DNA of 64,000 nucleotides from Cyanidioschyzon merolae (Eukaryota): assembly GCA_000091205.1 (NCBI GenBank), contig AP006483.2; one strand, written 5' to 3'. Both the position numbers and the translations under genes were made by a program. Under the pieces are notes generated by a model. That model was not told where the DNA came from, did not search any database, and saw only the letters and a list, made by a program, of their open reading frames with translations. The first letter of the stretch is position 1. The number at the start of each line of letters is the position of its first letter. This document shows, piece after piece, positions 1 through 64,000 of this stretch.

Positions 1-1009
1 ATAAGTCGTCACACGCGTTGTCTCGTTGCATCGCCGGCAGCAGGGGACGCATCCAAACGACCACGAAGCCGTGTGCGCGAGTCGGTTACGGATGCAGACT
101 CCTGTGCAGTGATGTTTCGGGATTCATCAGCAGAAGCATAGTGTGCACTGGTCAGGAGCAGACCCCAGACGTGCCCTGTGCATAGCAGCGTTTCGCGTGG
201 ACAGAGAGCAAGTACGTGTTGTGCACGGGTCTGTGCGAGAAGCGAGACGTGCACGATGGATGAACAGGAGCAACACGTTCGGGTTGCACTGACGGAGCCA
301 ACGGTCGGGTACTCCTGGTTTCCAATTCCTGCAAACGTATCGAGGAGTGCAACGCTCACGTTGACCATTGACCTATGCAAACGTGTTGCATTCTACGCGC
401 TTTTGCTGGATCCCGCATGATACACGTCTCTGGGTGGTGGCACCAGCAGGAAACCGCTCACGAACGGACATGTGTCGCTGTATGAAACGCTTGAAGAGGC
501 CGCACGCGACGTCATGTTCAAATGACGCAAAACGAATGCTGCAGACCTGACGGATACGTGCACGACGTTCGCAGCCTCCAGGATGGTGCTGGAAGCTGAG
601 CGCTCTGGTGATGCGTTTTCCTGGGAAAAGCTGCCTCGAGTATCCATTTCCCTGAGATCCCGTTACCAAGGAATTCTCATTCCGCATCACATAAGAAACG
701 CTAGTGTCATCGAGAAACATGCTTCCGCATTCCCGGTGAGCGTTCCACCAGCTCGCGAGAACACAACTTTACAGCATCTGCTTCGCTCAATGCCTGTCAC
801 TGGAGTACACCTCTACCCGAACGAACCGGTTTTTGAGCACCCGTGCATTCTACTACGCAGTTTTCGTCGTGTTTTTCGCCCAATGCACCTTGCGGGTTTC
901 TGTCTCGTACGCGATGCTTACGCAACGAGTTCGCGCCGCATGCGATAGCGAAAAACCAGCGTCCACGACCAAGCTCGAAATCCTTTACATTTCCTAGATA
1001 CCAGAACTG

Positions 1010-3052
1010 CTATTCCCGAATCAAACGCTTGTTTGGGTCGAAACAAACCCGCAGTGGATGCGCACCCAATAAACCAGCAAAGCTGAAGCGTTGCTCTGTC
1101 GCTGCTGCACAGAGGCCGGTAACACGTCGCCCGTGTCGAAGTCGTCGCCAGGTTTCGCGCAGGTGCCAGGGCTCCAAACATCGGGTGCTGTGCTTCGCGA
1201 AACCTCGCCAAAATACACGTCCCGGAGCCACGGTAAGCTCGAAGAGCTCCAACTCACGACGCAGCGCCTCGTATTCTCGTGTCTCCAGGGGCAGCACAAT
1301 AGCAGTGGCGATACCGTTGCCGAGTGCTGCCAAAATATGACGCGCTGGACGCCAACAGACAGCTCTAGCGTCACCACGTTCGTGTGCAATTTCATCATAG
1401 TGCCGAAAGAGGAGTGCGGCTTGCGTCAGTAGGCCGGTAAGCTCCCACGCGACGTGACCCAAGGCGTGCAAACCATCCTCGGTGACAATGACGCCCTCCT
1501 CTGGAGTCAAATGTAACCAGTCGCGGAAGAGGACGGCTCGTGTAACGCCCTGATGTGCACGCGACTCCCCGTACGTATACCGCACGTTTCGACACGCCAC
1601 AAAGTCTGCGTATTGATGTCGAGGCAGGCACTGTTTGAGAATAAAATCAGCTCGAAAAATGATCATGAATACTGGGTTTTCAGAGGAAGGCTTGCCCGAA
1701 CTCGACTCCGTACGCGTCTCGGACTGGACCTCGATCCAGGTCTCGTTATCGAGTCGGAGGCGTTTGCGTTTCGCTCCTGCTGCTGCTCCTGCTGCTGCAT
1801 TGGCTTCACGTTCACCGGTGTCCGGGCTCGGTTTCTGTGTTGAGGTCCGTTGCGCATGCGGCTCGGATGCTGCTTCCAGCTTCATGGTATCCGCTGCTTT
1901 CGCTCGTATCTGCGGAACGCTACGATGCATAGTTACGAGCGCCGGTTCCGCATCTGGAGTAGTTGCGTACTCGTGAGCCTGCGTAGAGCCTGGATATCCA
2001 CCAGGCTCGCGATGATTGGCGTGATCAGCGTCAGGGAGCGCTTCCGACGGACCGTCAACACCCGACGATTCATCCGCAACGCTCGTATCCAGTTGCAAAT
2101 CGTCTCTGGGGCCTTGGGAGAGGCGCTTCTCCTCAAGCGGTCTAGCCTCACCAGGTGCTGCACTCGTCTTTGTCGGACTTTGCCGGGCGCTGGCTCGCTG
2201 CAGTCGCTGCTCATGACCACCGGTGTCGTTCGAACGTGTTTCGTGTACGTAGTTGCCAGCGTTTTCCCCAACGGAAACGTCTGGTGCGGGCGTTACCACT
2301 CGATTTGTCCCCAGTACCGGTGTTTTCGGTTCTTCCACGTGCTGGCCCAAAGCTTGCGCTTCCACTGCTAAAGTCGCAGAGGCTGGCGTTCGTGATGCGA
2401 CCTCTGGTATTCGCTGAGCTTCCGCTGCTGGTTTCCTTCCCGACGTGGCATTGCCTGGGCCAGTCTTCTGAGCGTTTTGGGATCCAATTACGGCGCTCGC
2501 ATATCCGACGAGTTTGGCACTTGCCGTTTGCTCTACCATGCGGACAAGCCAGGAGCAGTGTGCCCCGCCTCCGGAGTGCGAGTCAGCGTCGTGGTCCGCA
2601 AAAGACGGAAGCGTCATTTCGGTTTCCTGCAAGAACGCCTCCAGTTCCGCCGCGGCCTCGCGGACCGGTCCCTTTGCCTGTTGTTTGGCCATGATTTCGA
2701 CGAGCTTACATAGCCTACGTAGCGCTCGCTGGTCGTGACAGAAGCGTCTTGCCACAGCTGCTGCTGTGATGCGGCCGTCGGGCTCTCGGGCCGCCACCTC
2801 CAGTGCAAAGAGCCGCACACCGTCCCGAACCATATCTTCCATGAGTTCCAGCACGTCGCGGGCACAGTACCGGACTTCCCCAAAGGCGTGCATAAGGCAC
2901 TGGATCTCGTGGCCAAACTTTCGACGTCTGACGAGCGTCTCCGGTGGGCCGTACGCAGCGGCCTCGAGGCTTCCCTCGGCACTCGCGATCATCAGCGCTT
3001 TGCCGGGAACCACTGCCGCCAGCGAAACCCCTTGGTCGTCGTACCCGTCCAA
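1010..3052 (-). CDS. Spt3/TAF13-family histone-fold protein (SAGA Spt3-like), 680 aa, two histone-fold-like ends separated by a long low-complexity linker
   Basis: A single uninterrupted 680-aa ORF. The N-terminal segment RRRKFGHEIQCLMHAFGEVRY..VLELMEDMV matches the TAF13/Spt3 histone-fold signature (K-x-F-x-x-E-I-Q-x-M-M-x-x-F-G-D). The C-terminal segment LFRDWLHLTPEEG..HALGHVAWELTGLLTQAALLFR resembles the second (TAF11-like) fold of Spt3. The middle ~350 aa is S/P/A/T-rich and looks disordered. Confidence 0.5.
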   Translation of the reverse strand: MDGYDDQGVSLAAVVPGKALMIASAEGSLEAAAYGPPETLVRRRKFGHEIQCLMHAFGEVRYCARDVLELMEDMVRDGVRLFALEVAAREPDGRITAAAVARRFCHDQRALRRLCKLVEIMAKQQAKGPVREAAAELEAFLQETEMTLPSFADHDADSHSGGGAHCSWLVRMVEQTASAKLVGYASAVIGSQNAQKTGPGNATSGRKPAAEAQRIPEVASRTPASATLAVEAQALGQHVEEPKTPVLGTNRVVTPAPDVSVGENAGNYVHETRSNDTGGHEQRLQRASARQSPTKTSAAPGEARPLEEKRLSQGPRDDLQLDTSVADESSGVDGPSEALPDADHANHREPGGYPGSTQAHEYATTPDAEPALVTMHRSVPQIRAKAADTMKLEAASEPHAQRTSTQKPSPDTGEREANAAAGAAAGAKRKRLRLDNETWIEVQSETRTESSSGKPSSENPVFMIIFRADFILKQCLPRHQYADFVACRNVRYTYGESRAHQGVTRAVLFRDWLHLTPEEGVIVTEDGLHALGHVAWELTGLLTQAALLFRHYDEIAHERGDARAVCWRPARHILAALGNGIATAIVLPLETREYEALRRELELFELTVAPGRVFWRGFAKHSTRCLEPWHLRETWRRLRHGRRVTGLCAAATEQRFSFAGLLGAHPLRVCFDPNKRLIRE

Positions 3053-3639
3053 CTAGTTGCAGAGGCCCCGTAGAGCAAGAGCACGCTCCTCGAACAGGTG
3101 AGGCAACAAAGGCTAGCTGCTGGTCGCAGCACACGACCCGGGCGTCCAGACAAGTCGCAGCGGAACTCGCTTCTAGTCCGATGGACGCTGTCGGAGATAT
3201 GGGTGCAGCGCAGCGGCGCCTCCTCGCTGTTTTGGCACCAAAGCGTTGCTTTCTGGATCTAGAGAAATCATGTGAAGACAACTTCGGGGTGCATGGCGAG
3301 TGTGTCTATGCATACGCCCGTGTCAGATGAATGTGGAGAAAATAAACTGCTCGCTCTGTTCCTGCCGCGGGATTCGTTTTCGAACACGCTTTTATGTATG
3401 GCGTTGTGAGTCGAAGTGCTGCAATACACGTTCACAGGTTCTTCGGTAGTTTTAGAATGCCAGGTCGTATTTTCCGAGTGGATCCTTGGACGCTTTTCCG
3501 CGGATATTTTTTTACCGTACCTGAATCAGCATAAACCTCGAGGCTCCCGATCAGGGGTTCTTTTATACTACCCGATAGCACCATCGAATTCAGATGTAGA
3601 TGCAAGCTTTCACGCTTCTCTTTTGCTGATATATGGCGT

Positions 3640-4215
3640 GCTCAAATCACATATGCTTCAAGTTTTCGATCTTTCCGGGTCAAGACAACGTGTGGGCCGA
3701 GCGATTTGCACTGTTGGATTGACGAGGAGCAAAACTCGGCATCGTCCTCTGAAGACTTGTTCGCCCACTCATGCGAAATGTCCACGGAACATCTCGCGTT
3801 CCGTAATCGATTTCGTTCAGCAGACAACGCTCCTATCGTTAGCGCTATAGGCTGAACGACTTTCCATAGTAGCATCGTTTGACTGACGGAATATTTGCTC
3901 CAAGAGGATCCCCTTCTCTTCTCTTTGCATGGGAATGCTTCTTGGATTCGGACCGAAGTTATCGCAGCGATTATTTCCGATAGACTGAGCTTCACCGCTT
4001 GGACGTATGGAGCGCTGACGACTCGAGAGATTCCTCAAATGGTTCTCCTGCCTTAACTTTCCCTCCGGTTCTTGTTTCACCAGGGACAAGATGGCGTTCC
4101 ACAATTCCCCAATTGGAATGGACAGCTCGCGCTTGCACGTACATCGGAAAGGGTACGCGCCCCGGGGAAGCAAACATCAGAAACTCGTCATCATCTTGCA
4201 TAGCACTGGGCACAG
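3640..4215 (-). mobile_element. Degenerate non-LTR (LINE-like) reverse-transcriptase fragment, family copy A
   Basis: Minus-strand frames give MPSAMQDDDEFLMF, a FADD/YxDD-like box, followed after a frameshift by WNAILSLVKQEPEGK and SLSEIIAAITSVRIQEAFPCKEK, which look like RT thumb-region segments. The DNA is homologous to 9540-9880 and to 57760-57960 (for example ccctccggttcttgtttcaccagggacaagatggcgttccacaattcc against ccatccggtacttgtttcatgatagacaagatcgcgtttcgacaaatcc). The reading is frame-shifted, so this is not an intact gene. Confidence 0.4.
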
Positions 4216-4649
4216 GAAAACCCGAGGGTATCGAGGCGAGTCCTCTGTGCCCGTCAAGGGCATGGAACTACCAAAAAAGCATGTTTTCACGCGTCATGGA
4301 GCGGCCTGCGGAGGAGCGAATCTTCTGGACTTATGGGCACAACTGACCTCTATCGTATGTCACAGCTGGAAAGGCGCACAGAGACCGTATCCAAAGATAA
4401 TGCACATGGCAAACGAAGCATGTATCGCAATATACGTCTGTGCATGAAATGCATGAACCGCAGCCGGGAGCAGTGATGTCGGGACGTTCGCTGCCATCAA
4501 CTTCCTGCGACTATCGATCAAGGATCTGAACGGAAACCTTCATCGGTCGTGCTCTTCCAGCCGGATCCAGGAGAGAATGGAAAGAAATCAGTCACAGGAA
4601 AGCCCGCAAATGTTGATGTTGATCACTCTGAGTAAAGACCCAAAGTTTC

Positions 4650-6120
4650 GCATGGACGCCCGAGTTACGGGGTTTCATTCATTTTTTCTTTTTATGTTCA
4701 GTGGAACGATAAACGTGTCACGACCAGAGAGTATATAGATACATGCGCACGCGCAGACGCCTTCCAGTCTTTTTGACGTGCGGTCTGCTATCGGTTTCAG
4801 CTTCGCCTTGTCCAATTCGAGTATGAGAGGGTTCCCCACAAAGTTGGATTGCGTCGGCTCCACGGGTCTCATCTTTAACACCGCACATCGCCCGGTTTTG
4901 AAAGCGGCGTTGAAGTCTGGGTGGACAAAGTCAGTGCGTTTATTGCCAGTGGTAGAACTCAGCGTTGCAGGCATTGCTACAACTCGCTCCCTCTTTGCCA
5001 TTTGGTGCCCCGTCAGCTCTCCATCATCTGCTATCGTCCAGGCGCTCCGCTGGCATTTCTCCATATAGACCTTCGGCATTGTATACCGCAGCCCATCCCT
5101 TGGTTTCTCTATTTCTTCAAATGAACGCACTTCTTTATGCCTTTAGGTGAGGACCTGCTTGGAGCGAGAGGGACTTGCGGAAGAAAGACGACATGAGCCC
5201 TGCTATGTCATCCTGTGCTGAACGCTTCAGTGATTCTCTCAGTGGAGCGATCCTCACGTTTCACGATAGAAAATACTTTTTCGATGGGGTTCAACCACAG
5301 AAAGTACAAAGGAATGAAAAGCGGCTGTTCTACCCAATAGAATTGGCAGAAAGCTCGACCGCACCGGGAATAGTGAAATGCCACGTTGTTTGTCAGAAGG
5401 ACATTGTCTGACGTCAAGGCAATAGTCTTCAATGATTCGACAAAGTGGTTGATGCTGTTGCTTGAGCCTCGTCTACCAGCGAAGCTGAGACAGCCAAGAG
5501 AATCCATTGCAACTAGAACGCATGGTACTGTCGTCGCTCTCATCGAGTTCGATCATACGTAGAACGGGCTCTCTTCGTCTCGGATACCAGTAAACGCTCC
5601 GACCGTTTGTTCCGATGAAACGCTCATCAAATGAAAAAAAAACAAACTGACGGCCCTGCGCTGTATACCGATCGCTGCGGCCTAGGAATGCCGGATTTGT
5701 CATTTCGGTGCGAGATGACCGTCTGTGAACTAGTGCATTTCACGCGATTTTATTCCATTGTCTTCAGAGCTACCCGAGCCAGCAGCATAGAGGAATAGAC
5801 GCCCGTGGTGACTAGAATCATCGCATTCGCTGTCTTTATGGTCATCAAAGCGCCGCTTTCCACCGTTGACCGCAAGCAGTCTCCGAGAATATCGGTTATT
5901 GGCGCAGTGCGCATACCCCTCTTTCCGAACCGTGTTCCTCAACCATATGCGTACTGTGGTATGCCTTACCGGATTGAGTAACTCAGTCCTCCTTGCACTG
6001 CTCAATAAAGAATGTATATTCTGCAGGCAATTCGTCTACGATCCATCCGGTACATTGCATCGCGACAGCGATCGCCTGCTATTCACCGCAGCGGAGTTGA
6101 AACAACCTCTACCTGATAGG
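4650..6120 (-). mobile_element. ~1.5 kb composite dispersed repeat carrying a Tc1/mariner-superfamily DDE transposase pseudogene (copy 1)
   Basis: Minus-strand ORFs give FVFFSFDERFIGTNGRSVYWYPRR, matching the Tc1 first catalytic-D region (LFSDEKKF.L.GsDG..VWRR). They also give LLTNNVAFHYS...FIPLYFLWLNPIEKVFSIVKR, matching Tc1 FQQDNAPCHT...LPPYSPDLNPIEnlW. The second D is mutated to N and the reading frames are broken. The whole ~1.5 kb is co-linear at the DNA level with 42640-44210, including shared end motifs tatttcttcaa(a/c)tgaacg...tatgcctttaggtgagga on the left and cagtcctccttgcactg...gcagcggag(a/t)tgaaa on the right. Confidence 0.7.
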
Positions 6121-6412
6121 CGATCAGATGACCGTCCAGAGGATCATGCGTGTGGATCAAGCAGAGCGATATCCAATTAGTCCCTAAAAATACATTTATA
6201 TCCATATACGTTCAGAAACGCATATCGCCATCCCGCAGCACCGGCCTGTGCGCGTCTGCCGCCCGCCCACGGCGCATCGTCGGAGGCGGATCACGCGGCA
6301 GAGGAGCGCTCGCGCAAGCCGCACCGCGACAGCTCTAAAGGATACAGCGCACTGACGTTGCAGCGTTCGCCTGCCATCGACGATTTGCCAACTCATCGAG
6401 GACGCTGCTCGC

Positions 6413-8068
6413 ATGATTGCTTTCCTACCATCTTCACATGGATGCAGAACGTTTTCTAGCATCAGGTGGTCGAGGTCCGGTGCTCAGCGGCGAGTTCGAG
6501 CAGTCGTAACGTGTTCACGGGGGAGCGTCTCGCCAGCGCAGGCACCCGGAGAGCCCAGTCAAAACTCCGACGAGGCTGCGGTGCGGGACAGGGAGAGCGC
6601 GTGGCGCCCTGTTGCCTGCAGCTCCGGGCAGCTGGTCACGAACTGCAGCTCACTGGTGCCGGCGTGCACGGTTGGTGCGGCTGCCACTGAACTTGCGTTT
6701 CCAGGGGCCTTGACAGCTCCCGGAGCGCGACTTTCCCGCAGCACCCAGCGCCAAAACGGTTTCCGAACGGAACCTGCTTCCTGTTCAGAGCGTTCTATGG
6801 AGATCTCGTGCGCGGCGGGGCGGGCACCTGCCACGACGCCGCTCTCGTACCGACGTGCACAGCGTGCTACCTGCCGGGGCCGAGTCGGGCGTCCACAGGA
6901 AGCGCCAAACGCCAGCGTCTACGAGTTTCGCGCAGGACAAAGCGTCAAAACTGCTGAGCTCGCACCTTGTGACTCGGACGTTGTTGACCCAAAAATAACC
7001 ACTCTCGTAGATGCAGAGCACCGAACTGAACAGGCAGCGTTGAATGAGACGCATCCTCGACTTCGCCAGATACCGAGGCCAACACACTGCGTCCCGCGAC
7101 GTGCGTTTCTCTCAATAGCCATTGCACTGGGCGTTGCTAGTCTTGGGAAACCGCTCGCTTCTGTGGCAGCAGCCGCAGCCGCAGCAGCACCGGCGTCTTC
7201 GAGCGCAGAGCCCGCAACTACCCGGATCCCGGGCGATGTGCGCATCCTCTTCTCTCGAGCGCAACGCCTGGAAGATGAGGGCGAGTTTCAAGAGGCCCTC
7301 AAGATTTACGCTTCGGTCGTCGATCGCGAGCCAGGCCTCGTCTGGGCATATGCTAACCGCGCAAACCTTTACAGTCGCCTGGGGCAGTACGATCAGGCCC
7401 TCGCGGACTACACACAAGCGATTCGGTTGCTCTGCAAGACGGTATCTGGAAACGAATCAACCGGAGACGAGCGGCTGACGGACGCTGACGCCCCGTGTTT
7501 GGAGCGCGAGCTATGGGTCCTCTACCTGAATCGAGCTACGGTGTACCGAACGCTTCGCCGCCACCAGGAAGCGCTTCGCGATATGAATCGAGCTCTGAGC
7601 ATTCGTCCGTATGAGCCGCTGCTCCTTGTAAATCGTGCAATGGTCTATGTGGATCTGGCGAAATACGATGCTGCCCTGTTGGACTATCAACGCGCTGTGG
7701 AGCGACGACCGGGCGATGTGCAGCCCTTCTGGGTAGACTATGCGTTGACGCTCTTCCAACGCGGACGTGACACCGATGCCCTCGGCATCATGCGCAGAGT
7801 AGCGAGTAAGCCGAGTTTTGCCCAGTCCGATGAAGTGAAAGCAGCCTACGCAGTCCTTCTTTATGACCGAGGCATGCTCAGTGACGCAGAGGGTCTATGG
7901 GGTGCGTTGCAGCGCCCACGCCGATTTCAAGACGAAAACTTTCTTCGAAACGAGCGTCACTGGCCGCCTCGAGCCATTGAGGTTGCGCTGCGATATCATC
8001 CACAACGTGGCAGGCAGAAGACATCATCTTCCTCGGCGGCGACCAGCCTGGCCCCTTCTACCGATTAA
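6413..8068 (+). CDS. TPR-repeat protein (at least 3-4 tetratricopeptide repeats in the C-terminal ~300 aa); true start uncertain
   Basis: The C-terminal half contains canonical TPR consensus units: AYANRANLYSRLGQYDQALADYTQAIRL, LNRATVYRTLRRHQEALRDMNRALSIRP and LLVNRAMVYVDLAKYDAALLDYQRAVERRP. The N-terminal ~250 aa of the ORF is Arg/Ala/Ser-rich. It may be a presequence or disordered region, or may not be coding at all. Confidence 0.45.
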   Translation: MIAFLPSSHGCRTFSSIRWSRSGAQRRVRAVVTCSRGSVSPAQAPGEPSQNSDEAAVRDRESAWRPVACSSGQLVTNCSSLVPACTVGAAATELAFPGALTAPGARLSRSTQRQNGFRTEPASCSERSMEISCAAGRAPATTPLSYRRAQRATCRGRVGRPQEAPNASVYEFRAGQSVKTAELAPCDSDVVDPKITTLVDAEHRTEQAALNETHPRLRQIPRPTHCVPRRAFLSIAIALGVASLGKPLASVAAAAAAAAPASSSAEPATTRIPGDVRILFSRAQRLEDEGEFQEALKIYASVVDREPGLVWAYANRANLYSRLGQYDQALADYTQAIRLLCKTVSGNESTGDERLTDADAPCLERELWVLYLNRATVYRTLRRHQEALRDMNRALSIRPYEPLLLVNRAMVYVDLAKYDAALLDYQRAVERRPGDVQPFWVDYALTLFQRGRDTDALGIMRRVASKPSFAQSDEVKAAYAVLLYDRGMLSDAEGLWGALQRPRRFQDENFLRNERHWPPRAIEVALRYHPQRGRQKTSSSSAATSLAPSTD

Positions 8069-9424
8069 TACGTCCAACGTCCGTGAATCTGGAGATGGCG
8101 AAACACGGCATCCCACAGACCTGGAGTATAGGTCTTATCTGCCTATATGCCGCGTTTTTCTTCCGGATGATCTGCGTTCCTGGTGCACGCCAGGCGTGTC
8201 GTTGTACCTGGAGATGGACCGATCGGCTCTATTTATGCGGTGACGCATGCCCGTGCGTATCCATCCAGCTGACAAGCAAATAGAGCATGCACGCAAGCAC
8301 ACCCGCAAGTAGACAGGCAGGCGGGACAGCACCAGGACCTCGTGCGAGCGACGGCTGCGTTTGTCAGGATAACAACGCGTTGTCCTCGTTCGGGTCTGCG
8401 TGGCGCAGGTCTGGTTCCATAAAAAGCTCTCGACTAACCGCTCGTAACCACACACTTACCGGGCACAGTATCCTATGCTGTGCTTGTACGCGTCGGAGCA
8501 GCGCCAGACTTGCCTCCGCTGTACGACAACGACGAGTGCTTCTGCTCGCGAGCTGGAGCTCGACTCGCGCAGTTGCCCTTCCCAGGGTCCAGGTCGAACA
8601 GAAGTGGGCTATGGTGCCGCCTCTTGCACTTTCGGTGTGTCAGGCTCTCCTCCTGCTGTCTCGGAAACGGGATCAGTACCTAGCGTTTGGGCTCGCCCGT
8701 CCCGCACAGCCTCTCTCCGCCGCCGGATCTCGCGTTCGAGTCTCGCGTAGTGCTCACGTCGTGCAGCTAGCGTTTCGTTTATCCGCGGAACGAGCTCGTT
8801 TAGCCCTTGAAGCAGTACAAACGTACCAGCAACATAAATCGCGAACCGTACAAAGGACGGCATCTGTGTTCAGCACGACTCTGGAGAACGTCAGCTGCAG
8901 ACCCGGACTCGCGCATCACCTGTCGTCAAGGTTTAGCGGCTGGCAGCGGCTTCCGGCACGCGACACCCGTACCTGATCCTAGCGTGGGACGCTGAACTCC
9001 TCGAACTATCCTTTGCATGTGGACTTGTTTCCAGACTTTATTCATCGATGGTGAGCTGCCACATTCCAAGTACGGCAGTGTGTGTGCTTCCGGATTCAAC
9101 CGTCGTTTTCGGATCATCAGACGTCTTTTCCGAGTGGCTCTCTGTTGACGCTTCGCTGGTGCACTCTACGATGGCATCGGAATTGTGGTAGCTCGTGATG
9201 CCGTTGAAGCGGGACTCGTAAAATATCTGACAGCATGACCCGGTGCATATATACAAGCCGCCACGCTTCTCCGCTGGATACCCCTTGCATGCTCAAATCA
9301 CGCGTTCTTCGGATGGTCGATGTTTCCGTTTCCGGGCAACTCGTGAGTACTCTCCATTGCATCGCTCGGTATGATTTGAGCAAGTGCACACGACGGTGCC
9401 CGTGACGATTACCTCTTCACAAGT

Positions 9425-9885
9425 TCATACCAGAGGTTCACGGAACTTGTCACGTCGTGTAATCGAATCCGTTCGGGTGATGAATGCGCTTCTCTGTGTG
9501 GCCGTCAACGGAACGGCAGGCCACCGAGGCATGGGAACGCTCAGCGAATGCGCTGTAGAGGCTCGTGTTTCTTCGCTTTGCATGGGACAGGGTCTTGGAA
9601 TGCGACTTGAGTCATCGCAGCGATCGCTTTCAGTTGCGTATGGGTCGCAGCTTTGCACATAGCGAGCGTGGATAGATCGAAATTTCTCGACTTGAGCTGT
9701 AGCGTAGATTTTCCATCCGGTACTTGTTTCATGATAGACAAGATCGCGTTTCGACAAATCCTCTGTCGAGTGGAACAACGAGCTCTTACGTGTGCAGCGG
9801 ACACCGAATTCGCTGATGACATCGTCCAGAAGAAGCCGAGAATCGCTCGGTACGGCACCAGGAGAAGAAACGGAGGGCATCATCG
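9425..9885 (-). mobile_element. Degenerate LINE-like RT fragment, family copy B
   Basis: Minus-strand frames give SRLLLDDVISEFG, a FADD-like box, and RNAILSIMKQVPDGK / LKAIAAMTQVAFQDPVPCKAKKHEP. These parallel copy A (WNAILSLVKQEPEGK / SEIIAAITSVRIQEAFPCKEKRRG). The DNA is similar to 3850-4180 and 57780-57870. Confidence 0.4.
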
Positions 9886-10712
9886 AGGCAGGCCTGCTTT
9901 ATGCGTCAAGAGCATGTCGAGGCCAATGAGGGAAATGTTCATGCGCGCCACAGGATGGCCCTTCGACGAAGAGGCGTTGTGCTGGACATCTATGGAAACG
10001 CCTGATCACTGATCGATAACTCCGCTACAAGAAGCGCATCTTGGTCGTATACACACAAAATGAGAACGGCAAGCAAAGCGGGCATCGCGACTTCCATCTG
10101 TGCATGAACATCGAAGCAAACAGCCGAAAATAGTAAAGTCGGGAATCCTATGCTGCCACCAACATCCGTGTTTTGCTGACACCAGAGCTGGAAGGCTAGC
10201 AGAGAACTTCGTAATTTAAAACGTTGGTAAGATAGGGGTGCAGGCAGCAGAGGCAGAAAGACCCGCAATGGCTGGTGCTCGTGAGCATGCGTGAAGGAGT
10301 TTACTTTAGCAGGTATCAAGCCCCACCCCCTCGGGTAGCAGCCTAGACACGTCCTAGTTTATGTTGACATGAATGCACTGCGACACCTGCCCGCACCGCA
10401 ACGGTTGAGGTGCGTCCCTGTCATTCCTCATGCTTCGACTGTGAAACTGATTCACTCCCAACCACCGAGCAGTATCACATAACAGTAGACGTATCCGATG
10501 CCTTGGACACAGCACTTCTGACATGGGATGAGGAAAAGTTTGTGGGTGCAAGCGCTCGCGCTGGATCCCGTGACTGCGTCAGCGGCATAGACAGGGCACC
10601 CCGCTTCACCGAAGCCAGCGTTCGTTGGCACCAGATGAAGCGCATGTTCCGGGATCGTACAGTAGGATCGCCTGCGTATAAGGATGCTGTGCATGACGAA
10701 GGAATGATAACC

Positions 10713-10714
<2 letters not shown>

Positions 10715-10743
<29 letters not shown>
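10715..10743. repeat. (CAG)n microsatellite of ~9 units, read as poly-Gln by ORF 10410-10880
   Basis: Direct read: gcagcagcagcagcagcagcagcagcagc. Confidence 0.9.
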
Positions 10744-10744
<1 letters not shown>

Positions 10745-11336
10745 CGTATTGCGTGATGTCAGGTGGATGCACCTGACCATGCGCTTCGACATACGTGAAA
10801 GTTACGATCCAGTGCCCGAGGCAGATGCCGAATCGCTCTCACTCAAAGACGCTGCTGCTTCGCCAGACCCAGACATGTGAGCTTGTTGGTGGCACAGAGG
10901 CATGCTCCCATGATACGCTGGTTGTGGAGGCCATCCATCGTGGGTACCTAGTTGGCGTCCGATGCTTCGCTGCAAGGCGCATACCGAGGCAAGTCGCCTT
11001 GGACACACCCTGCCGGACTTGGGCTTGATGCTGCTCCCGCTCGTTAGCCCCCGGCGATAGCTATGCACAGTACGTGCACAGGCGCCACGGTGGGCGCTGC
11101 GACCTGCGCCCAGCCTAGCTGCGACAGCGGCTTGTGAAGCGGTACCCATCTGTGCGGACTTCGTGCTGCACCTTGATGCAGCGTAGGCGGATCCGAGTTC
11201 TGCCGCCCGCTGGGTACCGCAGCAAGCCCGCTGGCAAGTTTTCATGATGCTATTGATGCATTGTTCATCCCGCGCCTGGTGGTCGTTTCGAGGACACGTG
11301 TTCGGCAGCGGCATGGACGGCAACTGCCTCACTCGC

Positions 11337-12010
11337 GATCCTGCAGGCGCAAGCATCCGTTGTTTCACACGTGAGCAGCGCCCTATCGACGTTCGACTAG
11401 CGCCATGGTTGTAGAGAGGGATGCCATCGCGTGCGGCAATCGCTACTGCTACTGCTACTGCTACGGGTTACTGATCCTGGAGGCGCAAGCATCCGTTGTT
11501 TCACACGTGAGCAGCGCCCTATCGACGTTCGACTAGCGCCATGGTTGTAGGGAGGGATGCCATCGCGTGCGGCAATCGCTACTGCTACTGCTACTGCTAC
11601 GGGTTACTGATCCTGGAGGCGCAAGCATCCGTTGTTTCACACGTGAGCAGCGCCCTATCGACGTTCGACTAGCGCCATGGTTGTAGAGAGGGATGCCATC
11701 GCGTGCGGCAATCGCTACTGCTACTGCTACTGCTACGGGTTACTGATCCTGGAGGCGCAAGCATCCGTTGTTTCACACGTGAGCAGCGCCCTATCGACGT
11801 TCGACTAGCGCCACGGTTGTAGAGAGGGATGCCATCGCGTGCGGCAATCGCTACTGCTACTGCTACTGCTACGGGTTACTGATCCTGGAGGCGCAAGCAT
11901 CCGTTGTTTCACACGTGAGCAGCGCCCTATCGACGTTCGACTAGCGCCACGGTTGTAGAGAGGGATGCCATCGCGTGCGGCAATCGCTACTGCTACGGGC
12001 TACTGCAGCG
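11337..12010. repeat. Minisatellite: 136-bp unit x ~5 tandem copies (last one truncated), each with an internal (GCTACT)3-4 hexamer microsatellite
   Basis: The anchor ggcgcaagcatccgttgtttcacacgtgagcagcgccctatcgacgttcgactagcgcca recurs at 11346, 11482, 11618, 11754 and 11890, giving an exact 136-bp period. The units are near-identical, with rare SNPs (catgg/cacgg, agagaggg/agggaggg). Confidence 0.9.
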
Positions 12011-13410
12011 ACATCCGTCCCGTATCGCTGTTGCTGCGAGGAAACAGCTCGCTCACGGATTCCAAAGCGTCCCCAACGTTCCAAGAGTCAGGTGCTGCCG
12101 TGCGCAGATTCCATGGTACGTAGACATTGCGAGTGACTCGCGCGCACCCCGGCCGTCGGATGCCAATGAGGATCCCCGTACCCACACCTATACCCAATTC
12201 AAACTCGGTGAGAAATGAAGGCATCGGCACGCGCTCGACACCAGATGTGCGTTATGCGCAGTGTTGTCGGGAAAAGCTGCACGCAGCTGAACACTGTCAC
12301 CAGTACCGCTGCCTGAGATGTGCACGGTCCCGCGAATCTTGTGCCCCGCGCTACGTTACGGAGATTGACTTTGGCCCATCGGCAGCGACCTTCAACATGA
12401 CAGGTCCAGCTACCCGGATATGCACCCGAGTCCAGCGATTCATGCGCCCTGCCACTGGTGGATACCGAGCACCGGCCCGCATCACGAACCGACAGCGCAT
12501 TCACACACGAGAGAACGACATGAAAACTCGGTACCCAGCATTCGCCCTCATCGCGGGTCTGCCCCAAGGCGGCGCGCTGTGGAGGCAGGCCTATATTCGC
12601 AGGGTGCACCAGAACAATCTCACGATGAAGCCCGAGTCGGTGCAATACGAACCACACCTCAGTCCGGAGCGTCGCGTCAGTGAACTGACAGAGCCGTACG
12701 CGCTCCATGCTACTGCATCCACACCTGCACTATACCGCCGCTATAGCGAATACACACAGCCGGCACCCAGCACATACACACACACACAAGCACGTGAAAA
12801 ATAACCGGTACCTCCGAGGCCCAGAATGGAGTCTGGAATCTGTACGTACGGTGTGCTACCAGCCATGGACGCTTCACCATACGCTAAGACCAAGCGTGCA
12901 ATCAAGAGTTCCTAGATTGGCCTCCTTACGTATGTGTATATAAAGAGAAGCATCGCCCGTCGATCGCCTCGACTTGAAAACGCGGCATCTGCGATGCGCC
13001 GCTGCGGCGCTTGCGACGTCGCCGCAGCTTCTTGACGCGGTAGCGCACCTGAGTGTGTGTTTCACTACGCGAAAAGGTATTGCTCGCTCATTTACCGAGC
13101 GTTCGTTTCCCAAGAGTCGACGAACCCCACGTAAATTGATCCGTATTGGACCTGAGAGTACAGGTCTGGGGCTTACCGACTGTAATCAGGCCACATCGAA
13201 AGAAAATACTTACGTACTCAAGGCAGTTCCCGGGCGAGCGTTTGCTTTGGACCTGACTGGTGCGGCGCTGTCGTCGTGTCGTTTTTACCGCTTCACCAAC
13301 GCTCATTAACCGAGATCGGCTTACCTAGCCGTCTTGGTAGCGAGTAGAGACGCCTCGGGATATCGAGAATTCCCGACAAGGTACCTGCACTCGCCAGCCC
13401 GTGCCGACGC

Positions 13411-15096
13411 TTGATCGAGGCAAGCGACTCGAAAGGCACGCAGCGCACGCGGGAACGCTCCAGGATGCCGTCTCCAGCTCTTACGCTGTCGTTCGTATGC
13501 GCATCTGCGTGGCTCTCGGATCGACATAACATCAGCACGTTCTGTTGTGGGCAGACAGGGCGCGCTTCTACGAAGCCTGCGCGTGGACCTCGAGGCCTTG
13601 GTTACCCGCGATCAGTCGGGAACGCGCAACCGCTGAGGTTCATAAACGCCAATCTGCCTGATCCGCGGACCAAGCCCCTGGCGTCGCATCACGAGAGCGT
13701 TCGTTCGGAGGACGAGCTTCGTCTAGAGCCTATACGTCGACTCCAGGGCGATGTCTACCTCCCCGGATCGAAATCGCTCTCCAATAGAGTTCTCTTGCTC
13801 GCGGCCTTGTGCGGTGATGGAGCGGATACGCCCCAGATCCGGGTCGAAAATCTGCTCTTTTCCGATGACGTCTGGGCCATGATTCGAGCGCTGGAATCGC
13901 TGGGGATTCCTGTCGAAGTCGACGAACACAACCGAACAGCAGTCGTCACCGGTTGTGGTGGCCGCATCCCGCGACGTAAGCCCGTCATCGAACTCCATCT
14001 AGGAAATGCTGGAACCGCAATGCGCCCTTTAACTGCCGTATTATGCGCGGTTGCGCCACCTGATCCATCGCTATCGGAACAGATCTTCGTCCTCGACGGT
14101 GTACCGCGTATGCGAGAGCGACCTATCCAGGATTTGGTCGAAGCGCTGCAGCAACTCGGTTGCGATGTGCAATGTGTTTTGGGTACCGGCTGTCCGCCAG
14201 TGCGCATTCGCCGCACCGGGGCGTTTCCAGGCGGTAGAGCTTCGGTGAGCGGCAAGATCAGCAGTCAGTATCTCAGTGCGTTGTTGATGGCGGCCCCGCT
14301 GGCGCGCAATCAAGACGTGGAACTCGAAATCCGCGATACACTCGTCTCTGTGCCGTATGTGGAAATGACCGTGAAGCTCATGCAGAAATTTGGGGTTACC
14401 GTGCACCAAGAGCACCGTGTCCTGCCTGATGGGCGCGAATCGCGCCGCTACCGGGTTCCGGCGCGGCAGGAATACCGACCGCCAACCCATCACTGCATCA
14501 TGGTTGAGGGCGATGCTTCCTCGGCTTCGTACTTCCTCGCAGGTGCCGCCATTACCGGTGGCGATGTACAAGTTCATGGATGTGGATCCGCTTCAGTTCA
14601 AGGTGATGTGCGCTTCGCCCAGATTCTTGAAAAAATGGGGGCCAAAGTGTCCTGGTCTCCGGACTCGATTCGCCTTCAACGCGAACCGGGACAAGTGCTT
14701 CACGGCGTCGATGTGGACTGCGGCGATATCCCGGATGCAGCCATGACGCTTGCCGTGGTCGCACTCTTTGCCAGAGGCCGTACTGCGATTCGCAACGTTT
14801 ACAACTGGCGAGTGAAAGAAACAGAACGCATGCGGGCAATTGTGACGGAATTGGGCAAACTCGGTGCCCGGGTCGAGGAAGGCCACGACTACTGTATCAT
14901 TGACCCGCCGCAGCCGGGCGCGCTTCACGCAAACGTGTCCATCGCGACCTACGACGACCATCGGATGGCGATGGCATTCGCGCTCGTGGCATGCGGGGGC
15001 GTCCCGGTGCGTATCCAAAACCCGAGCTGCGTCCGAAAGACGTTTCCTGACTATTTCCAAGTACTACGATCGGTATCCGTTTTTGAAAGCACGTGA
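13411..15096 (+). CDS. EPSPS: 5-enolpyruvylshikimate-3-phosphate synthase (EPSP synthase), monofunctional, with a ~100-aa N-terminal presequence
   Basis: [21 protein letters not shown] and [15 protein letters not shown] are the EPSPS signatures. The C-terminus [38 protein letters not shown] matches the conserved EPSPS C-terminal RKT(F/Y)PDYF motif. The N-terminal ~100 aa are S/R/A-rich with no EPSPS similarity, which suggests a targeting peptide. It is a single exon. Confidence 0.9.
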
Positions 15097-15861
15097 CGAA
15101 GATCGCCACGAGTCAACGCGGGCGCCTCGAGCATCGCGGATACGAGCTAGCGCCACTGCAGTGCAGTGTACTGTAGTGTAGCGTTATGAAGCGTTGCATT
15201 GCGGTGTGGAGCTCGTACATTCCCCGGATATCAAGGATGCCTATCCATAACATCCGTACACGATCCGTGCGTGGAATTAGAGCATCGTGCGCTGCCGATG
15301 GTGACAATTCGCAGCTGCGCGCATGCGTGCAAATCATCGGCTGTGGATGCCATGCACGCTATGTGATGCACCAGGCATCAAGGATGCTTGATGATTCTAT
15401 CCGATTTCTGGTGATCGACGCACGGATTGCTATGCGATGCACCAGGCATGTGTGGTGCAGATTGCGCGACTGTGCGTGCCCGTCACGCATTGCAGGCGGC
15501 AGCGGCGCAGGGCATGGGGGAAACGTCGTGTTCCCGGATGCAACGTAGACGAGTATGCATGAATACGTAAAATTTGCACTGTGGATGATCTTGGTAACGT
15601 ACGTCATGAATCAGCAGATGCAAACGTGCGGCGCTCTACGATCGTAGGCACCTTTACAAACAAAGCGAGTCAGGTGCGATTAGCCGGGATAAAGGCGGAG
15701 AGTGCGCGTTCGCCATGGCGCGGGCACTGACACATACACGCATGCACCTAATCACATACGCAAGTGCGTTGCTTAAAGGCACCATATGAATCAACTTGCG
15801 TCTGGGTCACGTGGCGATGCCCGTACGAAAGCAAGTGTTCGTGAAGCGTCTGGAACGTCGC

Positions 15862-17994
15862 TCAGGAGGACTGGTTTTTGAGATGCTGCAGCGCATCGGC
15901 AGCGATCTGTTCCTCCCAAGAGGCCGTGCCATAGGCTCTGCTTGTTCGAGCGATACCGGGCACGTTTTGCTCACCAGCAATGTCATTCGCATCTGCTCGT
16001 TTGCCGGCAGGCAGGCGCAAGATGGCGCCGTTCCGGAGCCCGGCATTCACCGCGGAAAAGGATGCTATGTTTGCTGCCGTAGCAGCGGCTCGAGGCGGCG
16101 GTGTCGACGGCGTCGACAGCAGCTGCGGCCTGCCCCGCAGTGTCGGGTACTGACGGTACATTGCCTCGCTCAGATCGATGGCGCGCGGGTTATTCGCGGT
16201 TGCTTCCGGGTAGTCGGTCATGGGCGGGTAGAAAAACGCCGGATTCCGAACATCGGCGACGTTCATGAACGTCTGAGGCGCTCCGCGGACGCCCAGCCTC
16301 ATGCCCGTCGTGGCGGTTGTAGCGGTGATGGCGGCGGACTCTTGCGGCGCTGTTAGCGCACACGTCTTGCATGGCGACACAAGCGATGCCATACCAACAA
16401 CCGTGCCGGCAGACGCGTACGACGGCGAGGCGCATAAAGCGCCCGGCGAGTGACCCGAATCCAGTCGGCGACGTTGGCCGGACAAGACCACTCTTGACGC
16501 GTTCCGCTTGGACATCCTGGTCATCGACGATGCGCGTCCGATGCCAGCAACACCATTGCGCTGTCGAGCACGCTGTTCCGGTAGGGACGCCCGATCAGCC
16601 AAACTCGCTGGAGCCGATAATGATGATGGTGATGGTGATGGACTCGCCTCGGAACTGCGATGCGACTGCGGCGAATGCCGGTGCCATGCTTCCATATTCG
16701 ACGGGGAATCATTCGAGACTTCATGCTCGGATCGCTCAGACTCGCATCCGGTTCGCAGGTTGCCACCGGATGGCGACGCCACAGGTGACCTGTGCGGCGT
16801 CCCCGTGTCCGTTGCCATAAAGCTGTTGCGCAACTTGGCCGTCGGAGTTCGTGGCGACGACTCCACTGTGGAACCGTTGGATGTTTGAGCATATGACGTT
16901 CGCCTGCTCGTCTCAGAGCGCTTCGCACGATGTGACTTGCTGGAACCCGTTGACTGCGCATTCGACTCGCCTGGTGTTCGTTTCCGTAACGATTGGACCT
17001 TTTCTAAAATGCCCTCGAGTCCAATGTTCCGCACGCTTTCCTCAGAAAGCAGTCCGGATTCTACCACGCCAACGAGAGAGCTCTTGGTAGGCGTGCCGCT
17101 TGCACCCTTCTGGTGCGAGAACGATATACCAAGCTCAGCGAGCACGAGCCGCTCGCGCGCCTGACTGAGCTCAGCGCTTCCCTCAAAGTTGCGACAGTTC
17201 GAACATCGGCAGGATGCGCTGCAGTACACGCCATTCTGGAAACACTCGCAGTATTTTTTGAGACAGAGGCTGCGCAAGCACGAGCATCCCTTAATATGCT
17301 GCGCGTGACGTTGCGTCGTCGTTCCGGTCGTTCTCGGTTGCGTGCTCGTGCTGGAGGCCTCCTCATTCGGAACCTGTTCCTGGACAGGTTCCGAAGAATC
17401 CTCCGGTGCAACGTCCGCGGACTTGGCGGCAGCAGCAGTAGCAGCACAATTTTGTCTCGATGCCGTATCCTTGCTGCTGGTATCGTATTCGAGGGTAACC
17501 ACCTTGGAACGGAACGCGTGCGGGTTACGTTCAAGCGAGGTCCGGATCGCGTTCTGTCGTAGCGTGTCGTATGCAGGCAGATTCAAACAGTTTGTGCAGT
17601 GACAGCCGTTGCAGTACGTTCCAGCAGCAAAACAGTCGCAATAAAGTTTCAAGCACTTGGAGTTTTTGCAGTTGCACGGTTTCCGCGGCCGCGTGACACT
17701 CCCGCCCTCCAGAGCGTTACTCGAGAGTCCCGGGGACGCCACCGCGCTCTTGCGCAGGGCGCTGAGCAGAAGCGCTTCACCAGAACCTTTGGATGGCGTT
17801 TGTGGTGAGGTACTGGGCGTGCTCGCCGGTGCAGCACGAGAAACGTCCGCCGGCGAGGCGAACACCGGCTGCGACGCTCGGCGTTCAACATCACCGTCGA
17901 CCTCTCGTGACAAAGCGTCACCCGGCTCTTGTCCAAAGCTCCGCTTCTTCTCCTCTTCAACAGGTACTCGATCCGAATCAGTCATCAGGAACAC
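15862..17994 (-). CDS. Tesmin/TSO1-like tandem CXC (CRC) domain protein (LIN54/TSO1 family, DREAM-complex type DNA-binding protein)
   Basis: Two cysteine-rich CXC modules: CNCKNSKCLKLYCDCFAAGTYCNGCHCTNCLN and KGCSCLRSLCLKKYCECFQNGVYCSASCRCSNCRN. They are joined by the family-typical hinge RNPHAFRSKV (compare RNPxAFxPK in LIN54/TSO1). The rest of the 710-aa ORF is S/P/T/R-rich and low-complexity. Confidence 0.78.
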   Translation of the reverse strand: MFLMTDSDRVPVEEEKKRSFGQEPGDALSREVDGDVERRASQPVFASPADVSRAAPASTPSTSPQTPSKGSGEALLLSALRKSAVASPGLSSNALEGGSVTRPRKPCNCKNSKCLKLYCDCFAAGTYCNGCHCTNCLNLPAYDTLRQNAIRTSLERNPHAFRSKVVTLEYDTSSKDTASRQNCAATAAAAKSADVAPEDSSEPVQEQVPNEEASSTSTQPRTTGTTTQRHAQHIKGCSCLRSLCLKKYCECFQNGVYCSASCRCSNCRNFEGSAELSQARERLVLAELGISFSHQKGASGTPTKSSLVGVVESGLLSEESVRNIGLEGILEKVQSLRKRTPGESNAQSTGSSKSHRAKRSETSRRTSYAQTSNGSTVESSPRTPTAKLRNSFMATDTGTPHRSPVASPSGGNLRTGCESERSEHEVSNDSPSNMEAWHRHSPQSHRSSEASPSPSPSSLSAPASLADRASLPEQRARQRNGVAGIGRASSMTRMSKRNASRVVLSGQRRRLDSGHSPGALCASPSYASAGTVVGMASLVSPCKTCALTAPQESAAITATTATTGMRLGVRGAPQTFMNVADVRNPAFFYPPMTDYPEATANNPRAIDLSEAMYRQYPTLRGRPQLLSTPSTPPPRAAATAANIASFSAVNAGLRNGAILRLPAGKRADANDIAGEQNVPGIARTSRAYGTASWEEQIAADALQHLKNQSS

Positions 17995-18339
17995 GAAAAC
18001 GAACCGTTCACCAGGGATATAGAGGCGACCCGCTCCTCCACGGGCTCTGACGTTCTCGCGAGAGCCGCGGGTACGAACCCGCGTTACCGCAAGCGGCTTT
18101 GAACTTTCAAAACTTGAAAGGAATCCCTAATCCCCGGCCAACGGCACTTAAGGGAATACCCTCCGTTAGATGCGCGGACCGATGCGGAATCGATGCATAG
18201 GGCGCGGCGCACTGCAAGAGCTGCGCTTGCGTGAACGTGTGACCTGCGCACCCCTGCCGCCGGCAAATCCCTTAATTCAAGATCCCGCGCAGACGCTGCA
18301 ACGTCCGGCGATGCCCCTTCTCCCGATGACAAAACGTTG

Positions 18340-18560
18340 ACCTTGACTATTGGATGGTAGAATGCGGGATGGGTATTGGCTTTCGGGACAGTAACCACCA
18401 TGCTGCATCCTATCTTCAAGTTCCATTACTTGTTCTCGGATGTACTCTTCATTTCATGGGTTCTATCGTGCGCCAAGTGCCTGTAGTTCGTTTCCTTTGT
18501 CGCGATGGCGGCGCAGGTGCGGATGGTACAGCACAGAGCGATGACGACTCTGTCAAGCTA
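18340..18560 (-). mobile_element. Short fragment of the same LINE-like repeat family (copy C)
   Basis: Shares gatgggtattggcttt..cttcaagttccat..ttcatgggttctatcgtgcgccaagtgcc with 57770-57900 (gatgggtattggcttt..cttcaagttccacc..tcgtacgttttatcgtgtgccgggtgcc), in the same orientation. No readable ORF. Confidence 0.3.
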
Positions 18561-21321
18561 CTGTGAAGATTCGGATTGAGGCCTCATTCAATTCATGCCG
18601 CGTCATGTTTCGTCGTCAGCTTGCATACAGAAACTCTGCATAGGCGGGCCTGCCTTCGAGAAACGAAGCGTCTGAATGCCCCTCGAGATGTGCATGAATC
18701 CCGGGGGGTCCGTGCTACCCCCTTGCGATCGCGTGTGCGCAATGCATCGTCCGTTCGCGAAAGGGAACGATTGCTCGGTACCTACCCGAGAGGAGGTGTA
18801 CGTATCGCTGGGCCCACGTACGCAACTGGTTCGCGGGACCTTTCATTCAGAAGATCGTGCGTGTGTTTTTGTCGCGACCCGAGGGCGTTGCGGCTCGGAT
18901 GCAGACCCATCAGTTGCCAGGTCCGTACTCAGCCGGTGTCGTCTCGCGTTACCTTCTATGGTGACACCCAGAAGCTGTCGTCCCTCAAAGAGGAGGCTGC
19001 GTTCCAGATACCATCGTGGTCGCTGTATGCGCACGTGTATCGGAGTCTCAGCGTTCGCATCCTGACACCAGGTGCCGTATGACTCGTACTGTGTGCATCC
19101 AGAGTTCCGACACGACTCAGAGACAGGGCGTGCGGGCGAGCCGAACCCCCGTCGATGCGAACTTTGGCGAGCCGACGGGTGCATCGAGCAAGCTCCAGGG
19201 ATCCGAGCGCCTCCCGCCAGTACTCGCGTGTACTTTCCAGATCGTAATCCCAAAGTAATATCCAGTCACCGTTTACGACAAGACTGTTGCCAAAATGATT
19301 CGTAGACCGCAGGTTGTAGGCATTCGGAGCCTCGTTATAAAATAACAGCGGACGACTAGAGTGTATGTTCGCCGGCGAGGCGCTTCACCCAGATCTGAGT
19401 CGACTCTACCCGAGTACGCCTGCGATGCAATCGCGTGGATGGGATTATCCTGCCACGCTAGGCGCGCTTGCTGGGCACTGTAACCCATGAGCGTACTCGG
19501 CCAGTCATCCCGACTGCCGAATGAACGAAATAACTAGTTTTGCATGCCACCAGGGTCGCGCTGGAAATACACCACACGCCCTCAGCTGTCCAGCAGCCAA
19601 CTTGCACCACAGATGCCCCAGGCACGCCTCGCCGTCTCCGAAGCGCATGCCTGGGTGACCAGCGTCATTGGCGCATCAGCAGGGAACGAAACGCAATGCA
19701 CCCGTCTATCCTATCGCCTGGAAATGGCAACAAATGCATACATACGCGGATGTCAGATGAAATCCAGTCCTTTTGGGCGCCGTGAGCATTGCCTCCGCGT
19801 CGCAGCGGATCACGCCAACCCGATGGGATCCATATGCACGAGAACGTTGTGCTCGATATCCGCACAAAACCTCACGATGCTCTTCATCCATCTCTATGCA
19901 TACGTGCCGCTACGTGATCGACGCACACGATGATACCCGTTCTGGAGCAGGTATCGTAACCGTTCGGGAACTCGAAAGCAAGCATCCGAGGCAGGGCCGC
20001 ATGAAGCGCAACCTCTCGCCAAGTAGGTGTGTTGCGGGCAACGCACGCCCGTTCTTTGGTGCGAGCGATGCATCGGTAGCGTTCGTCTGTCAACCGTATC
20101 CCGCATCCGCCACTGATCTGGGATTCCTCCGACAGAGGACGCGTCGAAAGGCCTCGGACGCACCAGCGATGCAGGTCAGCGCGACGATGCCGACGATGCC
20201 TCTCATGTTGTCGAGTGACAGCGTACCACGGGGCGTTGCCTGGCGTGCCTGCTCTGGTGTGCTCCGGGGCGCCAAGAGTTGAATGTACTCCCATACCAAC
20301 CGAATGCCTGAGTGTCGTTCAGACAGACCTGCTGTATTGGGACGCTTCGGGTCGTTTGTTGTACCGGCCTCGACTTGAACGCGTCGCCACCCTTCGATCC
20401 ATTCTTCTGCCATGCATCAAGCAGCAGCGGTACGACGGTACCAGAGCAGCGCTATCAACGCTTTCGCCCGCAAACGCACCTTGTGGAGTACCCGTTTCAT
20501 CTGGCGCAAGTACTGCTTCTCGCGTGCCGTGCATAACCTCTGCGGAGGGCGGCGGGGAAGGGGGCCAAAAACTCCTGGTACCCCGCTTCATGGCGCCAGC
20601 TCGTGGACTCGTTCACGCGTGCCCGCTGGTTTGCAGGCTCGAGGCGTGACGGGTAAACTGGGGCCTGCTTCCCGCTCCGAAAGTCGTCTGAACACCGGCG
20701 AGTACCTGGGCAGCAGCTACGCAGCAGCATCGACGCACGATCCCGCGACTGCGCTGTGCTCAACAAACATCAAAACGAGGCACAGACACAAAAGTTGCCT
20801 GGTGAAGACCCGCCAGACCAACACTTCCCCGCACGATAAAAATGGGCGTCAGAACGAGGCAGTCTGCGGTTCATGAAACACGTGGAGGTCTGGAACGGTT
20901 TCGTGGTTGCCTCCCTGACTGCCCGTAGGCAACGCACGTGCGGAAGCTGCCTGGTTAGATCCGTTGGCCGTTGACAGTGAAAAGAATCAGAACGGGTCTC
21001 CGTTCCGCTGTCTGTTGCGGTCTGTGCTGGTAAATAAACAACAGCGCCATGCTCCAGTACACTTTGAACGCTTTACCGTGGCGACGCGAAAAACACAAGC
21101 TTGATTTCCGGCTCGCCGACTTGCCTTGGAGAAACAATCGGTCCAGCTTTCCGTAGTCTTCCCTTGTCGGCCTCCTATCACTTTCCTGCAGCCGTGACGA
21201 TCAACAACGCCTCAGATACCTGTGTGCTCATGGCATCCCACCGCGCAACAACTGGGCTCCATCTGGGCGTAGCATGCGAGGCACGCGCGACGACTTGTTG
21301 TACCGCGCGCTGCGCTCGTTC

Positions 21322-23832
21322 TCAGAGCGGATGCGCTGATCCCGCTGGACCCGCTTCAGAGCTGGGCAGCGGCGACGACGACGATGACGCTTCTGCCTCT
21401 TTTTCAGACTGCCCAGAGGTGATCCGCGCACGGCGCTGGCGCTGCGCATTCGCCAAACGACGAAGCGCAACCAGCTCCGCAGTTACCGATTCCGCCTCCA
21501 AATTGCGGCCCCAGACGAGCGCATACGAGCTGCTCGGACTCATCCCACAAACGTAGAAGCAGGGCGGAGGCGTAAAGCCGTTAAAACCACCAGCCAGACT
21601 CAGCGTATAGGCACCCATGCCAGTCCACCAGAGCCAGTCACCAATTTGCAGCGGTTGCGGCAGGATGACGTCGCGGCGCACCACGTCGAGGGAATCACAT
21701 GTCGGCCCGAATATCGTGCATCGCACCGGATGCAAGAGGGACGCATCCGTAGCACAGGGTGGAATGGGTTCCGGAAGTAGCAACCTCGGCGTGAACGTTA
21801 CACCGAGCAGCGCTGCATCCTTGAAGCTTCCGTACATACCATCTCCAATATAATAGTCCATACCGCGTTTCAGTGGCGTTGGCGTTGGCGTATCCTTCCC
21901 GTTGACACCGATATGCTTGGGACGTGCGCTGATCACCTGCGTCGCCAAGATCTGTGCTGCACCGATAAAATAGCGGCCTGGCTCGGCGATCACATCGACA
22001 CCGCTGGAGGCCGGAAACAACTCCTCCAGGGCCGGTCCCAAACGAGCAGCAATTTCGGCAAACGAGATCGGCGCGTCACCATCATGGGCTGGGAATCCGC
22101 CACCGATATCGAGAATCGTGAGCGGTTCTCCCAGAATCACCTCTGCCATATCGAAGACTTTGCGAGCATCCTGAAGCGCTTGATAGTAGGCGGCAAAGGA
22201 GCGCGCCCCGCTGCCCACATGGAACGCAACGCCGACGACGCGGACGCCGAGCTCGCGAGCCACGCGTAGCAGCTCCGGCACATCCTCCAGCGACGCTCCA
22301 TACTTGCTGCTCAGGGGGCACAAGGAGTCTTGATCATGCGTTGCGATACGCAGAAGCATCCGCGGCACCGGAATCATGTGTTGGTTATCGGTTCCCAGCG
22401 TACCAGCCGCCGTGCTGCTGCAGCTGCTGCTGCTGCTGGGCTCGTTCGACGGTCCAGGTGCACCTGTCGATCCGCTCGCGTCTGCCACGGGGCCAAATTG
22501 ACTCCCCGCGTGACCAATCGCGATCCCGGCTACTTTGCAGGCGGCCCAGTAGACGTCCCTAACCTTGTACAACTCGAGTTCGTTGTCGAATGTCATTAGG
22601 GACACACCGTGCTTCTCCAGTGCGTAGCGTATTTGTGGAGGTGCCTTACACGGGTTAGCGTATACAATACGCCGGGGGTCAATCCCTGAGCCGCCGAACC
22701 CTACACCGCCGACCGGGAATCCTTTCTCCTTGCCCGACGCCGCCAGCGCTGCGCAGGTATCCATCACCAGATCAATTTCGGTCCGGGACGCACAGTCGAA
22801 GCCGCATCCTAGAGCCGCCAGTACCGCGACAACACAGCGATCGGGGTTGCATTTCACTGCGTAGTGAGGGCGCACGCGCGGCAAGAGTCGCCGAAATTGC
22901 CAATACTGGCGAGCGACATGTCCCAGATCAACCACATAAAATGCCGACAAATCCGGAGACAAACGCGCGTACTGGGCATGGCTTGCGGTCGGTTTCCCGG
23001 TAATGATCGCTCGGGCATAGGCAGCCATCGCTGCCGCGGACGGTGAGATGGTATGGTCTCCACCGATGCGGTGGTTGTCGTGCCCTGAATCGGTTTCCAG
23101 GCCCGTGTCAGACTGCATAATCATTTCCGCCTCTTCTGTCCAGGCATCGGGTTCGCTATTGCCGGCAACCGCAGACGTTCCGGGCGCCGAGCAGGTGTCG
23201 CCGTCCGGCTGGGGCTTGGCTCCGATTCCATCCGTCGTATCTGGATCGAAAGCAGAATGTAGCTCACGAAAGAGTGCCGGCTCTGGGAGCACCAGACGAT
23301 CAATGGCAACGCCGGGCAGCGACGTCATAATCCTTTCCAGAAAATCTTCCTCGGATGGATCCAGGATCTGCAGCAGTTGCTGTTGTTGTTGTTGCTGCTG
23401 TTGCCGCCGCCTCAAAAGTTTCTGTACGAGAACATTTTGCTGTCGAAGACTTTGGGCGATCTGCTCGGATACCGAACGATGAATTCCACTCCCCAGCTTG
23501 CTTTTTCGGCGACTCCCTGGAGACACCGGTAGCGTGTGCTCTACACCATAACCACGAAATGAATACGCCGTGCCATGCACTGGCGCCGAGGACTCGCGCG
23601 TCAGCGACGCTGGCAACGAGCGCGCGACCGACACTTGGCAGTCCCTGTCGCAGCTGCCTGTAAGTGATTCGGCCCAGGGCGTTCGCTTGCCTCTCTGGCA
23701 CTCGACAACGCTGGTTCCCGAAGCTGTCACCATGCTCGATGCCGGAACCCCGTCGTCGGCCACTTCGTCGCCACTGTGCTCCGCTGAAAAGCGCATACGC
23801 AGCGACTTCGCTCGCGAGTCAGATATTTGCAT
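21322..23832 (-). CDS. ODC: Ornithine decarboxylase (PLP-dependent group IV decarboxylase) with long N-terminal (~290 aa) and C-terminal (~70 aa) extensions and an internal low-complexity insertion
   Basis: FYVVDLGHV...PHYAVKCNPD matches the ODC PLP-lysine motif (P)FYAVKCN. GVAFHVGSG matches the FHVGSG motif, DIGGGFP the glycine-rich loop, YYIGDGMYGSF the ODC motif, and CTIFGPTCDSLDVV the GPTCD(G/S)LD substrate-specificity motif. There is an S/T-rich insert between the MTFDNELELYKV and LLRIATHDQDS blocks. A poly-Q run (RRRQQQQQQQQQLLQ) sits in the N-terminal extension. Confidence 0.85.
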   Translation of the reverse strand: MQISDSRAKSLRMRFSAEHSGDEVADDGVPASSMVTASGTSVVECQRGKRTPWAESLTGSCDRDCQVSVARSLPASLTRESSAPVHGTAYSFRGYGVEHTLPVSPGSRRKSKLGSGIHRSVSEQIAQSLRQQNVLVQKLLRRRQQQQQQQQQLLQILDPSEEDFLERIMTSLPGVAIDRLVLPEPALFRELHSAFDPDTTDGIGAKPQPDGDTCSAPGTSAVAGNSEPDAWTEEAEMIMQSDTGLETDSGHDNHRIGGDHTISPSAAAMAAYARAIITGKPTASHAQYARLSPDLSAFYVVDLGHVARQYWQFRRLLPRVRPHYAVKCNPDRCVVAVLAALGCGFDCASRTEIDLVMDTCAALAASGKEKGFPVGGVGFGGSGIDPRRIVYANPCKAPPQIRYALEKHGVSLMTFDNELELYKVRDVYWAACKVAGIAIGHAGSQFGPVADASGSTGAPGPSNEPSSSSSCSSTAAGTLGTDNQHMIPVPRMLLRIATHDQDSLCPLSSKYGASLEDVPELLRVARELGVRVVGVAFHVGSGARSFAAYYQALQDARKVFDMAEVILGEPLTILDIGGGFPAHDGDAPISFAEIAARLGPALEELFPASSGVDVIAEPGRYFIGAAQILATQVISARPKHIGVNGKDTPTPTPLKRGMDYYIGDGMYGSFKDAALLGVTFTPRLLLPEPIPPCATDASLLHPVRCTIFGPTCDSLDVVRRDVILPQPLQIGDWLWWTGMGAYTLSLAGGFNGFTPPPCFYVCGMSPSSSYALVWGRNLEAESVTAELVALRRLANAQRQRRARITSGQSEKEAEASSSSSPLPSSEAGPAGSAHPL

Positions 23833-24289
23833 CCAAAATGCCTATCCAATCAAGGTAAAGATAATAAAGAGCACGCACACCTAGCACGCCTTCGCGTGTG
23901 AACAAGCGTCTCCCGTCAGCGCAGTCCCGGGCTCGTGCAGAAGCAGCAACACCGGTCTTCCCGATAGCGCCAGCGACGCTTCAGATAGCTTGCGGGGTAA
24001 GCCCCCAAGGACGAGTAACACCAGTTGGGCTCGCCGTGTACCAACTGCGTGCGTCGGCGCTGATCCCTGCCAGTATGTCCGCGAGCGTTCTCAACGTTCT
24101 CCCACCCTGTTCCCACAAAGTTCATGTCACTCTACAACGTTTCCAGCGCGTACGTTTCACGCCAGTTGCAGCTGCAACAGCGTCGTTATCGGCGGTTTCG
24201 TCCCTGCAGCCGACGTGTCTCTGCTGGACGAAAGTGCTTACGCAGACCGCGTGAGCACCAAACAGGCATCCGTCGCGACGTTCGCGCTT

Positions 24290-24485
24290 GCGTGCGTGCG
24301 TGCGCAGCGGCGATGCGGCTGCTGCCGGCGTGCTGGTGATGCTGCCGGCGTGCGTGCATGTACGAATACGTGCGTGCGTGCGTGCGTGCATGTACGAATA
24401 CGTGCGTGCGCGCGTGCGTGCGTGCGTCACTGCCTCGATGTGATCGATGCAGGTGTCAGCGGCGAGCGAGCGAGCGAGCGTTCGC
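24290..24485. repeat. Simple-sequence tract: (GTGC/GCGT)n alternating purine-pyrimidine repeats with a duplicated 34-bp unit (gtgcatgtacgaatacgtgcgtgcgtgcgtgcgt) and a (GCGA)n run
   Basis: Direct read: gcgtgcgtgcgtgcgcag..., the unit tgcgtgcatgtacgaatacgtgcgtgcg occurs twice, and gcgagcgagcgagcgagcg at ~24465-24482. The tract lies ~450-650 bp upstream of the ODC start codon at 23832. Confidence 0.8.
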
Positions 24486-27400
24486 GCGCGCTCCCACAGC
24501 CGCAATCGATGCGATCCTCGGTGCTGGGTGTCGATGCACGTACGCATCCATGCATCTATGTACGTCAGTACTGTAGAAGCTAGTCGCTCGCATCTATGGG
24601 TATGCTTCATCATTGCATACACCAAGGAAGACAGTCAGCAACTGGCGACCCGAGTGCTCAGCGCTGCCCGCATCGAGCGCCAGTAGCGCTCTGTGCATGC
24701 AGCAGGTAGCCTACGCAGCGTCGAGCAACTCGAGCGGCATGGGCGATATCTCGAATCCATACGGCCGTCTGGGCTGGAGCAAATGGGAACAGATCGGAGC
24801 ACCGTGGTGGACACATCGGCACTGATGCCCGATAGAAGCGGGGCATCATACAGAGGAGGCAGCCGCCGACACCGGTCCGCTTGTGGATCGGCTTCCACGA
24901 AAGCATGCTGCTTGCCGGAAACGGTGTCCGAATACCGCGCAACAGCGAATTGGACTGGTGCTGGTGGGCAATTTTTACGTTCTCTTCGAGTTGCCTGGTG
25001 TCTGCTGGCTCTGAAATGCATCTGGAGCCGTCGAATGCATCGAAAGGCGTTGACGGAACGATTGAGGGCGTTCTCGTATGCACTGGAACGGTGGATGTCT
25101 CAACGTCGCACCCGAACTGCATTGAGCTGGGTATCTGTCGCCAGGCTGTAGCCTTCGCGCTGTCGCCGTATGTCATAGGCCAATAGTCGGTCTGGGAGGT
25201 CCTTGCATGAGTGCCAGGCCCGTGCATTCGCGTAACCCTGCTGCTGGAAGCGTAGCGCCAACATTCGTGTCGCGGCTTCCGCCTGAAGCACATCAACTAC
25301 TTCATGGATATCCTGCAGAAGAGATGCAGGCTCAGCCATACGTATGAAGCTGGCTGCAAAAGTGATGCGTCTCTGCGATGCAAGGCAGGCAACTGAAGAT
25401 CACAGGTGGTTGTTTCGGGGCCCAGCACGAGACACGTTCCCGTGAGAAGGCCATTTCCTGGCTCGCCAGTATACCCTGTATCATCTCGTTTTTTATTTTT
25501 ATGAGGAATCGACCTCAGCACTGGACCAGTTTTCACAGACTGAGCGCGCGTGCACCGGAATCGAGAGCATATCCGTATGGAAGGCTTTCACTGTGACGGA
25601 CTGTTCTGAAATGCTCCTTGCCAGCCAGCCAACCAGCCATCAAGCACCAGCGTCTTGGATGGACTCGAACAAGAGACTGCAGCCTGTTACGCTTGACCGG
25701 AATGCCACGAAAGCCGTCGACGAAACGCTGCTCACCGTCTGCGCACGACTGCATCGGGCAAGCGTCTGTGAACCCGGGTGCATCATGCGGCCCTCTGTGC
25801 AACGCCTGCCCGCTAGATCTCATACGCAGAGCATCTTCGCAGAGTCTCATTCTTAGTGTCTATCGTTCACAGGCATGATCATTACGTGCCCGCAAACTCT
25901 GTGTAATGTCGCAAGCGCCTATTCCATTCGCTGACGTCTTTAGTTCGTCATGCATTTCACTCGAGACGCAAAGGCATATCACAGAACGCATCCAGCTTCT
26001 CAGACGCGGCCGTGACCTCTGGAACATACAAAACAACATCGTGTATTCCGGTATGCGCGCTCCTTGACGCTGCGCCAAGCAAAGCCCTTCCCAGTCGTCT
26101 GCAGCCGCCGTCTCGAAGCGTCGATGACCATCGACAGCCGCTCAACACCCAGATCGGCATGAAAGGGGACGACTTCTCTACCTCGGGTGTGCACACTGAA
26201 GTTTGAGCCACCTCTAACTATGGTGAGCACCAGCATTTGCTGGCTTTTTCTGTAACAGCGTTCTTTTCTTCTCACCTCTCTATGGATTTACATACGCCTG
26301 TCTATGAAACACCTCGAGCTCTGTTATTACACTCGAACGATGTTCATGGCGGCAATAAACTCCCAATTTCGTTGCTTATGGCCGCTATCAATGCATTTCG
26401 TACACGGGCAGAGGATACGTTCCGTCCTTCGCTCGACGTTTCCATCTTCGTTCTAAACAGTCACAACGAGCTCTGCGCAGCGACGACGCTTGCCAGTGCT
26501 CAGGTGTGCCCAGAGGTCCGCCACATCACAGGCAAGTTCCAGGGGTGCCCCGTGGCATGCGAACGCCTGCTTCATCGCGTCGTACCCGCTCTTAAGGCGC
26601 ACACAAGGCCTCCGTCGACGTCCTCTTCTGCTCTCGTGCGCATTGCCGTGCTGTACGCTCACGGGCTTCTTCGAAGCGATGCTCTCGGCGAGTATTCCGT
26701 CCGCTGTACACGCAAGCGAACGCTGTTCCATTCCATATTGGATTTGTGGACTACGATGTTGTCCATGATAAAACGAGAACCAGAAGGACTATCCAGACTA
26801 GGGAACACGTCCATAAAATTTCGTTCCATCTACGTGTCCTTCATGTAACGCTGTGACGCAGTCTCAACGGGAAATGATCGCAGTGATGACGCAGATCCGA
26901 GTCCAAGACCCGTCTCCATTCAGACAGCCAGGAACAATGTCATGTTTTTATGCTCCTCAATCGATCGGTGCGAATTTCGGCATCCTCGCATTGCCTTGAA
27001 CCAGAGCGATCGAAAACTGGAAAGAAGCCCGCTTTTATCATGCCACTTGAAAGCAAAAGAGAAGCGTACAGGCATGCATCTCGGCATTGAACAATGATTC
27101 CTGTCATTTCACGAATCCTCGTTCGACACCATGTCGAATCATCTGGATCCCGAGGACGCACCGAATTCCAGCAGCTCAGCCTCAATGGAACAACTTTTGA
27201 AAACCCGACCGAGTATTCAGAAACGATCTATGAATCCGTGAGCCCTCATTGCTGCATTCGCAAGTCGAGGATGTTCATCCAAAAAGTACATCCGAACAGT
27301 ATCGAAAGCCAGCAACAGAGTGCCAAGTTTCGTGTTCCATTCTCACCCGCTACAGATAAAGAGCATATTCGCTTCTATCCAGTCATGGATCATACCATAT

Positions 27401-27654
27401 TTCCGCTGGATGAACCTATCGCTCGTATCTCCGTTGGCAAGACGCGAATCCAGACACAAACACCCACCCACTCGCAAGAGCACACACGCGGGCCTCAGGT
27501 TGAACGCCGCCACCGGGCCGCAGCGCTCGCAAGCCATAGACCACGTCGGACAATCCCAGCGTTTCGAAAGCCTGGTCGTCGTCGTCGTCTTGAGAGCGCC
27601 TTTTGGTCTATGTGTGTTGAAGAGAGTTCCTTTTGACCACTACAGCGCCTCAGT

Positions 27655-30600
27655 ATGCCTGTATACCGACCGCTCTTTCGCTGCGCGTTGAGTGTGTTCC
27701 TCTGCCGCAACTCGTACCGAACACTGGGGCGTGCTGTAGGATTCTGGCGAGCCAACGGAACATCGTGGCTTCTGCGAGGTTCCCGTCTGGGTATCGCACT
27801 CTTGAGCAGTTGGCTTCTTCTTTTATTTATTGGTGAGTTCCTAGCGTCACTCGTGGAGTTGTCTGTGGACGTTCTTACCCGTATTGGTGTTGATGCTAGG
27901 CGCAGCACGGAGAGCGAAGCCCCGCCACGTCCTTCGCAGCACGCTCTGGGGGCCGCTTTCCTGGCTCGTGCCGCTCGAATCGTTCGACTGACCGCTCCCT
28001 TCGGCTTGGTTCAAAAGTTCAGACTCGCCTTTGGAACGAGACTGGTGTTGTGTTGGGGCACCAAGCCCTCACACCCGTGGGCTGAGCAAGGCAAGCGAGA
28101 GCTTCGTCCTGCCGCAGTAGACCCGGGCGCGCTGCTGGGGCAAGGCGTTGCTCGTCCGAGGGCCTCGAATACACCTTTGGACTGGGTACCGCACCTGCAA
28201 TGTTGCCATGATTTGCTACCCGAACCGGAACGACGATGCCCGATGAAACGGTGTTTCGGCATCGGCGTCTATGTACCTGCTCTGGAGTTGGTCTATGGCG
28301 CTTCCGCTGCCGAGACAAGTGCTACGAGCAACGCAAGCGAGTCGAGCGCTGACCCGGTCGTTGTGACCATTCGCGTTGAACAGCTCTATGTTCCAGTCAG
28401 CGCGCTCGTTATTCTCCTCGGTCGCTATCTGTACGGGCGTCTTCAGCGGCACCACAGAGGCGCGTCTTCGTTCGGGCGCCGCGAAACGCACCCTAGTTCC
28501 TTTTGTAGAGTGTGGAAACAGCGGCTGGAGCATGCACTGGTCAAGATGCTGTATGGGATCCTATCTGGCATCCGAGCAGCCCAGGTGGCAACGGTGCTGG
28601 TTTCCGCGAGCAGTCCGGACCAGGGGGTCTTCACACTGCAGCGCTTAGAATGCGAACTTGATCGTAACACCCCAGCTGTGCAGTTTCATGGCCGTTATGG
28701 GCTCTATGCCAAACCCAAGCGATCCGGTGCTGAAGATCATCAAGAAAGCTTTGCCCGAGCATTCTTGCGAGCGCTCCGTGGTACCCAGTCTGAGCAGCAG
28801 TATGCCGGTATCGGAGTTTTTGGCTGCGTTCACCTCTGCCGTAGCCTCGAGGAGCGCAACACGCGCTGTCATCAGAACGCCGCCATCATTGCCTGGTACG
28901 AGACACCCGGGCAGTTGGGTTGTGGAGCCGCGCTGCTCGGCTCAACCCACGGTGTCTACCGATCACGTCCACCGGGTCGAGATGCAGACAAGGAAAGCAT
29001 CGACTCGCCGCCGCACAGCAGTGTTGCGATAGCCACACCGCCGACCTCGGCGCGAAGGAATGCCGACCTTCAGTTCGAAATGGCAGGGATCGGCCTGGAA
29101 CTGAGCTTCGAGCTCCTCGTTGAACTGGCACAACGCTACACCCAGCAGTGGTTACGCAGACAAGCACGAAAAACAGAACAGAATCGGGTCGGAAGGTCGC
29201 GTTCGGATTCTGGTGCGAAACTGTTGCAGAAACTCTCGCACTTGGCGATCTCGCTGCATTTGCGCAACGTCAAACTTGACTTTATTAGCAAGCGTGATGA
29301 GGTGCGTCTCGAAGCATCCGAGCTGGAACTTTTTCTGGATCAAAGCAAGGCAGGTGCATCCGCCGTAGGGGCATTCATGGTCCCCGAGGCTCGTCCGTTT
29401 GCCAAGTCCCTGCACATCCGCCTGGATCAGGCCGCTGTACAGCTGTTTCACAGGCTAGTGACACCTTCGATAACAACGAAGGATGACGGTGCCTTGAACG
29501 CCACGCTAACGACAGTGCTGCGCTGCGGGATGATATTCGGATCCCTGGAGGAGGCTGTGCTCGAGCGTGTCGAGCTGCAGGTCGCACAACACCCTCTGTT
29601 GGTGATTGCTCAGCTGGCAGTGGTGCAGACTTTGCGACAGGTGCAGGTACAGCGTCCTCGCTTGGACTGGTGCCCCGACGCCCAAGATGGACTCGAAGCG
29701 ATCTGGCATCGTTGGCGAACCTTATTACCGCAGTTGGATGAGCACTTGCAGCGGAAATCTCAGAAGCGCAGCGAACTGGCGCCCACACGAATTCCAGAGG
29801 ATTCCATCTCGTTGTGGCAACTCAGCGTTGTGGGCGAGGCCAGCGCCTGGGGTCGCTTTCCTCACGGCAATAACTCGGGTATGGTATTCGATGCCTTGCA
29901 GATGCCGCTGCAGCGGCAGCCGTGGCGCATACGTGTCGAACGCCTATCCTGGTTTGTGGATGACCGCTGTATGGGGCATGCAGCCCAGACGTCTTTCTGT
30001 GTGCACTGGGGCAAGGAGAAGCGTCTAATTGAGGCCCACACTGCATTGCTTCGCTTCCAGATGCCCTATGGATTTCGTTTCCTACAGCAATACAACCTGT
30101 TTTTGGCGCATTTGCGGCTCTACTTTCGATATCGCAAGACGTTTGGCCGCCATACCGGCACACGCTCCGCCCGAGCTGCTCCAGGCACGGCGACTTGGTC
30201 GGGTACGCGGAAGTCTATTTTTCCCGACGTGGACATTCGAGCCGATGAGGCGGAGTTCGTGCTCCGCGATCACGAACTGGAGCACTGGTTCAACGAACGC
30301 TTCCTGGTGATGGTGGACGAGGCGCAGGAGCGGGTTCTTCGAGAGCGGCTCGCACACTCCATGTTGGAGGCGAATCGACCCAGGCAGCAGGAGATATTGG
30401 CGGATGAACTGGAGCACCAGCACGCAACCCTCTATGTCAGAAGAATGCAGCAATGGCAGCAGCAGAGACTTGAACTCGAGCGGGCCGCAGCACTGCACCA
30501 GCAAGTGGTCGCTCCTTGGATGCCGGACGCTGCTTTCCAACAGTTGTTTGTGGCTAGAGCGATGAACGTACGTTTCCGTCTGATCCGCTCGCGACTGAGT

Positions 30601-33600
30601 CGCGCTGAAGAGAACCGCGAAGCAGCAGCGTTCGCGGCGCGTATGGACGCCACATTCGGTGAAGGTGCAGTTTCCAGCCAGGCGAATACCGAGACCGCTT
30701 GGAGCTCGCGTTCCAAGCAAGCCTCGGAAACTGCACCATCTGATGAACCGGCGAAACCGGAAGCAGGCAAAGGATGCACCCGCATTGCCGGAGAAGCTGA
30801 ACTGGTGCACCGCAGCGCAGCTGCCTCGTCGTCTGGGGCACCCACGATGTCCACATATAGCACTGCTTCTGCTGCTGTTGCTCCTGGAGCAGTGCAACCG
30901 CCACCGTCACCGCCACCACCTTCAACACAACGAGAACATCTCTTGGACCCGAACCAGTGGTACACGCTCGGTCGCCGACGCCTCGTCATTGATATCGATG
31001 GTGAACTGGTCGTCCATTTGCGTCATTTCCCCTTTCCGGTGGTGCAGTTGGAGAAGGGACTCCGCCTCCGGGGAACCGTTGCGCTCGGTGAACTGCACGT
31101 TTGCGAGCCGTTCGCTGCTGAGCGAGACCTTCAGCTCAGTCAAAGCTGCTGGGTGCGCTACCGGCGAGCCATCTCCCCGAATCGCTGGTACTGCGACTGG
31201 GACCTCATGAGCGGTGGACGCTTTCGGCTGAACTGGTCCCGTGCGCTGATTTCTACCCTCAAGGATATGATGGATGGCTTTCAGGGCTTTGCGGGTGCAG
31301 GCAAAGACCCGAGTCCGCTGCTCAACTGGTGGAATCAACTGAGACTGTTGATTCACGGCCGTTGGCGACTGCACTGCCCCGAGGGCTTTCAGATTGTCCT
31401 GTTGAGCAGCGCGCCTTACAACCCTGAGTATGACGAGCGGATCGAGTGCTGCCTAACGGGACCTCGTACGGGGTTATGTATCGATCGCCGACTGGGAACA
31501 GTGGAACTTGAAGCGGACGCCTGGAAGTTGCTGTTCCATGTAGCGACATCGAGCAACCAAGGAGCACCGCTCCACGCCCCGAGTCGACTGTGCGGTGCTG
31601 AACCCATTCACTTGCTTTTCCGGGTCGATGCGGAGCCCGCGCTTGGTGTTCCCGTCTCTGCGTACCCACATCCACTGGGGTATCCTCGAGGTGTCCAGGG
31701 GCCGGGAGAACGCCTGCCTCCCGCTGTCCCGTCGACGTTGGTACCGCTGACTGCTGCCTACCAGGGGAGTTGCGCTCGACTCGCAGCGCGAGAAAACGTT
31801 ACGTTGGGCACTTTGCCTGCGAGCGATGCCTCCAGTGACGCAGCAGGCGCTAGGTGTTTCACGGATTCAAAGCAGCTGATAATGGAGCCGGATGCGGAAA
31901 CGGTTACCCCGTCGCATACTCGGGAATCCGCCGGTGTTCACGCAGATAGCACGCTCGCGGATACCGATACGAAAACAAGCGAACATGCCTCTTCTACGGC
32001 TTCGATTCGCAGAGAGCCGTACGCAGTGTGGTATACACCATTGGCGGACTACCCGCAACACGATACATACCGGAGCTTTCGGGCTCGAGCGCTGCACCTA
32101 TCACTCCAGTGCAAGCTCTCGTGGAGTTCCAGTGTAGCATCCGGAGAGCACGATGCGCAAGGCGCTCAGCTAACCACGTACGCTTTGGCGTCAATGCTCT
32201 TCCGAGTGCTCGAACTGGCCGGAGTGAATCGACTACTGGGGCAGTCACCGTATGCCTTCCGCCCAGTATCCCGCAAAGTCGGCCTCATCCGTTCGGGAAA
32301 GCGGCGCTATGGTGTACGCTTCGGGGAACTCGTGTCAAGTTTCAGCCTCTCCGCATCGGTCCCCAAACCCTGGGCACTCCGCTGCTACGATGCTTTGCGT
32401 CCGACGGAGCACTTTACAGTGCGAGCAGGGCCCGTAATGGCGACGCTGTGCTGGTGCCGTCCAACTGGCTCCGCGTTTGAGTCTATTCGCGGCCGCGCCT
32501 TTGAGCAAAATATCCGAGTCTCGGCAGACTGGCTCCGCATCGACCTGAACCGTGGTCTGCTGCTGCTGCAGACCGGGCGAATCCACTATGAGCGTGCACT
32601 CGAAGTTGAAAAGATGCAGGGCCTGCTTCTGCCCAGCACCCTGGATACGCTTCGTATCTGGCCGGATTCCTTCGCTGCAGTATTCGCCACGGCGAAGAAA
32701 GTCTCACAGCGCACTCTGCTCGCCGGATCCGATGCACTTCATGCGCTGTTTCCGGGGAGCAACTTGGGGAAAGGTGCTGCTGGTGCTGCCGCCACTGCAC
32801 CTGCTACCAGAGTCGCCAAGCCGGAGCGCACGCTTGTCGGGTCGCTACGGGACCAGCACGCCGCGGAAGCGGCTCAGAGCGTCGCCGGCACCGCTTCTGG
32901 TGCAGTGAACACCGGCGCTGGCACCAGCGGCAGCGGTCTCTGGAACAGCGCACTGAGCGCCCCGAAGAGCACCCAAAGTCAGCAGCATGAGCTGGGCAAC
33001 CGCGCTCGACGTCTCGCCAATGCGCTCGGGATGTCGCTCTCGATGCAGCGCAAGCCAGAGACGGATGTCCTGGACTTGAGGGATTTGTTGCTGCAGGAGC
33101 ATCTAGAGCAGGTCAAGCGGCAGCAGCAACAACAACAACAACAAGAACAGCGGCAGCGAACGCGTTCCGGAAGCGCTGCAGACGCTGCCGCACGCTTCAT
33201 GTCCACGCGGGGCACTCCGGCGAGAGAGCGTGCCAGCGACGCTTCGCTTCAACCTCGAAGCACAGCGATAGCCACTCTCGATGCTGATACATCTGGAGCG
33301 GCTTCGACGACGGCAGCGAGCAGCAGACAAAGAAGAGCGCAGAGCCTGGAAGCGCCGCCATTGTGGCACCAGCGCGGCACTTGGACGAAACCTGGTCATC
33401 AGGGCGCTTTGCCGCAGTCGCTCACCAGTGAGCGACTCTCGGCAACGAGACGCCGTCCAGATGAAGCGAGTCGAGCGTGGGAGCAGTCACGAACGAGTGA
33501 GCGGCGCTCGGAAACGACACTCCATGCAGGCGAGACAACTCAAGTACCGGAGCCGTTGCCACAGACGACAGAGGCGGGCGCTCATGAAGCCAACCTGACC

Positions 33601-36312
33601 TCGCCAAACTGGATAGCTTCGTCTTCGGAACGTCCACCAGTTGCTGGTCAGCAGCCGCTACATCCACGCGTTCCCGAGACAGCCGATATCGGACTGCCGG
33701 ATAGCAGTTCCGGTCGAAGTCGTTACACGCAACGTCGCCAACTGCTTTCCCAGCGTGTTCGCTTCCAGTTGACGCTCATCGAGCCCGCTGTCTGGATTCG
33801 CTCCGAACAGGGACGGGATGCGGTGCGTCTGTCAGCCAACCAGGGCATTCTGGATGTCGTGGAGGGCGTCTGTCACCGCGGTGCCCAGGACCTGGGTACC
33901 GAAATCGATTATCGAGTCTGTTTACGCGGTGTGAATATCACCGTCGAGGGCCAGGAACTGTCGCATCCAGCGGAATCGGCACCTATCTTTCTCTACTATA
34001 TTCATCCGGTACCAGCGGAGGACTTGCGGGCTCGCCACGTGGAGGTAGTGGTACCGGCTCTGCACCTGGCGGCCACCGCTCCCGAGTTCCACACGCTTTT
34101 CCGCATTGTACGCGAAGTTCTTCTGAGCAAAGGTAGCCAGGCGTTGCGCGTAAGTCGCATTCTCAAGCCGCTCCGTCAACGCGCTGTGGTCTTCGAGGAT
34201 GCCGACTTTGTGATTGAGCGAGCGCTGACGCTTCGCGCCTTGCTCCAGGATGTGGATCTCTTACTGCTTCATGGCGGTGAGGAGAGTCTCGCCTCTCTCT
34301 GGACGCAGCTGGATAGCAGCAGCGGTAGTACAATGCCACCAGAGAGCCGGCGCGGCAAGATATCCACGGAGGTCGGCAGCACAGGCGCTTCAACCGGTGA
34401 ACGTCTCCTCTGGACGGCAAGTGGCGGTTTGCGCATAACCGGACGAGCAAGTGCTGGTGCTACTGCTGACGCTGCTCTCCGCGAGTCCGAGGAAGGCGCT
34501 GCATCGCGTCCGACGGCACTGAGCGTTGCGACAAGCGCCGGCACTGCCGCCCCACAACCCGTATCCAAGTTACCGACATCCGAACAAGCGTTTGCGTTCC
34601 GTTGGTGGCTTGCTGCACAAGCCCGGGCCTGGCAAGTACTGCTTGTGGATGCATTACGTGGACGCATCCATTATGATGATCGGTCTACAGCGCTGGCAGA
34701 TGAACTCGAGGATCTCGACATCATTCTGGAAGTGGCGCGGGTGCGCTGGTCTCTGCTGCTAAGTCGCCGGCGAGCGTTCCTAGAAGTGAGCATTCGGCGC
34801 ATCTATGGGTTGCAGCGGCGCTATATGAGTGGACGTGAGCTCAACGACTATGGCATTACGGATCTGGTGGTGCAGAATCGCTCACGAGACCTCGACTTGG
34901 GCTGCGTTATTCGTGGTGACTCGTTTCGCTATGTTTCGGTCTCTGAAGGCGTCATTGGTGGGATTATGCGATATTCGCGGTTGACACTGGACATGGCAAA
35001 GACGCTGCATATTCGCCTCTACGGTGTACTGGTGGATCGTCTCAATGAGTACTTTTTCGGGGTGGCTACGAGCACGAATGCTACCGCTGCTGCATCCGCC
35101 GCACAGGCGACAGTGCCCGCTGCGAGCACCGTAGCGGCACCAGTGCAGCCTCTGTCTGAGACGTCGTCTCTTCCGGGAATGTCGCCTGCAGTCGCAGATG
35201 GCAGGAGGTCGAGCGTATCCAGCATTCTTGCCGGGCAACCTGAGACGAGATCAGCGCACGAGCCGCTGCACGAGGCCCGCGAGGGCTCACTGAACGCGAG
35301 CACTCGACGCAGTCCGTCGCGTTCCGCTGACAACGAAACGCTTGCCCCGACAAGTGGTGGTGGTGGTGGTGCTCACGCTCACGCCACTGCTGGTACTGCT
35401 GGTGCTCTGGCAAGCGTTGGAACTGCACTCGGGCATGATGCCGCCACCTCAGCGTCACCGCCGCAAGCCTCGTTTGGTGCACCGCCTGTGGATGCTGCGC
35501 TTACGGGTACTCCTGGCTATCCCGCTGACCCTTCATCGACGCTATTTTTGCTGCCGCTGGAGGAGAGCGCTCAACGCTACGCCTCCGCCAGCGAGTCGCG
35601 GAGCAGTGCGCGTCCGGGTCGTGGCATCACCGCAACAGGAGCGACCAACACCTCTATAACGCCCGTTCAGATCGACTATGCGTACTTATCCTCATTGGAG
35701 ATCATTGGCTCGTACCACAGCGGCACCGGGAAGGAGCACAGTTTTCTCGATTTCGACGATCTCTGTGTGCTGGTGCCGTCGCTCATGTACCAGGCAGTGA
35801 CAGGTTCGTGGCAAGGTTTTATCGAAATGGTGCGTCGAGACTTTGCCTCAGCTTTTGTTCGCGACGCAATCGGGCAGCTGAGCAAGCGCAAGTTTCTCGG
35901 GTTCCTGCGACGGCCTTTTCGAAGTATATCTACGATCGATGATGGGCGCTCTGCAGGCGAACCAGGCAGCCAGGTGGCGGTACTGGCGTCGCCAGCAGCC
36001 ACAGAAGCAGCCATCCGCCGACGTCGACAACGGGGACGCACGCCAATTGTACAGGCCGTGGAACAGGCTTCCGCAGCAGCAGCAGTACGAAGCACAGCTC
36101 GTGAGCATCTCAGTGAGCTGGTACTTTTCGGTAGTTTACGGCTTGTACGCAGGGCGCTGATGCGTGATCCCCCGGCACGAAGCGCTGCGATGAATCCGGA
36201 GCAGGCGTCAGAGCCACTGAGGCACGAGGATGCAGAGGACAACAACGAAGACGACGGCGACGAAGAAGAAGAAGATGATGATGATGACGAACCGTTAGCT
36301 TTGCCAGCCTAG
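27655..36312 (+). CDS. Giant (2885 aa) FMP27/SABRE/KIP/Hobbit-family bridge-like lipid-transfer protein (BLTP2-like), with an N-terminal transmembrane anchor and an acidic C-terminal tail
   Basis: An 8.66 kb uninterrupted ORF. A hydrophobic helix (LGIALLSSWLLLLFIGEFLASLV) sits near the N-terminus, as in Hobbit/SABRE/Fmp27. The segment GFQGFAGAGKDPSPLLNWWNQLRLLIHGRWRL resembles the family GFWDK-box (GFWDKlRL..HG; SABRE-type ..WWDdmR..iHG). Length and mixed beta-rich/low-complexity composition fit the RBG-repeat lipid-transfer family. Contains poly-Q (RQQQQQQQEQRQR), poly-A/S/T linkers and the tail EDNNEDDGDEEEEDDDDDE. Confidence 0.55.
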   Translation: MPVYRPLFRCALSVFLCRNSYRTLGRAVGFWRANGTSWLLRGSRLGIALLSSWLLLLFIGEFLASLVELSVDVLTRIGVDARRSTESEAPPRPSQHALGAAFLARAARIVRLTAPFGLVQKFRLAFGTRLVLCWGTKPSHPWAEQGKRELRPAAVDPGALLGQGVARPRASNTPLDWVPHLQCCHDLLPEPERRCPMKRCFGIGVYVPALELVYGASAAETSATSNASESSADPVVVTIRVEQLYVPVSALVILLGRYLYGRLQRHHRGASSFGRRETHPSSFCRVWKQRLEHALVKMLYGILSGIRAAQVATVLVSASSPDQGVFTLQRLECELDRNTPAVQFHGRYGLYAKPKRSGAEDHQESFARAFLRALRGTQSEQQYAGIGVFGCVHLCRSLEERNTRCHQNAAIIAWYETPGQLGCGAALLGSTHGVYRSRPPGRDADKESIDSPPHSSVAIATPPTSARRNADLQFEMAGIGLELSFELLVELAQRYTQQWLRRQARKTEQNRVGRSRSDSGAKLLQKLSHLAISLHLRNVKLDFISKRDEVRLEASELELFLDQSKAGASAVGAFMVPEARPFAKSLHIRLDQAAVQLFHRLVTPSITTKDDGALNATLTTVLRCGMIFGSLEEAVLERVELQVAQHPLLVIAQLAVVQTLRQVQVQRPRLDWCPDAQDGLEAIWHRWRTLLPQLDEHLQRKSQKRSELAPTRIPEDSISLWQLSVVGEASAWGRFPHGNNSGMVFDALQMPLQRQPWRIRVERLSWFVDDRCMGHAAQTSFCVHWGKEKRLIEAHTALLRFQMPYGFRFLQQYNLFLAHLRLYFRYRKTFGRHTGTRSARAAPGTATWSGTRKSIFPDVDIRADEAEFVLRDHELEHWFNERFLVMVDEAQERVLRERLAHSMLEANRPRQQEILADELEHQHATLYVRRMQQWQQQRLELERAAALHQQVVAPWMPDAAFQQLFVARAMNVRFRLIRSRLSRAEENREAAAFAARMDATFGEGAVSSQANTETAWSSRSKQASETAPSDEPAKPEAGKGCTRIAGEAELVHRSAAASSSGAPTMSTYSTASAAVAPGAVQPPPSPPPPSTQREHLLDPNQWYTLGRRRLVIDIDGELVVHLRHFPFPVVQLEKGLRLRGTVALGELHVCEPFAAERDLQLSQSCWVRYRRAISPNRWYCDWDLMSGGRFRLNWSRALISTLKDMMDGFQGFAGAGKDPSPLLNWWNQLRLLIHGRWRLHCPEGFQIVLLSSAPYNPEYDERIECCLTGPRTGLCIDRRLGTVELEADAWKLLFHVATSSNQGAPLHAPSRLCGAEPIHLLFRVDAEPALGVPVSAYPHPLGYPRGVQGPGERLPPAVPSTLVPLTAAYQGSCARLAARENVTLGTLPASDASSDAAGARCFTDSKQLIMEPDAETVTPSHTRESAGVHADSTLADTDTKTSEHASSTASIRREPYAVWYTPLADYPQHDTYRSFRARALHLSLQCKLSWSSSVASGEHDAQGAQLTTYALASMLFRVLELAGVNRLLGQSPYAFRPVSRKVGLIRSGKRRYGVRFGELVSSFSLSASVPKPWALRCYDALRPTEHFTVRAGPVMATLCWCRPTGSAFESIRGRAFEQNIRVSADWLRIDLNRGLLLLQTGRIHYERALEVEKMQGLLLPSTLDTLRIWPDSFAAVFATAKKVSQRTLLAGSDALHALFPGSNLGKGAAGAAATAPATRVAKPERTLVGSLRDQHAAEAAQSVAGTASGAVNTGAGTSGSGLWNSALSAPKSTQSQQHELGNRARRLANALGMSLSMQRKPETDVLDLRDLLLQEHLEQVKRQQQQQQQQEQRQRTRSGSAADAAARFMSTRGTPARERASDASLQPRSTAIATLDADTSGAASTTAASSRQRRAQSLEAPPLWHQRGTWTKPGHQGALPQSLTSERLSATRRRPDEASRAWEQSRTSERRSETTLHAGETTQVPEPLPQTTEAGAHEANLTSPNWIASSSERPPVAGQQPLHPRVPETADIGLPDSSSGRSRYTQRRQLLSQRVRFQLTLIEPAVWIRSEQGRDAVRLSANQGILDVVEGVCHRGAQDLGTEIDYRVCLRGVNITVEGQELSHPAESAPIFLYYIHPVPAEDLRARHVEVVVPALHLAATAPEFHTLFRIVREVLLSKGSQALRVSRILKPLRQRAVVFEDADFVIERALTLRALLQDVDLLLLHGGEESLASLWTQLDSSSGSTMPPESRRGKISTEVGSTGASTGERLLWTASGGLRITGRASAGATADAALRESEEGAASRPTALSVATSAGTAAPQPVSKLPTSEQAFAFRWWLAAQARAWQVLLVDALRGRIHYDDRSTALADELEDLDIILEVARVRWSLLLSRRRAFLEVSIRRIYGLQRRYMSGRELNDYGITDLVVQNRSRDLDLGCVIRGDSFRYVSVSEGVIGGIMRYSRLTLDMAKTLHIRLYGVLVDRLNEYFFGVATSTNATAAASAAQATVPAASTVAAPVQPLSETSSLPGMSPAVADGRRSSVSSILAGQPETRSAHEPLHEAREGSLNASTRRSPSRSADNETLAPTSGGGGGAHAHATAGTAGALASVGTALGHDAATSASPPQASFGAPPVDAALTGTPGYPADPSSTLFLLPLEESAQRYASASESRSSARPGRGITATGATNTSITPVQIDYAYLSSLEIIGSYHSGTGKEHSFLDFDDLCVLVPSLMYQAVTGSWQGFIEMVRRDFASAFVRDAIGQLSKRKFLGFLRRPFRSISTIDDGRSAGEPGSQVAVLASPAATEAAIRRRRQRGRTPIVQAVEQASAAAAVRSTAREHLSELVLFGSLRLVRRALMRDPPARSAAMNPEQASEPLRHEDAEDNNEDDGDEEEEDDDDDEPLALPA

Positions 36313-39300
36313 AGCGACGCACCGCGAGGACAAAGACGATCATGATGATGAAGAAGAAACGGGATCAGAAACGGAAGCACCGGTAGATACGCTGGGCTGC
36401 TCGCGCATACGCCACAGATGACGATGAGCATCCTTTTGTACATGGTCATGATGATGCATCGTCGGCTTTGCCGGACCCAGATCGATACTCAGAAAAACGA
36501 ATCCTGGACTACCTGTACCAGTAAATCTTTTTTGTTCTTGTTTGTTGTGCTGCAGGCATTCGAAAACGAAATGCAACCTCTAGAATAGAGGAAGGCCGCG
36601 GAACGGCTTGTGTTGTGATTGCGAGCTGGAGGGAAAGCTGTCTCAGTTGCACAATGCTGTGGTTCAACGGTCAGCAGGTGGATGCATCGCCTTTCTCGTC
36701 GTCCATGAGCTGAAGATCGGGCAACGAAAACAGCGCTCATGAACAGCTATCGTCGCGACTGCTCTCTCGTCGGTGCGTGCCACTCCATACGTTCTCCAAG
36801 CACTACGTTCAGAGATATCACAGGGTGTCACGTTTCCATACAGCCGATACGAAGGGTCAAGAAAGAGATGCGGAGAGGCGAAGAAACGAAACGGCATCCA
36901 GTGGAGAGCGTCACGCGCTGATGAACGCACCCCATTGATTTCGAGCTGAGACGTGAACGCCTAGAACAGGAGCTAAAGGTGTTCGTCGCACATGAAGAGC
37001 ATTCGTTCATTCGAAAGATACGGTAGATCTGCATTTGGGCACTCAAACTGCAACAAACCGTTGTTCGTCAAGAACAGTCAAGCGAGCTTTCCGGCAAGAT
37101 TCGTCCTAGCGACGATTTCATTGTGTGGTCATCTTCAAATCGGTAGACGAGCCGGGTGCTTCGGCACCCGGTCCATCGTCGAAGCCATTCACTGCTTCCA
37201 CCTTTCATGCTCTACTGGTCTGCTCCAAGATAAAGTCGCTCTCCATCAGGCGAAAGCGGCCAAGTAGTACGCATACGAGATTGGCATTCAGTCGATCTTG
37301 GTGCTATCCCATGCTCCGTCATCCGATCCAGTCGAAGGCGTCTCATCAGTTGTAAAAAGTCATTTTCACACGCACTGACTGCTTCAAGAGTCATCCTCTT
37401 TCGTGACACCTTTCTTGAAAAAAGTCGTTCTCTATTTGCACCAGCCCTGACCCGTTGTGTCGCTGCTCAGCTCGTGCACAAGCGGTAGTTGAGCGGCGCA
37501 CTTGTAATCGTTAGCGTGCTTGCAGCGGATAATGTGTTCAAGAGGTGCACGAGGCGTGGAAGATACAGATATAGATTAGGCGACGATTGGTCCAAGTGAG
37601 CCCAGGTGCGTCTGTGTTCCAAGTAAGAAGCGGATATGGAGTGTTGCGACCTCATCAATCCCATTTTGCGAAGCGACAAAGAAAGCGAAAAACGAGCTGA
37701 TAACTACGAACAAGAATACAGGATTCGGAAATCGTAGTGTGGATCATTGGAGCAGCTCGTTCAAGCTTTGTTGCTCATCACGAGAGCACGGAAAAATGCT
37801 ACGGAGCCGATAGAAACGGATGGATTGTCCCACTTTGAGCACTCTGTGATTTCTGAGAAGTCCAACAAGACGCTCAGTCGACCGCTCATGGCAGCGAACA
37901 TGCAGATCTTTGTGATGAGCGTAGACCCCGGTCTACGGAACATCATCTCTTTTGCCGTACCTATAAATGAAGAGTGCGAATCCGAAAACCGGACTAGAAA
38001 GCAGATGAAGCTGCTCAAATTTATGGGTCATGGTATTATCGAGAGTAGCGAACTGCGCACGACAGCAGACATTCTAACAGGTGGAATGACGACATCAGAA
38101 CCCATAACGAGACGCTGGGCACCACGTCGAGCAGAACAGAATACTTTCTAGGCTCTACGCAGATACTATGTGACTGTCGAGGTGGCTACTGCGAGGATCC
38201 TCGGCGGGAGTGCCCGAGACAGCGCTGGGACAGCCGACGTTTTCCGGTCTACGACGGCAAGAAGCGTGCATCGACCAACTTATTCACTCAGTTGGAAAAG
38301 CACATCACCCACGCGTCGCATCATCTACTGGTAGACTACGGCGCTGGACGTGCCGTAGACGCACAGGCTGCGCTCGTGCTCTCTCCACGAGAGCTTACCT
38401 CGAATGAAGGAGTTGCTTCTCTGTGGTTCCCGTCGACGCCTTTGGAATGACATAAACGCATCTCGAGCACGAGTGCACGGCGATGCTTGTGGAAAAAAAA
38501 GCGTGAAACGGAGACAGATGTCCAAAATGGTGAAGAGGGCGTCGACGGATCGTCGGATGTCGAGGCAGTGGACAAGATCGGCTTGTCATCGTTGCATTTC
38601 TGTAGCAGCAACGTCAGCAACCACTTTCTGCCGAGAGACTTGAACCCACTGATCAAGAGACGGGGACATATCGTGCTTCTGGAGCATCCAGCGGCTCAGT
38701 GGCGAGCAAGACTTTCAGGTAGTCGTTTATGATTCAGTTTAGGTATCGTACTGAACCAAGGATGACTTTCGATGCGAAAATCAGTGCCCAGAAGAGCGCG
38801 CATTGGATTCCCGTCAAGATCAAGGCATTGGTATAGTCCGCAATCCGCACAAGCTCGACTACAGCCTATAAACCGAGAACGAGTCTCCTGAGTAGTGCGT
38901 GAACAATAAAAGTCTTCCATTATTCAATATTACAGAGTACACACACACACACAGAAGGGCACGGTGATGCGAAGAGGTGTACGCATCCGATGGCGTGCTG
39001 CTTGGGGTGTACTATACTTTGCAAGCGCGCCCCAGTCTTCCGTGGTCATGGATCGGGGCTCATTGCACTTGGAGGATGGCAGACTAGTCCGCTGGAAACT
39101 GGGTTCCAACGGTGGCATCTGATCGATGACCAACACGCTCCAAATGGAACGCGAACTCCAGTATTACTCAGTTGTAGTAGCATCATGTGCGCTTGTGATG
39201 CGCTGCTACGAAACCGTCTTGTTGTTGAGGAGCCCGATTTCGTGCATTCCAATGACACCGTCCACAAAACATTCGTCGCGCATATCGAAACAGATTCCAG

Positions 39301-39568
39301 TCGTGTGAGAACCTTGGCCCGTCGGAACTAGCCGGCAACAACACATTCTTATAAAGACGGTGCTCTCGTTCATGTGCGCGGGATACGCGCCAGCAGCGAG
39401 CATCTCCTTCAGCCGTCGCTTGATCGGTACGACTGCTCCGCTGCTCGTCGCTGCCGAGCACGCCTTTCTCGCAAGCGTGAAGCGCAGCTCCGAGTTGCGC
39501 TGGATGCCCATCTGCAGCCGAGGCATTATGCCTGGCACACCCCTCTGCATGCGCTGTCGATCTGCATC

Positions 39569-40531
39569 CTATCGCTCTATTGCATACGATAGGGTTGATG
39601 AGACGGATTCCCCTCTTCGACCATGCTCCGGTTGCTTCACCGACACAGGTTGCTCTTTGGCTTTCGAGTTTGCCTCCGGCGATGCTGGTGCTTGTGGCAC
39701 AGTGCGAGCACGTTGGCGATCGTGCAGGTCCTGAGCCATCTGGTCGGCAAGTTCAGCTGCACTTGCTCCTAGAGTGCCGTGCTGGTTCCCCAGCCGCCGC
39801 TGCACCAAACGCTTTGCATGGTACGCAAATGACGTTCGATCCTCCTTAAAGTTCCGCGCGAGCGCCAGAAGTGCCTTATCGCCGTCGGCCGCCAAGTCTA
39901 CAAGCCGATCATACTCGGCGCTGCTCAGGGCGCTGCCACCGCCAACGCTGTACAGAATGTGCACGAGCTGTATCGCCAGATCCTGCATTTCAGCCTCTGT
40001 TCGAGGCGTCGTGACTGAGCTACCGCTCGTCTCAGGGGCAGCGCTCTTGACGCGACCTGGGACCTGGCTTGAGCGAGGTATCAGGGGCGGCGCGGACTCG
40101 AGCTTGACGCCTCTGCGCGGTATAACAGCCTCTTGAGGCGAAACCAGCGACCAAAAGAGCCAGCTCGCATCCGGGAGCGCTCGTACATCGGCGTTCGTCC
40201 GTACGGGCTCGGTGAATATAGGAGCATAAAACACGGATATCTGTTTGATGTCGTCACCACGCAAGACAACGGTGGGAAACGGGGGCGGCTGCGCTTGCGC
40301 TATTCGCTGCCTCAGCGAAGTTACGGTCATGGAGTAGAGTTTAATGGTCGCCAAGTCACCATCAGGGTACTCGATGCAGCGCAGCGGCTTCCCGAAAATA
40401 TAGGACTTGATGACGTTGAACACTATCGAAGAACCTCCGAGCAGCTTGAACGTGGCGTCAGCTTTGCCTAGTACTGCCGGAATGAGCAGTGGGGCCGGCG
40501 CCATGCGCCAGCGGCGGCCAGTGCGCTGCAC
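39569..40531 (-). CDS. Hypothetical protein (320 aa), no domain recognised
   Basis: A 963-nt ORF with coding-like composition in an otherwise AT-richer region. The N-terminal ~100 aa looks like a small beta-rich domain. The C-terminus is Ala/Gln/Arg-rich. Confidence 0.35.
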   Translation of the reverse strand: MQRTGRRWRMAPAPLLIPAVLGKADATFKLLGGSSIVFNVIKSYIFGKPLRCIEYPDGDLATIKLYSMTVTSLRQRIAQAQPPPFPTVVLRGDDIKQISVFYAPIFTEPVRTNADVRALPDASWLFWSLVSPQEAVIPRRGVKLESAPPLIPRSSQVPGRVKSAAPETSGSSVTTPRTEAEMQDLAIQLVHILYSVGGGSALSSAEYDRLVDLAADGDKALLALARNFKEDRTSFAYHAKRLVQRRLGNQHGTLGASAAELADQMAQDLHDRQRARTVPQAPASPEANSKAKEQPVSVKQPEHGRRGESVSSTLSYAIER

Positions 40532-42639
40532 TTACAGCGTCCCAGTACGGTTGCGTGACCCACCAGTGATGAGGGCGCTGTGCTCTTGCCACACGACTGT
40601 GCTGCACCCGGAGTCGCAGTACGGAGTTGGAAAAGTTGCCGCACTCGACAATGCCAGACGACTCGAAATGTTCGAAAGCGTCATGGCGATATTATGGTAC
40701 ATACATGAACATTACGCCCTCGCCTGCAATCCGCACCGCCTCCTTAAGTTGCGGATCCCATGCTCCCGCTACTGGCGGTGGAGATTCTCTGTGCGCTCGT
40801 CGCGTTCTAGGAGCATGCCTCACAATGCAGAGGCACCGCATTGCATCGAAGACACCTCGTGATAAGTCGTTGATGCGTAAAGGCTCGATGAGGCGCACAC
40901 TTTTCGATTATGCGCTGCGGAATCGTGCCAGCTTTCCAGAACGGATGCCACGAAAAGCGCTAATGAGGTGCTTTGCCCTGCAGCTCGCAGTTGGCGGTAC
41001 GTAGATCTCTGGGCTATTGCCATGGATGTGCATTCGTCTGCACACGCTGCCTCGAGGTCAAAACGATGCAGCTTCGGATCAGCATAGATGGCTCGAATGC
41101 TGTGCTCCGGGCAAGTGCCTGCCGTTTTCGGCTTCTGCCGGTGCCATGACGCAGTCGTCGTGCGGGAACACGGGCATACACTGGGAATCCCGTTCGCAGT
41201 GTCGACTGCGACGTCGCTGTCGCCGCGCACAGGATCCGCTTCGGTGGCGCGGGACGCTACTCCCCGGAAGCGCGTGTCATACAGGCTTCGGCTCTGATCC
41301 AGATCAAGGCCAAAGGTTGCTCGCAACTTTTTCAGCAAGTCCGCTGGGCGTATCATCATCGTCGTCATGGTTACCAGAAAGCAGTTGCTTTCGTCTTGCG
41401 TTCAGGAAACGGCGACGATGCCGAGCCCTGATATGTAGCCGATTCGAGAAGGCGCGGCAGTCCCGTACTTTGCATTCCGAGCAAAGCTGTTATCGAAGTG
41501 CTGCTAGTCGTCATCAGGACGTCTGAAGAGGCTCTAAACGAAGCAATGAATAGATAATCTTTTGTGAGGATGAATCTTAGACACGGGTCGCGCGATACAA
41601 GAGAGAGCGCAGCTCCACTGCAAGCGTGCGAGCCTGGTGCCCACAGCCAGACTGCTGTTCGGTTGGAGCTACCCGGCGGCGGGTTTTGCTACCGTACGCG
41701 TCGTGGAATACCGAATCTTCTACACCCGAGTCAGAATTAATGGAGGGCGTCCTCCACCACTGGCATACGCATACGAGTTTGCATGTCTTTCCATGGTCAT
41801 CAGAACTAGACTTTGCAGGATTTTTCTGCAGCTGCTTCCGTTCCGTTTCTATAGTATCCGGTTTCACATATGCCGGTCTCTGCCTCGCCTCGAGTTTCAG
41901 TGCCAGCACTCGGAGGGCGTTGGTGCCAGCGCTCAAGTCCGAATTATGCCGATTCCGGTATTTCCGAAGCATTTCATGCACGGGTGGAGATTGCGATGCT
42001 CACCTTCTTCGAAGTCAGCGTCGATGAACTCGTCGAAGCGTTGCCATTTGACTATAGTCAGTTGTTCCCGGATGTTCGTGACCACTTCTCCGCCGAGCGC
42101 CGCCTTGGAGCGCGTAAACGCATGCTTCATCACTGCGTATATGGTTCTTGACAGGTTTAGAATGCCCGCCTCGATAAGCACTCCCATTTTCGCACCACGA
42201 GCGGTCCGCGACGCTCAAGGGCATTTCCTGGGCAATGCGTCCTGTGCAGACGCTGGCCGCTGCACGCCCAGGTGCACGCTACGCATTTCGATAGAGAATC
42301 CGCGCAACGAAATGAAGTACGCGGTAAACTAAAGTAAAGGAAGGAGAACCCAGGCCCGAGATCAAGTCGAGAAATTTTGATGCTTCTAAACTTCTTTTGT
42401 GGAAGCAGTGTCGTACGCACCACTTGACGCTATCGCTGTGATGATTCAGGTCTAAATTGAAAACACTTTTGCATGCAAACAGAAGAGGCGGCTTCCTCTA
42501 GCAACGTATCTTTCGAACGGTATTATACTGGTTTCCAATGTTGTTTCATAGATGGCCACTAAGAGATGAGGATTCGTCATTCCAACGGAATCCATTAGTT
42601 TACTTTAGCCTCTCAGTGAGCTTTCGGCAGGAGCTTCTG

Positions 42640-44210
42640 AAGAAGGCGTCAAGGGACGACATCGGGCGTTTTCCATATTTAATCTACAGTCAGTGAAACT
42701 GCAAATATCCCAGGCCCATGGACGGTAAATGAATATGCACTCACAGACGCCCCGCCAGCCGTTTTCAACCGGTCGACTGCTATCGGCTCTAGTTTCTCCA
42801 TTTACACCTCGACTCTTAGAGGCTACCCCGCAAACCTCGCTTGCGTCAGCTCCTCGGGTCTCTTGTCTTCAGCGCAGCACATAGTCTGCTATTGATAGAA
42901 GCGTTGAATTCTCGGTCCACGAAGTACATGCGTGTATTGCCTCTGGTTGAACTCACTTTTGCAAGAATTCGTCGAAAACATGCCCTCCGTGCCTCTACAG
43001 CATGGTCGTCTTCATGTCGGGCATACACCTTTTCTCCTCCATCCCCCTCTTCTTTTTCTTCGTCACTTACTTTTCTCTGCTCAATCGTCGGCGCCAAGAT
43101 GATTCGTTTCGCTTTTTTCCGGGAGCCGGCAACGGCGGGACCCTTAGACCTCGCTTGCATCTGCAGACCTTTCTGTCGGATTTTGTATTTCTTCAACTGA
43201 ACGTAATTCTCTATGCCTTTAGGTGAGGAAGTTAACGAAGGTAGAAGCACTTGCACCAGAAGACGGCGTGTGCCCGGTGTCACCGTACTGAAACCTTCCC
43301 TTATTCGCCACAAATGCAGTCATAAAGTTTAACGATAGAAAGCTCTCCTTCGATGGGGTTCAACCAAGGAGTGCCCGGAGGAATGAGAACCAAATCTATC
43401 CCCCACAGAATCGGTAAAAGCTCGGGCGCAAGGAGAATGGTGAAAAGCCACGGTGTTCAACAGAAGGGCATCACCAAACGTCATGGGAAAGTCTTCAATG
43501 ATTCGACAAGGTGGTTGGTGCTATTGGATAAGCCTTCTCTACGAGCGAAACTGAGGCCACCAAATGAATCCCCTGCGGCTAGAAGAGATGATATCCTTGT
43601 TCTCCTCGGGTTTGATCATATGTAAAACAGGCGCGCTCTCCGCGAGTACCCATATACGTTGTGATTGTTCCGTCCGAATGACGTCTCATCGACTGAAAAA
43701 ACCAACCGAGGAACCTGTGCTTCATACTGATCGCTGAATTTCAGGAACGTTGCAGGTGCGACTTCGATGGAGAATGGCCGTGAATGAACTAGGCTTTTTT
43801 GTTCTACTTTATTCCAATTTTTTCAGGACCATATGATCAATCTTGTGAGAATTAGAGACGCCGATAGCACCTTCTATCGTCGCTTTTGCTTTCCCTAGAA
43901 GATGATCTACTGGTTATTCTCTACCATTGACCGCAAATACGCTTCAAGAATACCAGTTTTTGTAATGGGGCACATGGACCTTACTCTTTCAGTGCTCCTC
44001 AATTAGCTGAGTACTGTGGTATGAATGACATGAAGGAGGAATGCAGTCCTCCTTGCACTGTTCAGTAAAGGATACATACCCTAGAAGTAACTCGTCTACG
44101 ATCTATCGGGTAGATTGGATCGTGATGTCGATCTCCTGTTATAAACTGCGAAAAAACATTCGATGACTCGCAGCGGAGATGAAATAATGAGTTGAAAACC
44201 TATAATCTGA
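42640..44210 (-). mobile_element. ~1.5 kb composite dispersed repeat with a Tc1/mariner-type transposase pseudogene (copy 2)
   Basis: DNA co-linear with 4650-6120 over its full length. The minus-strand reading around 43345-43390 gives DLVLIPPGTPWLNPIE, the Tc1/mariner LPPYSPDLNPIE box. The left flank encodes VSSTRGNTRMYFVDREFNA, paralleling LSSTTGNKRTDFVHPDFNA in copy 1. Same orientation as copy 1, ~38 kb away. Confidence 0.65.
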
Positions 44211-44991
44211 CATGGGTGTAGAGGCCCGCGTACCGGTCCATTGGCCTTGCATCCTCTGGCAAGAAAGTGTCGGCTGGCAGATCGCGCGTCTTTGCCGCTT
44301 CCGCTCCAGCAGAGCTGATCACGCGCTTCGCAATGCAGCACTGCTGATCGATTTCCCTAAAGACGCGTTCATGACTATTGCAACACCATACGTCTCATCG
44401 ATGTCGCTAGAGATGCATCATAACGAATGCGATGCGGTACCGCTGATCGATGTCGCGTAAGATAAATCATACCAATTGCAACATTATACTAATGGCCATT
44501 GTCTCTAGAGTCACTTCAAGCCTATTGCAACTCGATATTGCTGATCGATGCCATTCGCAGAGCACCCTGCGTGCTTCGAAGCGGCAGGCCTCTCTGGACC
44601 GGAAAGCGCGACCCGCTGTGCGAACAGCGCCCCGATCGATGTTCCCACATATCCCTTACTTGTATACCCCTGGGCACCAAGCTTCAATGCCTCCGAGAAT
44701 CGCAAGACCCGGGCTGATCACACCTGGGAGCGTCTTCTATGACGCTGCGTTCGCTACCCGTTGCGAAGCTCGCGTTGTCGTGCGCTATAGCGCGATCGGA
44801 TCGACGTCTGGATCCCACGAGCAGCAGCGCAATGCAAATTCATGGTACATATCTGAATATAATGAGTCAATATATCCAACCATCGTATGCTGCACACCGC
44901 AGCCACGTGCATCTGCGCCAGTGGCTGCCAAAGGACGCAGGGAGCGCGTGCCTCCAGACTTGCCAATACGTGTGCTTCGTTCACTGTATGA

Positions 44992-47900
44992 GTGTGGCAT
45001 CTGCCGTCACACTTCGGGTGGCTTTTCAAGCCGAAGGGACCGATGTGGTTTGCTCTTGCGCTATGGGCTCGCCGAATTGTCGTCTACTATGTCGCCCTCC
45101 GGGTTTATGTTGACGTTCGATGGACACGGAGGCGGGCTCGAGCTTTTGGCGAGGACGACGCGCGGTACGCTCTCCTCTGGTCGCGTTGCCATCGACGATG
45201 TGCTCGCCGTCTACTGCGCAGCATGTTGCGACTGCGAGGTCTTTGGCTTAAAGCTGGTCAATACGTCAGCACTCGTGCAGACGTCGTGCCTGTCGAGTAC
45301 GTGGAAGAGCTCATGCAACTACAGGACGCCGTGCCTGCAGAGGCGGGAGATCGCGTGCGGGCTCGACTTGAGCGCGAGCTCGCTAGGGCACCTTTCCAAC
45401 GTGGTCTTCTCGACGTGTTTGCGAATATAGACTTGGAGGAGCCGTTGGGATGTGCGAGCATTGCCCAGGTGCACCGTGCTCGGCTGCGCGGTTCGAACGC
45501 CCAGGTGGTCGTCAAACTTCGACACCGCGGCGTGAAGCGCGTTGTCGAACAGGATCTAGAAAACCTGCGCATCATTTTCGATTGGATTGCATACTACGAA
45601 CCAGACTTTGATTGGCGAGAGCTCGTTCGAGAGTGGTCATCACGCGTACGCGAAGAGCTCGACTTTCGTCTGGAGGCCACGAACCTGCAGCGCACTCGGA
45701 ACTCGCTCGCCCAAGCCGGCATGCTCTACACTGAGGTGCTTATGCCCCAGGTCTTCCCAGACCTGGTCAGTGAACGACTGCTCGTGATGGAGTACATGGA
45801 AGGCGTGCGCATCACGGCGTTCGGACCAGACGGCATTGCCCGGAACGCTGACGGCAGCGTTCGCCTCCGGTTAGAGCCTGCAAGCCTGGAGCTGGTAATG
45901 CAGCGCATTAGCCGTGCTTTTGCACACCAGATGCTTGTGGACGGCGTTTTCAACGGAGATCCTCACGGTGGGAATATTCTGGTCTGTGCATACCAACCGG
46001 GGGTATATCTCCCCGTCCTGCTCGACTTCGGACTCGTCATCCGAATGGAGGAGCGCATGCGCCAAGGCCTCGCGCGGATGATGCTAGCCGCCTCCGACGG
46101 GGACACGTTCCTGCTCATACGGTCGTTTGCGGAGATGGGTATTCGTTTCCCTGGCATCGAAAGTTCGAAAGATGTACCCAAAGGGTCAACGCAACACGAT
46201 TCTACGGCGGTAACGTTGGACGGCGATCCCGGTCGGAGCATGGAGGTTGTGCAGTTTCTTTTTCGAAGCACAGCGCCCATTGAAGAGGCCAAGCGCGAGC
46301 AGGAAGCGTTTTACAGAAAGCGCTCTCAGCCACGCGATGCGTCCCTGCCGGGTCGGAACGATCCCGAGGCTGCCCCCAAAAAAGCGGTTGCATCAAAACC
46401 AAAAGATTTTCCCAGCACTACCATCCCCGGATCGATTATGTTCATGATGCGCGTCGTGGGACTCTTACGGGGTCTAGCTTCCACGCTAGGCGTGCGGCAC
46501 GCCTTTCTTCCAGTCTTTCGGGAATATGCGCTGCGGTCGCTGCCTCCAGCGCCGGATACGTGGATTTCTCGGTCACCAGCACGGTCCCTGTCGGACAAGG
46601 TGCTCGCATTGTGTCATTCGCTCAAGGATCGCGTCGTGGGCATACAAGTGGCGGTCTATCATAAACACCGCTTACTCGTGGACGTCGCCTACGGCCGAGT
46701 CGACCCATACTCCTGGAACCGGGACGGTAGCAATATCGTAACACCAAAAACGCTATTTTCTTCGTTTTCAACCACCAAGGGAATCACCGCAATGCTGGTT
46801 GCGCGTGCGCTGCACCGAGTTCAAACTGCAGCAGCGTCAACATCAACAGCAAGAGCAGAGTCTTACGACGAAGGCTCGCTTGCGCGCTGGCGGCAGGGTT
46901 ATCACACACCGGTGCATACGATCTGGCCAGAGTTTGGCACGAGTACCTGGAAACGCGCCTGTACCATCGGGCACATCATGAGTCATCGGTCGGGGCTGCA
47001 ACACGCGTTACCTGCCTCTTTCAGTATGTGCAACGCCTTGAACTGGGACCTAATGGTCTCTGAGATCGCCCAGGTAGAACCTGTTTTCGAGCCCGGCACT
47101 CGGGTTGCCTACCAGTATCTCTCGTTCAGCTGGCTTGCTGGCGGTATCCTCGAGCGTTGTCCGACCTTGGATGCGCAGCGTCCGTACGCTCGGGTAGCGG
47201 AGCATTTGGCGCAACTGAAAGAGGCTTTTGGAATCGAACCCGATGAAGCATATATCGGACTTGAGATACAGCAGGTCGGTGGCAGCGACGACGGTACATT
47301 CGATAAGCACGGCGCTGTAGTTTGTGATACTCAGGGCATACCGAATGGCATCAAGGAGCACATGTCGGGGAATCCGCCGGTATCACGCGACCGCCTCGCA
47401 GTCTTGAACAAGTTTGGTGCCGGTCTCACCAGTGACGCGCTCCTTGGTGGTGATGGTGCTGCGACTGCGCAGGCGGAAGCCGCGGCACCAGCGGGTGAGC
47501 GCGCTTTTCCCGCTCCTGTGGATGCTGTTGCAACTTCTACGGATCCAGCCGGTTTGGAAACGGGCGAGCGACCCGCCTCGAGCACAGTCGAACGAGCCCA
47601 TCAATCTACCTTGTCCGTGGTGAGCGCAGCGAGTTCGGATCTGCTCAATAGCGGTCTGGATGCCATTGGGACGCTCATGGAAGCCAACGATAATCCCCTG
47701 GAAAAACAACAACTTAGCCAGTTGCGAGAGCGAATCCAGCGAGAGAAGTTGTTCTGGGTACTCGATCCCTGCTTCTTCAATCATTTGTTGGTACGCAAAG
47801 CTTGTCTTCCTGCAGCGAATGGTCACTTCACAGCTCGGGCTTTAGCGCGCTTCTACGATAAGGCAATGCAACAGCCGTGGTGGCGAATGGCAACCGAGGC

Positions 47901-48150
47901 CGTTCCCGACAGTGACTGGACTCTGGGCGGATTGCTTCGCTTTGCGGACGGTCTTATTATAGGCCATGGTGGTATTGGGGGCTCCTTTGCGCTGGCGATC
48001 CCAAAGGCCCAGCTCACCATTGCTATCACTGTCAACCGTCTGGAGCTCAGTCGGAATGGTCCATCTGTGGCCGAACATGTTCTGGAGTTGGTTGCTAAGG
48101 ATCTTCACATCAAGCGCTTTGCTCCAAAGAGACTTTTTCGGAGGCGCTGA
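44992..48150 (+). CDS. ABC1/UbiB-family atypical kinase (ADCK-like) fused to a C-terminal serine beta-lactamase/transpeptidase-like domain (ABC1K-beta-lactamase fusion)
   Basis: LKAGQYVSTRADVVPVEYVEEL..PLGCASIAQVHRARL..QVVVKLRHRGV..DLENL..DFRLEATN..LLVMEYMEG matches the ABC1/aarF kinase motif series (KxGQ, AS(I/L)AQVH, VAVKVQ, DF..EA.N). The downstream TPKTLFSSFSTTKGITAMLVA carries the S-x-x-K active-site motif of class C/LACTB-like beta-lactamase-fold hydrolases, and GHGGIGGSFALAI resembles the KTG/HxG box. 1052 aa, single ORF. Confidence 0.85.
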   Translation: MWHLPSHFGWLFKPKGPMWFALALWARRIVVYYVALRVYVDVRWTRRRARAFGEDDARYALLWSRCHRRCARRLLRSMLRLRGLWLKAGQYVSTRADVVPVEYVEELMQLQDAVPAEAGDRVRARLERELARAPFQRGLLDVFANIDLEEPLGCASIAQVHRARLRGSNAQVVVKLRHRGVKRVVEQDLENLRIIFDWIAYYEPDFDWRELVREWSSRVREELDFRLEATNLQRTRNSLAQAGMLYTEVLMPQVFPDLVSERLLVMEYMEGVRITAFGPDGIARNADGSVRLRLEPASLELVMQRISRAFAHQMLVDGVFNGDPHGGNILVCAYQPGVYLPVLLDFGLVIRMEERMRQGLARMMLAASDGDTFLLIRSFAEMGIRFPGIESSKDVPKGSTQHDSTAVTLDGDPGRSMEVVQFLFRSTAPIEEAKREQEAFYRKRSQPRDASLPGRNDPEAAPKKAVASKPKDFPSTTIPGSIMFMMRVVGLLRGLASTLGVRHAFLPVFREYALRSLPPAPDTWISRSPARSLSDKVLALCHSLKDRVVGIQVAVYHKHRLLVDVAYGRVDPYSWNRDGSNIVTPKTLFSSFSTTKGITAMLVARALHRVQTAAASTSTARAESYDEGSLARWRQGYHTPVHTIWPEFGTSTWKRACTIGHIMSHRSGLQHALPASFSMCNALNWDLMVSEIAQVEPVFEPGTRVAYQYLSFSWLAGGILERCPTLDAQRPYARVAEHLAQLKEAFGIEPDEAYIGLEIQQVGGSDDGTFDKHGAVVCDTQGIPNGIKEHMSGNPPVSRDRLAVLNKFGAGLTSDALLGGDGAATAQAEAAAPAGERAFPAPVDAVATSTDPAGLETGERPASSTVERAHQSTLSVVSAASSDLLNSGLDAIGTLMEANDNPLEKQQLSQLRERIQREKLFWVLDPCFFNHLLVRKACLPAANGHFTARALARFYDKAMQQPWWRMATEAVPDSDWTLGGLLRFADGLIIGHGGIGGSFALAIPKAQLTIAITVNRLELSRNGPSVAEHVLELVAKDLHIKRFAPKRLFRRR

Positions 48151-49697
48151 ACAAGTCATCAATTCGTTGCTCTTGTTTCATGACGCCAGAAGAACACACA
48201 GAGCCGCTACTAGGGTGATGGACGCGTTGAATCAGTCATCACTTGGCTGTGCTTGTTCCGAGGCACCTGAGAAACACACAGAGACACTAGAAGTGTACCT
48301 GGCGCCTTGTTGTTGACCGCCGCGTGTACCAGCCGCACTGCAACTAAGACGCGCGATGCATTCCATTCCGTGGTAGTCGTCGTATCCGGCCAATGTATAT
48401 AAGCTTCGAATGAACCCAGAGAGCGCCAATGACCTCCCCAGTGCAACTGGTTTCGGACTCGGGATACAAACTCGTGTCCAGGCGCTGCGCGTTTAGTTTA
48501 CAGCGGTTGGCATCGAGAGAAGACGCCGATAAGCGCTGCTTTGCCAGCGGAACATGTACGTATTCGCCGACTCCCCTAAGAAAGTTCATTAGGTTTCGGA
48601 CCTCGCTTGCTTTAAAGTCCAAATTGATTCATGCGGAAACCACCGATGCTGACAATCGGAAAGCAGCGTTCAGTATCGATAAGCACCGCTCCAGAGTGTG
48701 CACTTGTGTACGGTTACTGCTGGTGCTCAAGTGCGTTTCATCGCTTACCGAGCTCGTTCGTAGTTCAACGTAAGCGGCATCGTACGTATCCGAAAACAGG
48801 CATCATGCCTCGTTTCGAATACGTTCGGTGGTTGGTAAGGCTCTGATGCAATCACTACAGCTGCTGTGTTCTATTGCGGTTATGCTTCGTTGGGTGCCAA
48901 AGCATACTTCGCGAGTGGAACTGCGCACCTGGGCTACCCCAGCAACGAGTACAGCAGCGTGTCAAGCGTCGTGTTTCCGGCCTGCATGCCACATGAATGA
49001 AAACAACGTTACCTCAAGCAACCAGATAGCTTGCTTCCCAAGCGGGGTCGCCACTAGCACCTTCGGGACAAGCGAATGGCAGCGCTGGGGTCACCGCACG
49101 CATACGAGCCCAGCAGCAACGAAATCTTGCGTCAGTGTGGACGAGTGAGCGCCACGCAGCACTGGACTTGGAACCTAAGCAAGTGCATCCGTTGCCCCTC
49201 TGTTCGTCCGTCGTCGAGCACACTTCTGCGCCGACACAGTGCACTGCGCATAGGGCGTCAGCGCTTTTTCGGAAACGTTTGCAGCAGTGAAGCTCTTCTA
49301 GGATCACTAAGCACGTCTCTAATTGGCTTCGGAACGCTTCAGGTCTCGAGCACAGTTCCGCATAAACGCGGTGCACAGCTCACAGGGAGACAACGCCTTA
49401 TTGCAGTTATTGTTAGTGGTAAAATACCTTCCCGTGCTCGTTTACGCATACAAGTCGATCAGTCCAGGGAAGCTATCGTCAATGAGCGCTGCTTTGCAGG
49501 AGCGCTTCCCGTCCAAGGCCCGCGGTCATGAACAAGCAGGACAGCGTACGGGCGTTACAGCGACAAAACTACGGTACGCTGCGTTTGTAGTCGAGAACTC
49601 GAGCGTGTTTTCGCATGCCTACGCCCTTCAGAGACGCTACACTGTTGAAACTGGTGGACGCGGGCCTGCTTAGACTAGAAGGTCATATTCATGCAAG

Positions 49698-52600
49698 ATG
49701 AATGCGGACCAAGTTGCTGCACTCGCTCGTGCTGTCGCGGAAACAACCTGGCAAGGTACGCTTCAGTATATAGTTGCCAGTACCGCGTTGAGGCAAGAGC
49801 CTCTGAGCAAACCGCAACTTCAGTGGACATCAAGTTTGCGGAGGGCGCTGCATTTGGCCAAAACAGCAAATTATGGTGCCCCGACCAGCAACCAGGAGTC
49901 TGCAGTGCTGAAAGCACCTGCTGAGGCTGCGACTGTGGTACAAAGCGACGCAGCAGTCGCCGGTCAAACTACAGTCCTTGCAGCGTTTACAGGGGCCGCA
50001 TGGTACCTCCAAGGTGCACCCGCACCCAAAATAAGTCTAGAGTGGAATGATGAGGTCTCCGCGGACGACCTATTGGACCCGTGGGGGCTCGTGCTTCCCA
50101 TGTGCTGCTGGACGTTACCGGAGCAGTCAACGTCAATAGCAGCGACAGCGCTCGCGTTCGAAACTAACACGCACCCAGGGATATCTTCACAGAGTATCGA
50201 GCCAGCATGGAATACTGCCGATACACTGGATATGTTTCCAGCAGTCTGGGATCCGCAGTACTACGTGCGTGGTCGCGGTGACGGCATCAGGCGTTTCGCG
50301 AGACCAAAGCAACTGCAACCTCCAGAGCAAATGCGGCCGGTTGTGTCTTTATCCGGGCAAGTAGATGACCAGCTGCCGAGCAGGCCGGACGCTTCAGACG
50401 AACGCAACGATTCGGACTGGTGGAACGTATGTGTAGAGCGTATCCAGAAGTGGAATCCGCCTCTCTGGATGCCAGCAACACAGCCACCTAGCCAGCTCAA
50501 TTGGGTACCTCGGAGACAGACCAAGCAGAACCTTCTTGATCGAATACATCTTGATGAAGCATACCTGCAGTCTTTGGAGCAGCGACGAGCACGCGAGTCG
50601 ATCAGTAACCCCAATGGAGGAAGTGCCCTTGCCTACATCGCCGGCGATGCGGATGAACTCGGTGGACTCGCCTTCACAGGTCGAGTCATGGAGAGAAGCC
50701 GGCAACCCGGATTTTCCTGGGCACAAGCCTTCGAACCTGAGCAAGGCGATGAGATCCTTTTCGGTATTCGACTCGAGCAACTAGAGGAAGAACCTGAGGA
50801 ATCGACGGCTGCTAGAACGCCTCGGATTGCTACGGCAAGGACGCTGGAAACTGCAACTGATCCACCGCGTGCGGTTCCTTCTCTGCCCGCGCTTGATCGA
50901 CTGGATGCACGTCTGGCCTCAGTCGAGCGCTCACTGGAAGAGCTTCTCCGACCCGAACAACAGCAAAGCGACCTCGGCATTGGTGCATCAACTAATATGC
51001 CAAATGTATCAGCAGTAGCAGCAGCAGGAGGAGGAGGAAAGCCAGCCCGGCGCTCTGTCTATGCGCTGGTCGACGAGTCGGATCCAGTGGACTTTGCGCA
51101 ACGCGTCCCAAAGCCAGCACTCGAGTTTCCCTTTGAACTAGATCGCTTCCAGAAGCAGGCCATTCTGCACATTGAGCGCGGAGAGAGCGTCTTTGTCGCA
51201 GCTCACACCTCTGCAGGGAAGACAGTGGTTGCTGAATACGCGATTGCGCTGGCTCGCGCTCATGCAACCAAGGCAATTTACACGAGTCCCATCAAGACGC
51301 TCAGCAATCAAAAGTTTCGGGATTTTAGTGATCGTTTTGGTTCGGAGTCAATTGGTTTGATCACGGGCGATGTCTGCATCCAGCCAACGGCTCCCTGTCT
51401 AATCATGACAACAGAGATTCTGCGCTCGATGCTCTACCGGGGTGCCGACCTCATTCGGGACGTCGAGTGGGTCATCTTCGATGAAGTCCACTACGTGAAC
51501 GATGAAGAGCGTGGTGTCGTCTGGGAGGAGGTCATCATTCTGCTGCCGGAACACGTCAACATCATCATGCTTTCGGCAACGGTGCCGAACGCGCAAGAAT
51601 TTGCCGACTGGGTTGGACGCTGCAAACAGAGACCTGTGTATGTCATCACGACGAGCCACCGACCAGTGCCGCTTCAGCATTATATCTACGCGAAGAACGA
51701 TCTCATTCTCGTGAAAAATGCACGAGGGGATTTTCTCTCACAGGGCTACAAGGCCGCTCAGGATGTGGAGCGGGAACTCGTCGCCAAGCGCGGAGCGAAA
51801 GCGCACCTGGCACCTGCTGGGATACTAGGACGCCCAGCCTGGGGTACATTGGTGCAGTTCCTGCGCAAACGAGAGCTTCTACCGGCAGTAGTTTTCTGTT
51901 TCTCTCGCAAGAGATGTGAAGAGGCAGCGGACAGCCTTGGTACATTGAATCTACACCAGCAGAACCCGGGCGAAGCGCATCGGATCCACGTTGTGGTCGA
52001 GTCGGCACTCTCGCGCTTGCAAGCGGCGGATCGGCGTGTTCCACAGATTCAAAGAGTTCGTGACCTCCTGCACCGAGGCATCGGCATCCACCATGCCGGA
52101 CTGCTGCCCATCGTGAAAGAGATGACGGAAATTTTATTTCAACGGGGCCTCGTGCGGGTCCTCTTCGCCACCGAGACGTTCGCCATGGGTGTGAATATGC
52201 CCGCACGCACCGTCGTCTTCAGCGGCATTCGCAAACACGATGGAAGGCAGTATCGACTGCTGAGTCCTGGTGAATATACCCAGATGAGCGGGCGAGCCGG
52301 TCGCCGGGGCCTCGACGCCTATGGCATCGTGATCCTCTTCTTCTCCGTAGGCGAACTCCCGACTGAGCTAGACCTGAAACGCACTATGACAGGAGTGCCA
52401 CCCCGGCTTTCAAGCCAGTTCCGCCTCTCCTACAACATGATACTGAACTTGATTCGAACGGAGCGCGTGCAGGTCGAAGAGGTGATCCGCAGGAGCTTCA
52501 CTGAAGCGGAGTCGTTTGGCGCGGAACGCCGCATCCAGCGCCTGCTGGTGCACGGACGCGCGAACCTCGCACGCATAGATTCGGAACTAGCGACATTTGG

Positions 52601-54170
52601 GGATCAATTTTCACAATACTATACCTATGTCAATCAAGTTGTACAGCGTGCCAGCGCTGTTCATGAGCAGCTATTCTCCGTGGGTCCGCATGGCTACGCC
52701 AGCATCACTGCGGTCCCTGGTCGAATGCTGTTGCTGCGTCGTACCGATGGTGGCATTGCTTTGGGGATCGTTGTCGGTGCAGCAGCGGAGAAGCGGTATC
52801 GGGCATCCGCGCAACATCTACTGGAGGAAATCCGGCGATTGGTGGTGCCAGTTCTGGTACTCCTGGGTGGCCCGGCGCTTCGCGACACCGTGTTTGCGCT
52901 ATCCGAGGAGCCGTCTGCCCAGGTCGGAAATGCCGCTAACGACGCGGGTGCACGCTCGACGAGCGTGTTCACCGAGCCTGTGCGGCTTGCATATCAGCAG
53001 CGGTTGCACGGTCTGGAGTTTTGCATCGGAGATGCGGTCCCGAGCGAGATTCTCACAGTCTATCATCAGGTGCTGTCCATTCCGAACGAGAAAAATCTTG
53101 AGCGTTCGCTCTTCCCGCTGCGCGGTCGTCCAAACTTGGAGCTCGTGGCCACGCTGCTCGAGTCTTTGCGTTCCGTAGCGGAACGGTTCGGCGCAGCTGA
53201 TGCAACATCGGAGTTTTTGGTGGGTATGCATCCACGGGAGCATTGCGGTATTCCAGATTTGGAGCTCGAAGCAAAATGGATTGAAAAAGAGCGTCTCCTT
53301 CGTGACCATATTCTGAACTCTGCGTGCTTGTGGGACGCCTATAATCGCAGCGTTCTTGCTACCGCGTTTGAACTTGCGGAACGGCGCCACCGTCTTGAGC
53401 AGAAGCTCGAGTATCTGCAGTATGCGAGCAGCTATCGCTCTCTGCAACTCCTACCGGACTATATGCAGCGTTTGGCCGTTCTCGAGCGACTTGGATACAT
53501 AGAGCGCAGCGGTTCTGGAAACAACTTGGACTACGACCCGGTGACGTTCTCGGATGCCGAGCGGCCGCCGTCCAACGGGCTCATGGTGACGCTCAAAGGG
53601 CGAGCCGCCTGCGATGTGGGCACCTGTGATTCTTTGCTTTTGGTGGAATCCATGTTTGAGGGGATCTTCAGTGACCTTGAACCCTGCAGTATTGCAGCAC
53701 TAGCCTCCTGTCTGGTATTCCAGGAGAAACTAGATCCCAGCGAGTACATCTTGCCAGATCAGGCCGCCCGTTCCGAGTTAGATGGCCTGCAGCTGGATGC
53801 AACGGCGATGGAGACGCTGGCTGCCTCCCTGAACAAACTCAAGCGCGTTGCGTTAGCTCTCGGAACCGTCCAAGCAGAGTGCGGTCTTCCGGTGTCACCC
53901 AGCGAGTATCAGAGCATGACGGTGAACCCGGGTCTCTTGATTCCCGCGCTGCTTTGGGCTCAGGGCGCTCCATTTAAAGATATTTGCGTATGGACGCCGG
54001 TGCAAGAGGGAAGCATTGTTCGCACGATTGTGCGCTTGAGTGAGCTCCTTCGAGAGACCGCCGATGTTGCTCGCGTTATTGGTGACAGTCGGCTTCTGTC
54101 CAAGGTTGACACCGCCTCGCGCTCGATCAAGCGAGACATCATTTTCGCTGCCTCGTTGTACGTTGCGTGA
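49698..54170 (+). CDS. Ski2-like DExH-box RNA helicase (SKI2/MTR4 family) with a long N-terminal region and a C-terminal DSHCT domain
   Basis: FELDRFQKQAI (Q-motif), AHTSAGKTVVAEYA (motif I, GKT), FDEVHYVND (DEVH box), MLSATVPN (motif III), HHAGLLP / TETFAMGVN / QMSGRAGRRG (motifs IV-VI), and the C-terminal DSHCT-like block ICVWTPVQEGSIVRTIVRLSELLRE. ~480 aa precede the helicase core, which fits SKI2 better than MTR4. Confidence 0.85.
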   Translation: MNADQVAALARAVAETTWQGTLQYIVASTALRQEPLSKPQLQWTSSLRRALHLAKTANYGAPTSNQESAVLKAPAEAATVVQSDAAVAGQTTVLAAFTGAAWYLQGAPAPKISLEWNDEVSADDLLDPWGLVLPMCCWTLPEQSTSIAATALAFETNTHPGISSQSIEPAWNTADTLDMFPAVWDPQYYVRGRGDGIRRFARPKQLQPPEQMRPVVSLSGQVDDQLPSRPDASDERNDSDWWNVCVERIQKWNPPLWMPATQPPSQLNWVPRRQTKQNLLDRIHLDEAYLQSLEQRRARESISNPNGGSALAYIAGDADELGGLAFTGRVMERSRQPGFSWAQAFEPEQGDEILFGIRLEQLEEEPEESTAARTPRIATARTLETATDPPRAVPSLPALDRLDARLASVERSLEELLRPEQQQSDLGIGASTNMPNVSAVAAAGGGGKPARRSVYALVDESDPVDFAQRVPKPALEFPFELDRFQKQAILHIERGESVFVAAHTSAGKTVVAEYAIALARAHATKAIYTSPIKTLSNQKFRDFSDRFGSESIGLITGDVCIQPTAPCLIMTTEILRSMLYRGADLIRDVEWVIFDEVHYVNDEERGVVWEEVIILLPEHVNIIMLSATVPNAQEFADWVGRCKQRPVYVITTSHRPVPLQHYIYAKNDLILVKNARGDFLSQGYKAAQDVERELVAKRGAKAHLAPAGILGRPAWGTLVQFLRKRELLPAVVFCFSRKRCEEAADSLGTLNLHQQNPGEAHRIHVVVESALSRLQAADRRVPQIQRVRDLLHRGIGIHHAGLLPIVKEMTEILFQRGLVRVLFATETFAMGVNMPARTVVFSGIRKHDGRQYRLLSPGEYTQMSGRAGRRGLDAYGIVILFFSVGELPTELDLKRTMTGVPPRLSSQFRLSYNMILNLIRTERVQVEEVIRRSFTEAESFGAERRIQRLLVHGRANLARIDSELATFGDQFSQYYTYVNQVVQRASAVHEQLFSVGPHGYASITAVPGRMLLLRRTDGGIALGIVVGAAAEKRYRASAQHLLEEIRRLVVPVLVLLGGPALRDTVFALSEEPSAQVGNAANDAGARSTSVFTEPVRLAYQQRLHGLEFCIGDAVPSEILTVYHQVLSIPNEKNLERSLFPLRGRPNLELVATLLESLRSVAERFGAADATSEFLVGMHPREHCGIPDLELEAKWIEKERLLRDHILNSACLWDAYNRSVLATAFELAERRHRLEQKLEYLQYASSYRSLQLLPDYMQRLAVLERLGYIERSGSGNNLDYDPVTFSDAERPPSNGLMVTLKGRAACDVGTCDSLLLVESMFEGIFSDLEPCSIAALASCLVFQEKLDPSEYILPDQAARSELDGLQLDATAMETLAASLNKLKRVALALGTVQAECGLPVSPSEYQSMTVNPGLLIPALLWAQGAPFKDICVWTPVQEGSIVRTIVRLSELLRETADVARVIGDSRLLSKVDTASRSIKRDIIFAASLYVA

Positions 54171-54712
54171 GAAGCAGGCGTTCTCAAGATGCTGCGAACA
54201 CGGCGAGTATTTGTGTGTATTTATGATGCACCCTTAGTTCGTCTGGTCGAGGCTTGGATGCAAGCACCCAGCTTGTGCCATCTTGGGAAGGGTGTCATGC
54301 TATTTGGCCGAGCATCTATGGATCTAGTTCCTTGATCGGAAACAGCTGCGTCTATGAGGTTGCACCTTATGCATTGTAGCTGCCGATGACTTGCGGTACG
54401 AATGTGCATCTTGTTGTGCTGGCGAGCAAGGCCCTTGTTGGTGCCTCGAATCGATCGCTAATCGGCAGTCAATGGGGAAAGCTTCCAAGTAAGCCGGTTT
54501 GTCGGAGCATGGATCGATATTTTCTGCCGCGCGTGCACGCCCCGCTTTGATCCCTCGTAGCGGATTCGGATTGGAGTGCTCTGCGAAGCGCACAAGAAGC
54601 GCACTCCTTGAGCTGTCATGTTCCTCTGCGCAATTCCCACCGAGAGGCATGCCTGCGTCTTGGCTTCCCTGGATTCGAATCCAGGAGTGCAAAATCGAGT
54701 TTCTGAGGCAAC

Positions 54713-54740
54713 CAGGCAGGCAGGCAGGCAGGCAGGCAGA
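54713..54740. repeat. (CAGG)7 microsatellite
   Basis: Direct read: caggcaggcaggcaggcaggcaggcaga. Confidence 0.9.
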
Positions 54741-56059
54741 CCGATGGACAGACGAGATTGGCTCGTCAAATGCGTCTATAATGCGAGACCACATATTCAA
54801 GCATCGTTTAACGCGCGCTTTATATGCGTTCTCGTCCTGCCGAAGCGCTTCTGCGCGACCGATGTCCCAGCATCGGCGAGGCCGTGCTTGGTTTATGGGA
54901 TCCTTGCATTGTGCTTCGAACGCGAATCTAATAGCGAACGGTTCCATTGCAAATCCATACAAAACAGGCGATTTCTGGGAAACGAAAGGCTGTTCCGTTG
55001 GCAGGACATGCAAGGCAGCAAGCTTTGTACACAGCAGAACCCGAGGTATCCGTGAATTCGAAACGTTCTATGGACTCTGGGGGCGTACCGGTTATGGAAT
55101 AGCCATCTGTGCGATGTGTCGATGCCGTTTGGATCCCAGGCTTTTACATACATCTCCACGCAGGTGGAGGAGGATCGCGAAGCATACACCCAGAGTTGTG
55201 TTTGCGAAGCGACCCATAAACGGTCCAATCGTGTGCTATCGTCTTCCTGTTTCGAACGCAGCAAATGCACCGCTGAGCGAAACTGCGCATCGAGCGTGTG
55301 GCTGGGTAAGCTTTCGGGCTAGTCCAGATATGGTCAGTGTATCGACGCCGTCAGCTGCCTTGCCATTGGCACGCGAACGAGCCGGCGACATTTTTTCCAT
55401 GGCAGTAATGCCGCTGCTTTTGTGGATGTGCTCTTACAAAGCGATGCAGATAAGCGCCGAGCGTGCATGGCTCTGTTTCCGTTGTGCAGTTTTCGCTAGA
55501 AACTTGACAGCCAATGATACGAGCGGCACTACTCGAGCGTCACCGCGCTTCTTTTCCATAGACTTCGTAAGAGCCTGGGCGTGCTTCGATTCCGTTGTGT
55601 TGCTGCGATATTCGAGAATCGTTTGGCGGACCGAGGCCAATTGCAGTCGAGGACATGCAGTAGTGCCCGCCGACATGTCGCTTCTGCACTGCTCTCGATG
55701 AGCGCTTCCAAGAGCGACTACAGCAGCGCGATATGCGAATCGCAGTGAACGCTTCCCCGCAGGAGCTCAGTTGCAACTGGATGCATTCGACATACATAAA
55801 ATATTGGTGAGAGGTACAATCTCAGTAAGATTTGCCCCATTCACTGTTACAAGCGCTGCCGCTGACGCACCGCTGCCAGCTCCACAGCGATTCAGGGTGC
55901 AGTTCGCTAGGACGGCACATGGACAAAACTCGGACACCCCACCGACAGCTATCACCACAGCGAATGGGTTGTTTGGATTTGACGAGACCGCGGCGGCAAC
56001 ACGCATGCATGTCTGTTGCAGCAGTGCACCTACCGTCGAACAGTTGAAGGAGCTTGTTA

Positions 56060-56260
56060 CAGAGGGCGACCCTGATGGTACGCCTGACGGCAACGCAGAA
56101 GCCGCTGCTAACGATGTCGTTGAAGGCGAACCTGAAGGTATCCCTGAAAAGGATGCTGACAATGTTCTCGAAGGTAACACTGATGGTATTCCTGACGGCA
56201 CTCGTGTCAGGGACGCTGACGGTATCCCTGGTACCATCGCTGCGAACGGAGAACTCGAAG
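56060..56260. repeat. Degenerate ~45-bp tandem repeat region encoding (D/E)G(I/T)PDG-type acidic repeats on + and SG(I/V)PS-type repeats on -
   Basis: Recurrent gatggta(c/t)(g/c)cctga(c/a)ggc / gaaggtatccctga / gacggtatccctgg units. Both strands give ORFs (55771-56385 + and 55767-56525 -) with repetitive low-complexity translations. Coding status is unresolved. Confidence 0.5.
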
Positions 56261-57699
56261 GGGAAGCAGAAACTTGCGTTTCCAAAACACCTATATGTAG
56301 TAACTCATCTGCTTCGTCCATAGTCGCGTCGACGGCAAAGTTTCGCGGACACGCTCGCCACAAAAGCAGCCAGCATAACAGGTAAAGAAGCAGCGAGCGG
56401 ACACGCACCGATAGAAACCCACGAGTCTGCGAACCAGAAACGCGCCACCATCTGGAATAGAAAAGCCTGGACAATGACATATCCTTTTTACACTGACCAC
56501 AGGAAAGCCAGTCAGCAGAAAGCACACACTATCCGAGCACCAGTGCACCAGCTTCGCAGACGCGGTTCAAGAGAAAACAGCAATTTGAAATTTAGACGCG
56601 CCAGCAGCGGCATGCGAGCATCCCTACAGAATGGTGTCTGGCGATAACGATGAGGTCGCAGATTCTCTACTGCTCCATGGGACAGCACACGGTGTGTCGT
56701 ATGTTGACCACGATGCTGCCGAGCTCTGTTGCTCAAAGACGAAAACCTTGTGACTTGGTTCCCCTGGGAAAAGCGGCAATGACGAGGCTTAATTTTGGCG
56801 AGCGCTTCTCAGCTATGGATTGCTGACGGTTGCATGCACGACTCCAATACATACCATCACAGAGCACGAACTGAGGCAGTCAAGCACGCGCTTCGAAGTC
56901 CAGCACAAATTGTCTCCGATTCTCTTAGAGGACACCAGAGCATGGGCAGTGACGTTTATGCGCAGTCGACGCAGCAGGCGCGCATGGCGATACCGTGTAC
57001 CATCTGCGCTTTACGTCGATGCTGTTCAGAGACATGGCGACTTGGGTCGTTGCTGCACGGCGACAACCGTAGAGGCACTTTCAGGGGTATAGCAGAAGTC
57101 CACAGCAGCTGTAGCTTTCCAAGTTTTCGCTGTATCTAGTTGGTGTTCGTTTGGGAAACACTGGTATAGAGAGTGAAGCAATGCTCTGCCCGGACAGTCA
57201 TGATGCTCGCCTGACTGATGGCCAGCGCTTCGCCTTCGCGTATCCACGGGGCGATGTCAGTCGGATCCGCCTATCTGACGCCACGAATAACAGCAACCTG
57301 TCCGAGCTGCGTTCGTATCGCGTTCAGCACGTGCAACGAACGATAGGTAGAACACCCGTACATGAATTTCGAGACACGCCCAGCGGTTACTAATGCGACA
57401 GTGCTGACCCTATGGAGCGGATGCACGACAGAGGCAACAGTGCCGGAACGTGTTACAGCACGAAGCGTCCGCGGCGATCTAGAGACCTATGCATGACAAC
57501 AAAGCGACGAACGAAAGGCATGTATCATCCGGCTCGCGGTGCCTCTGCCGATATCGCGATCTCACATAGTTGCTGCTCTAGACGCATCTTGCTCGCAATA
57601 ACCGGCGTGATGGAATAAGCGCTGGCATCGAATTTCGTTGGACATTGACAGTACAGCCCAATGCTTGATGCAACAGGCGATCAAGCGTCAAAGAGAAGA

Positions 57700-59100
57700 A
57701 TTGGATACCAGATTTTTTTGGTTTTACAAAACGTTCACATCGACCGCGGATTCCATATCGCGAGATGGGTATTGGCTTTAGGAAGCATCCGTCAAACTGG
57801 ACCCTACCTTCAAGTTCCACCATCGGTACTTTTTCTCTGATAGACTAGTCGTTTCGTACGTTTTATCGTGTGCCGGGTGCCCCTCTTGCTGCACACGCAA
57901 TCGCGTCGAAACCGCTGGAGCAGATGCAGCGCGGAGACAGAGCGGCGTTGCCATGCCACTGAGGGCGTCGGCTCGAGGCGTTGTTCACCCGGTGTCGAGT
58001 CTGATCTCATCGTTGATATGTACTCAGCCAGTCTGCGTATGCAGACTTGCCTTTACTGCACGGCACATTGGAGATGCATGGCAGTCAGGATGAATCCTGG
58101 GGGCCGCCCTTCTCCTTCGCTCTCGTGCATGGAACGCGTTGTCGGTTCGCGACGCGGCATTAGCTTGGCATCCGCCAGTGCGCAGGTCTACAAAGCGCTC
58201 GTCTCGTGTGCTCATCTGGTTCACGACACTGAAATCCAGCCTATTCTGGGACGAGGAAGTTGCGCTACTCGAGGTCCTCTGGATCTGATTCGTGAGCGTT
58301 GCGCAAATTAGCCTCATTGTTGATGAGATTAGTGTGACACCGCTGTAGTTGTTCGAGTCTGTTGGAGGATCCATTTTGAGAATGGGTACCACCTCAGCAA
58401 TCTCCCGTACATCTGGGATGTACGTTTCTTCAAACATGCGTTTGATGAGCTCCAGCAAGCGTTTGCCTAGGATTGTGTCACATTCATCATGTATCGATGG
58501 GTCCCTGGCGTCTCATCTTCTGGTAGCACCAATTTGTGCCACTCCGTAAGGATACCGTCAGTGCCTGATGCTTTGCGGTTTCTTATGTTTAGCAGGGTCT
58601 CATCTAGTTCAGGCCAAAAGATTGTGTCGTCCTTTTCCGGTAGCGGGTCAAGTTGTCATAGTTTGGGTCTTGACAGTTTCCAGATTCGTCCGCACGCAGC
58701 TCTGTATAATGGTCTGTCCAGGCTCCATTCACTGAGGCACTTTCTGTCTCCAACTTTCCTTTCTAGTGGATTGGTTGGATCCCCACGGACTGTACTGGTT
58801 GGCCAAGCCTCGTACGGATGTAGAGCCAACTCTCATCTTCGTTGGTGCTCTCGTGGAGAGATTTGCCCAGAGAGGCGCTTTTGCGGCTTCTATCCGTTCG
58901 CATGTCTTCTCTGGTAAGTTTTTTTTCTTTTGATAGCTTCCTCGCGTTGCCCCTGTAGCGCCGGCAGGACTGCACTTACTTTCTTGCCTCCAGCTGTGGG
59001 TCAAATGGCGGTGTGGACGACGACCTTTTCGAGTTGGTAGCATTCACCAATCCGTCCTTTGGTACGTCATTTTAGGTACCGTGGTTTGCTACTGTTGCGT
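57700..59100 (-). mobile_element. Degenerate non-LTR retrotransposon (LINE) remnant, copy D: RT domains 0-3 plus a downstream frame-shifted thumb-like region
   Basis: Minus-strand ORF 58024-58458 reads VVPILKMDPPTDSNNYSGVTLISSTMRLICATLTNQIQ..SQNRLDFSVVNQMST..ASRTDNAF. This parallels the LINE RT motifs TLIPKkgd..NyRPISLl..ilakiLanRl..eeQ.GF..grs..iDf.KAFD. The 57760-57960 stretch is homologous to repeat copies A, B and C. No intact ORF2. Confidence 0.55.
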
Positions 59101-60370
59101 TCTGATGCAAGGAGTCCCAGTTCTCTGGCAATCAACTGATTCTCATCCACAAACTCGCGTCTCAAATTGATTGAGGGTTTGCTTGCACGTCTTTTAGGAT
59201 CTATAGCGCTGTGAGCAGGGGTCTGGGTTTGATGGCAGTTTTCTGAGATCCTGCTGGGGTGCTATCGCCGGGGATCACTTGTGATGTGCTCGCGAGAGCC
59301 CCAGCCTATGGGCTCGTTTGGGAGTTCTTCTTTCAGTTCTTCTGTTTTTTTATTGGACTGCTTCTTCGGGCCCTTCCCTAGGCGGCTATCTCTCGTTACT
59401 GTTCTATTACGTGGATCATGAGGCCACTGTGTCTCTTCTTCCGTATCTCGTTCGGTATCTTTCTCTCCTGTAGAGTCCTCTACTTGCATCAGTTCTTCGT
59501 TACTGTACTGGTAGATCGATATCTCGTAGTTCAATTTCGAGGTTATCCCGCTAATATTCCATGATGCGAAACCTATCGAGTTGTAGCGCAAAAGGGGATA
59601 GGAATAGCGTTGGATACTCCAGAGATACGTCGTCGATTTAGTCGCATCCTCCAGAGGGTGTGTGAGCGCCCATGCCACCAGTGCCTCCTGGATTCCAGTC
59701 GTTCATTGAGAGCTTGGCTCAGCGCTAGCGTAGAATCATAAGTACATTAGTCAAGGTCAATTCGAATGCGACTGTCACCTTGCCAGGCGCGTAGAGCCAG
59801 CCTCAACCTCTGGGAATAGTCCAAGAAGCAATCTTTCAAGGCCTTTGTATCCACGCCCGAAACAAATAGGCGGGCAAGTCGCTTATTGCAACTTCGACCG
59901 CGACCATACTGCCAGCCGTCTTCTAAAGTATCCGCCGAGATTTTTTCCAAAGTTGACGTAGACACCGAGGTAGGAGGTATAACTGAGCCCGAGTTCGAGG
60001 TCGGTTTCAGGACTCGCGCCAAAGCCTTCGGAAACGTTTCGGGACAGGTGGATGACTGCTCAGGTATCTCGTCATCGGATGCTGCTACTGCCTCCGCCCC
60101 TTTGATCGTTGCAGTCAGGGGCCCTTACGTGGACTTCTTTCTCCAGTCGCTCGAATCTCACCGCTCTCTTCCGTTATCAGAATTTCTCCGGAAAACTGGA
60201 CATGTCCGTCCGGCGTAGTTTTTAGTGATTTAGATGTTGTTTTTTAATAAATTGAGTGTGTCTGGTTTGTATCTATTTTTGGCGGGCGGGGGGAGGGGGG
60301 CTACCCGTTTTTACATCGTCTACAGGCAGCTGCAGGATATCCGTGATCCTTTCCCTTGATTTCATACAAA

Positions 60371-60410
60371 TATGAATATTTCTGAACATCGGGTGGCGTT
60401 TCTCGAATCC
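60371..60410. promoter_or_regulatory. Heat-shock-element-like motifs (nTTCnnGAAn) ~150-185 bp upstream of the HSP90 start codon
   Basis: gcgTTTCtcGAAtcc is a perfect 2-unit inverted TTCnnGAA. The adjacent atGAAtatTTCtGAAca is an imperfect 3-unit array with one spacing offset. Their position relative to the ATG at 60555 fits a promoter. Confidence 0.3.
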
Positions 60411-60554
60411 TCGCGGCGACGCCGCCGGTACTCGTACACCGCGTGCTTGACCAGCAGTACTCGGTCGAATTGTGTGGGAAGTCACGAAGCCAACATAAAC
60501 GCGTCTTGGTGAGATCTAACCTTTCGAACCCTTCTCTCGATATACTGAAGAAAG

Positions 60555-62924
60555 ATGACAGCTAGAAACACATTTGTTGCCGGTAACGCTCCAGGAGCAG
60601 TTGCGTTTATCGCCAGTGTCCGTCTTGGAGGACTTTCGGCGAGGTCAAGTTCTTCCGTCTGTCGCTCAGTCAAGGCGCGGTCGTTCGGTATGGGGCGCAC
60701 TTCGGTGGCTATCCAGCCGAAACCAGTCTTGTCGGCTCATAAGTCGGGACGGAACACGGGGCTGCTGCGAATGAGCGCGGCAGAAGCGACACAAAACAAG
60801 GAAACTTACGAGTTTCAGGCCGAGGTTTCACGGGTGATGGATATCATCGTGAACTCTCTGTATTCGAATACGGACATTTTTCTCCGAGAACTTATATCAA
60901 ATGCCTCGGACGCTTGTGATAAGAAGCGTTTCTTGAAACTCACCGGAAAGTCCGATGCAGGAGACTCGCTTTCGGATACAGAGGAGCTTGCTATTCGTGT
61001 GAAATGCGACGAGAAAGAGCGGACCATTAGTATAACGGACAACGGCATAGGGATGACGAAATCCGAACTAATCAATAATCTTGGCAAAATAGCGGCCTCA
61101 GGGACAGCCAAGTTTGTTGAGGCTCTGAAAGAAGGCGCAGCAGACCTCAGCCTCATTGGACGATTTGGTGTTGGCTTTTACTCTGCGTTTCTAGTGGCGG
61201 ATCGGGTCACCGTGCACACCAAGTCGCCGAACGACCAAAAAGCTTGGAGATGGGAGTCCGAACAAACCAAAAACTTTACGATTACTGAAGAATCCGACCC
61301 GCGGAGTTTTCTGCCTGAAGGCGCAACCAGCGGCACAACCGTAACGCTGCACATCAAAGAAGGTATGGAGAAATACCTTAACGACTTCAGCCTCCGTCAG
61401 CTCCTGGAGTTGTACTCAGAATTTGTGTCATTTCCGATTTACCTCTGGATGAGTCGAATCGAGTACGACAAAGTGAAGGAGAAGGATGAGAAAACTGGTG
61501 AAGAGAAAGAAAAGAGTGTACCGCGTACAGTCTACAATTGGGAATTGGTTAACAAGACGAAACCGATCTGGATGCGAAAGCCATCAGAAGTCACCGATGA
61601 TGAGTACAACGAGTTCTACAAATCGATCAGTCGTGACTTTGAAGATCCCTTAGCTCGCACGCATTTTTCCGCGGAGGGAGAGGTAGAGTTTCGCAGCATT
61701 CTCTTCACGCCGCGGCGGCTGCCCTTCGAATTAGCACAGAACATGTTCAGTGAAGCTGCGCGCCCGCTGAAGCTTTACGTGAAACGTGTTTTCATTTCGG
61801 ACAAATTCGATGAGTTGATCCCACGCTGGCTGACCTTTATCCGTGGTGTCGTTGACAGCGAAGACCTACCTCTGAATGTGTCCCGTGAGATCCTCCAGCA
61901 GAGCAAGGTAGCGCGCGTAATTGGACGACGTGTGACTCGCAAAGCGATCGACATGTTCAGGGAAATTGCCGAGCGCAGCAACCCGAAGGATTATGAGACA
62001 CTATGGGAAAATTTTGGTCGGTACTTGAAAGTCGGTGCCTTCGAGGATAATGAATGGTCGAAGGACCTGCGCCCGCTGCTTCGTTTCCATTCGTCCAAGA
62101 GCGGGGACAAGTGGGTCAGCTTCGATGAATACATTGGCCGTATGAAGGAGTCGCAGAACAAACGCATATTTTACCTCGCGGCGGAGAATCGGCTCGCTGC
62201 GATGAATTCTCCGCTGTTGGAGCGTCTGAAGAAGAAAGATTACGAGGTTATCTTCCTGCTTGAGCCGGTCGATGAATTAGTTTTCCAGCAACTGAACGGC
62301 AAGTATGGAGATGGCTACACTTTAGTGGATGTTGCAAAATCTGACCTCGAGCTTGACTCAGAGGCGGAGGATTCGAAAGAGGACAGCAGCCAGACACAAG
62401 CGTTGTCAGAAGCTGAACTCGAACCGCTGTGCAAGTGGCTTGGCGAGCTTTTCAAGGAACATGTTGAGAAGGTGAAGGTCTCGAAGCGGCTGACGGATTC
62501 GCCCATGGCCATCTCACAGAGCACCTACGGAATGTCGCCAATGCTGGAGCGATTCATGCGGACGCAGGCCGCTATGTTGAAGGAGGACATTCCACCAGGT
62601 TTCGAACAGAAGAGGATCATAGAAATTAATCCTGCGCATCCAGTGATCCACCAAATGGCGTCGCAACTGCGCAACTCTGGCGAAGCAGACAGCGAAGCTG
62701 CAACCTTACTCTATGAAACCGCCCTGCTTCAGAGTGGATATAACATTCGCGATTATGGCGGCTTCGCGCGACGCGTGACCAAGTATTTGCAGAGCTCTTT
62801 GTTGAATAATTTGAATACGACTGGTGGTGGGGACAATGCTAATGCGAACGGTGACGCATCAAGTGGTGAGAGCAAAGCAGAGGCCGTCGAAGCGGAAGTG
62901 GTCGGCGATGCAGCGAACCCATGA
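60555..62924 (+). CDS. HSP90: HSP90-family chaperone with a ~75-aa N-terminal presequence and no ER-retention signal (organellar, plastid HSP90C-like)
   Basis: ETYEFQAEVSRVMDIIVNSLYSNTDIFLRELISNASDACDKKRF is the HSP90C/GRP94-type N-terminal ATPase signature Y-x-F-Q-A-E + LISNASDALDK. GxGxG-like IGRFGVGFYSAFLVAD forms the ATP lid. The full middle and C-terminal domains are present. The C-terminus is ...AEVVGDAANP with no KDEL/HDEL and no MEEVD. The N-terminus is S/R/A-rich and looks like a transit peptide. 789 aa, single exon. Confidence 0.9.
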   Translation: MTARNTFVAGNAPGAVAFIASVRLGGLSARSSSSVCRSVKARSFGMGRTSVAIQPKPVLSAHKSGRNTGLLRMSAAEATQNKETYEFQAEVSRVMDIIVNSLYSNTDIFLRELISNASDACDKKRFLKLTGKSDAGDSLSDTEELAIRVKCDEKERTISITDNGIGMTKSELINNLGKIAASGTAKFVEALKEGAADLSLIGRFGVGFYSAFLVADRVTVHTKSPNDQKAWRWESEQTKNFTITEESDPRSFLPEGATSGTTVTLHIKEGMEKYLNDFSLRQLLELYSEFVSFPIYLWMSRIEYDKVKEKDEKTGEEKEKSVPRTVYNWELVNKTKPIWMRKPSEVTDDEYNEFYKSISRDFEDPLARTHFSAEGEVEFRSILFTPRRLPFELAQNMFSEAARPLKLYVKRVFISDKFDELIPRWLTFIRGVVDSEDLPLNVSREILQQSKVARVIGRRVTRKAIDMFREIAERSNPKDYETLWENFGRYLKVGAFEDNEWSKDLRPLLRFHSSKSGDKWVSFDEYIGRMKESQNKRIFYLAAENRLAAMNSPLLERLKKKDYEVIFLLEPVDELVFQQLNGKYGDGYTLVDVAKSDLELDSEAEDSKEDSSQTQALSEAELEPLCKWLGELFKEHVEKVKVSKRLTDSPMAISQSTYGMSPMLERFMRTQAAMLKEDIPPGFEQKRIIEINPAHPVIHQMASQLRNSGEADSEAATLLYETALLQSGYNIRDYGGFARRVTKYLQSSLLNNLNTTGGGDNANANGDASSGESKAEAVEAEVVGDAANP

Positions 62925-64000
62925 CGCGCATGGTTCTCCGCTCGACCCTGTGGCATTGTCCGTATGGTTGGGTTCTTTGGTCCGTCGAATTCGCATCTAG
63001 CGTGGACCCTGTGACAGGGATTCCTCTTTTCTAAACCTGAGTATTCATGAACGCGGCTTGTCGCGGAACCTTGAAGAGGAAATGTGGGAGCTTTCGGGCG
63101 AGCAACTCGGGAGTAACGCTTTCAGGGGCGATATTGCGAACGCTGTAGGATTGCTAAACTGAACTGAATTTTGCCGCACGGGCGATAGTTGCTGCTGATG
63201 AGACATGAGACAACATAAAGATCTGGGCATCCAGATTTCAAAAGGGTGCCTCTCATGATTTTCAACAGTCCGGTCACAGCGCGCTCGAACTGTACCCTTC
63301 CAGCGTTCGAATACTGGTGAGCTGTGGATGTTAGCAAGATTCAGCATGCTGGACACCAGTTACGATTCGGCAGAAATTCAAGTGATCCTGTCCAGCTATA
63401 TGCTGTTGTACCCAAGTCTGACTGACATGGAGCGGTCTACTTGGCTACCTCGGGCGTATACTCTAAACATTGGGCGTCTCCCCAGTGTCACCAACACAAG
63501 CCGTTGTGAGCCTTTTCTGAAACTGCATCGCTTCTCGTTCTCATCTCTCGCTTTAAGCACGCCGGCTTCTAAAGTCCCTTCCGCTCTATCGCCAGCATTC
63601 GAAGGGTGATGATCGCGGCGTGATAACCCCGATTAACCTGTTTCCTGATGTCTTCTGTGCTTTTTATGCACAGGCAAAAGTTGCGATCTAAACATCACTG
63701 GCAACTACTCCCTTTCGTGCGTTCGGCCTGGATGCGCACTCCGCAATGGTATCACCGGGCTGTGACGGGGGTTTCTCAAACGTCCACAACTCTTCCTTTT
63801 CAGCGCACCGCCATGTCGAGCGTGAACGCGTGCTTCATGGCTCTATTGCATGCCCTTGACGGGTACAGAAGGCTATCGTCGATGCCCTGCTCCGGTTTTG
63901 CCCCAATTAGAGTGTCCAACGAGTACGGGCGTCTTTCTAGGCGATAGCCTCGGCGAGTGCATTGTCTGTTGCACACGCAAGCGCAAGCTGTTCCGTGCGA

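Follow-up and report, generated by a model that had tools for sequence, protein, structure and literature searches.

The window analysed here, a single 64-kb stretch of DNA with a G+C content of 55%, contains long ORFs free of introns that encode common eukaryotic housekeeping proteins, among them a TFIID subunit, a TPR protein, EPSP synthase, a CXC protein, ornithine decarboxylase, an ABC1 kinase and HSP90. Cyanidioschyzon merolae is an intron-poor red alga. The HSP90 ORF (60555-62924) is identical to BAM78771.1/XP_005535057.1 of C. merolae strain 10D, which identifies the window as a gene-dense part of the genome of this alga. Between the long ORFs lie spacers of 3-4 kb, in which all of the features of the window derived from transposable elements (TEs) are found. 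Twelve pieces of recognisable TE debris were counted in the 64 kb, and most of the long intergenic spacers of the window contain some. A sequence-only reading of the same DNA had described the intervals 3640-4215, 9425-9885, 18340-18560, 57700-59100 and possibly 63650-64000 as four to five copies of one LINE-like reverse transcriptase (RT) repeat, all in the same orientation, intergenic and decayed. The intergenic location was borne out, and stops and frameshifts were seen in all of the pieces.

The window was compared with itself by blastn, tblastx and nhmmer, and the repeats proved real but weak. Mutual comparison of the five intervals gave significant similarity within two groups and none between them. 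In the first group, the repetition of 3640-4215 was confirmed: it matches 9291-9813 on the same strand (nhmmer, E = 8e-34), as well as 26636-26927 (E = 4e-21) and 42235-42710 (E = 8e-21) on the opposite strand. The suspected copy at the window edge is also genuine, since the full copy around 3640-4215 (copy A, 3553-4617) aligns with 63510-63993 in inverted orientation (E = 1.5e-20). In the second group, the DNA similarity between the intervals at 18340-18560 and 57700-59100 was reproduced (57724-58229 versus 18327-18839, E = 7e-37), and 57724-58229 also matches the inverted 12412-12909 (E = 8e-22). No search linked 3640-4215 or 9425-9885 to 18340-18560 or 57700-59100, so that the count of four to five copies had merged at least two unrelated families and had missed three copies (C, D and G below). 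A self-inverted nhmmer match at 19968-20262 was not reproduced by a separate repeat search, and an Rfam search of the whole window found no family.

A five-copy family homologous to Fanzor1

Five copies of the first group were defined by MAFFT and nhmmer, with an alignment of ~1.06 kb and pairwise DNA identities of 55-59%. Copy A (3553-4617, plus strand; DNA profile E = 1e-282) contains 3640-4215, and copy B (9208-10279, plus strand) was delimited in the MAFFT/nhmmer DNA alignment. Copies C (26226-27121; DNA profile) and D (41802-42710; DNA profile and nhmmer) lie on the minus strand and are the members of this family that had been overlooked. Copy H (63495-64000, minus strand; DNA profile E = 5e-109) is cut by the window end. 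The coding strand is thus plus in A and B and minus in C, D and H, in each case opposite to the strand on which RT had been read, and a single orientation is not found.

About 200 nt past the stop codon are common to the copies in the alignment. In copy A the shared 3' non-coding sequence may extend to ~4700, as indicated by the 3' flank alignment. Similarity of copy B to copy C reaches ~9141 and the 3' flank of B runs to ~10385; the flanks of C extend to about 26150 and 27189, and the 3' terminal sequence of D to 41719. RNAalifold gave -2.3 kcal/mol with a covariation penalty for the shared 3' flank and no supported structure, although decay would erase an omega-RNA signal anyway. No omega-RNA, terminal inverted repeat (TIR) or target site duplication (TSD) was established for the family.

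Fanzor1 proteins are eukaryotic homologs of the bacterial RNA-guided nuclease TnpB and are carried by DNA transposons. Read on the coding strand, the majority consensus of the family is ...EHLTTVRCHRCE...CMKC...NRDFNAAINIL, and a longer consensus reading of the same strand is ...PVIVRHGTGRKNGGGHRGGPSVPVKSM*RAMKHAF...DIWEHLTTVRCHRCEERIEAVYKEDENGKRSMHRNFRLCMKCIENSRKQ*NRDFNAAINILRV, with asterisks for stops. Its C-terminal part has the form LTTVRCHRCE-x17-CMKC-x9-NRDFNAAINIL, which individual copies retain in part, and carries the TnpB/Fanzor zinc finger and the RuvC-III motif. TnpB and Fanzor proteins are defined by the C-terminal motif [TS][TS]-x-x-[C4 zinc finger]-x(5,50)-RD (Bao & Jurka 2013, PMC3627910). 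The consensus has both the [TS][TS]-x-x-C4 zinc finger and the RD, the C-terminal hallmark of these proteins. The consensus, as distinct from any single copy, also matches Pfam PF07282 (Cas12f1-like TNB) with E = 1.8e-7 and 31.7 bits, above the cut-off of 26.3.

Searches with the consensus retrieved four intact metagenomic proteins, P0001-P0004, with E-values from 6e-36 to 8e-26. A profile of these four proteins was run by hmmsearch against stop-to-stop fragments of the actual window sequence and recovered all five copies: A at 4166-4366 on the plus strand (E = 5e-9), B at 9752-9946 (E = 1.3e-15) with a RuvC-III remnant at 10140-10196, C at 26755 to 26462 (E = 6e-14) and 26422 to 26333 (E = 0.03), D at 41966 to 41802 (E = 1.6e-5) and H at 63688 to 63578 (E = 0.011). 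The tblastn results were concordant, with a match of P0001 to copy C (E = 2e-12) and a match in copy H at 63938 to 63849. An exhaustive profile search collected 584 relatives at E<=1e-3, mostly 600-850 aa in length.

The same four-protein profile aligned with CMe-1, the published Fanzor1 protein of C. merolae, with an hhalign probability of 97.9% (E = 6e-13). Its sole relevant PDB match was the Parasitella parasitica Fanzor1 9cf0 (E = 0.009), made through the ETDGVGVSI...DPGR block. A PDB sequence search with the Fanzor consensus itself returned nothing. An AlphaFold2 model of P0001, the closest intact homolog, built from the four-sequence alignment, had a pLDDT of 38.7 and was unusable.

Significant protein homology of the consensus corresponds to residues 301-512 of P0001. 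For the first ~170 codons of the shared unit (the 5' ~500 nt), no significant match to Fanzor1 was obtained. A broader HMM built from 44 Fanzor1 sequences was less sensitive than the four-sequence HMM and missed the N-terminal half of the copies; a weak extra match at 26021-26242 (E = 0.004) was judged unreliable. Inspection by eye alone shows stretches in the 5' part that resemble ETDG (AIDGTTFHSSIV) and KGLDPG (KGLGFGP). The RuvC-I aspartate is expected 125-275 residues before the zinc finger, within GLDPGR of the intact homologs; the stretch that corresponds to it by eye in the consensus is KGLGFGP, in which the Asp is lost. From these homologies, the family is assigned to the 3' two-thirds of a Fanzor1-type gene.

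The intact relatives share with characterised Fanzor1 nucleases (9cf0 of P. parasitica and SpuFz1; PMC10432273, PMC10530073) the ETDG...DPG block of RuvC-I, the [TS][TS]xxC zinc finger and the RD of RuvC-III. Of these, the window consensus has the two C-terminal blocks, namely the zinc finger and RD. Unlike the characterised nucleases, the window copies are pseudogenes, and this allows no claim of an omega-RNA, of an intact catalytic site or of activity.

PF07282 is common to TnpB, Cas12f and both Fanzor clades, and the contig that bears the closest intact homolog is virus-like and also has RNA ligase and Peptidase_S74 genes. Both observations would suit an alternative origin of the family, for example by horizontal transfer, in Fanzor2 or in a TnpB of prokaryotic type (IS200/IS605 or IS607). 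Nevertheless, the only relevant structure matched is that of a Fanzor1, with the ETDGVGVSI...DPGR block typical of Fanzor1, the profile strongly matches CMe-1, the founding Fanzor1 protein, none of the bacterial TnpB models in NCBIfam gave a match, and no TnpA or serine-recombinase remnant was seen nearby. Such an origin is therefore considered highly improbable, and the Fanzor1 assignment is retained. The virus-like metagenomic contigs that bear the nearest intact relatives hint at virus-mediated spread.

All five copies are pseudogenes. Each has 3-8 in-frame stops or frame changes, and an intact ORF with the catalytic triad was found in none of them. A tblastn search with the family consensus covers 3604-4485 of copy A with five in-frame stops, copy B is split into four frame segments with eight stops, and copy D has six stops. 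Identity between the copies is 0.564, 0.581 and 0.554 at the three codon positions. This lack of codon-position bias argues that the divergence reflects neutral decay after insertion. The Jukes-Cantor distance calculated from 55-59% identity is ~0.64 substitutions per site between copies, and each copy would have drifted neutrally by ~0.3 substitutions per site since its insertion. The ancestor, while active, would have encoded an omega-RNA-guided RuvC endonuclease, as characterised for Fanzors (PMC10432273, PMC10530073), and would have been propagated by a DNA transposon. The copies are presumably without function today; nothing points to any present function.

The antisense frame and the LINE-type remnant

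The minus frame from which RT-like peptides had been read in 3640-4215 and 9425-9885 is the codon-aligned antisense of the Fanzor frame, and in the consensus it is open for 208 codons. It stays open because a stop there needs a TTA, CTA or TCA codon in the sense frame, and these are rare in a GC-rich gene. The RT-like peptides arise from this shortage of stops in the codon-aligned antisense frame of a GC-rich gene. Both the 'NAILSLVKQ' segment and the 'FADD-like' box fall in the antisense frame, within the portion of the unit for which an alignment to Fanzor1 proteins exists. Opposite the FADD-like box lies the PVIVRHGTG region. A Pfam search of the minus-strand frames of 3500-4700 and 9100-10300 (copies A and B) found no RT family at E<=1, so that the peptides claimed there as RT have no profile behind them. 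An RT profile and RT proteins of C. merolae-type elements gave no match in A, B, C, D or H, and a PDB sequence search with the RT-like peptide returned nothing. The lesson for method is that a stop-free antisense of a GC-rich gene, combined with short motif likeness ('FADD', 'thumb'), can mislead, and that strand-aware profile searches settle the matter.

Two copies retain long ORFs in this frame, at 26237-26848 (plus strand, 203 aa) in copy C and at 41637-42332 (plus strand, 231 aa) in copy D. Together with the open consensus frame, these ORFs might be taken for real host genes, the repeats then being a small gene family. The antisense consensus, however, has no meaningful Pfam match, the frame is broken in the other copies, and the divergence shows no codon periodicity; moreover, its openness is already explained by the codon alignment with a GC-rich sense gene. 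The chance that these ORFs are host genes is considered close to negligible.

A genuine RT remnant lies elsewhere in the window. On the minus strand upstream of copy E (described below), the peptides KASGTDGILTEWHK, IPDVREIAEVVPILK, NYSGVTLIS and E*AGFQ occur in the order of non-LTR RT motifs, and the remnant at 58233-59524 (minus strand; tblastn, hmmsearch and blastn) comprises the N-terminal part and RT motifs 0-2. The frame-corrected peptide retrieved P0006, annotated 'retroelement, alive [C. merolae 10D]' (PF00078), with E = 1.3e-25, along with four metagenomic relatives. An hmmsearch with a profile of P0006 and these relatives matched 58855 to 58270 with E-values down to 6e-31, and tblastn with P0008, a relative of the C. 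merolae retroelement, matched 59249 to 58233 (E = 1e-48). At the DNA level, 59524 to 58233 is 74% identical over 1.3 kb to related elements on two contigs (L006 and L007). Relatives of the remnant match Pfam RVT_1 (E = 2e-23), and their best PDB matches are R2 and LINE-1 ORF2p.

The remnant, which is frameshifted, breaks off at 58233 and therefore lacks its 3' end. The homology stops there although L006 and L007 continue, and copy E adjoins (58229 versus 58233). Relaxed tblastn searches found RT motifs 3-7 neither downstream of 58233 nor in copies F and G. At the protein level, 58233-59524 is 52-67% identical to the C. merolae non-LTR 'retroelement' (BAM80536.1/XP_005536572.1) across the N-terminal part and RT motifs 0-2. 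Unlike that element, the window RT copy is a single locus, frameshifted and without RT motifs 3-7, and it is unrelated to 3640-4215. Judged by homology, 58233-59524 is the only true non-LTR (LINE-type) RT remnant in the window.

Four N-terminal RT motifs had been proposed at 58024-58458. VVPILK and NYSGVTLIS stand, in the RT-homologous stretch 58276-58500. QNRLDF is a near-miss, as the true motif, EQAGF (58220-58273), had been read out of frame, and RTDNAF falls inside copy E and is not an RT motif.

Pieces of CMe-1A in the spacers

CMe-1A is a Fanzor1 element of C. merolae of 3169 bp without TIRs, present in ~150 copies that are ~80% identical to their consensus (Bao & Jurka 2013, PMC3627910). 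Its 5' 635 bp are 95% identical to the whole of TE-N2_CMe, which has ~70 copies (PMC3627910). The CMe-1A consensus sequence given in Additional file 2 of the 2013 survey (Bao & Jurka 2013, PMC3627910) was used in searches of the window. Copy E (57725-58229, plus strand) is a non-coding copy of the CMe-1A 5' end, the part shared with TE-N2_CMe (blastn 79% identity to CMe-1A 6-267; nhmmer 5-517, E = 2e-50). Copy F (18324-18855, plus strand) is likewise a TE-N2_CMe-like 5' end (blastn 81% to CMe-1A 1-164; nhmmer 1-533, E = 2e-35), as is copy G (12388-12913, minus strand; nhmmer CMe-1A 26-533, E = 2.5e-18), which had not been listed and is inverted relative to E and F.

Copies E, F and G show no codon periodicity, and neither the RT profile nor RT proteins detected homology in them. 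The intervals 18340-18560 and 57700-58229 are accordingly CMe-1A 5' end copies, 79-81% identical to the element, where RT had been proposed.

A separate Fanzor1 remnant of the CMe-1 type was found at 37789-38729 on the plus strand (tblastn with CMe-1 residues 371-702, E = 2e-14; nhmmer CMe-1A 2170-2966, E = 5e-20). It retains the IETDG, VDPG, YGAGR and RD motifs. By DNA similarity (nhmmer), this remnant, copies E, F and G and parts of two further loci, XA and XD (see below), are copies of CMe-1A.

The reading of all listed intervals as decayed copies of one LINE-like retrotransposon with RT on the minus strand can be weighed against these results. It draws on the true RT remnant on that strand at 58233-59524 and on the unusually stop-free minus frames of copies A and B. 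Against it, no frame of A, B, C, D, H, F or G matched an RT profile or protein, no DNA similarity connects A and B with E, F or the RT remnant, and the openness of the minus frame comes from its codon alignment, in antisense, with the Fanzor frame. In addition, the opposite strand matches Fanzor1 proteins with E-values down to 1e-15, which refutes the reading for 3640-4215. As an account of the whole set it is extremely unlikely.

The proposal of LINE-like debris thus survives in part: the spacers do hold decayed TE fragments, and one of them is a real RT (58233-59524, minus strand; E = 1e-48), whereas the other listed places are not. The intervals 3640-4215, 9425-9885 and 63650-64000 are Fanzor1 pseudogenes on the opposite strand, as supported by the profile, by CMe-1 and by 9cf0. 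The window repeats are not one family, are not in one orientation and are mostly not RT. Very probably, then, the spacers hold the debris of several unrelated, long-dead TEs, with 3640-4215 belonging to a five-copy, ~1.1-kb Fanzor1 pseudogene family, E, F and G representing the CMe-1A 5' end and 58233-59524 being the sole LINE-type RT remnant. The debris consists of dead copies of already known transposon types, described in this very genome, and its biological importance is small.

Lineage and possible carrier of the five-copy family

The five-copy family and CMe-1A share a genome and a protein clade (the hhalign link described above), and both survive as old copies, most of them dead, in which TIRs and TSDs cannot be recognised. 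Pieces of CMe-1A also adjoin two of the five copies. These points could indicate that the family consists of very diverged copies of the published CMe-1A. The two consensuses, however, have only a 29-nt stretch of DNA in common, at the NRDFNAAINI motif, and nhmmer with CMe-1A did not find A, B, C, D or H. At the protein level, identity of the translated family consensus is 24% with CMe-1, as against 39-40% with the metagenomic P0001 and P0002. The zinc-finger spacer of the family is shorter than that of CMe-1A and its 3' non-coding sequence is different. Descent from CMe-1A is thus regarded as very unlikely.

The lack of a CMe-1A DNA match beyond 29 nt, together with 24% versus 39-40% protein identity, argues for a separate and older Fanzor1 lineage. 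The five copies are also more diverged (55-59% pairwise) than those of CMe-1A (~80% to the consensus). The 2013 survey lists one Fanzor family for C. merolae (Bao & Jurka 2013, PMC3627910), and the lineage of the five-copy family may so far lack a name. The compact C. merolae genome contains at least two Fanzor1 lineages differing in age.

Next to two of the copies lies a further repeat, here called repeat X. Locus XA (4706-6097, minus strand; Pfam and nhmmer) comprises a DDE_3 (Tc1/IS630-like) remnant at ~5150-6097 followed by the CMe-1A 3' end, corresponding to the Fanzor1 C-terminus, at 4706-5096. Locus XD (42741-44157, minus strand; Pfam and nhmmer) likewise has a DDE_3 remnant and the CMe-1A 3' end (42741-42993). 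XA and XD are 68% identical over 990 nt. Their matches to Pfam PF13358 (XA, E = 1e-4, 22.5 bits; XD, E = 7e-3, 16.7 bits) are both below the 28.6-bit cut-off. In XA, CMe-1A 2737-3124 aligns with E = 5e-42, and identity to the CMe-1 protein is 48% over its residues 616-721; in XD, CMe-1A 2834-3086 aligns with E = 4e-25.

XD is immediately upstream of copy D and shares its strand, so that the minus-strand order at 41719-44222 is DDE_3, CMe-1A fragment and copy D. This stretch, from DDE_3 to copy D, is bracketed by a 17-nt inverted pair (41719-41735 and 44206-44222) with 15/17 matching positions. By chance, 0.06 matches to the 17-nt motif would be expected in the window; two occur, one of them present by construction. 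No TA duplication was found at the pair. At the 5' ends of A, B and C the motif was not found, and XA has only a degraded version.

The arrangement at 41719-44222, a DDE_3 remnant and then a Fanzor1-like gene on the same strand within an inverted pair, resembles the mariner/Tc1-type carriers of Fanzor1 exemplified by PUl-1 of Pythium ultimum (Bao & Jurka 2013, PMC3627910). Unlike PUl-1, the DDE_3 matches are below the Pfam cut-off, there is no TA duplication, and the PUl-1 mariner transposase gave no significant alignment with repeat X. The other four copies of the family also differ from the PUl-1 type in having neither the transposase half nor a 5' inverted repeat. It is conceivable, but on balance doubtful, that the five-copy family is a second, older C. 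merolae Fanzor1 lineage, absent from the 2013 survey, with repeat X as the remains of the Tc1/mariner-type (DDE_3) transposon that carried its Fanzor1. The mariner-type reading of repeat X and copy D is offered as a lead only. If true, it would provide the first superfamily assignment for the so far unclassified Fanzor elements of C. merolae.

XA, for its part, is arranged tail-to-tail with copy A. A 111-aa ORF product annotated as 'transposase', P0010, with a precomputed PF13358 assignment, is 97% identical to XA and represents essentially the same sequence.

Transposase remnants joined to the CMe-1A 3' end

Repeat X occurs twice on the minus strand, at 4706-6097 and at 42741-44157, and its two copies are 68% identical. 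In each, a decayed DDE_3 (Tc1/IS630-like) transposase is fused to the 3' end of CMe-1A, the published C. merolae Fanzor1 element. Because CMe-1A was published as unclassified (PMC3627910), its junction with a transposase may be relevant to how it is classified.

Neighboring element remnants lie no more than 100 bp apart at 4617/4706, 42710/42741 and 58229/58233. A copy of the decayed Fanzor1-like family adjoins each of the two X copies, with a relative orientation that differs between them, while the end of the RT remnant, a non-LTR fragment, coincides exactly with that of copy E, a CMe-1A 5' end (58229/58233). The abutting remnants at these three junctions suggest nested insertions or a common target preference.

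A 17-nt inverted pair (41719-41735 and 44206-44222; 15/17 complementary) spans 2.5 kb and encloses both a DDE_3 remnant and Fanzor-like copy D. The motif has two matches in the whole window, namely the pair itself, one of them by construction, versus 0.06 expected. The two arms may represent the TIR of a Fanzor1-carrying transposon of the mariner type, but neither is flanked by TA, and the pair was not seen at the other copies in the window.

An intact relative in a metagenome

Among intact relatives, the metagenomic protein P0001 is the one closest to the dead five-copy Fanzor1-like family. Its gene occupies 5569-7224 of a 7757-bp contig (L004; JGI metagenome 3300035702; G+C 55.7%), and neighboring genes encode an RNA ligase, a 2H-SAK protein and a Peptidase_S74 protein. 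The genomic setting looks viral.

Further features of the window

A further remnant of Fanzor1, belonging to the published CMe-1 type and absent from the list of the sequence-only reading, was found at 37789-38729 on the plus strand (tblastn E 2e-14), with the motifs IETDG, VDPG, YGAGR and RD. Two plus-strand ORFs, 203 aa at 26237-26848 and 231 aa at 41637-42332, lie on the strand opposite Fanzor-like copies C and D, respectively. They are explained not as genes but as the antisense reading, in codon register, of a GC-rich gene.

The spacer containing copy F, another CMe-1A 5' end, also holds a weak self-inverted match at 19968-20262 (nhmmer E 6e-7); a separate repeat search found no inverted repeat there. 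A short GCGTGC-rich tandem repeat lies at 24348-24421 (32-bp unit, 2.3 copies, 97% matches). Between Fanzor-like copy B and the CMe-1A 5' copy G, a 136-bp unit is repeated in tandem (11337-12006; 4.9 copies, 98% matches); this array is much younger than the debris around it.

What the first reader, a model, noticed from the sequence alone, without database searches (positions are those of the whole stretch)
27655..36312. Giant single-exon gene for a SABRE/Hobbit/FMP27-type bridge-like lipid-transfer protein
The largest feature in the window is an 8.66 kb uninterrupted ORF. It starts with a transmembrane-helix-like segment and carries a block (GFQGF...NWWNQLRLLIHGRWRL) resembling the GFWDK signature of the FMP27/SABRE/KIP/Hobbit (BLTP2) family. 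It also has long Ala/Ser/Thr-rich linkers, a poly-Q tract and a strongly acidic tail. Members of this family are ER-anchored tube-like lipid transporters at membrane contact sites. A 2885-aa member encoded without introns is notable, and it is the best candidate here for a poorly characterised system.
Basis: partly seen in the sequence, partly recalled or inferred. Interest (0 to 1): 0.55.

Follow-up and report, generated by a model that had tools for sequence, protein, structure and literature searches.

The report
Red-alga BLTP2/Hobbit lipid-bridge gene, already annotated

Summary

Its claim of notability does not. C. merolae has only 27 introns genome-wide, and the extra length is disordered Ala/Ser/Thr linkers.

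Three lineage-specific oddities remain. The first ~650 aa have no detectable similarity to any relative except a sister species. A 44-aa Arg-rich, acid-free stretch precedes the hydrophobic anchor, so the flanking charges are inverted relative to canonical BLTP2. The near-invariant Asp-Lys of "GFWDK" reads N-W-W-N-Q.

Verdict: an already known kind and an already annotated gene, of low interest.

The parts
27655..36312 (+). Complete CDS of C. merolae CMA053C (2885 aa plus stop), a BLTP2/Hobbit-family protein
   Evidence: ORF. 100% identity over 2885/2885 aa to P0008 = XP_005535052.1. Pfam PF10344 at 73.9 bits.
27655..27786 (+). aa 1-44: Arg-rich N-terminal extension (8 Arg, no Asp/Glu) ahead of the hydrophobic helix
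   Evidence: N-flank net charge +8 here and +5 in sister P0002, against 0 to -5 in canonical relatives. There is no other Met before M197, and an in-frame stop lies at 27634-27636. The P0002 alignment runs from aa 5, at 28% identity over aa 1-50. Helical amphipathicity does not exceed shuffled sequence.
27787..27855 (+). aa 45-67: the only strong transmembrane-like segment (LGIALLSSWLLLLFIGEFLASLV), the presumed membrane anchor
   Evidence: Kyte-Doolittle 2.11, the highest in the protein. P0002 has an equivalent segment at aa 39-57.
27856..29631 (+). aa 68-659: N-terminal region with lineage-specific sequence and no detectable similarity to other BLTP2 proteins; fold unresolved
   Evidence: No Pfam hit. 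phmmer, hmmsearch and hhalign find only the sister P0002. AlphaFold pLDDT is about 30. The region's length, 852 aa before the handle block, is close to the ~700-950 aa seen in relatives.
29632..30204 (+). aa 660-850: confidently modelled RBG-type unit (five long beta-strands at 721-803, then helix 809-830)
   Evidence: AlphaFold pLDDT 73-92. hhalign places aa ~440-878 on family profile positions 434-829, 85% probability.
30208..30501 (+). aa 852-949: strand plus a long helical hairpin (helices 874-904 and 909-949). By position this is the Hobbit 'handle' just upstream of the GFWDK block.
   Evidence: Pfam Hobbit model positions 946-1032. hhalign 97.6%, E 4e-12. D872, R896 and R930 are invariant, and D888 and E889 nearly so, in 24 sequences. 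pLDDT 84-94. Equivalence to the fly handle (aa 928-1003, PMC13104988) is inferred from position only.
30652..30924 (+). aa 1000-1090: Ala/Ser/Thr/Pro-rich disordered linker
   Evidence: Composition. 14-32% identity and 60% gaps against P0002.
30937..31689 (+). aa 1095-1345: GFWDK-region block, the best-conserved part. The motif counterpart N-W-W-N-Q is at aa 1224-1228 (nt 31324-31338).
   Evidence: Pfam 52.9 bits, model positions 1136-1275. hhalign 99.1%, E 1e-18. Column counts over 141 relatives are.
31987..32769 (+). aa 1445-1705: central conserved block
   Evidence: Pfam model positions 1352-1399. hhalign to profile positions 1198-1466, 77%, E 2e-5. 52-76% identity to P0002.
32770..33666 (+). 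aa 1706-2004: ~300-aa low-complexity linker containing the Q8 tract (nt 33121-33144) and a moderately conserved segment at aa 1751-1850
33667..34299 (+). aa 2005-2215: C-terminal block 1 (beta-strands 2029-2098, then a helical bundle at 2142-2222)
   Evidence: hhalign to profile positions 1551-1735, E 9e-5. BLASTP to Porphyra, E 1e-5. AlphaFold pLDDT 65-75 on the strands. 80-92% identity to P0002.
34537..35139 (+). aa 2295-2495: C-terminal block 2 (six long beta-strands at 2362-2456, then a helix)
   Evidence: AlphaFold pLDDT 69-90. hhalign to profile positions 1838-1956, E 2.5e-4. 72-90% identity to P0002.
35572..35934 (+). aa 2640-2760: terminal block (four strands at 2671-2717, then helix 2719-2752)
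   Evidence: phmmer hits 20 relatives about 100-250 aa before their C-termini. hhalign to profile positions 2054-2185 of 2201, 97%, E 3.6e-11. pLDDT 74-95. 98% identity to P0002 over aa 2701-2750.
36007..36204 (+). aa 2785-2850: conserved basic C-terminal tail (RRRRQRGR patch plus predicted helices)
   Evidence: 80% identity to P0002 over aa 2801-2850. R2790, R2793 and R2795 are invariant in the red-algal alignment. Helices are predicted at low confidence.
36211..36309 (+). aa 2853-2885: strongly acidic tail, specific to this species
   Evidence: Sequence. 6% identity and 69% gaps against P0002.

Best explanation
This is the single-copy BLTP2/Hobbit/Fmp27/SABRE orthologue of the red alga Cyanidioschyzon merolae (CMA053C).

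Shown here:
- It is an intact, conserved gene in conserved gene order.
- It belongs to the Hobbit family by profile score and by same-order homology from about aa 660 to about aa 2800.
- It has one strongly hydrophobic helix near the N-terminus.
- Its well-modelled parts are beta-meander-plus-helix units with amphipathic strands, and they resemble the solved BLTP1 bridge.

Inferred from the family literature (PMC7613979, PMC12270902, PMC12406788, PMC13104988):
- The N-terminal helix anchors the protein in a donor membrane, which is the ER in other organisms.
- The stacked RBG units form a long hydrophobic groove along which phospholipids slide in bulk to an acceptor membrane, which is the plasma membrane in animals and yeast.
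- The conserved helical 'handle' and the conserved basic C-terminal tail serve to dock the far end.

The roughly 650-800 residues beyond Galdieria's 2196-2260 aa are disordered low-complexity loops between the folded blocks.
For: - Identity with CMA053C and the existing BLTP2 name.
- Pfam PF10344 at 73.9 bits against a 24.5 cutoff, with matched stretches in the same order as the model (946-1032, 1136-1275, 1352-1399).
- 268 relatives at E<=1e-3 in an exhaustive search, mostly 2000-3200 aa, with the match at the expected position.
- 20 of 20 tested relatives are Pfam Hobbit.
- The ranking of relatives follows phylogeny (Galdieria, then Pyropia/Porphyra, with Rhodelphis, animals and fungi further off).
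- hhalign blocks run in the same order up to profile position 2185 of 2201.
- The C-terminal block hits 20 relatives near their C-termini.
- AlphaFold gives confident strand-meander-plus-helix units at aa 721-830, 2029-2098, 2362-2468 and 2671-2752.
- Predicted strands alternate hydrophobic and polar residues more than shuffles do: 0.40 against 0.26+-0.04, reached by 4 of 5000 shuffles.
- Gene order is shared with the sister contig.
Against: - aa 1-659 show no detectable homology to any BLTP2 outside the sister species and were modelled at pLDDT ~30, so the N-terminal RBG units are not demonstrated.
- The charge distribution around the anchor helix is inverted relative to canonical family members. 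This leaves ER anchoring and topology unproven.
- The Asp of GFWDK (D in 140 of 141 relatives) is Asn here, and the Lys is Gln.
- The mean pLDDT of both models is only 48-51, and a continuous groove was not modelled.
- No localisation, lipid-binding or expression data exist for this gene.
Confidence: 0.85

Rival explanations
1. It is a BLTP2-derived bridge that has been retargeted in the Cyanidioschyzon lineage. On this reading the rewritten N-terminal ~650 aa, with an Arg-rich acid-free leader before the hydrophobic helix, anchors the protein in a donor membrane other than the ER (for example a mitochondrial or plastid envelope) or gives it a different topology. It would then serve a different contact site in this minimal cell.
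For: - Flank charges are inverted: +8 and 0 here and +5 and -2 in the sister, against 0 to -5 and +1 to +6 in canonical relatives. Galdieria is intermediate.
- The leader is real coding sequence: the P0002 alignment runs from aa 5 (28% identity over aa 1-50), and there is no alternative start.
- The N-terminal 650 aa are unrecognisable to family profiles.
- The near-invariant GFWDK Asp is lost in just this lineage.
- Green plants lack the PM adaptor Bbo/Hoi1/EEIG1 (PMC13104988), so targeting does vary within the family.
Against: - The leader is not more amphipathic than shuffled sequence, so it is presequence-like only in composition.
- The length of the N-terminal region matches canonical proteins, which fits divergence rather than replacement.
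- The handle and the basic C-terminal tail, which are the known targeting elements, are conserved.
- Fast divergence alone is a sufficient explanation: this gene is 48% identical to its orthologue, against 72% for its neighbour.
- No targeting predictor could be run.
Confidence: 0.1
2. It belongs to a different RBG family (VPS13, ATG2, BLTP1/Tweek or BLTP3/SHIP164), and only its central part resembles BLTP2.
For: The best solved-structure match is BLTP1, not BLTP2, and the N-terminus is unassignable.
Against: - The PDB copy holds no BLTP2 structure at all: a profile of 20 BLTP2 proteins finds nothing. BLTP1 is therefore simply the nearest solved RBG protein.
- Pfam reports only Hobbit, with no Chorein_N, VAB, ATG_C or BLTP1 families, even at E<=10.
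- The C-terminal blocks align with BLTP2 C-termini.
- All the nearest relatives are Hobbit family.
Confidence: 0.02
3. The long ORF is an annotation artefact: a pseudogene, or several fused genes.
For: An in-frame ORF (27094-27636) lies directly upstream, separated by a single TGA. Half the protein is low-complexity, or was modelled poorly.
Against: - 2885 codons run without a stop.
- The orthologue has the same start and the same block order, on a contig with the same gene order.
- Near-identical full-length copies (2885-2892 aa) occur in many independent metagenome assemblies.
- Conservation is block-wise, at 70-98%.
Confidence: 0.01

Closest known systems
Galdieria sulphuraria Gasu_33330 (XP_005705847.1, P0034) and G. 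phlegrea P0032: cyanidiophycean BLTP2 orthologues
   Same: Both belong to the same Pfam family. The handle, GFWDK and C-terminal blocks occur in the same order. UniRef gives the G. sulphuraria protein the same name. The N-flank of the anchor is also basic, at +4.
   Different: They are 2196-2261 aa against 2885 aa here. They lack most of the long Ala/Ser/Thr linkers. Their N-flank is short (9-13 aa). One search found Asn at the GFWDK Asp position only in the sister species P0002, so by implication Galdieria keeps the Asp. Their N-terminal ~650 aa do not align detectably with C. merolae.
Drosophila Hobbit / human BLTP2 (KIAA0100) / yeast Fmp27-Hob1 and Hob2
   Same: Shared features are the N-terminal hydrophobic anchor, the RBG beta-groove units, the helical 'handle' immediately upstream of the GFWDK block, the conserved C-terminal block followed by helices, and a basic patch in the tail (PMC7613979, PMC13104988).
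   Different: - The canonical TM helix sits at the extreme N-terminus with a neutral or acidic N-flank and a basic C-flank. Here a 44-aa flank of +8 charge precedes it.
- GFWDK reads NWWNQ.
- The extreme C-terminus is acidic, not basic.
- Whether the adaptor Hoi1/EEIG1/Bbo exists in C. merolae is unknown.
- ER-PM localisation and PE transport have been shown only for the animal and yeast proteins.
Arabidopsis SABRE / KIP / maize APT1 (plant BLTP2)
   Same: Both are Archaeplastida BLTP2 proteins of similar large size (my own recollection is about 2600 aa). They belong to the same family according to Levine 2022 (PMC7613979).
   Different: [quoted passage not shown] No direct comparison was made here, because no green-plant sequence was identified among those examined.
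C. elegans LPD-3 (BLTP1), PDB 9cap_A
   Different: It belongs to a different RBG family, with 6-9% sequence identity and no Pfam BLTP1 signal in CMA053C. It ranks first only because no BLTP2 structure is in the PDB copy.

Membership tests
BLTP2 / Hobbit / FMP27 / SABRE (Pfam PF10344) | Whole-protein score above the curated Pfam gathering threshold | tested here: met
   73.9 bits against a cutoff of 24.5, E 5.5e-21, four stretches. The stretches follow the order of the model.
BLTP2 / Hobbit / FMP27 / SABRE (Pfam PF10344) | Same-order homology with family members beyond the central block, including the C-terminal region (the former Apt1 part) | tested here: met
   hhalign against a 20-member family profile: 850-1010 to 820-954; 1090-1345 to 961-1187; 1445-1705 to 1198-1466; and 2005-2885 to 1551-2125 (98%, E 2.8e-13). 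Run separately, 2640-2800 maps to 2054-2185 of 2201. phmmer with aa 2640-2885 hits 20 relatives near their C-termini.
BLTP2 / Hobbit / FMP27 / SABRE (Pfam PF10344) | Conserved GFWDK-region block (D-P-S-P-x-L-[PG]-[WF]-W-D-K-x-R-x3-H-G) | tested here: met
   The block aligns at 52.9 bits (Pfam) and at 99.1% probability (hhalign). D1218, P1219, S1220, P1221, W1225, W1226, R1230, H1234 and G1235 are kept.
BLTP2 / Hobbit / FMP27 / SABRE (Pfam PF10344) | Literal Asp-Lys of the namesake GFWDK motif (a check on conserved residues, not a Pfam membership criterion) | tested here: not met
   C. merolae has N1227 and Q1228. Among 141 aligned relatives the Asp column is D in 140 and N in 1 (the sister P0002), and the Lys column is K in 114.
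BLTP2 / Hobbit / FMP27 / SABRE (Pfam PF10344) | A single N-terminal transmembrane helix that anchors the protein (in the ER), with the rest in the cytosol | tested here: inconclusive
   There is one strong hydrophobic segment at aa 45-63/67, with an equivalent in the sister species. However, a 44-aa extension of +8 charge precedes it, and the flanking charges are the reverse of canonical members. No topology or targeting predictor was available.
BLTP2 / Hobbit / FMP27 / SABRE (Pfam PF10344) | N-terminal RBG units homologous to those of the family | tested here: inconclusive
   aa 1-659 give no significant hit by Pfam, phmmer, hmmsearch or hhalign, and AlphaFold pLDDT is about 30. Only the length of the region agrees with the family.
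[quoted passage not shown] | Repeating units of about five beta-strands plus a helix or loop, forming a sheet with one hydrophobic face | tested here: met
   - AlphaFold units at aa 721-830, 858-976, 2029-2098, 2362-2468 and 2671-2752, with pLDDT 65-95.
- The top PDB match in three searches is BLTP1 (9cap_A); weaker hits are TamAB chain B and the Vps13 N-terminal fragment.
- Strand amphipathicity exceeds shuffles, 4 of 5000.
- A continuous full-length groove was not modelled.
BLTP2 / Hobbit / FMP27 / SABRE (Pfam PF10344) | Helical 'handle' upstream of the GFWDK block (the adaptor-binding site in fly, yeast and human) | tested here: met
   Two long helices at 874-904 and 909-949, pLDDT 84-94. 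They match Pfam model positions 946-1032. D872, R896 and R930 are invariant, and D888 and E889 nearly so. Equivalence to fly aa 928-1003 rests on position only, and adaptor binding was not tested.
Other RBG families (VPS13, ATG2, BLTP1, BLTP3) | Family-specific domains (Chorein_N, VAB, ATG_C, PH, BLTP1 regions) | tested here: not met
   No such Pfam family is reported, even at E<=10, for the whole protein or for eight pieces of it.
BLTP2 / Hobbit / FMP27 / SABRE (Pfam PF10344) | Bulk glycerophospholipid transfer at a membrane contact site | not testable with these tools
   This needs localisation and lipid-transfer experiments. No paper mentions CMA053C.

The most novel reading that the evidence does not exclude
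In the Cyanidioschyzon lineage the donor-side end of BLTP2 has been rebuilt. It has an Arg-rich, acid-free 44-aa leader, a hydrophobic helix with inverted flanking charges, about 600 aa with no recognisable similarity to any other BLTP2, and an Asn in place of the almost universally conserved GFWDK Asp. On this reading the bridge is anchored in a different membrane, or with a different topology, than the canonical ER signal anchor. That would give a naturally retargeted BLTP2 in a cell with one mitochondrion, one plastid and minimal endomembranes.
Probability: 0.1. Interest if true: 0.5.

Novelty: already known. Interest (0 to 1): 0.15.

Why it matters
It matters little beyond correct bookkeeping. 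The gene is the expected single BLTP2 orthologue of a model red alga, and automated annotation already labels it correctly. BLTP2 is thought to date back to the last eukaryotic common ancestor (PMC7613979), so finding it here is unsurprising.

There are two modest points of value. First, C. merolae is genetically tractable and has an extremely simple organelle complement (my own knowledge), so CMA053C could be a convenient place to ask where BLTP2 bridges in a minimal cell. Second, this lineage shows how far BLTP2 sequence can drift while the core blocks are kept: the N-terminal third is unrecognisable, the signature Asp is lost, and about 800 aa of disordered loops have been added.

Tried and rejected
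1. Word-index protein searches: all three were used. With the whole protein and with a 4-sequence alignment they returned only three clusters, probably because the low-complexity linkers filled the candidate list. With the clean GFWDK block alone the search returned only one fragment. The exhaustive HMMER search was needed to reach the family.

2. PDB sequence searches found nothing, whether with the protein itself or with a BLTP2 profile. No solved BLTP2 structure is available.

3. The AFDB50 fold library was unavailable, so the models could not be compared with AlphaFold BLTP2 models.

4. Homology for aa 1-659 was sought with phmmer by segment, with a pair-profile hmmsearch using --max, with hhalign against 20 family members, and with hhalign against only the Galdieria-like group. 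Hits were non-significant and scattered in position. The 98% hit for aa 1-940 is carried by aa 660-940.

5. The idea that the N-terminal leader is a mitochondrial or plastid presequence: only its composition fits. The helical hydrophobic moment does not exceed shuffles (590 of 2000 for C. merolae, 1606 of 2000 for the sister). The idea is neither rejected nor supported.

6. Kinetoplastid origin was my first guess, from the GC content and the intronless genes. The exact match to C. merolae rules it out.

7. No tRNA genes, Rfam families or DNA tandem repeats occur in or around the gene. The poly-Q and acidic runs are too short or too impure to score as DNA repeats.
Full report
OBSERVATION. The window has one ORF at 27655..36312 on the + strand, 2885 aa, starting at ATG. 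It is the longest ORF in the window; the next longest is 1490 aa. A strongly hydrophobic segment lies at aa 45-63 (Kyte-Doolittle 2.11, the highest in the protein). The block GFQGF...NWWNQLRLLIHGRWRL is at aa 1208-1239. A Q8 tract is at aa 1823-1830. An acidic tail ends in DEEEEDDDDDE at aa 2869-2879. Ala/Ser/Thr/Gly/Pro-rich, hydrophobic-poor linkers lie at about aa 1000-1090, 1340-1450, 1700-2010, 2200-2300 and 2490-2660.

WHERE IT COMES FROM. The first protein search returned a cluster that contains XP_005535052.1 / BAM78766.1, 'hypothetical protein CYME_CMA053C [Cyanidioschyzon merolae strain 10D]'. UniRef100 entry M1UMZ5 names it 'FMP27/BLTP2/Hobbit GFWDK motif-containing RBG unit domain-containing protein'. 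The ORF is 2885/2885 identical to it. The window is therefore C. merolae nuclear DNA, on a 422,616-bp contig. This genome has only 27 introns in all (PMC4829280), so a single-exon gene is the rule and not a notable feature.

The surrounding genes are ordinary eukaryotic housekeeping genes: an ornithine/arginine decarboxylase-like gene, a CXC/tesmin protein, EPSP synthase, a TPR protein, an ABC1-beta-lactamase fusion, a Ski2-like DSHCT helicase and HSP90. A 48%-identical orthologue (P0002, 2608 aa, assembly GCA_041825655.1) lies on a contig with the same downstream gene order: a 72%-identical unknown gene on the minus strand, then ABC1-beta-lactamase, then the DSHCT helicase. That supports the gene boundaries. 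The window contains no tRNA, Rfam family or DNA tandem repeat near the gene.

FAMILY MEMBERSHIP. Pfam's Hobbit/FMP27/BLTP2 model (PF10344) matches at E 5.5e-21, 73.9 bits against a cutoff of 24.5. No other family is significant. Scanning the protein in eight pieces shows that the Pfam signal is confined to the centre and follows the order of the model: aa 852-933 to model positions 946-1032, aa 1116-1256 to 1136-1275 (52.9 bits), and aa 1463-1514 to 1352-1399.

The word-index searches stalled. I therefore ran the exhaustive HMMER search with a red-algal profile of aa 850-1700. It gave 268 proteins at E<=1e-3 and 69 at E<=1e-10, mostly 2000-3200 aa, with the match at about residue 900-1300. Twenty full-length hits were all Pfam Hobbit. 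The named ones rank as the species tree predicts: Galdieria sulphuraria and G. phlegrea first, then Pyropia/Porphyra, with Rhodelphis, a nematode, an ichthyosporean and a chytrid further off. This pattern fits vertical inheritance.

Profile-profile comparison of the C. merolae-plus-sister profile with those 20 proteins gives blocks in the same order along nearly the whole family profile:
- aa 850-1010 to profile 820-954 (97.6%)
- aa 1090-1345 to 961-1187 (99.1%)
- aa 1445-1705 to 1198-1466 (77%)
- aa 2005-2215 to 1551-1735 (60%)
- aa 2295-2495 to 1838-1956 (43%)
- aa 2640-2800 to 2054-2185 of 2201 (97%)
- the whole of aa 2005-2885 at 98%, E 2.8e-13

The terminal block at aa 2670-2755 also hits 20 relatives directly, about 100-250 residues before their C-termini. 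The C-terminal half that Pfam missed is therefore homologous to the BLTP2 C-terminal region.

STRUCTURE. Two AlphaFold2 jobs, each with a 24-sequence alignment, gave low mean confidence (pLDDT 48 and 51) because of the linkers. The conserved blocks are nevertheless confident.
- In aa 1-1000: five long strands at 721-803 plus helix 809-830; strand 858-871; a long helical hairpin at 874-904 and 909-949 (pLDDT 84-94); and strand 963-976.
- In aa 2005-2885: strands at 2029-2098; a helical bundle at 2142-2222; six long strands at 2362-2456 plus a helix (pLDDT 69-90); and four strands at 2671-2717 plus helix 2719-2752 (pLDDT 74-95).

HOW IT MOST LIKELY WORKS. The shown parts are family membership, the fold type of the conserved blocks, a hydrophobic N-proximal helix, and block-wise purifying selection (70-98% identity in the blocks against 10-20% in the linkers). 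The rest is inferred from the family literature (PMC7613979; PMC12270902; PMC12406788; PMC13104988). The helix anchors one end in a donor membrane, which is the ER elsewhere. The stacked RBG units form a hydrophobic groove that carries bulk phospholipid to an acceptor membrane, which is the plasma membrane in animals and yeast. The far end is positioned by the 'handle' helices and a C-terminal tail.

Both targeting elements have counterparts here. The helical hairpin at 874-949 occupies the position of the fly handle (aa 928-1003), with D872, R896 and R930 invariant and D888 and E889 nearly invariant. The basic tail at aa 2785-2850 (RRRRQRGR plus helices) is 80% identical to the sister over aa 2801-2850. 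The acidic last 33 residues are not conserved. The protein is about 650-800 aa longer than Galdieria's 2196-2260 aa, and the disordered linkers account for that difference.

WHAT IS UNUSUAL.
(a) aa 1-659 have no detectable similarity to any relative other than the sister, by Pfam, phmmer, pair-profile hmmsearch or hhalign, and they were modelled at pLDDT ~30. Only the region's length agrees with the family.
(b) Canonical BLTP2 proteins put the TM helix at residues 1-36, with a neutral or acidic N-flank and a basic C-flank. C. merolae and its sister have a 38-44-aa flank of +5 to +8 charge before the helix and a neutral or acidic flank after it. Galdieria is intermediate. The leader is genuine coding sequence: there is no alternative Met, a stop lies in frame upstream, and the sister alignment runs from aa 5. 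It is not more amphipathic than shuffled sequence, so it resembles an organellar presequence only in composition.
(c) The counterpart of GFWDK is N-W-W-N-Q. The Asp is D in 140 of 141 relatives, and the only other Asn is in the sister.

These points leave room for a retargeted or re-anchored BLTP2, which I put at about 10%. Rapid divergence is the simpler explanation: this gene is 48% identical to its orthologue, whereas the neighbouring gene is 72% identical.

COMPARISON AND NOVELTY. The closest known proteins are the Galdieria orthologues, and then the characterised Hobbit, BLTP2, Fmp27 and SABRE proteins. Membership is met on profile score, same-order homology, the GFWDK-region block, the handle, the C-terminal block and the RBG fold. 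It is inconclusive for the N-terminal RBG units and for anchor topology. It is not met for the literal Asp-Lys of the motif, which is not a membership criterion. The exact sequence already carries the BLTP2 name in UniRef, and the family is well described, so the finding counts as already known. No paper in the searched library mentions CMA053C or discusses BLTPs in C. merolae beyond a passing co-occurrence, so the gene is uncharacterised experimentally.

VERDICT. The finding is real, correctly interpreted and ordinary. Interest is 0.15.

Noticed in passing
window 27094-27636 (+): A 180-aa ATG ORF lies directly upstream of the gene in the same reading frame, separated by a single TGA (27634-27636) and 18 nt. 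The orthologue's protein starts at the equivalent Met, so this ORF is probably 5' UTR or promoter sequence. It was not checked against transcripts.
   Followed up: partly
window 31324-31338 (aa 1224-1228): The family's namesake GFWDK motif reads N-W-W-N-Q. Its Asp is D in 140 of 141 relatives, and the only other Asn is in the sister species.
   Followed up: yes
window 27655-27855 (aa 1-67): The charges flanking the N-terminal hydrophobic helix are inverted relative to canonical BLTP2 (N-flank +8 and C-flank 0, against 0 to -5 and +1 to +6). Galdieria is intermediate.
   Followed up: partly
window 39569-40531 (-); L001 8996-10039 (-): A ~320-aa protein with no Pfam match is 72% identical between C. 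merolae and the sister contig and keeps its position next to the BLTP2 gene. It is a conserved protein of unknown function.
   Followed up: partly
window 54499-55701 (+): A 400-aa ORF (TTG start in the mechanical list) lies downstream of the DSHCT helicase and has no Pfam match.
   Followed up: no
window 44992-48150 (+): A single ORF combines an ABC1 atypical-kinase domain with a beta-lactamase-fold domain. The same fusion lies at the same relative position on the sister contig.
   Followed up: no
window 21322-23832 (-): An ornithine/arginine decarboxylase-like protein of 836 aa. The Pfam matches reported start at about residue 300, which suggests a long N-terminal extension with no assigned domain.
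   Followed up: no
window 33121-33144 and 32905-33204 (aa 1751-1850): Inside the ~300-aa disordered linker, a ~100-aa segment that includes the poly-Q tract is 54% identical to the sister species, against 16-18% for the surrounding linker. It could be a conserved helical or interaction motif.
   Followed up: no
method note: For this low-complexity-rich protein the word-index homology search returned only 3 clusters, while the exhaustive HMMER search of cluster representatives found 268 relatives. A lack of hits from the former says little about proteins of this kind.
   Followed up: yes

Follow-up and report, generated by a model that had tools for sequence, protein, structure and literature searches.

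The window, the whole 64,000-nucleotide stretch of Cyanidioschyzon merolae DNA (contig AP006483.2) that was analysed, contains on its plus strand an open reading frame of 1052 amino acids (44992–48150) in which an ABC1/UbiB kinase-like module precedes a serine hydrolase. The open reading frame given in the preliminary description is present, but its start is not the one proposed: the GTG at 44992 is immediately preceded by an in-frame stop, the TGA at 44989, and the first in-frame ATG after this stop, at 45043, yields a product of 1035 amino acids. This is the length of the database protein P0001, to which the product is 100% identical, and the N-terminus that begins at this ATG agrees in alignment with that of the Cyanidiococcus orthologue. 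Since the GTG abuts a stop codon and both comparisons favour the ATG, the predicted start of the eukaryotic coding sequence is 45043 and not 44992. Residue numbers are counted from this ATG.

45043–48150, plus strand: complete coding sequence of the UbiB–esterase fusion (1035 amino acids and a TGA stop), based on the first ATG, the identity to P0001 and the same gene on 23 metagenome contigs

The Cyanidiococcus protein is 75–77% identical to that of the window, which together with the complete match to the database entry places the window in a cyanidiophyte red alga. The layout of the window is intron-free and gene-dense, which would also suit a kinetoplastid, an origin rejected in view of the Cyanidiococcus match. 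The neighbours of the fusion gene are unrelated nuclear genes, uninformative on the function of its product.

Both Pfam domains lie in one reading frame without a stop between them and the predicted fold matches them, bearing out the earlier claim of an in-frame fusion of ABC1/UbiB with a serine beta-lactamase fold. An assembly error merging two adjacent genes, or a chance open reading frame, could in principle produce such a product. The identical 1035-residue protein, followed downstream by the same SKI2-type helicase, is however found on 23 contigs in assemblies of several public samples (the four contigs listed come from four samples), so that the fusion is not an artefact of assembly or frameshift. 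The same fusion also recurs in 98 distinct 50%-identity clusters, and the two domain matches have E-values of 1e-50 and 1e-29. No point in favour of an artefact was found, and this explanation, whose probability we consider negligible, is already refuted. The gene is thus read, with a probability of roughly 0.85, as the red-algal counterpart of plant ABC1K11, a single polypeptide comprising a UbiB kinase/ATPase, a short linker and an EstA-type hydrolase; this figure covers the identity and anatomy of the protein only and not the lipid mechanism considered below.

The UbiB module and the N-terminus

45043–46542, plus strand: UbiB/ABC1 atypical kinase-like fold, residues 1 to ~500, with an N-terminal helix (residues 1–32) and the KxGQ extension (Pfam, Foldseek)
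45250–45261, plus strand: KxGQ motif K70-A-G-Q73, the UbiB family signature (K and Q in 120/120 homologues, G in 119/120)
45454–45474, plus strand: Ala-rich nucleotide-binding loop A138-S-I-A-Q-V-H144 (118–120/120 conserved), which in UbiB proteins substitutes for the Gly-rich loop
45514–45516, plus strand: predicted invariant ATP-binding lysine K158 (VVVK; 120/120, and 93/93 where aligned in the broad set)
45952–45975, plus strand: catalytic loop N-G-D306-P-H308-G-G-N311 (D, H and N in 120/120)
46024–46032, plus strand: predicted metal-binding D328-F-G motif (120/120)

Pfam ABC1 (PF03109) matches residues 110–372 with an E-value of 2.6e-50 and a score of 171.3 bits against a curated cut-off of 22.9; this value and that of the C-terminal Beta-lactamase match (3.3e-29) are far past chance. 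The AlphaFold model has pLDDT values mostly of 76–93 over residues 1–350, with one ten-residue block at 66, and Foldseek matches it to MSMEG_1954, COQ8A and Rv3197 with TM scores of 0.59–0.78 over 398–478 columns. The Pfam match, the KxGQ motif and Ala-rich loop, the residues K158, D306, N311 and D328 and the UbiB fold together place the module in the UbiB family. The full ABC1 motif set previously described is therefore present, but the ~200-residue gap said to separate it from the second domain is not a linker, since the UbiB fold runs on to about residue 500 (~460 columns aligned to COQ8A/MSMEG_1954); the true interdomain linker is only ~25 residues long. Across a broader set, the D-N-D residues are kept by 91 of 98 representatives.

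Human COQ8A/ADCK3 (4PED, 5I35) and mycobacterial Rv3197/MSMEG_1954 (5YJZ, 7CY2) share with the fusion this common fold, the KxGQ motif, the Ala-rich loop, the catalytic lysine, the DxHxGN loop and the DFG motif, at a structural identity of only ~15–18%, and differ from it in lacking a C-terminal hydrolase domain. The family profile detects the Rv3197/MSMEG_1954/COQ8 structures with E-values of 1e-38 to 1e-28, favouring the mycobacterial proteins (1e-38) over COQ8A/B (1e-28), and the fusion is not a COQ8 orthologue. At least four of ten sampled kinase-only clusters appear to consist of fragments or incomplete gene models of fusion-bearing organisms; no named stand-alone UbiB relative was found among these ten, and the kinase domain is therefore not placed relative to ADCK1, ADCK2 and ADCK5. 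Few conserved kinase-like enzymes are as poorly understood as the UbiB/ABC1 proteins; the chemistry of the latter is still debated, both between ATPase and kinase and between lipid and protein substrates, and the plant ABC1Ks have been linked to prenylquinone and stress biology.

A mitochondrial or plastid presequence, which had been expected, is not evident: in alignment with homologues there is no extension before the conserved UbiB N-terminal helix, at which the protein begins just as its land-plant orthologues do. The first 33 residues, hydrophobic and with a very high Arg content, are modelled as a helix with a mean pLDDT of ~77–88. None of the 19-residue Kyte–Doolittle windows is transmembrane-like (maximum 1.42), and an N-terminal transmembrane anchor was rejected on this hydropathy peak, on the Arg inside the segment and on its alignment with the UbiB N-terminal helix. 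From its composition, the Arg-rich segment could still act as an uncleaved targeting or anchoring signal.

The C-terminal hydrolase

46615–48117, plus strand: beta-lactamase/PBP-fold serine hydrolase resembling EstA-type family VIII carboxylesterases, residues ~525–1025 (PF00144, family profile, Foldseek)
46768–46779, plus strand: nucleophile motif S576-T-T-K579 (S-x-x-K; S and K each 119/120), aligned with the S-x-x-K of solved esterases
47110–47118, plus strand: catalytic tyrosine motif Y690-Q-Y (Y-x-x, not Y-x-N; Y 119/120), aligned with the GYH-block tyrosine of 5GKV and 5GMX
47260–47757, plus strand: lineage-specific Ala/Gly/Ser-rich insertion in an esterase surface loop, residues 740–905, mostly predicted to be disordered, with a long helix at its end
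47809–47826, plus strand: P-A-A-N926-G-H928 block, common to EstA-type esterases (N 118/120, H 119/120)
47962–47985, plus strand: third active-site wall motif G-H975-G-G-I978-G-G-S981, aligned with GHSGWGGS of 5GMX and 5GKV

Pfam Beta-lactamase (PF00144) matches two stretches from residue 546 onwards. The closest structures are esterases: the family profile finds the EstA-type enzymes overall at 1e-49 to 1e-30, led by 5GKV (3.5e-49), 5GMX (7.6e-46) and 8J5V (1.3e-38), and the best fold matches of this domain are 8J5V, 5GMX, 7Y3Z and 7ATL, although the esterase part of the AlphaFold model is of moderate confidence (pLDDT mostly 50–85). AmpC (~1e-12), LACTB (1.9e-11) and the R61 DD-peptidase (likewise ~1e-11 to 1e-12) are far more distant.

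The nucleophile motif reported earlier is intact, lying within FSTTKG (window positions 46765–46782). Of the three motifs whose integrity had been in question, only S-x-x-K has the form expected of a beta-lactamase, Y-x-N being replaced by Y-Q-Y and K-T-G by I-G-G. By the published definitions of family VIII motifs, which include Y-x-x (PMC9795927), the domain has both the S-x-x-K of this family and its tyrosine. The PAANGH block aligns with PGANGQ in 5GMX, PSANGH in 5GKV and PAANGH in 8J5V. In the third motif, which is almost invariant at its His, Ser and several Gly positions (H975 119/120; G977, G979 and G980 120/120; S981 119/120), I-G-G stands in the place of the K-T-G of class C enzymes or the W-x-G of families VIII.1 and VIII.2; it is neither W-x-G nor the H-x-x of VIII.3, the canonical Trp being missing. 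Across the fusion family position 978 is L, M, F, V or I followed by G-G and is never W, whereas most EstA-type esterases have W-G-G (A-G-G in 8J5V). Since the G-G pair and the absence of Lys fit the esterases in spite of this missing Trp, the domain is assigned on its motifs as a family VIII-like, EstA-type hydrolase of no defined subfamily, for which `esterase-like' is a more accurate term than `beta-lactamase'.

The EstA-type enzymes (5GKV, Esterase A; 5GMX; 8J5V, estZF172; 7Y3Z, FEH; 3ZYT, EstA) share with this domain the PBP/beta-lactamase fold, the S-x-x-K motif, the Y-x-x tyrosine, the PAANGH block and the GHxG-x-GGS block. The bacterial enzymes stand alone at ~370–400 residues, whereas the eukaryotic domain forms one chain with a UbiB module and has large insertions in its loops. 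The largest insertion here, residues 740–905, has pLDDT values below 50 at residues 740–783 and 787–872, is much shorter in plants and is variable among cyanidiophytes; in P0099 and P0133 the same loop holds a START domain.

Human LACTB (7V21), class C beta-lactamases and R61 share the superfamily fold and the S-x-x-K motif, but the fusion has Y-Q-Y and I-G-G in place of their Y-x-N and K/H-T-G boxes. Given these motifs and the profile values (~1e-11 to 1e-12, against 1e-49), the domain is predicted not to be a class C beta-lactamase, a DD-peptidase or a LACTB relative. This bears on the possibility that the protein combines a mitochondrial UbiB kinase with a LACTB-like serine peptidase of MEROPS family S12, its C-terminal domain acting as a protease or DD-peptidase on mitochondrial proteins or peptides. 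Such a view draws on PMC1560137, which classes the plant proteins as serine proteases of family S12 and predicts a mitochondrial location for them, on the placement of ABC1K11 in the mitochondrial ABC1K clade, on the Arg-rich N-terminus and on the detectable relationship to LACTB and R61 (E ~1e-11 to 1e-12). It is nevertheless improbable: the family profile prefers EstA-type esterases over LACTB and DD-peptidases by 18 to 38 orders of magnitude, EstA-type enzymes lead the fold matches, the Y-x-x and hydrophobic-G-G motifs are not those of peptidases or class C enzymes (Y-x-N, H/K-T-G), there is no N-terminal extension to hold a cleavable presequence, and the N-terminal SCP2 and FYVE/PX domains of close relatives, which bind membranes from the cytosol, sit poorly with presequence import. 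A specific link between UbiB and LACTB was rejected, LACTB scoring 1.9e-11 against 3.5e-49 for the EstA type and lying outside the best 50 fold matches; in the single-sequence search LACTB was absent at E<1.

A genuine beta-lactamase or peptidoglycan DD-carboxypeptidase, serving a plastid peptidoglycan metabolism of cyanobacterial origin, would account for the presence of the protein in Archaeplastida and for the name of its Pfam domain, and some family VIII esterases are reported to act on nitrocefin or cephalosporins as hydrolases. The absence of K-T-G and Y-A-N boxes, the distance to class C enzymes and R61 (~1e-12, against 1e-49) and the occurrence of the fusion in plastid-less chytrid fungi, a choanoflagellate and an ichthyosporean make this role highly improbable.

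The fusion family and its possible role

The architecture is already known. At5g24810 (ABC1K11) of Arabidopsis, the ABC1–beta-lactamase protein mentioned in the preliminary description, and rice LOC_Os06g48770 were described in 2006 as `ABC1-S12' proteins (PMC1560137). The red-algal protein has the arrangement so defined there, an ABC1 domain N-terminal to PF00144 in one polypeptide, and in Arabidopsis, as in rice, the ABC1–hydrolase fusion is the sole PF00144 protein. The plant proteins carry these two domains in the order found in the red alga, start at the conserved N-terminal helix and share all catalytic residues with the red-algal protein at 33–38% identity over most of the length. The latter has insertions of its own at residues 369–397 and 598–612 besides the large one at 740–905, and lacks a plant insertion of ~100–130 residues before the GHxG motif. 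Phylogeny and prediction have placed ABC1K11 in a `mitochondrial clade'. Its biochemistry is indeed uncharacterised, the only functional datum in the open-access literature on ABC1K11 being ROS staining of a T-DNA line; a literature search for fusions of UbiB/ABC1K/ADCK with beta-lactamase, or of FYVE/START/SCP2 with ABC1, returned nothing relevant beyond PMC1560137.

Both domains are present in all 120 homologues among the word-index matches listed, with all catalytic residues 119–120/120 conserved from red algae to angiosperms. Among the best 150 50%-identity representatives, 98 have both domains in the same order; in these two sets the closest homologues are plant and other fusions and not single-domain UbiB proteins. 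Named members come from Archaeplastida, chytrids, a choanoflagellate, an ichthyosporean, an apicomplexan and a stramenopile (raphidophyte), and sequence comparison thus shows the fusion to be an old and widespread eukaryotic family. The earlier lineage hint was right about the organism, a red alga, but the architecture is not confined to plants and algae and by itself is no lineage marker for Archaeplastida. Some members are long forms; among 30 of these, FYVE domains occur in 14, SCP2 in 7, START in 2, PX in 2 and PH in 1. The long forms are 37–40% identical to the window protein (P0099, E=3.7e-105), as similar as the plant orthologues. Since the MAFFT alignment of the 98 sequences, made with a fast setting, is rough, motif calls were rechecked by local pairwise alignment.

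In P0126 (N-E-H), P0174 (G-E-H) and P0196 (G-R-H) the Ser, Lys and Tyr of the hydrolase are lost together while the kinase D-N-D is kept. Hydrolysis would thus seem not to be essential everywhere in the family, and the C-terminal domain could act as a ligand-binding module. That it is mainly such a non-catalytic, regulatory module for the UbiB ATPase in general, a pseudo-enzyme, is unlikely, as the Ser, Lys, Tyr and G-G are kept here and in all but one of the 120 close homologues, which is unexpected for a purely structural domain.

Owing to the SCP2, START, FYVE, PX and PH domains of the long relatives and the lack of an N-terminal extension here, a working site on a cytosol-facing organelle or endomembrane surface appears more likely than the mitochondrial matrix, an argument by association in that the lipid-binding accessory domains belong to relatives and not to the red-algal protein. 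For the protein itself we tentatively favour, at somewhat below even odds, a lipid-coupled mechanism. The fusion would sit at a membrane surface with a hydrophobic lipid as its substrate; the UbiB module would bind ATP and act on, or be activated by, isoprenoid or quinone-type lipids in the manner of COQ8 and the plastoglobule ABC1Ks; the Ser576/Lys579/Tyr690 hydrolase would cleave or transfer an ester-linked acyl group of the same or a related lipid; and the two activities would be coupled in cis. A broader and distinctly more doubtful proposal is that ABC1K11-type fusions are a pan-eukaryotic lipid-handling machine of cytosol-facing membranes (PI3P-type endosomal, vacuolar or contact-site) and not mitochondrial kinases. 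The UbiB ATPase would then extract or present a lipid that the hard-wired esterase or acyltransferase acylates or deacylates, and the red-algal and plant proteins would represent the minimal core of an ancestral SCP2–FYVE–UbiB–esterase(–START) protein.

A natural fusion offers a `Rosetta stone' hint on the partner activity of the UbiB module. The partner here would be an esterase/acyltransferase-type hydrolase, accompanied elsewhere by lipid-transfer and phosphoinositide-binding domains, and it predicts ester-linked lipids as the substrate class and a cytosol-facing membrane as the location. The fusion protein occurs in crops, algae, chytrids and coccidian parasites. Cyanidioschyzon is amenable to genetics by homologous recombination and, should the lipid-machine proposal be true, a cyanidiophyte with its few paralogues would be a clean system in which to find the substrate.

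The fusion gene and its surroundings

The gene lies within one open frame of the window, and the first ATG of that frame defines the coding sequence adopted here.

44992..48150 (+): open frame of 1052 codons
45043..48150 (+): fusion protein, UbiB/ABC1 kinase plus EstA-type hydrolase domain, 1035 aa

Both Pfam domains are found in the same protein, as the preliminary description of an in-frame kinase–beta-lactamase fusion had proposed: ABC1 at amino acids 110–372 (E=2.6e-50; score 171 bits, cut-off 22.9) and Beta-lactamase from amino acid 546 in two stretches (E=3.3e-29; score 102 bits, cut-off 27). NCBIfam matches UbiB-type models to the N-terminal part and LipL (esterase/beta-lactamase) to the C-terminal part, all below the equivalog cut-offs. 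The start had been placed at 44992, which is a GTG directly after an in-frame TGA at 44989, and is corrected here to the first ATG, at 45043. Initiation at this ATG makes the product exactly as long as P0001, a database protein of 100% identity annotated 'aarF domain-containing kinase', and gives an N-terminus matching that of the Cyanidiococcus orthologue; all residue numbers are counted from it. Gene calls on 23 contigs in public assemblies of several samples give the identical product, with a SKI2-type helicase gene downstream in each of the four places shown, and a frameshift, a mis-assembly or a chance ORF is therefore excluded as the source of the fusion.

Among named relatives, the best match is to a protein annotated as hypothetical in the red alga Cyanidiococcus yangmingshanensis (75–77% identity over the full length). 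The window has a G+C content of 50–60% and long, intron-free ORFs, and is part of a nuclear chromosome of a cyanidiophyte red alga. The genes near the fusion gene are ordinary nuclear ones, among them genes for a TPR protein, a CXC protein and a protein that weakly resembles a TFIID subunit; further ORFs in the window include the following.

13411-15096 (+): EPSP synthase, ~105 aa N-terminal region ahead of the Pfam domain
21322-23832 (-): ornithine/arginine-decarboxylase-like protein, ~300 aa N-terminal region ahead of the Pfam domain
27655-36312 (+): 2885-aa ORF, Hobbit/FMP27/BLTP2 bridge-like lipid-transfer protein family match (PF10344, E=5.5e-21)
39569-40531 (-): 320-aa ORF, Pfam match absent at E<=1e-4
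49698-54170 (+): SKI2-type RNA helicase (DEAD, Helicase_C and DSHCT), 1490 aa, downstream neighbour of the fusion gene
54499-55701 (+): 400-aa ORF, Pfam match absent at E<=1e-4
60555-62924 (+): HSP90, ~105 aa N-terminal region ahead of the Pfam domain

The three long N-terminal regions may be organelle-targeting or lineage-specific extensions. The giant Hobbit-type ORF lies ~9 kb upstream of the fusion gene, and the closeness of two lipid-related genes in a nuclear genome is probably a coincidence. The neighbourhood carries no functional information on the fusion protein.

Arabidopsis At5g24810 and rice LOC_Os06g48770 were described with this architecture, named 'ABC1-S12', in 2006, and the fusion is the sole PF00144 protein in each of these two genomes (PMC1560137). 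The Arabidopsis protein mentioned in the preliminary description is thus real; At5g24810 is ABC1K11. Public databases likewise already list the window protein, with precomputed annotation of both domains. The fusion is therefore known in kind: it is an orthologue of a catalogued, uncharacterised family and had been correctly recognised. The view that its biochemical role is essentially uncharacterised holds, the sole functional datum found being stronger ROS staining in a T-DNA line of abc1k11 exposed to salt or mannitol. At5g24810 is mentioned in no more than seven open-access papers, one of which wrongly lists it as an ABC transporter.

The kinase-like and hydrolase domains

The AlphaFold2 model of the fusion protein, built with 30 homologues as input, has a mean pLDDT of 65.6. 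The UbiB part is confident (mostly 76–93 over amino acids 1–350) and the hydrolase part is of moderate confidence (mostly 50–85), with values below 50 at amino acids 369–397, 429–460, 740–783 and 787–872. In a Foldseek search of the PDB, the N-terminal part (~460 aligned columns) matches MSMEG_1954, COQ8A/ADCK3 and Rv3197 (TM 0.59–0.78), and the C-terminal part matches the family VIII (beta-lactamase-fold) carboxylesterases 8J5V, 5GMX, 7Y3Z, EstCE1 7ATL and 4IVI (TM 0.57–0.70), with PBP-fold acyltransferases and class C beta-lactamases lower in the list. This split of the model places the end of the UbiB fold at about amino acid 500 and leaves a true interdomain linker of ~25 aa. The ~200 aa gap reported between the domains is thus not a linker; between the Pfam matches lies mostly kinase-fold C-lobe, and a strongly conserved helix at amino acids 457–485 is part of this lobe.

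The UbiB motif set is present, comprising K70-A-G-Q73 (KxGQ-type), the Ala-rich loop A138-SIAQVH144, the kinase lysine K158, the acidic residues E205 and E211, the catalytic loop D306-P-H-G-G-N311 and D328-F-G. Among PDB entries, the fusion-family profile matches mycobacterial UbiB proteins (~1e-38) better than COQ8A/B (~1e-28), and the fusion protein is therefore not a COQ8 orthologue.

The hydrolase domain carries S576-T-T-K579 with the nucleophile, Y690-Q-Y, a P-A-A-N926-G-H928 block and a third motif block, G-H975-G-G-I978-G-G-S981; all four conserved blocks align with solved family VIII relatives. A single-sequence search of the PDB returned at E<1 only five family VIII carboxylesterases and one uncharacterised protein. 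With the fusion-family profile, the closest PDB relatives are 5GKV Esterase A (E=3.5e-49), 5GMX (7.6e-46), 8J5V (1.3e-38), 7Y3Z (1.1e-34) and 3ZYT EstA (1.5e-29), followed by EstB 1CI8 (7e-16). Class C beta-lactamases are defined by S-x-x-K, Y-A-N and K-T-G, and family VIII esterases by S-x-x-K, Y-x-x and W-x-G, or H-x-x in subfamily VIII.3 (PMC9795927), whereas the fusion protein has S-T-T-K, Y-Q-Y and I-G-G. The expected S-x-x-K is therefore intact, while Y-Q-Y stands in place of Y-x-N and I-G-G in place of a K-T-G-like motif. Throughout the fusion family, G-G in the third motif is preceded by a hydrophobic residue (L/M/F/V/I), and Trp or Lys never occurs at that position. A beta-lactamase, DD-peptidase or LACTB-type peptidase identity was rejected on these motifs and on the much weaker profile matches to the AmpC enzymes (E ~1e-12), R61 DD-peptidase (1.6e-12) and human LACTB (1.9e-11). 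The putative hydrolase is most aptly called EstA-type and family VIII-like, and is not assigned to a defined family VIII subfamily because it departs from the canonical W-x-G.

Distribution and variation of the family

Both Pfam domains are present in all 120 listed matches of a word-indexed search, and occur in the same order in 98 of the best 150 matches when 1.84 billion cluster representatives are searched exhaustively. At least four of ten sampled 'kinase-only' clusters are fragments or partial models from organisms with the full fusion; two prasinophytes, Chloropicon and Cymbomonas, and the chytrid Rhizoclosmatium are matched solely through the kinase-only clusters and are candidate rather than confirmed carriers of the fusion. 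The fusion occurs in land plants (many angiosperms and the liverwort Calypogeia), streptophyte algae (Closterium, Chlorokybus and Mesostigma), stramenopiles (the raphidophyte Chattonella), alveolates (the coccidian Hammondia), Holozoa (the choanoflagellate Salpingoeca infusionum and the ichthyosporean Chromosphaera) and chytrid fungi (Entophlyctis, Homolaphlyctis, Dinochytrium and Quaeritorhiza). The architecture is thus old and pan-eukaryotic rather than characteristic of plants and algae alone. The organism is indeed a red alga, in agreement with the lineage hint towards Archaeplastida or plastid-bearing organisms, but with such a spread the fusion alone cannot point there.

Each catalytic position of both domains is kept in 119–120 of the 120 listed homologues, from red algae to angiosperms, as would be expected if both active sites are used. 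The Ser/Lys/Tyr triad is retained in the window protein and in plants. In a handful of family members the three residues are lost together and the kinase residues kept, which argues that hydrolysis is dispensable in some lineages. Variants among P0126, P0174, P0196, P0190 and P0194, all of which keep the kinase D-N-D residues, read N-E-H, G-E-H or G-R-H, and others have Cys for the Ser nucleophile (including Hammondia); these suggest pseudo-hydrolase or altered-nucleophile forms.

Lineage-specific insertions set the red-algal protein apart from its plant counterparts; the largest of them (amino acids 740–905; 47260-47757) is Ala/Gly/Ser-rich and mostly disordered. Longer relatives carry accessory domains: among 30 scanned, FYVE was found in 14, SCP2 in seven, START in two, PX in two and PH in one, typically in the order SCP2-FYVE-UbiB-esterase. 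These forms are 37–40% identical to the window protein (P0099, E=3.7e-105), a similarity equal to that of the plant orthologues, and therefore belong to the same family. Where START is present (amino acids 1148–1314 of P0099 and 1224–1402 of P0133, long holozoan-type forms), it is inserted in the same esterase loop as the red-algal insertion, so that this loop is an insertion hot spot. In P0145 (Homolaphlyctis polyrhiza, 1814 aa), ~880 aa of Cep192/CFAP65/HYDIN-type Ig-like (ASH) domains precede the UbiB-esterase core, an arrangement that may come from a gene model joined to that of an adjacent ciliary gene.

Possible site of action and significance

FYVE, PX and PH domains recognise the phosphoinositides of cytosol-facing membranes, and lipids are carried by SCP2 and START domains. 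The red-algal and plant proteins begin right at the conserved N-terminal UbiB helix, with no room for a cleavable presequence, so the expected mitochondrial or plastid presequence is not evident; nor is there a clear transmembrane segment in the fusion protein. From the accessory domains and this N-terminus, we infer that the family may act on membrane lipids, that the ATP-dependent UbiB module and the esterase/acyltransferase module would work on the same or linked substrates, and that a cytosol-facing organelle surface is a more likely working site than the mitochondrial matrix. Against this reading, the N-terminus is hydrophobic and Arg-rich, and the plant protein, predicted to be mitochondrial (PMC1560137), is by convention assigned to the 'mitochondrial clade'.

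The preliminary description is thus supported in its core; its view of the distribution is too narrow, and it errs on the presequence, Y-x-N and K-T-G. No discussion of the EstA-type affinity of the fusion, its pan-eukaryotic distribution or its recurrent association with FYVE, PX, SCP2 and START domains was found in the searchable literature, and the esterase affinity, the spread and the accessory modules are modest but testable additions. By the standards of a genome scan the gene is ordinary; the family, as an uncharacterised target, is still worthwhile.
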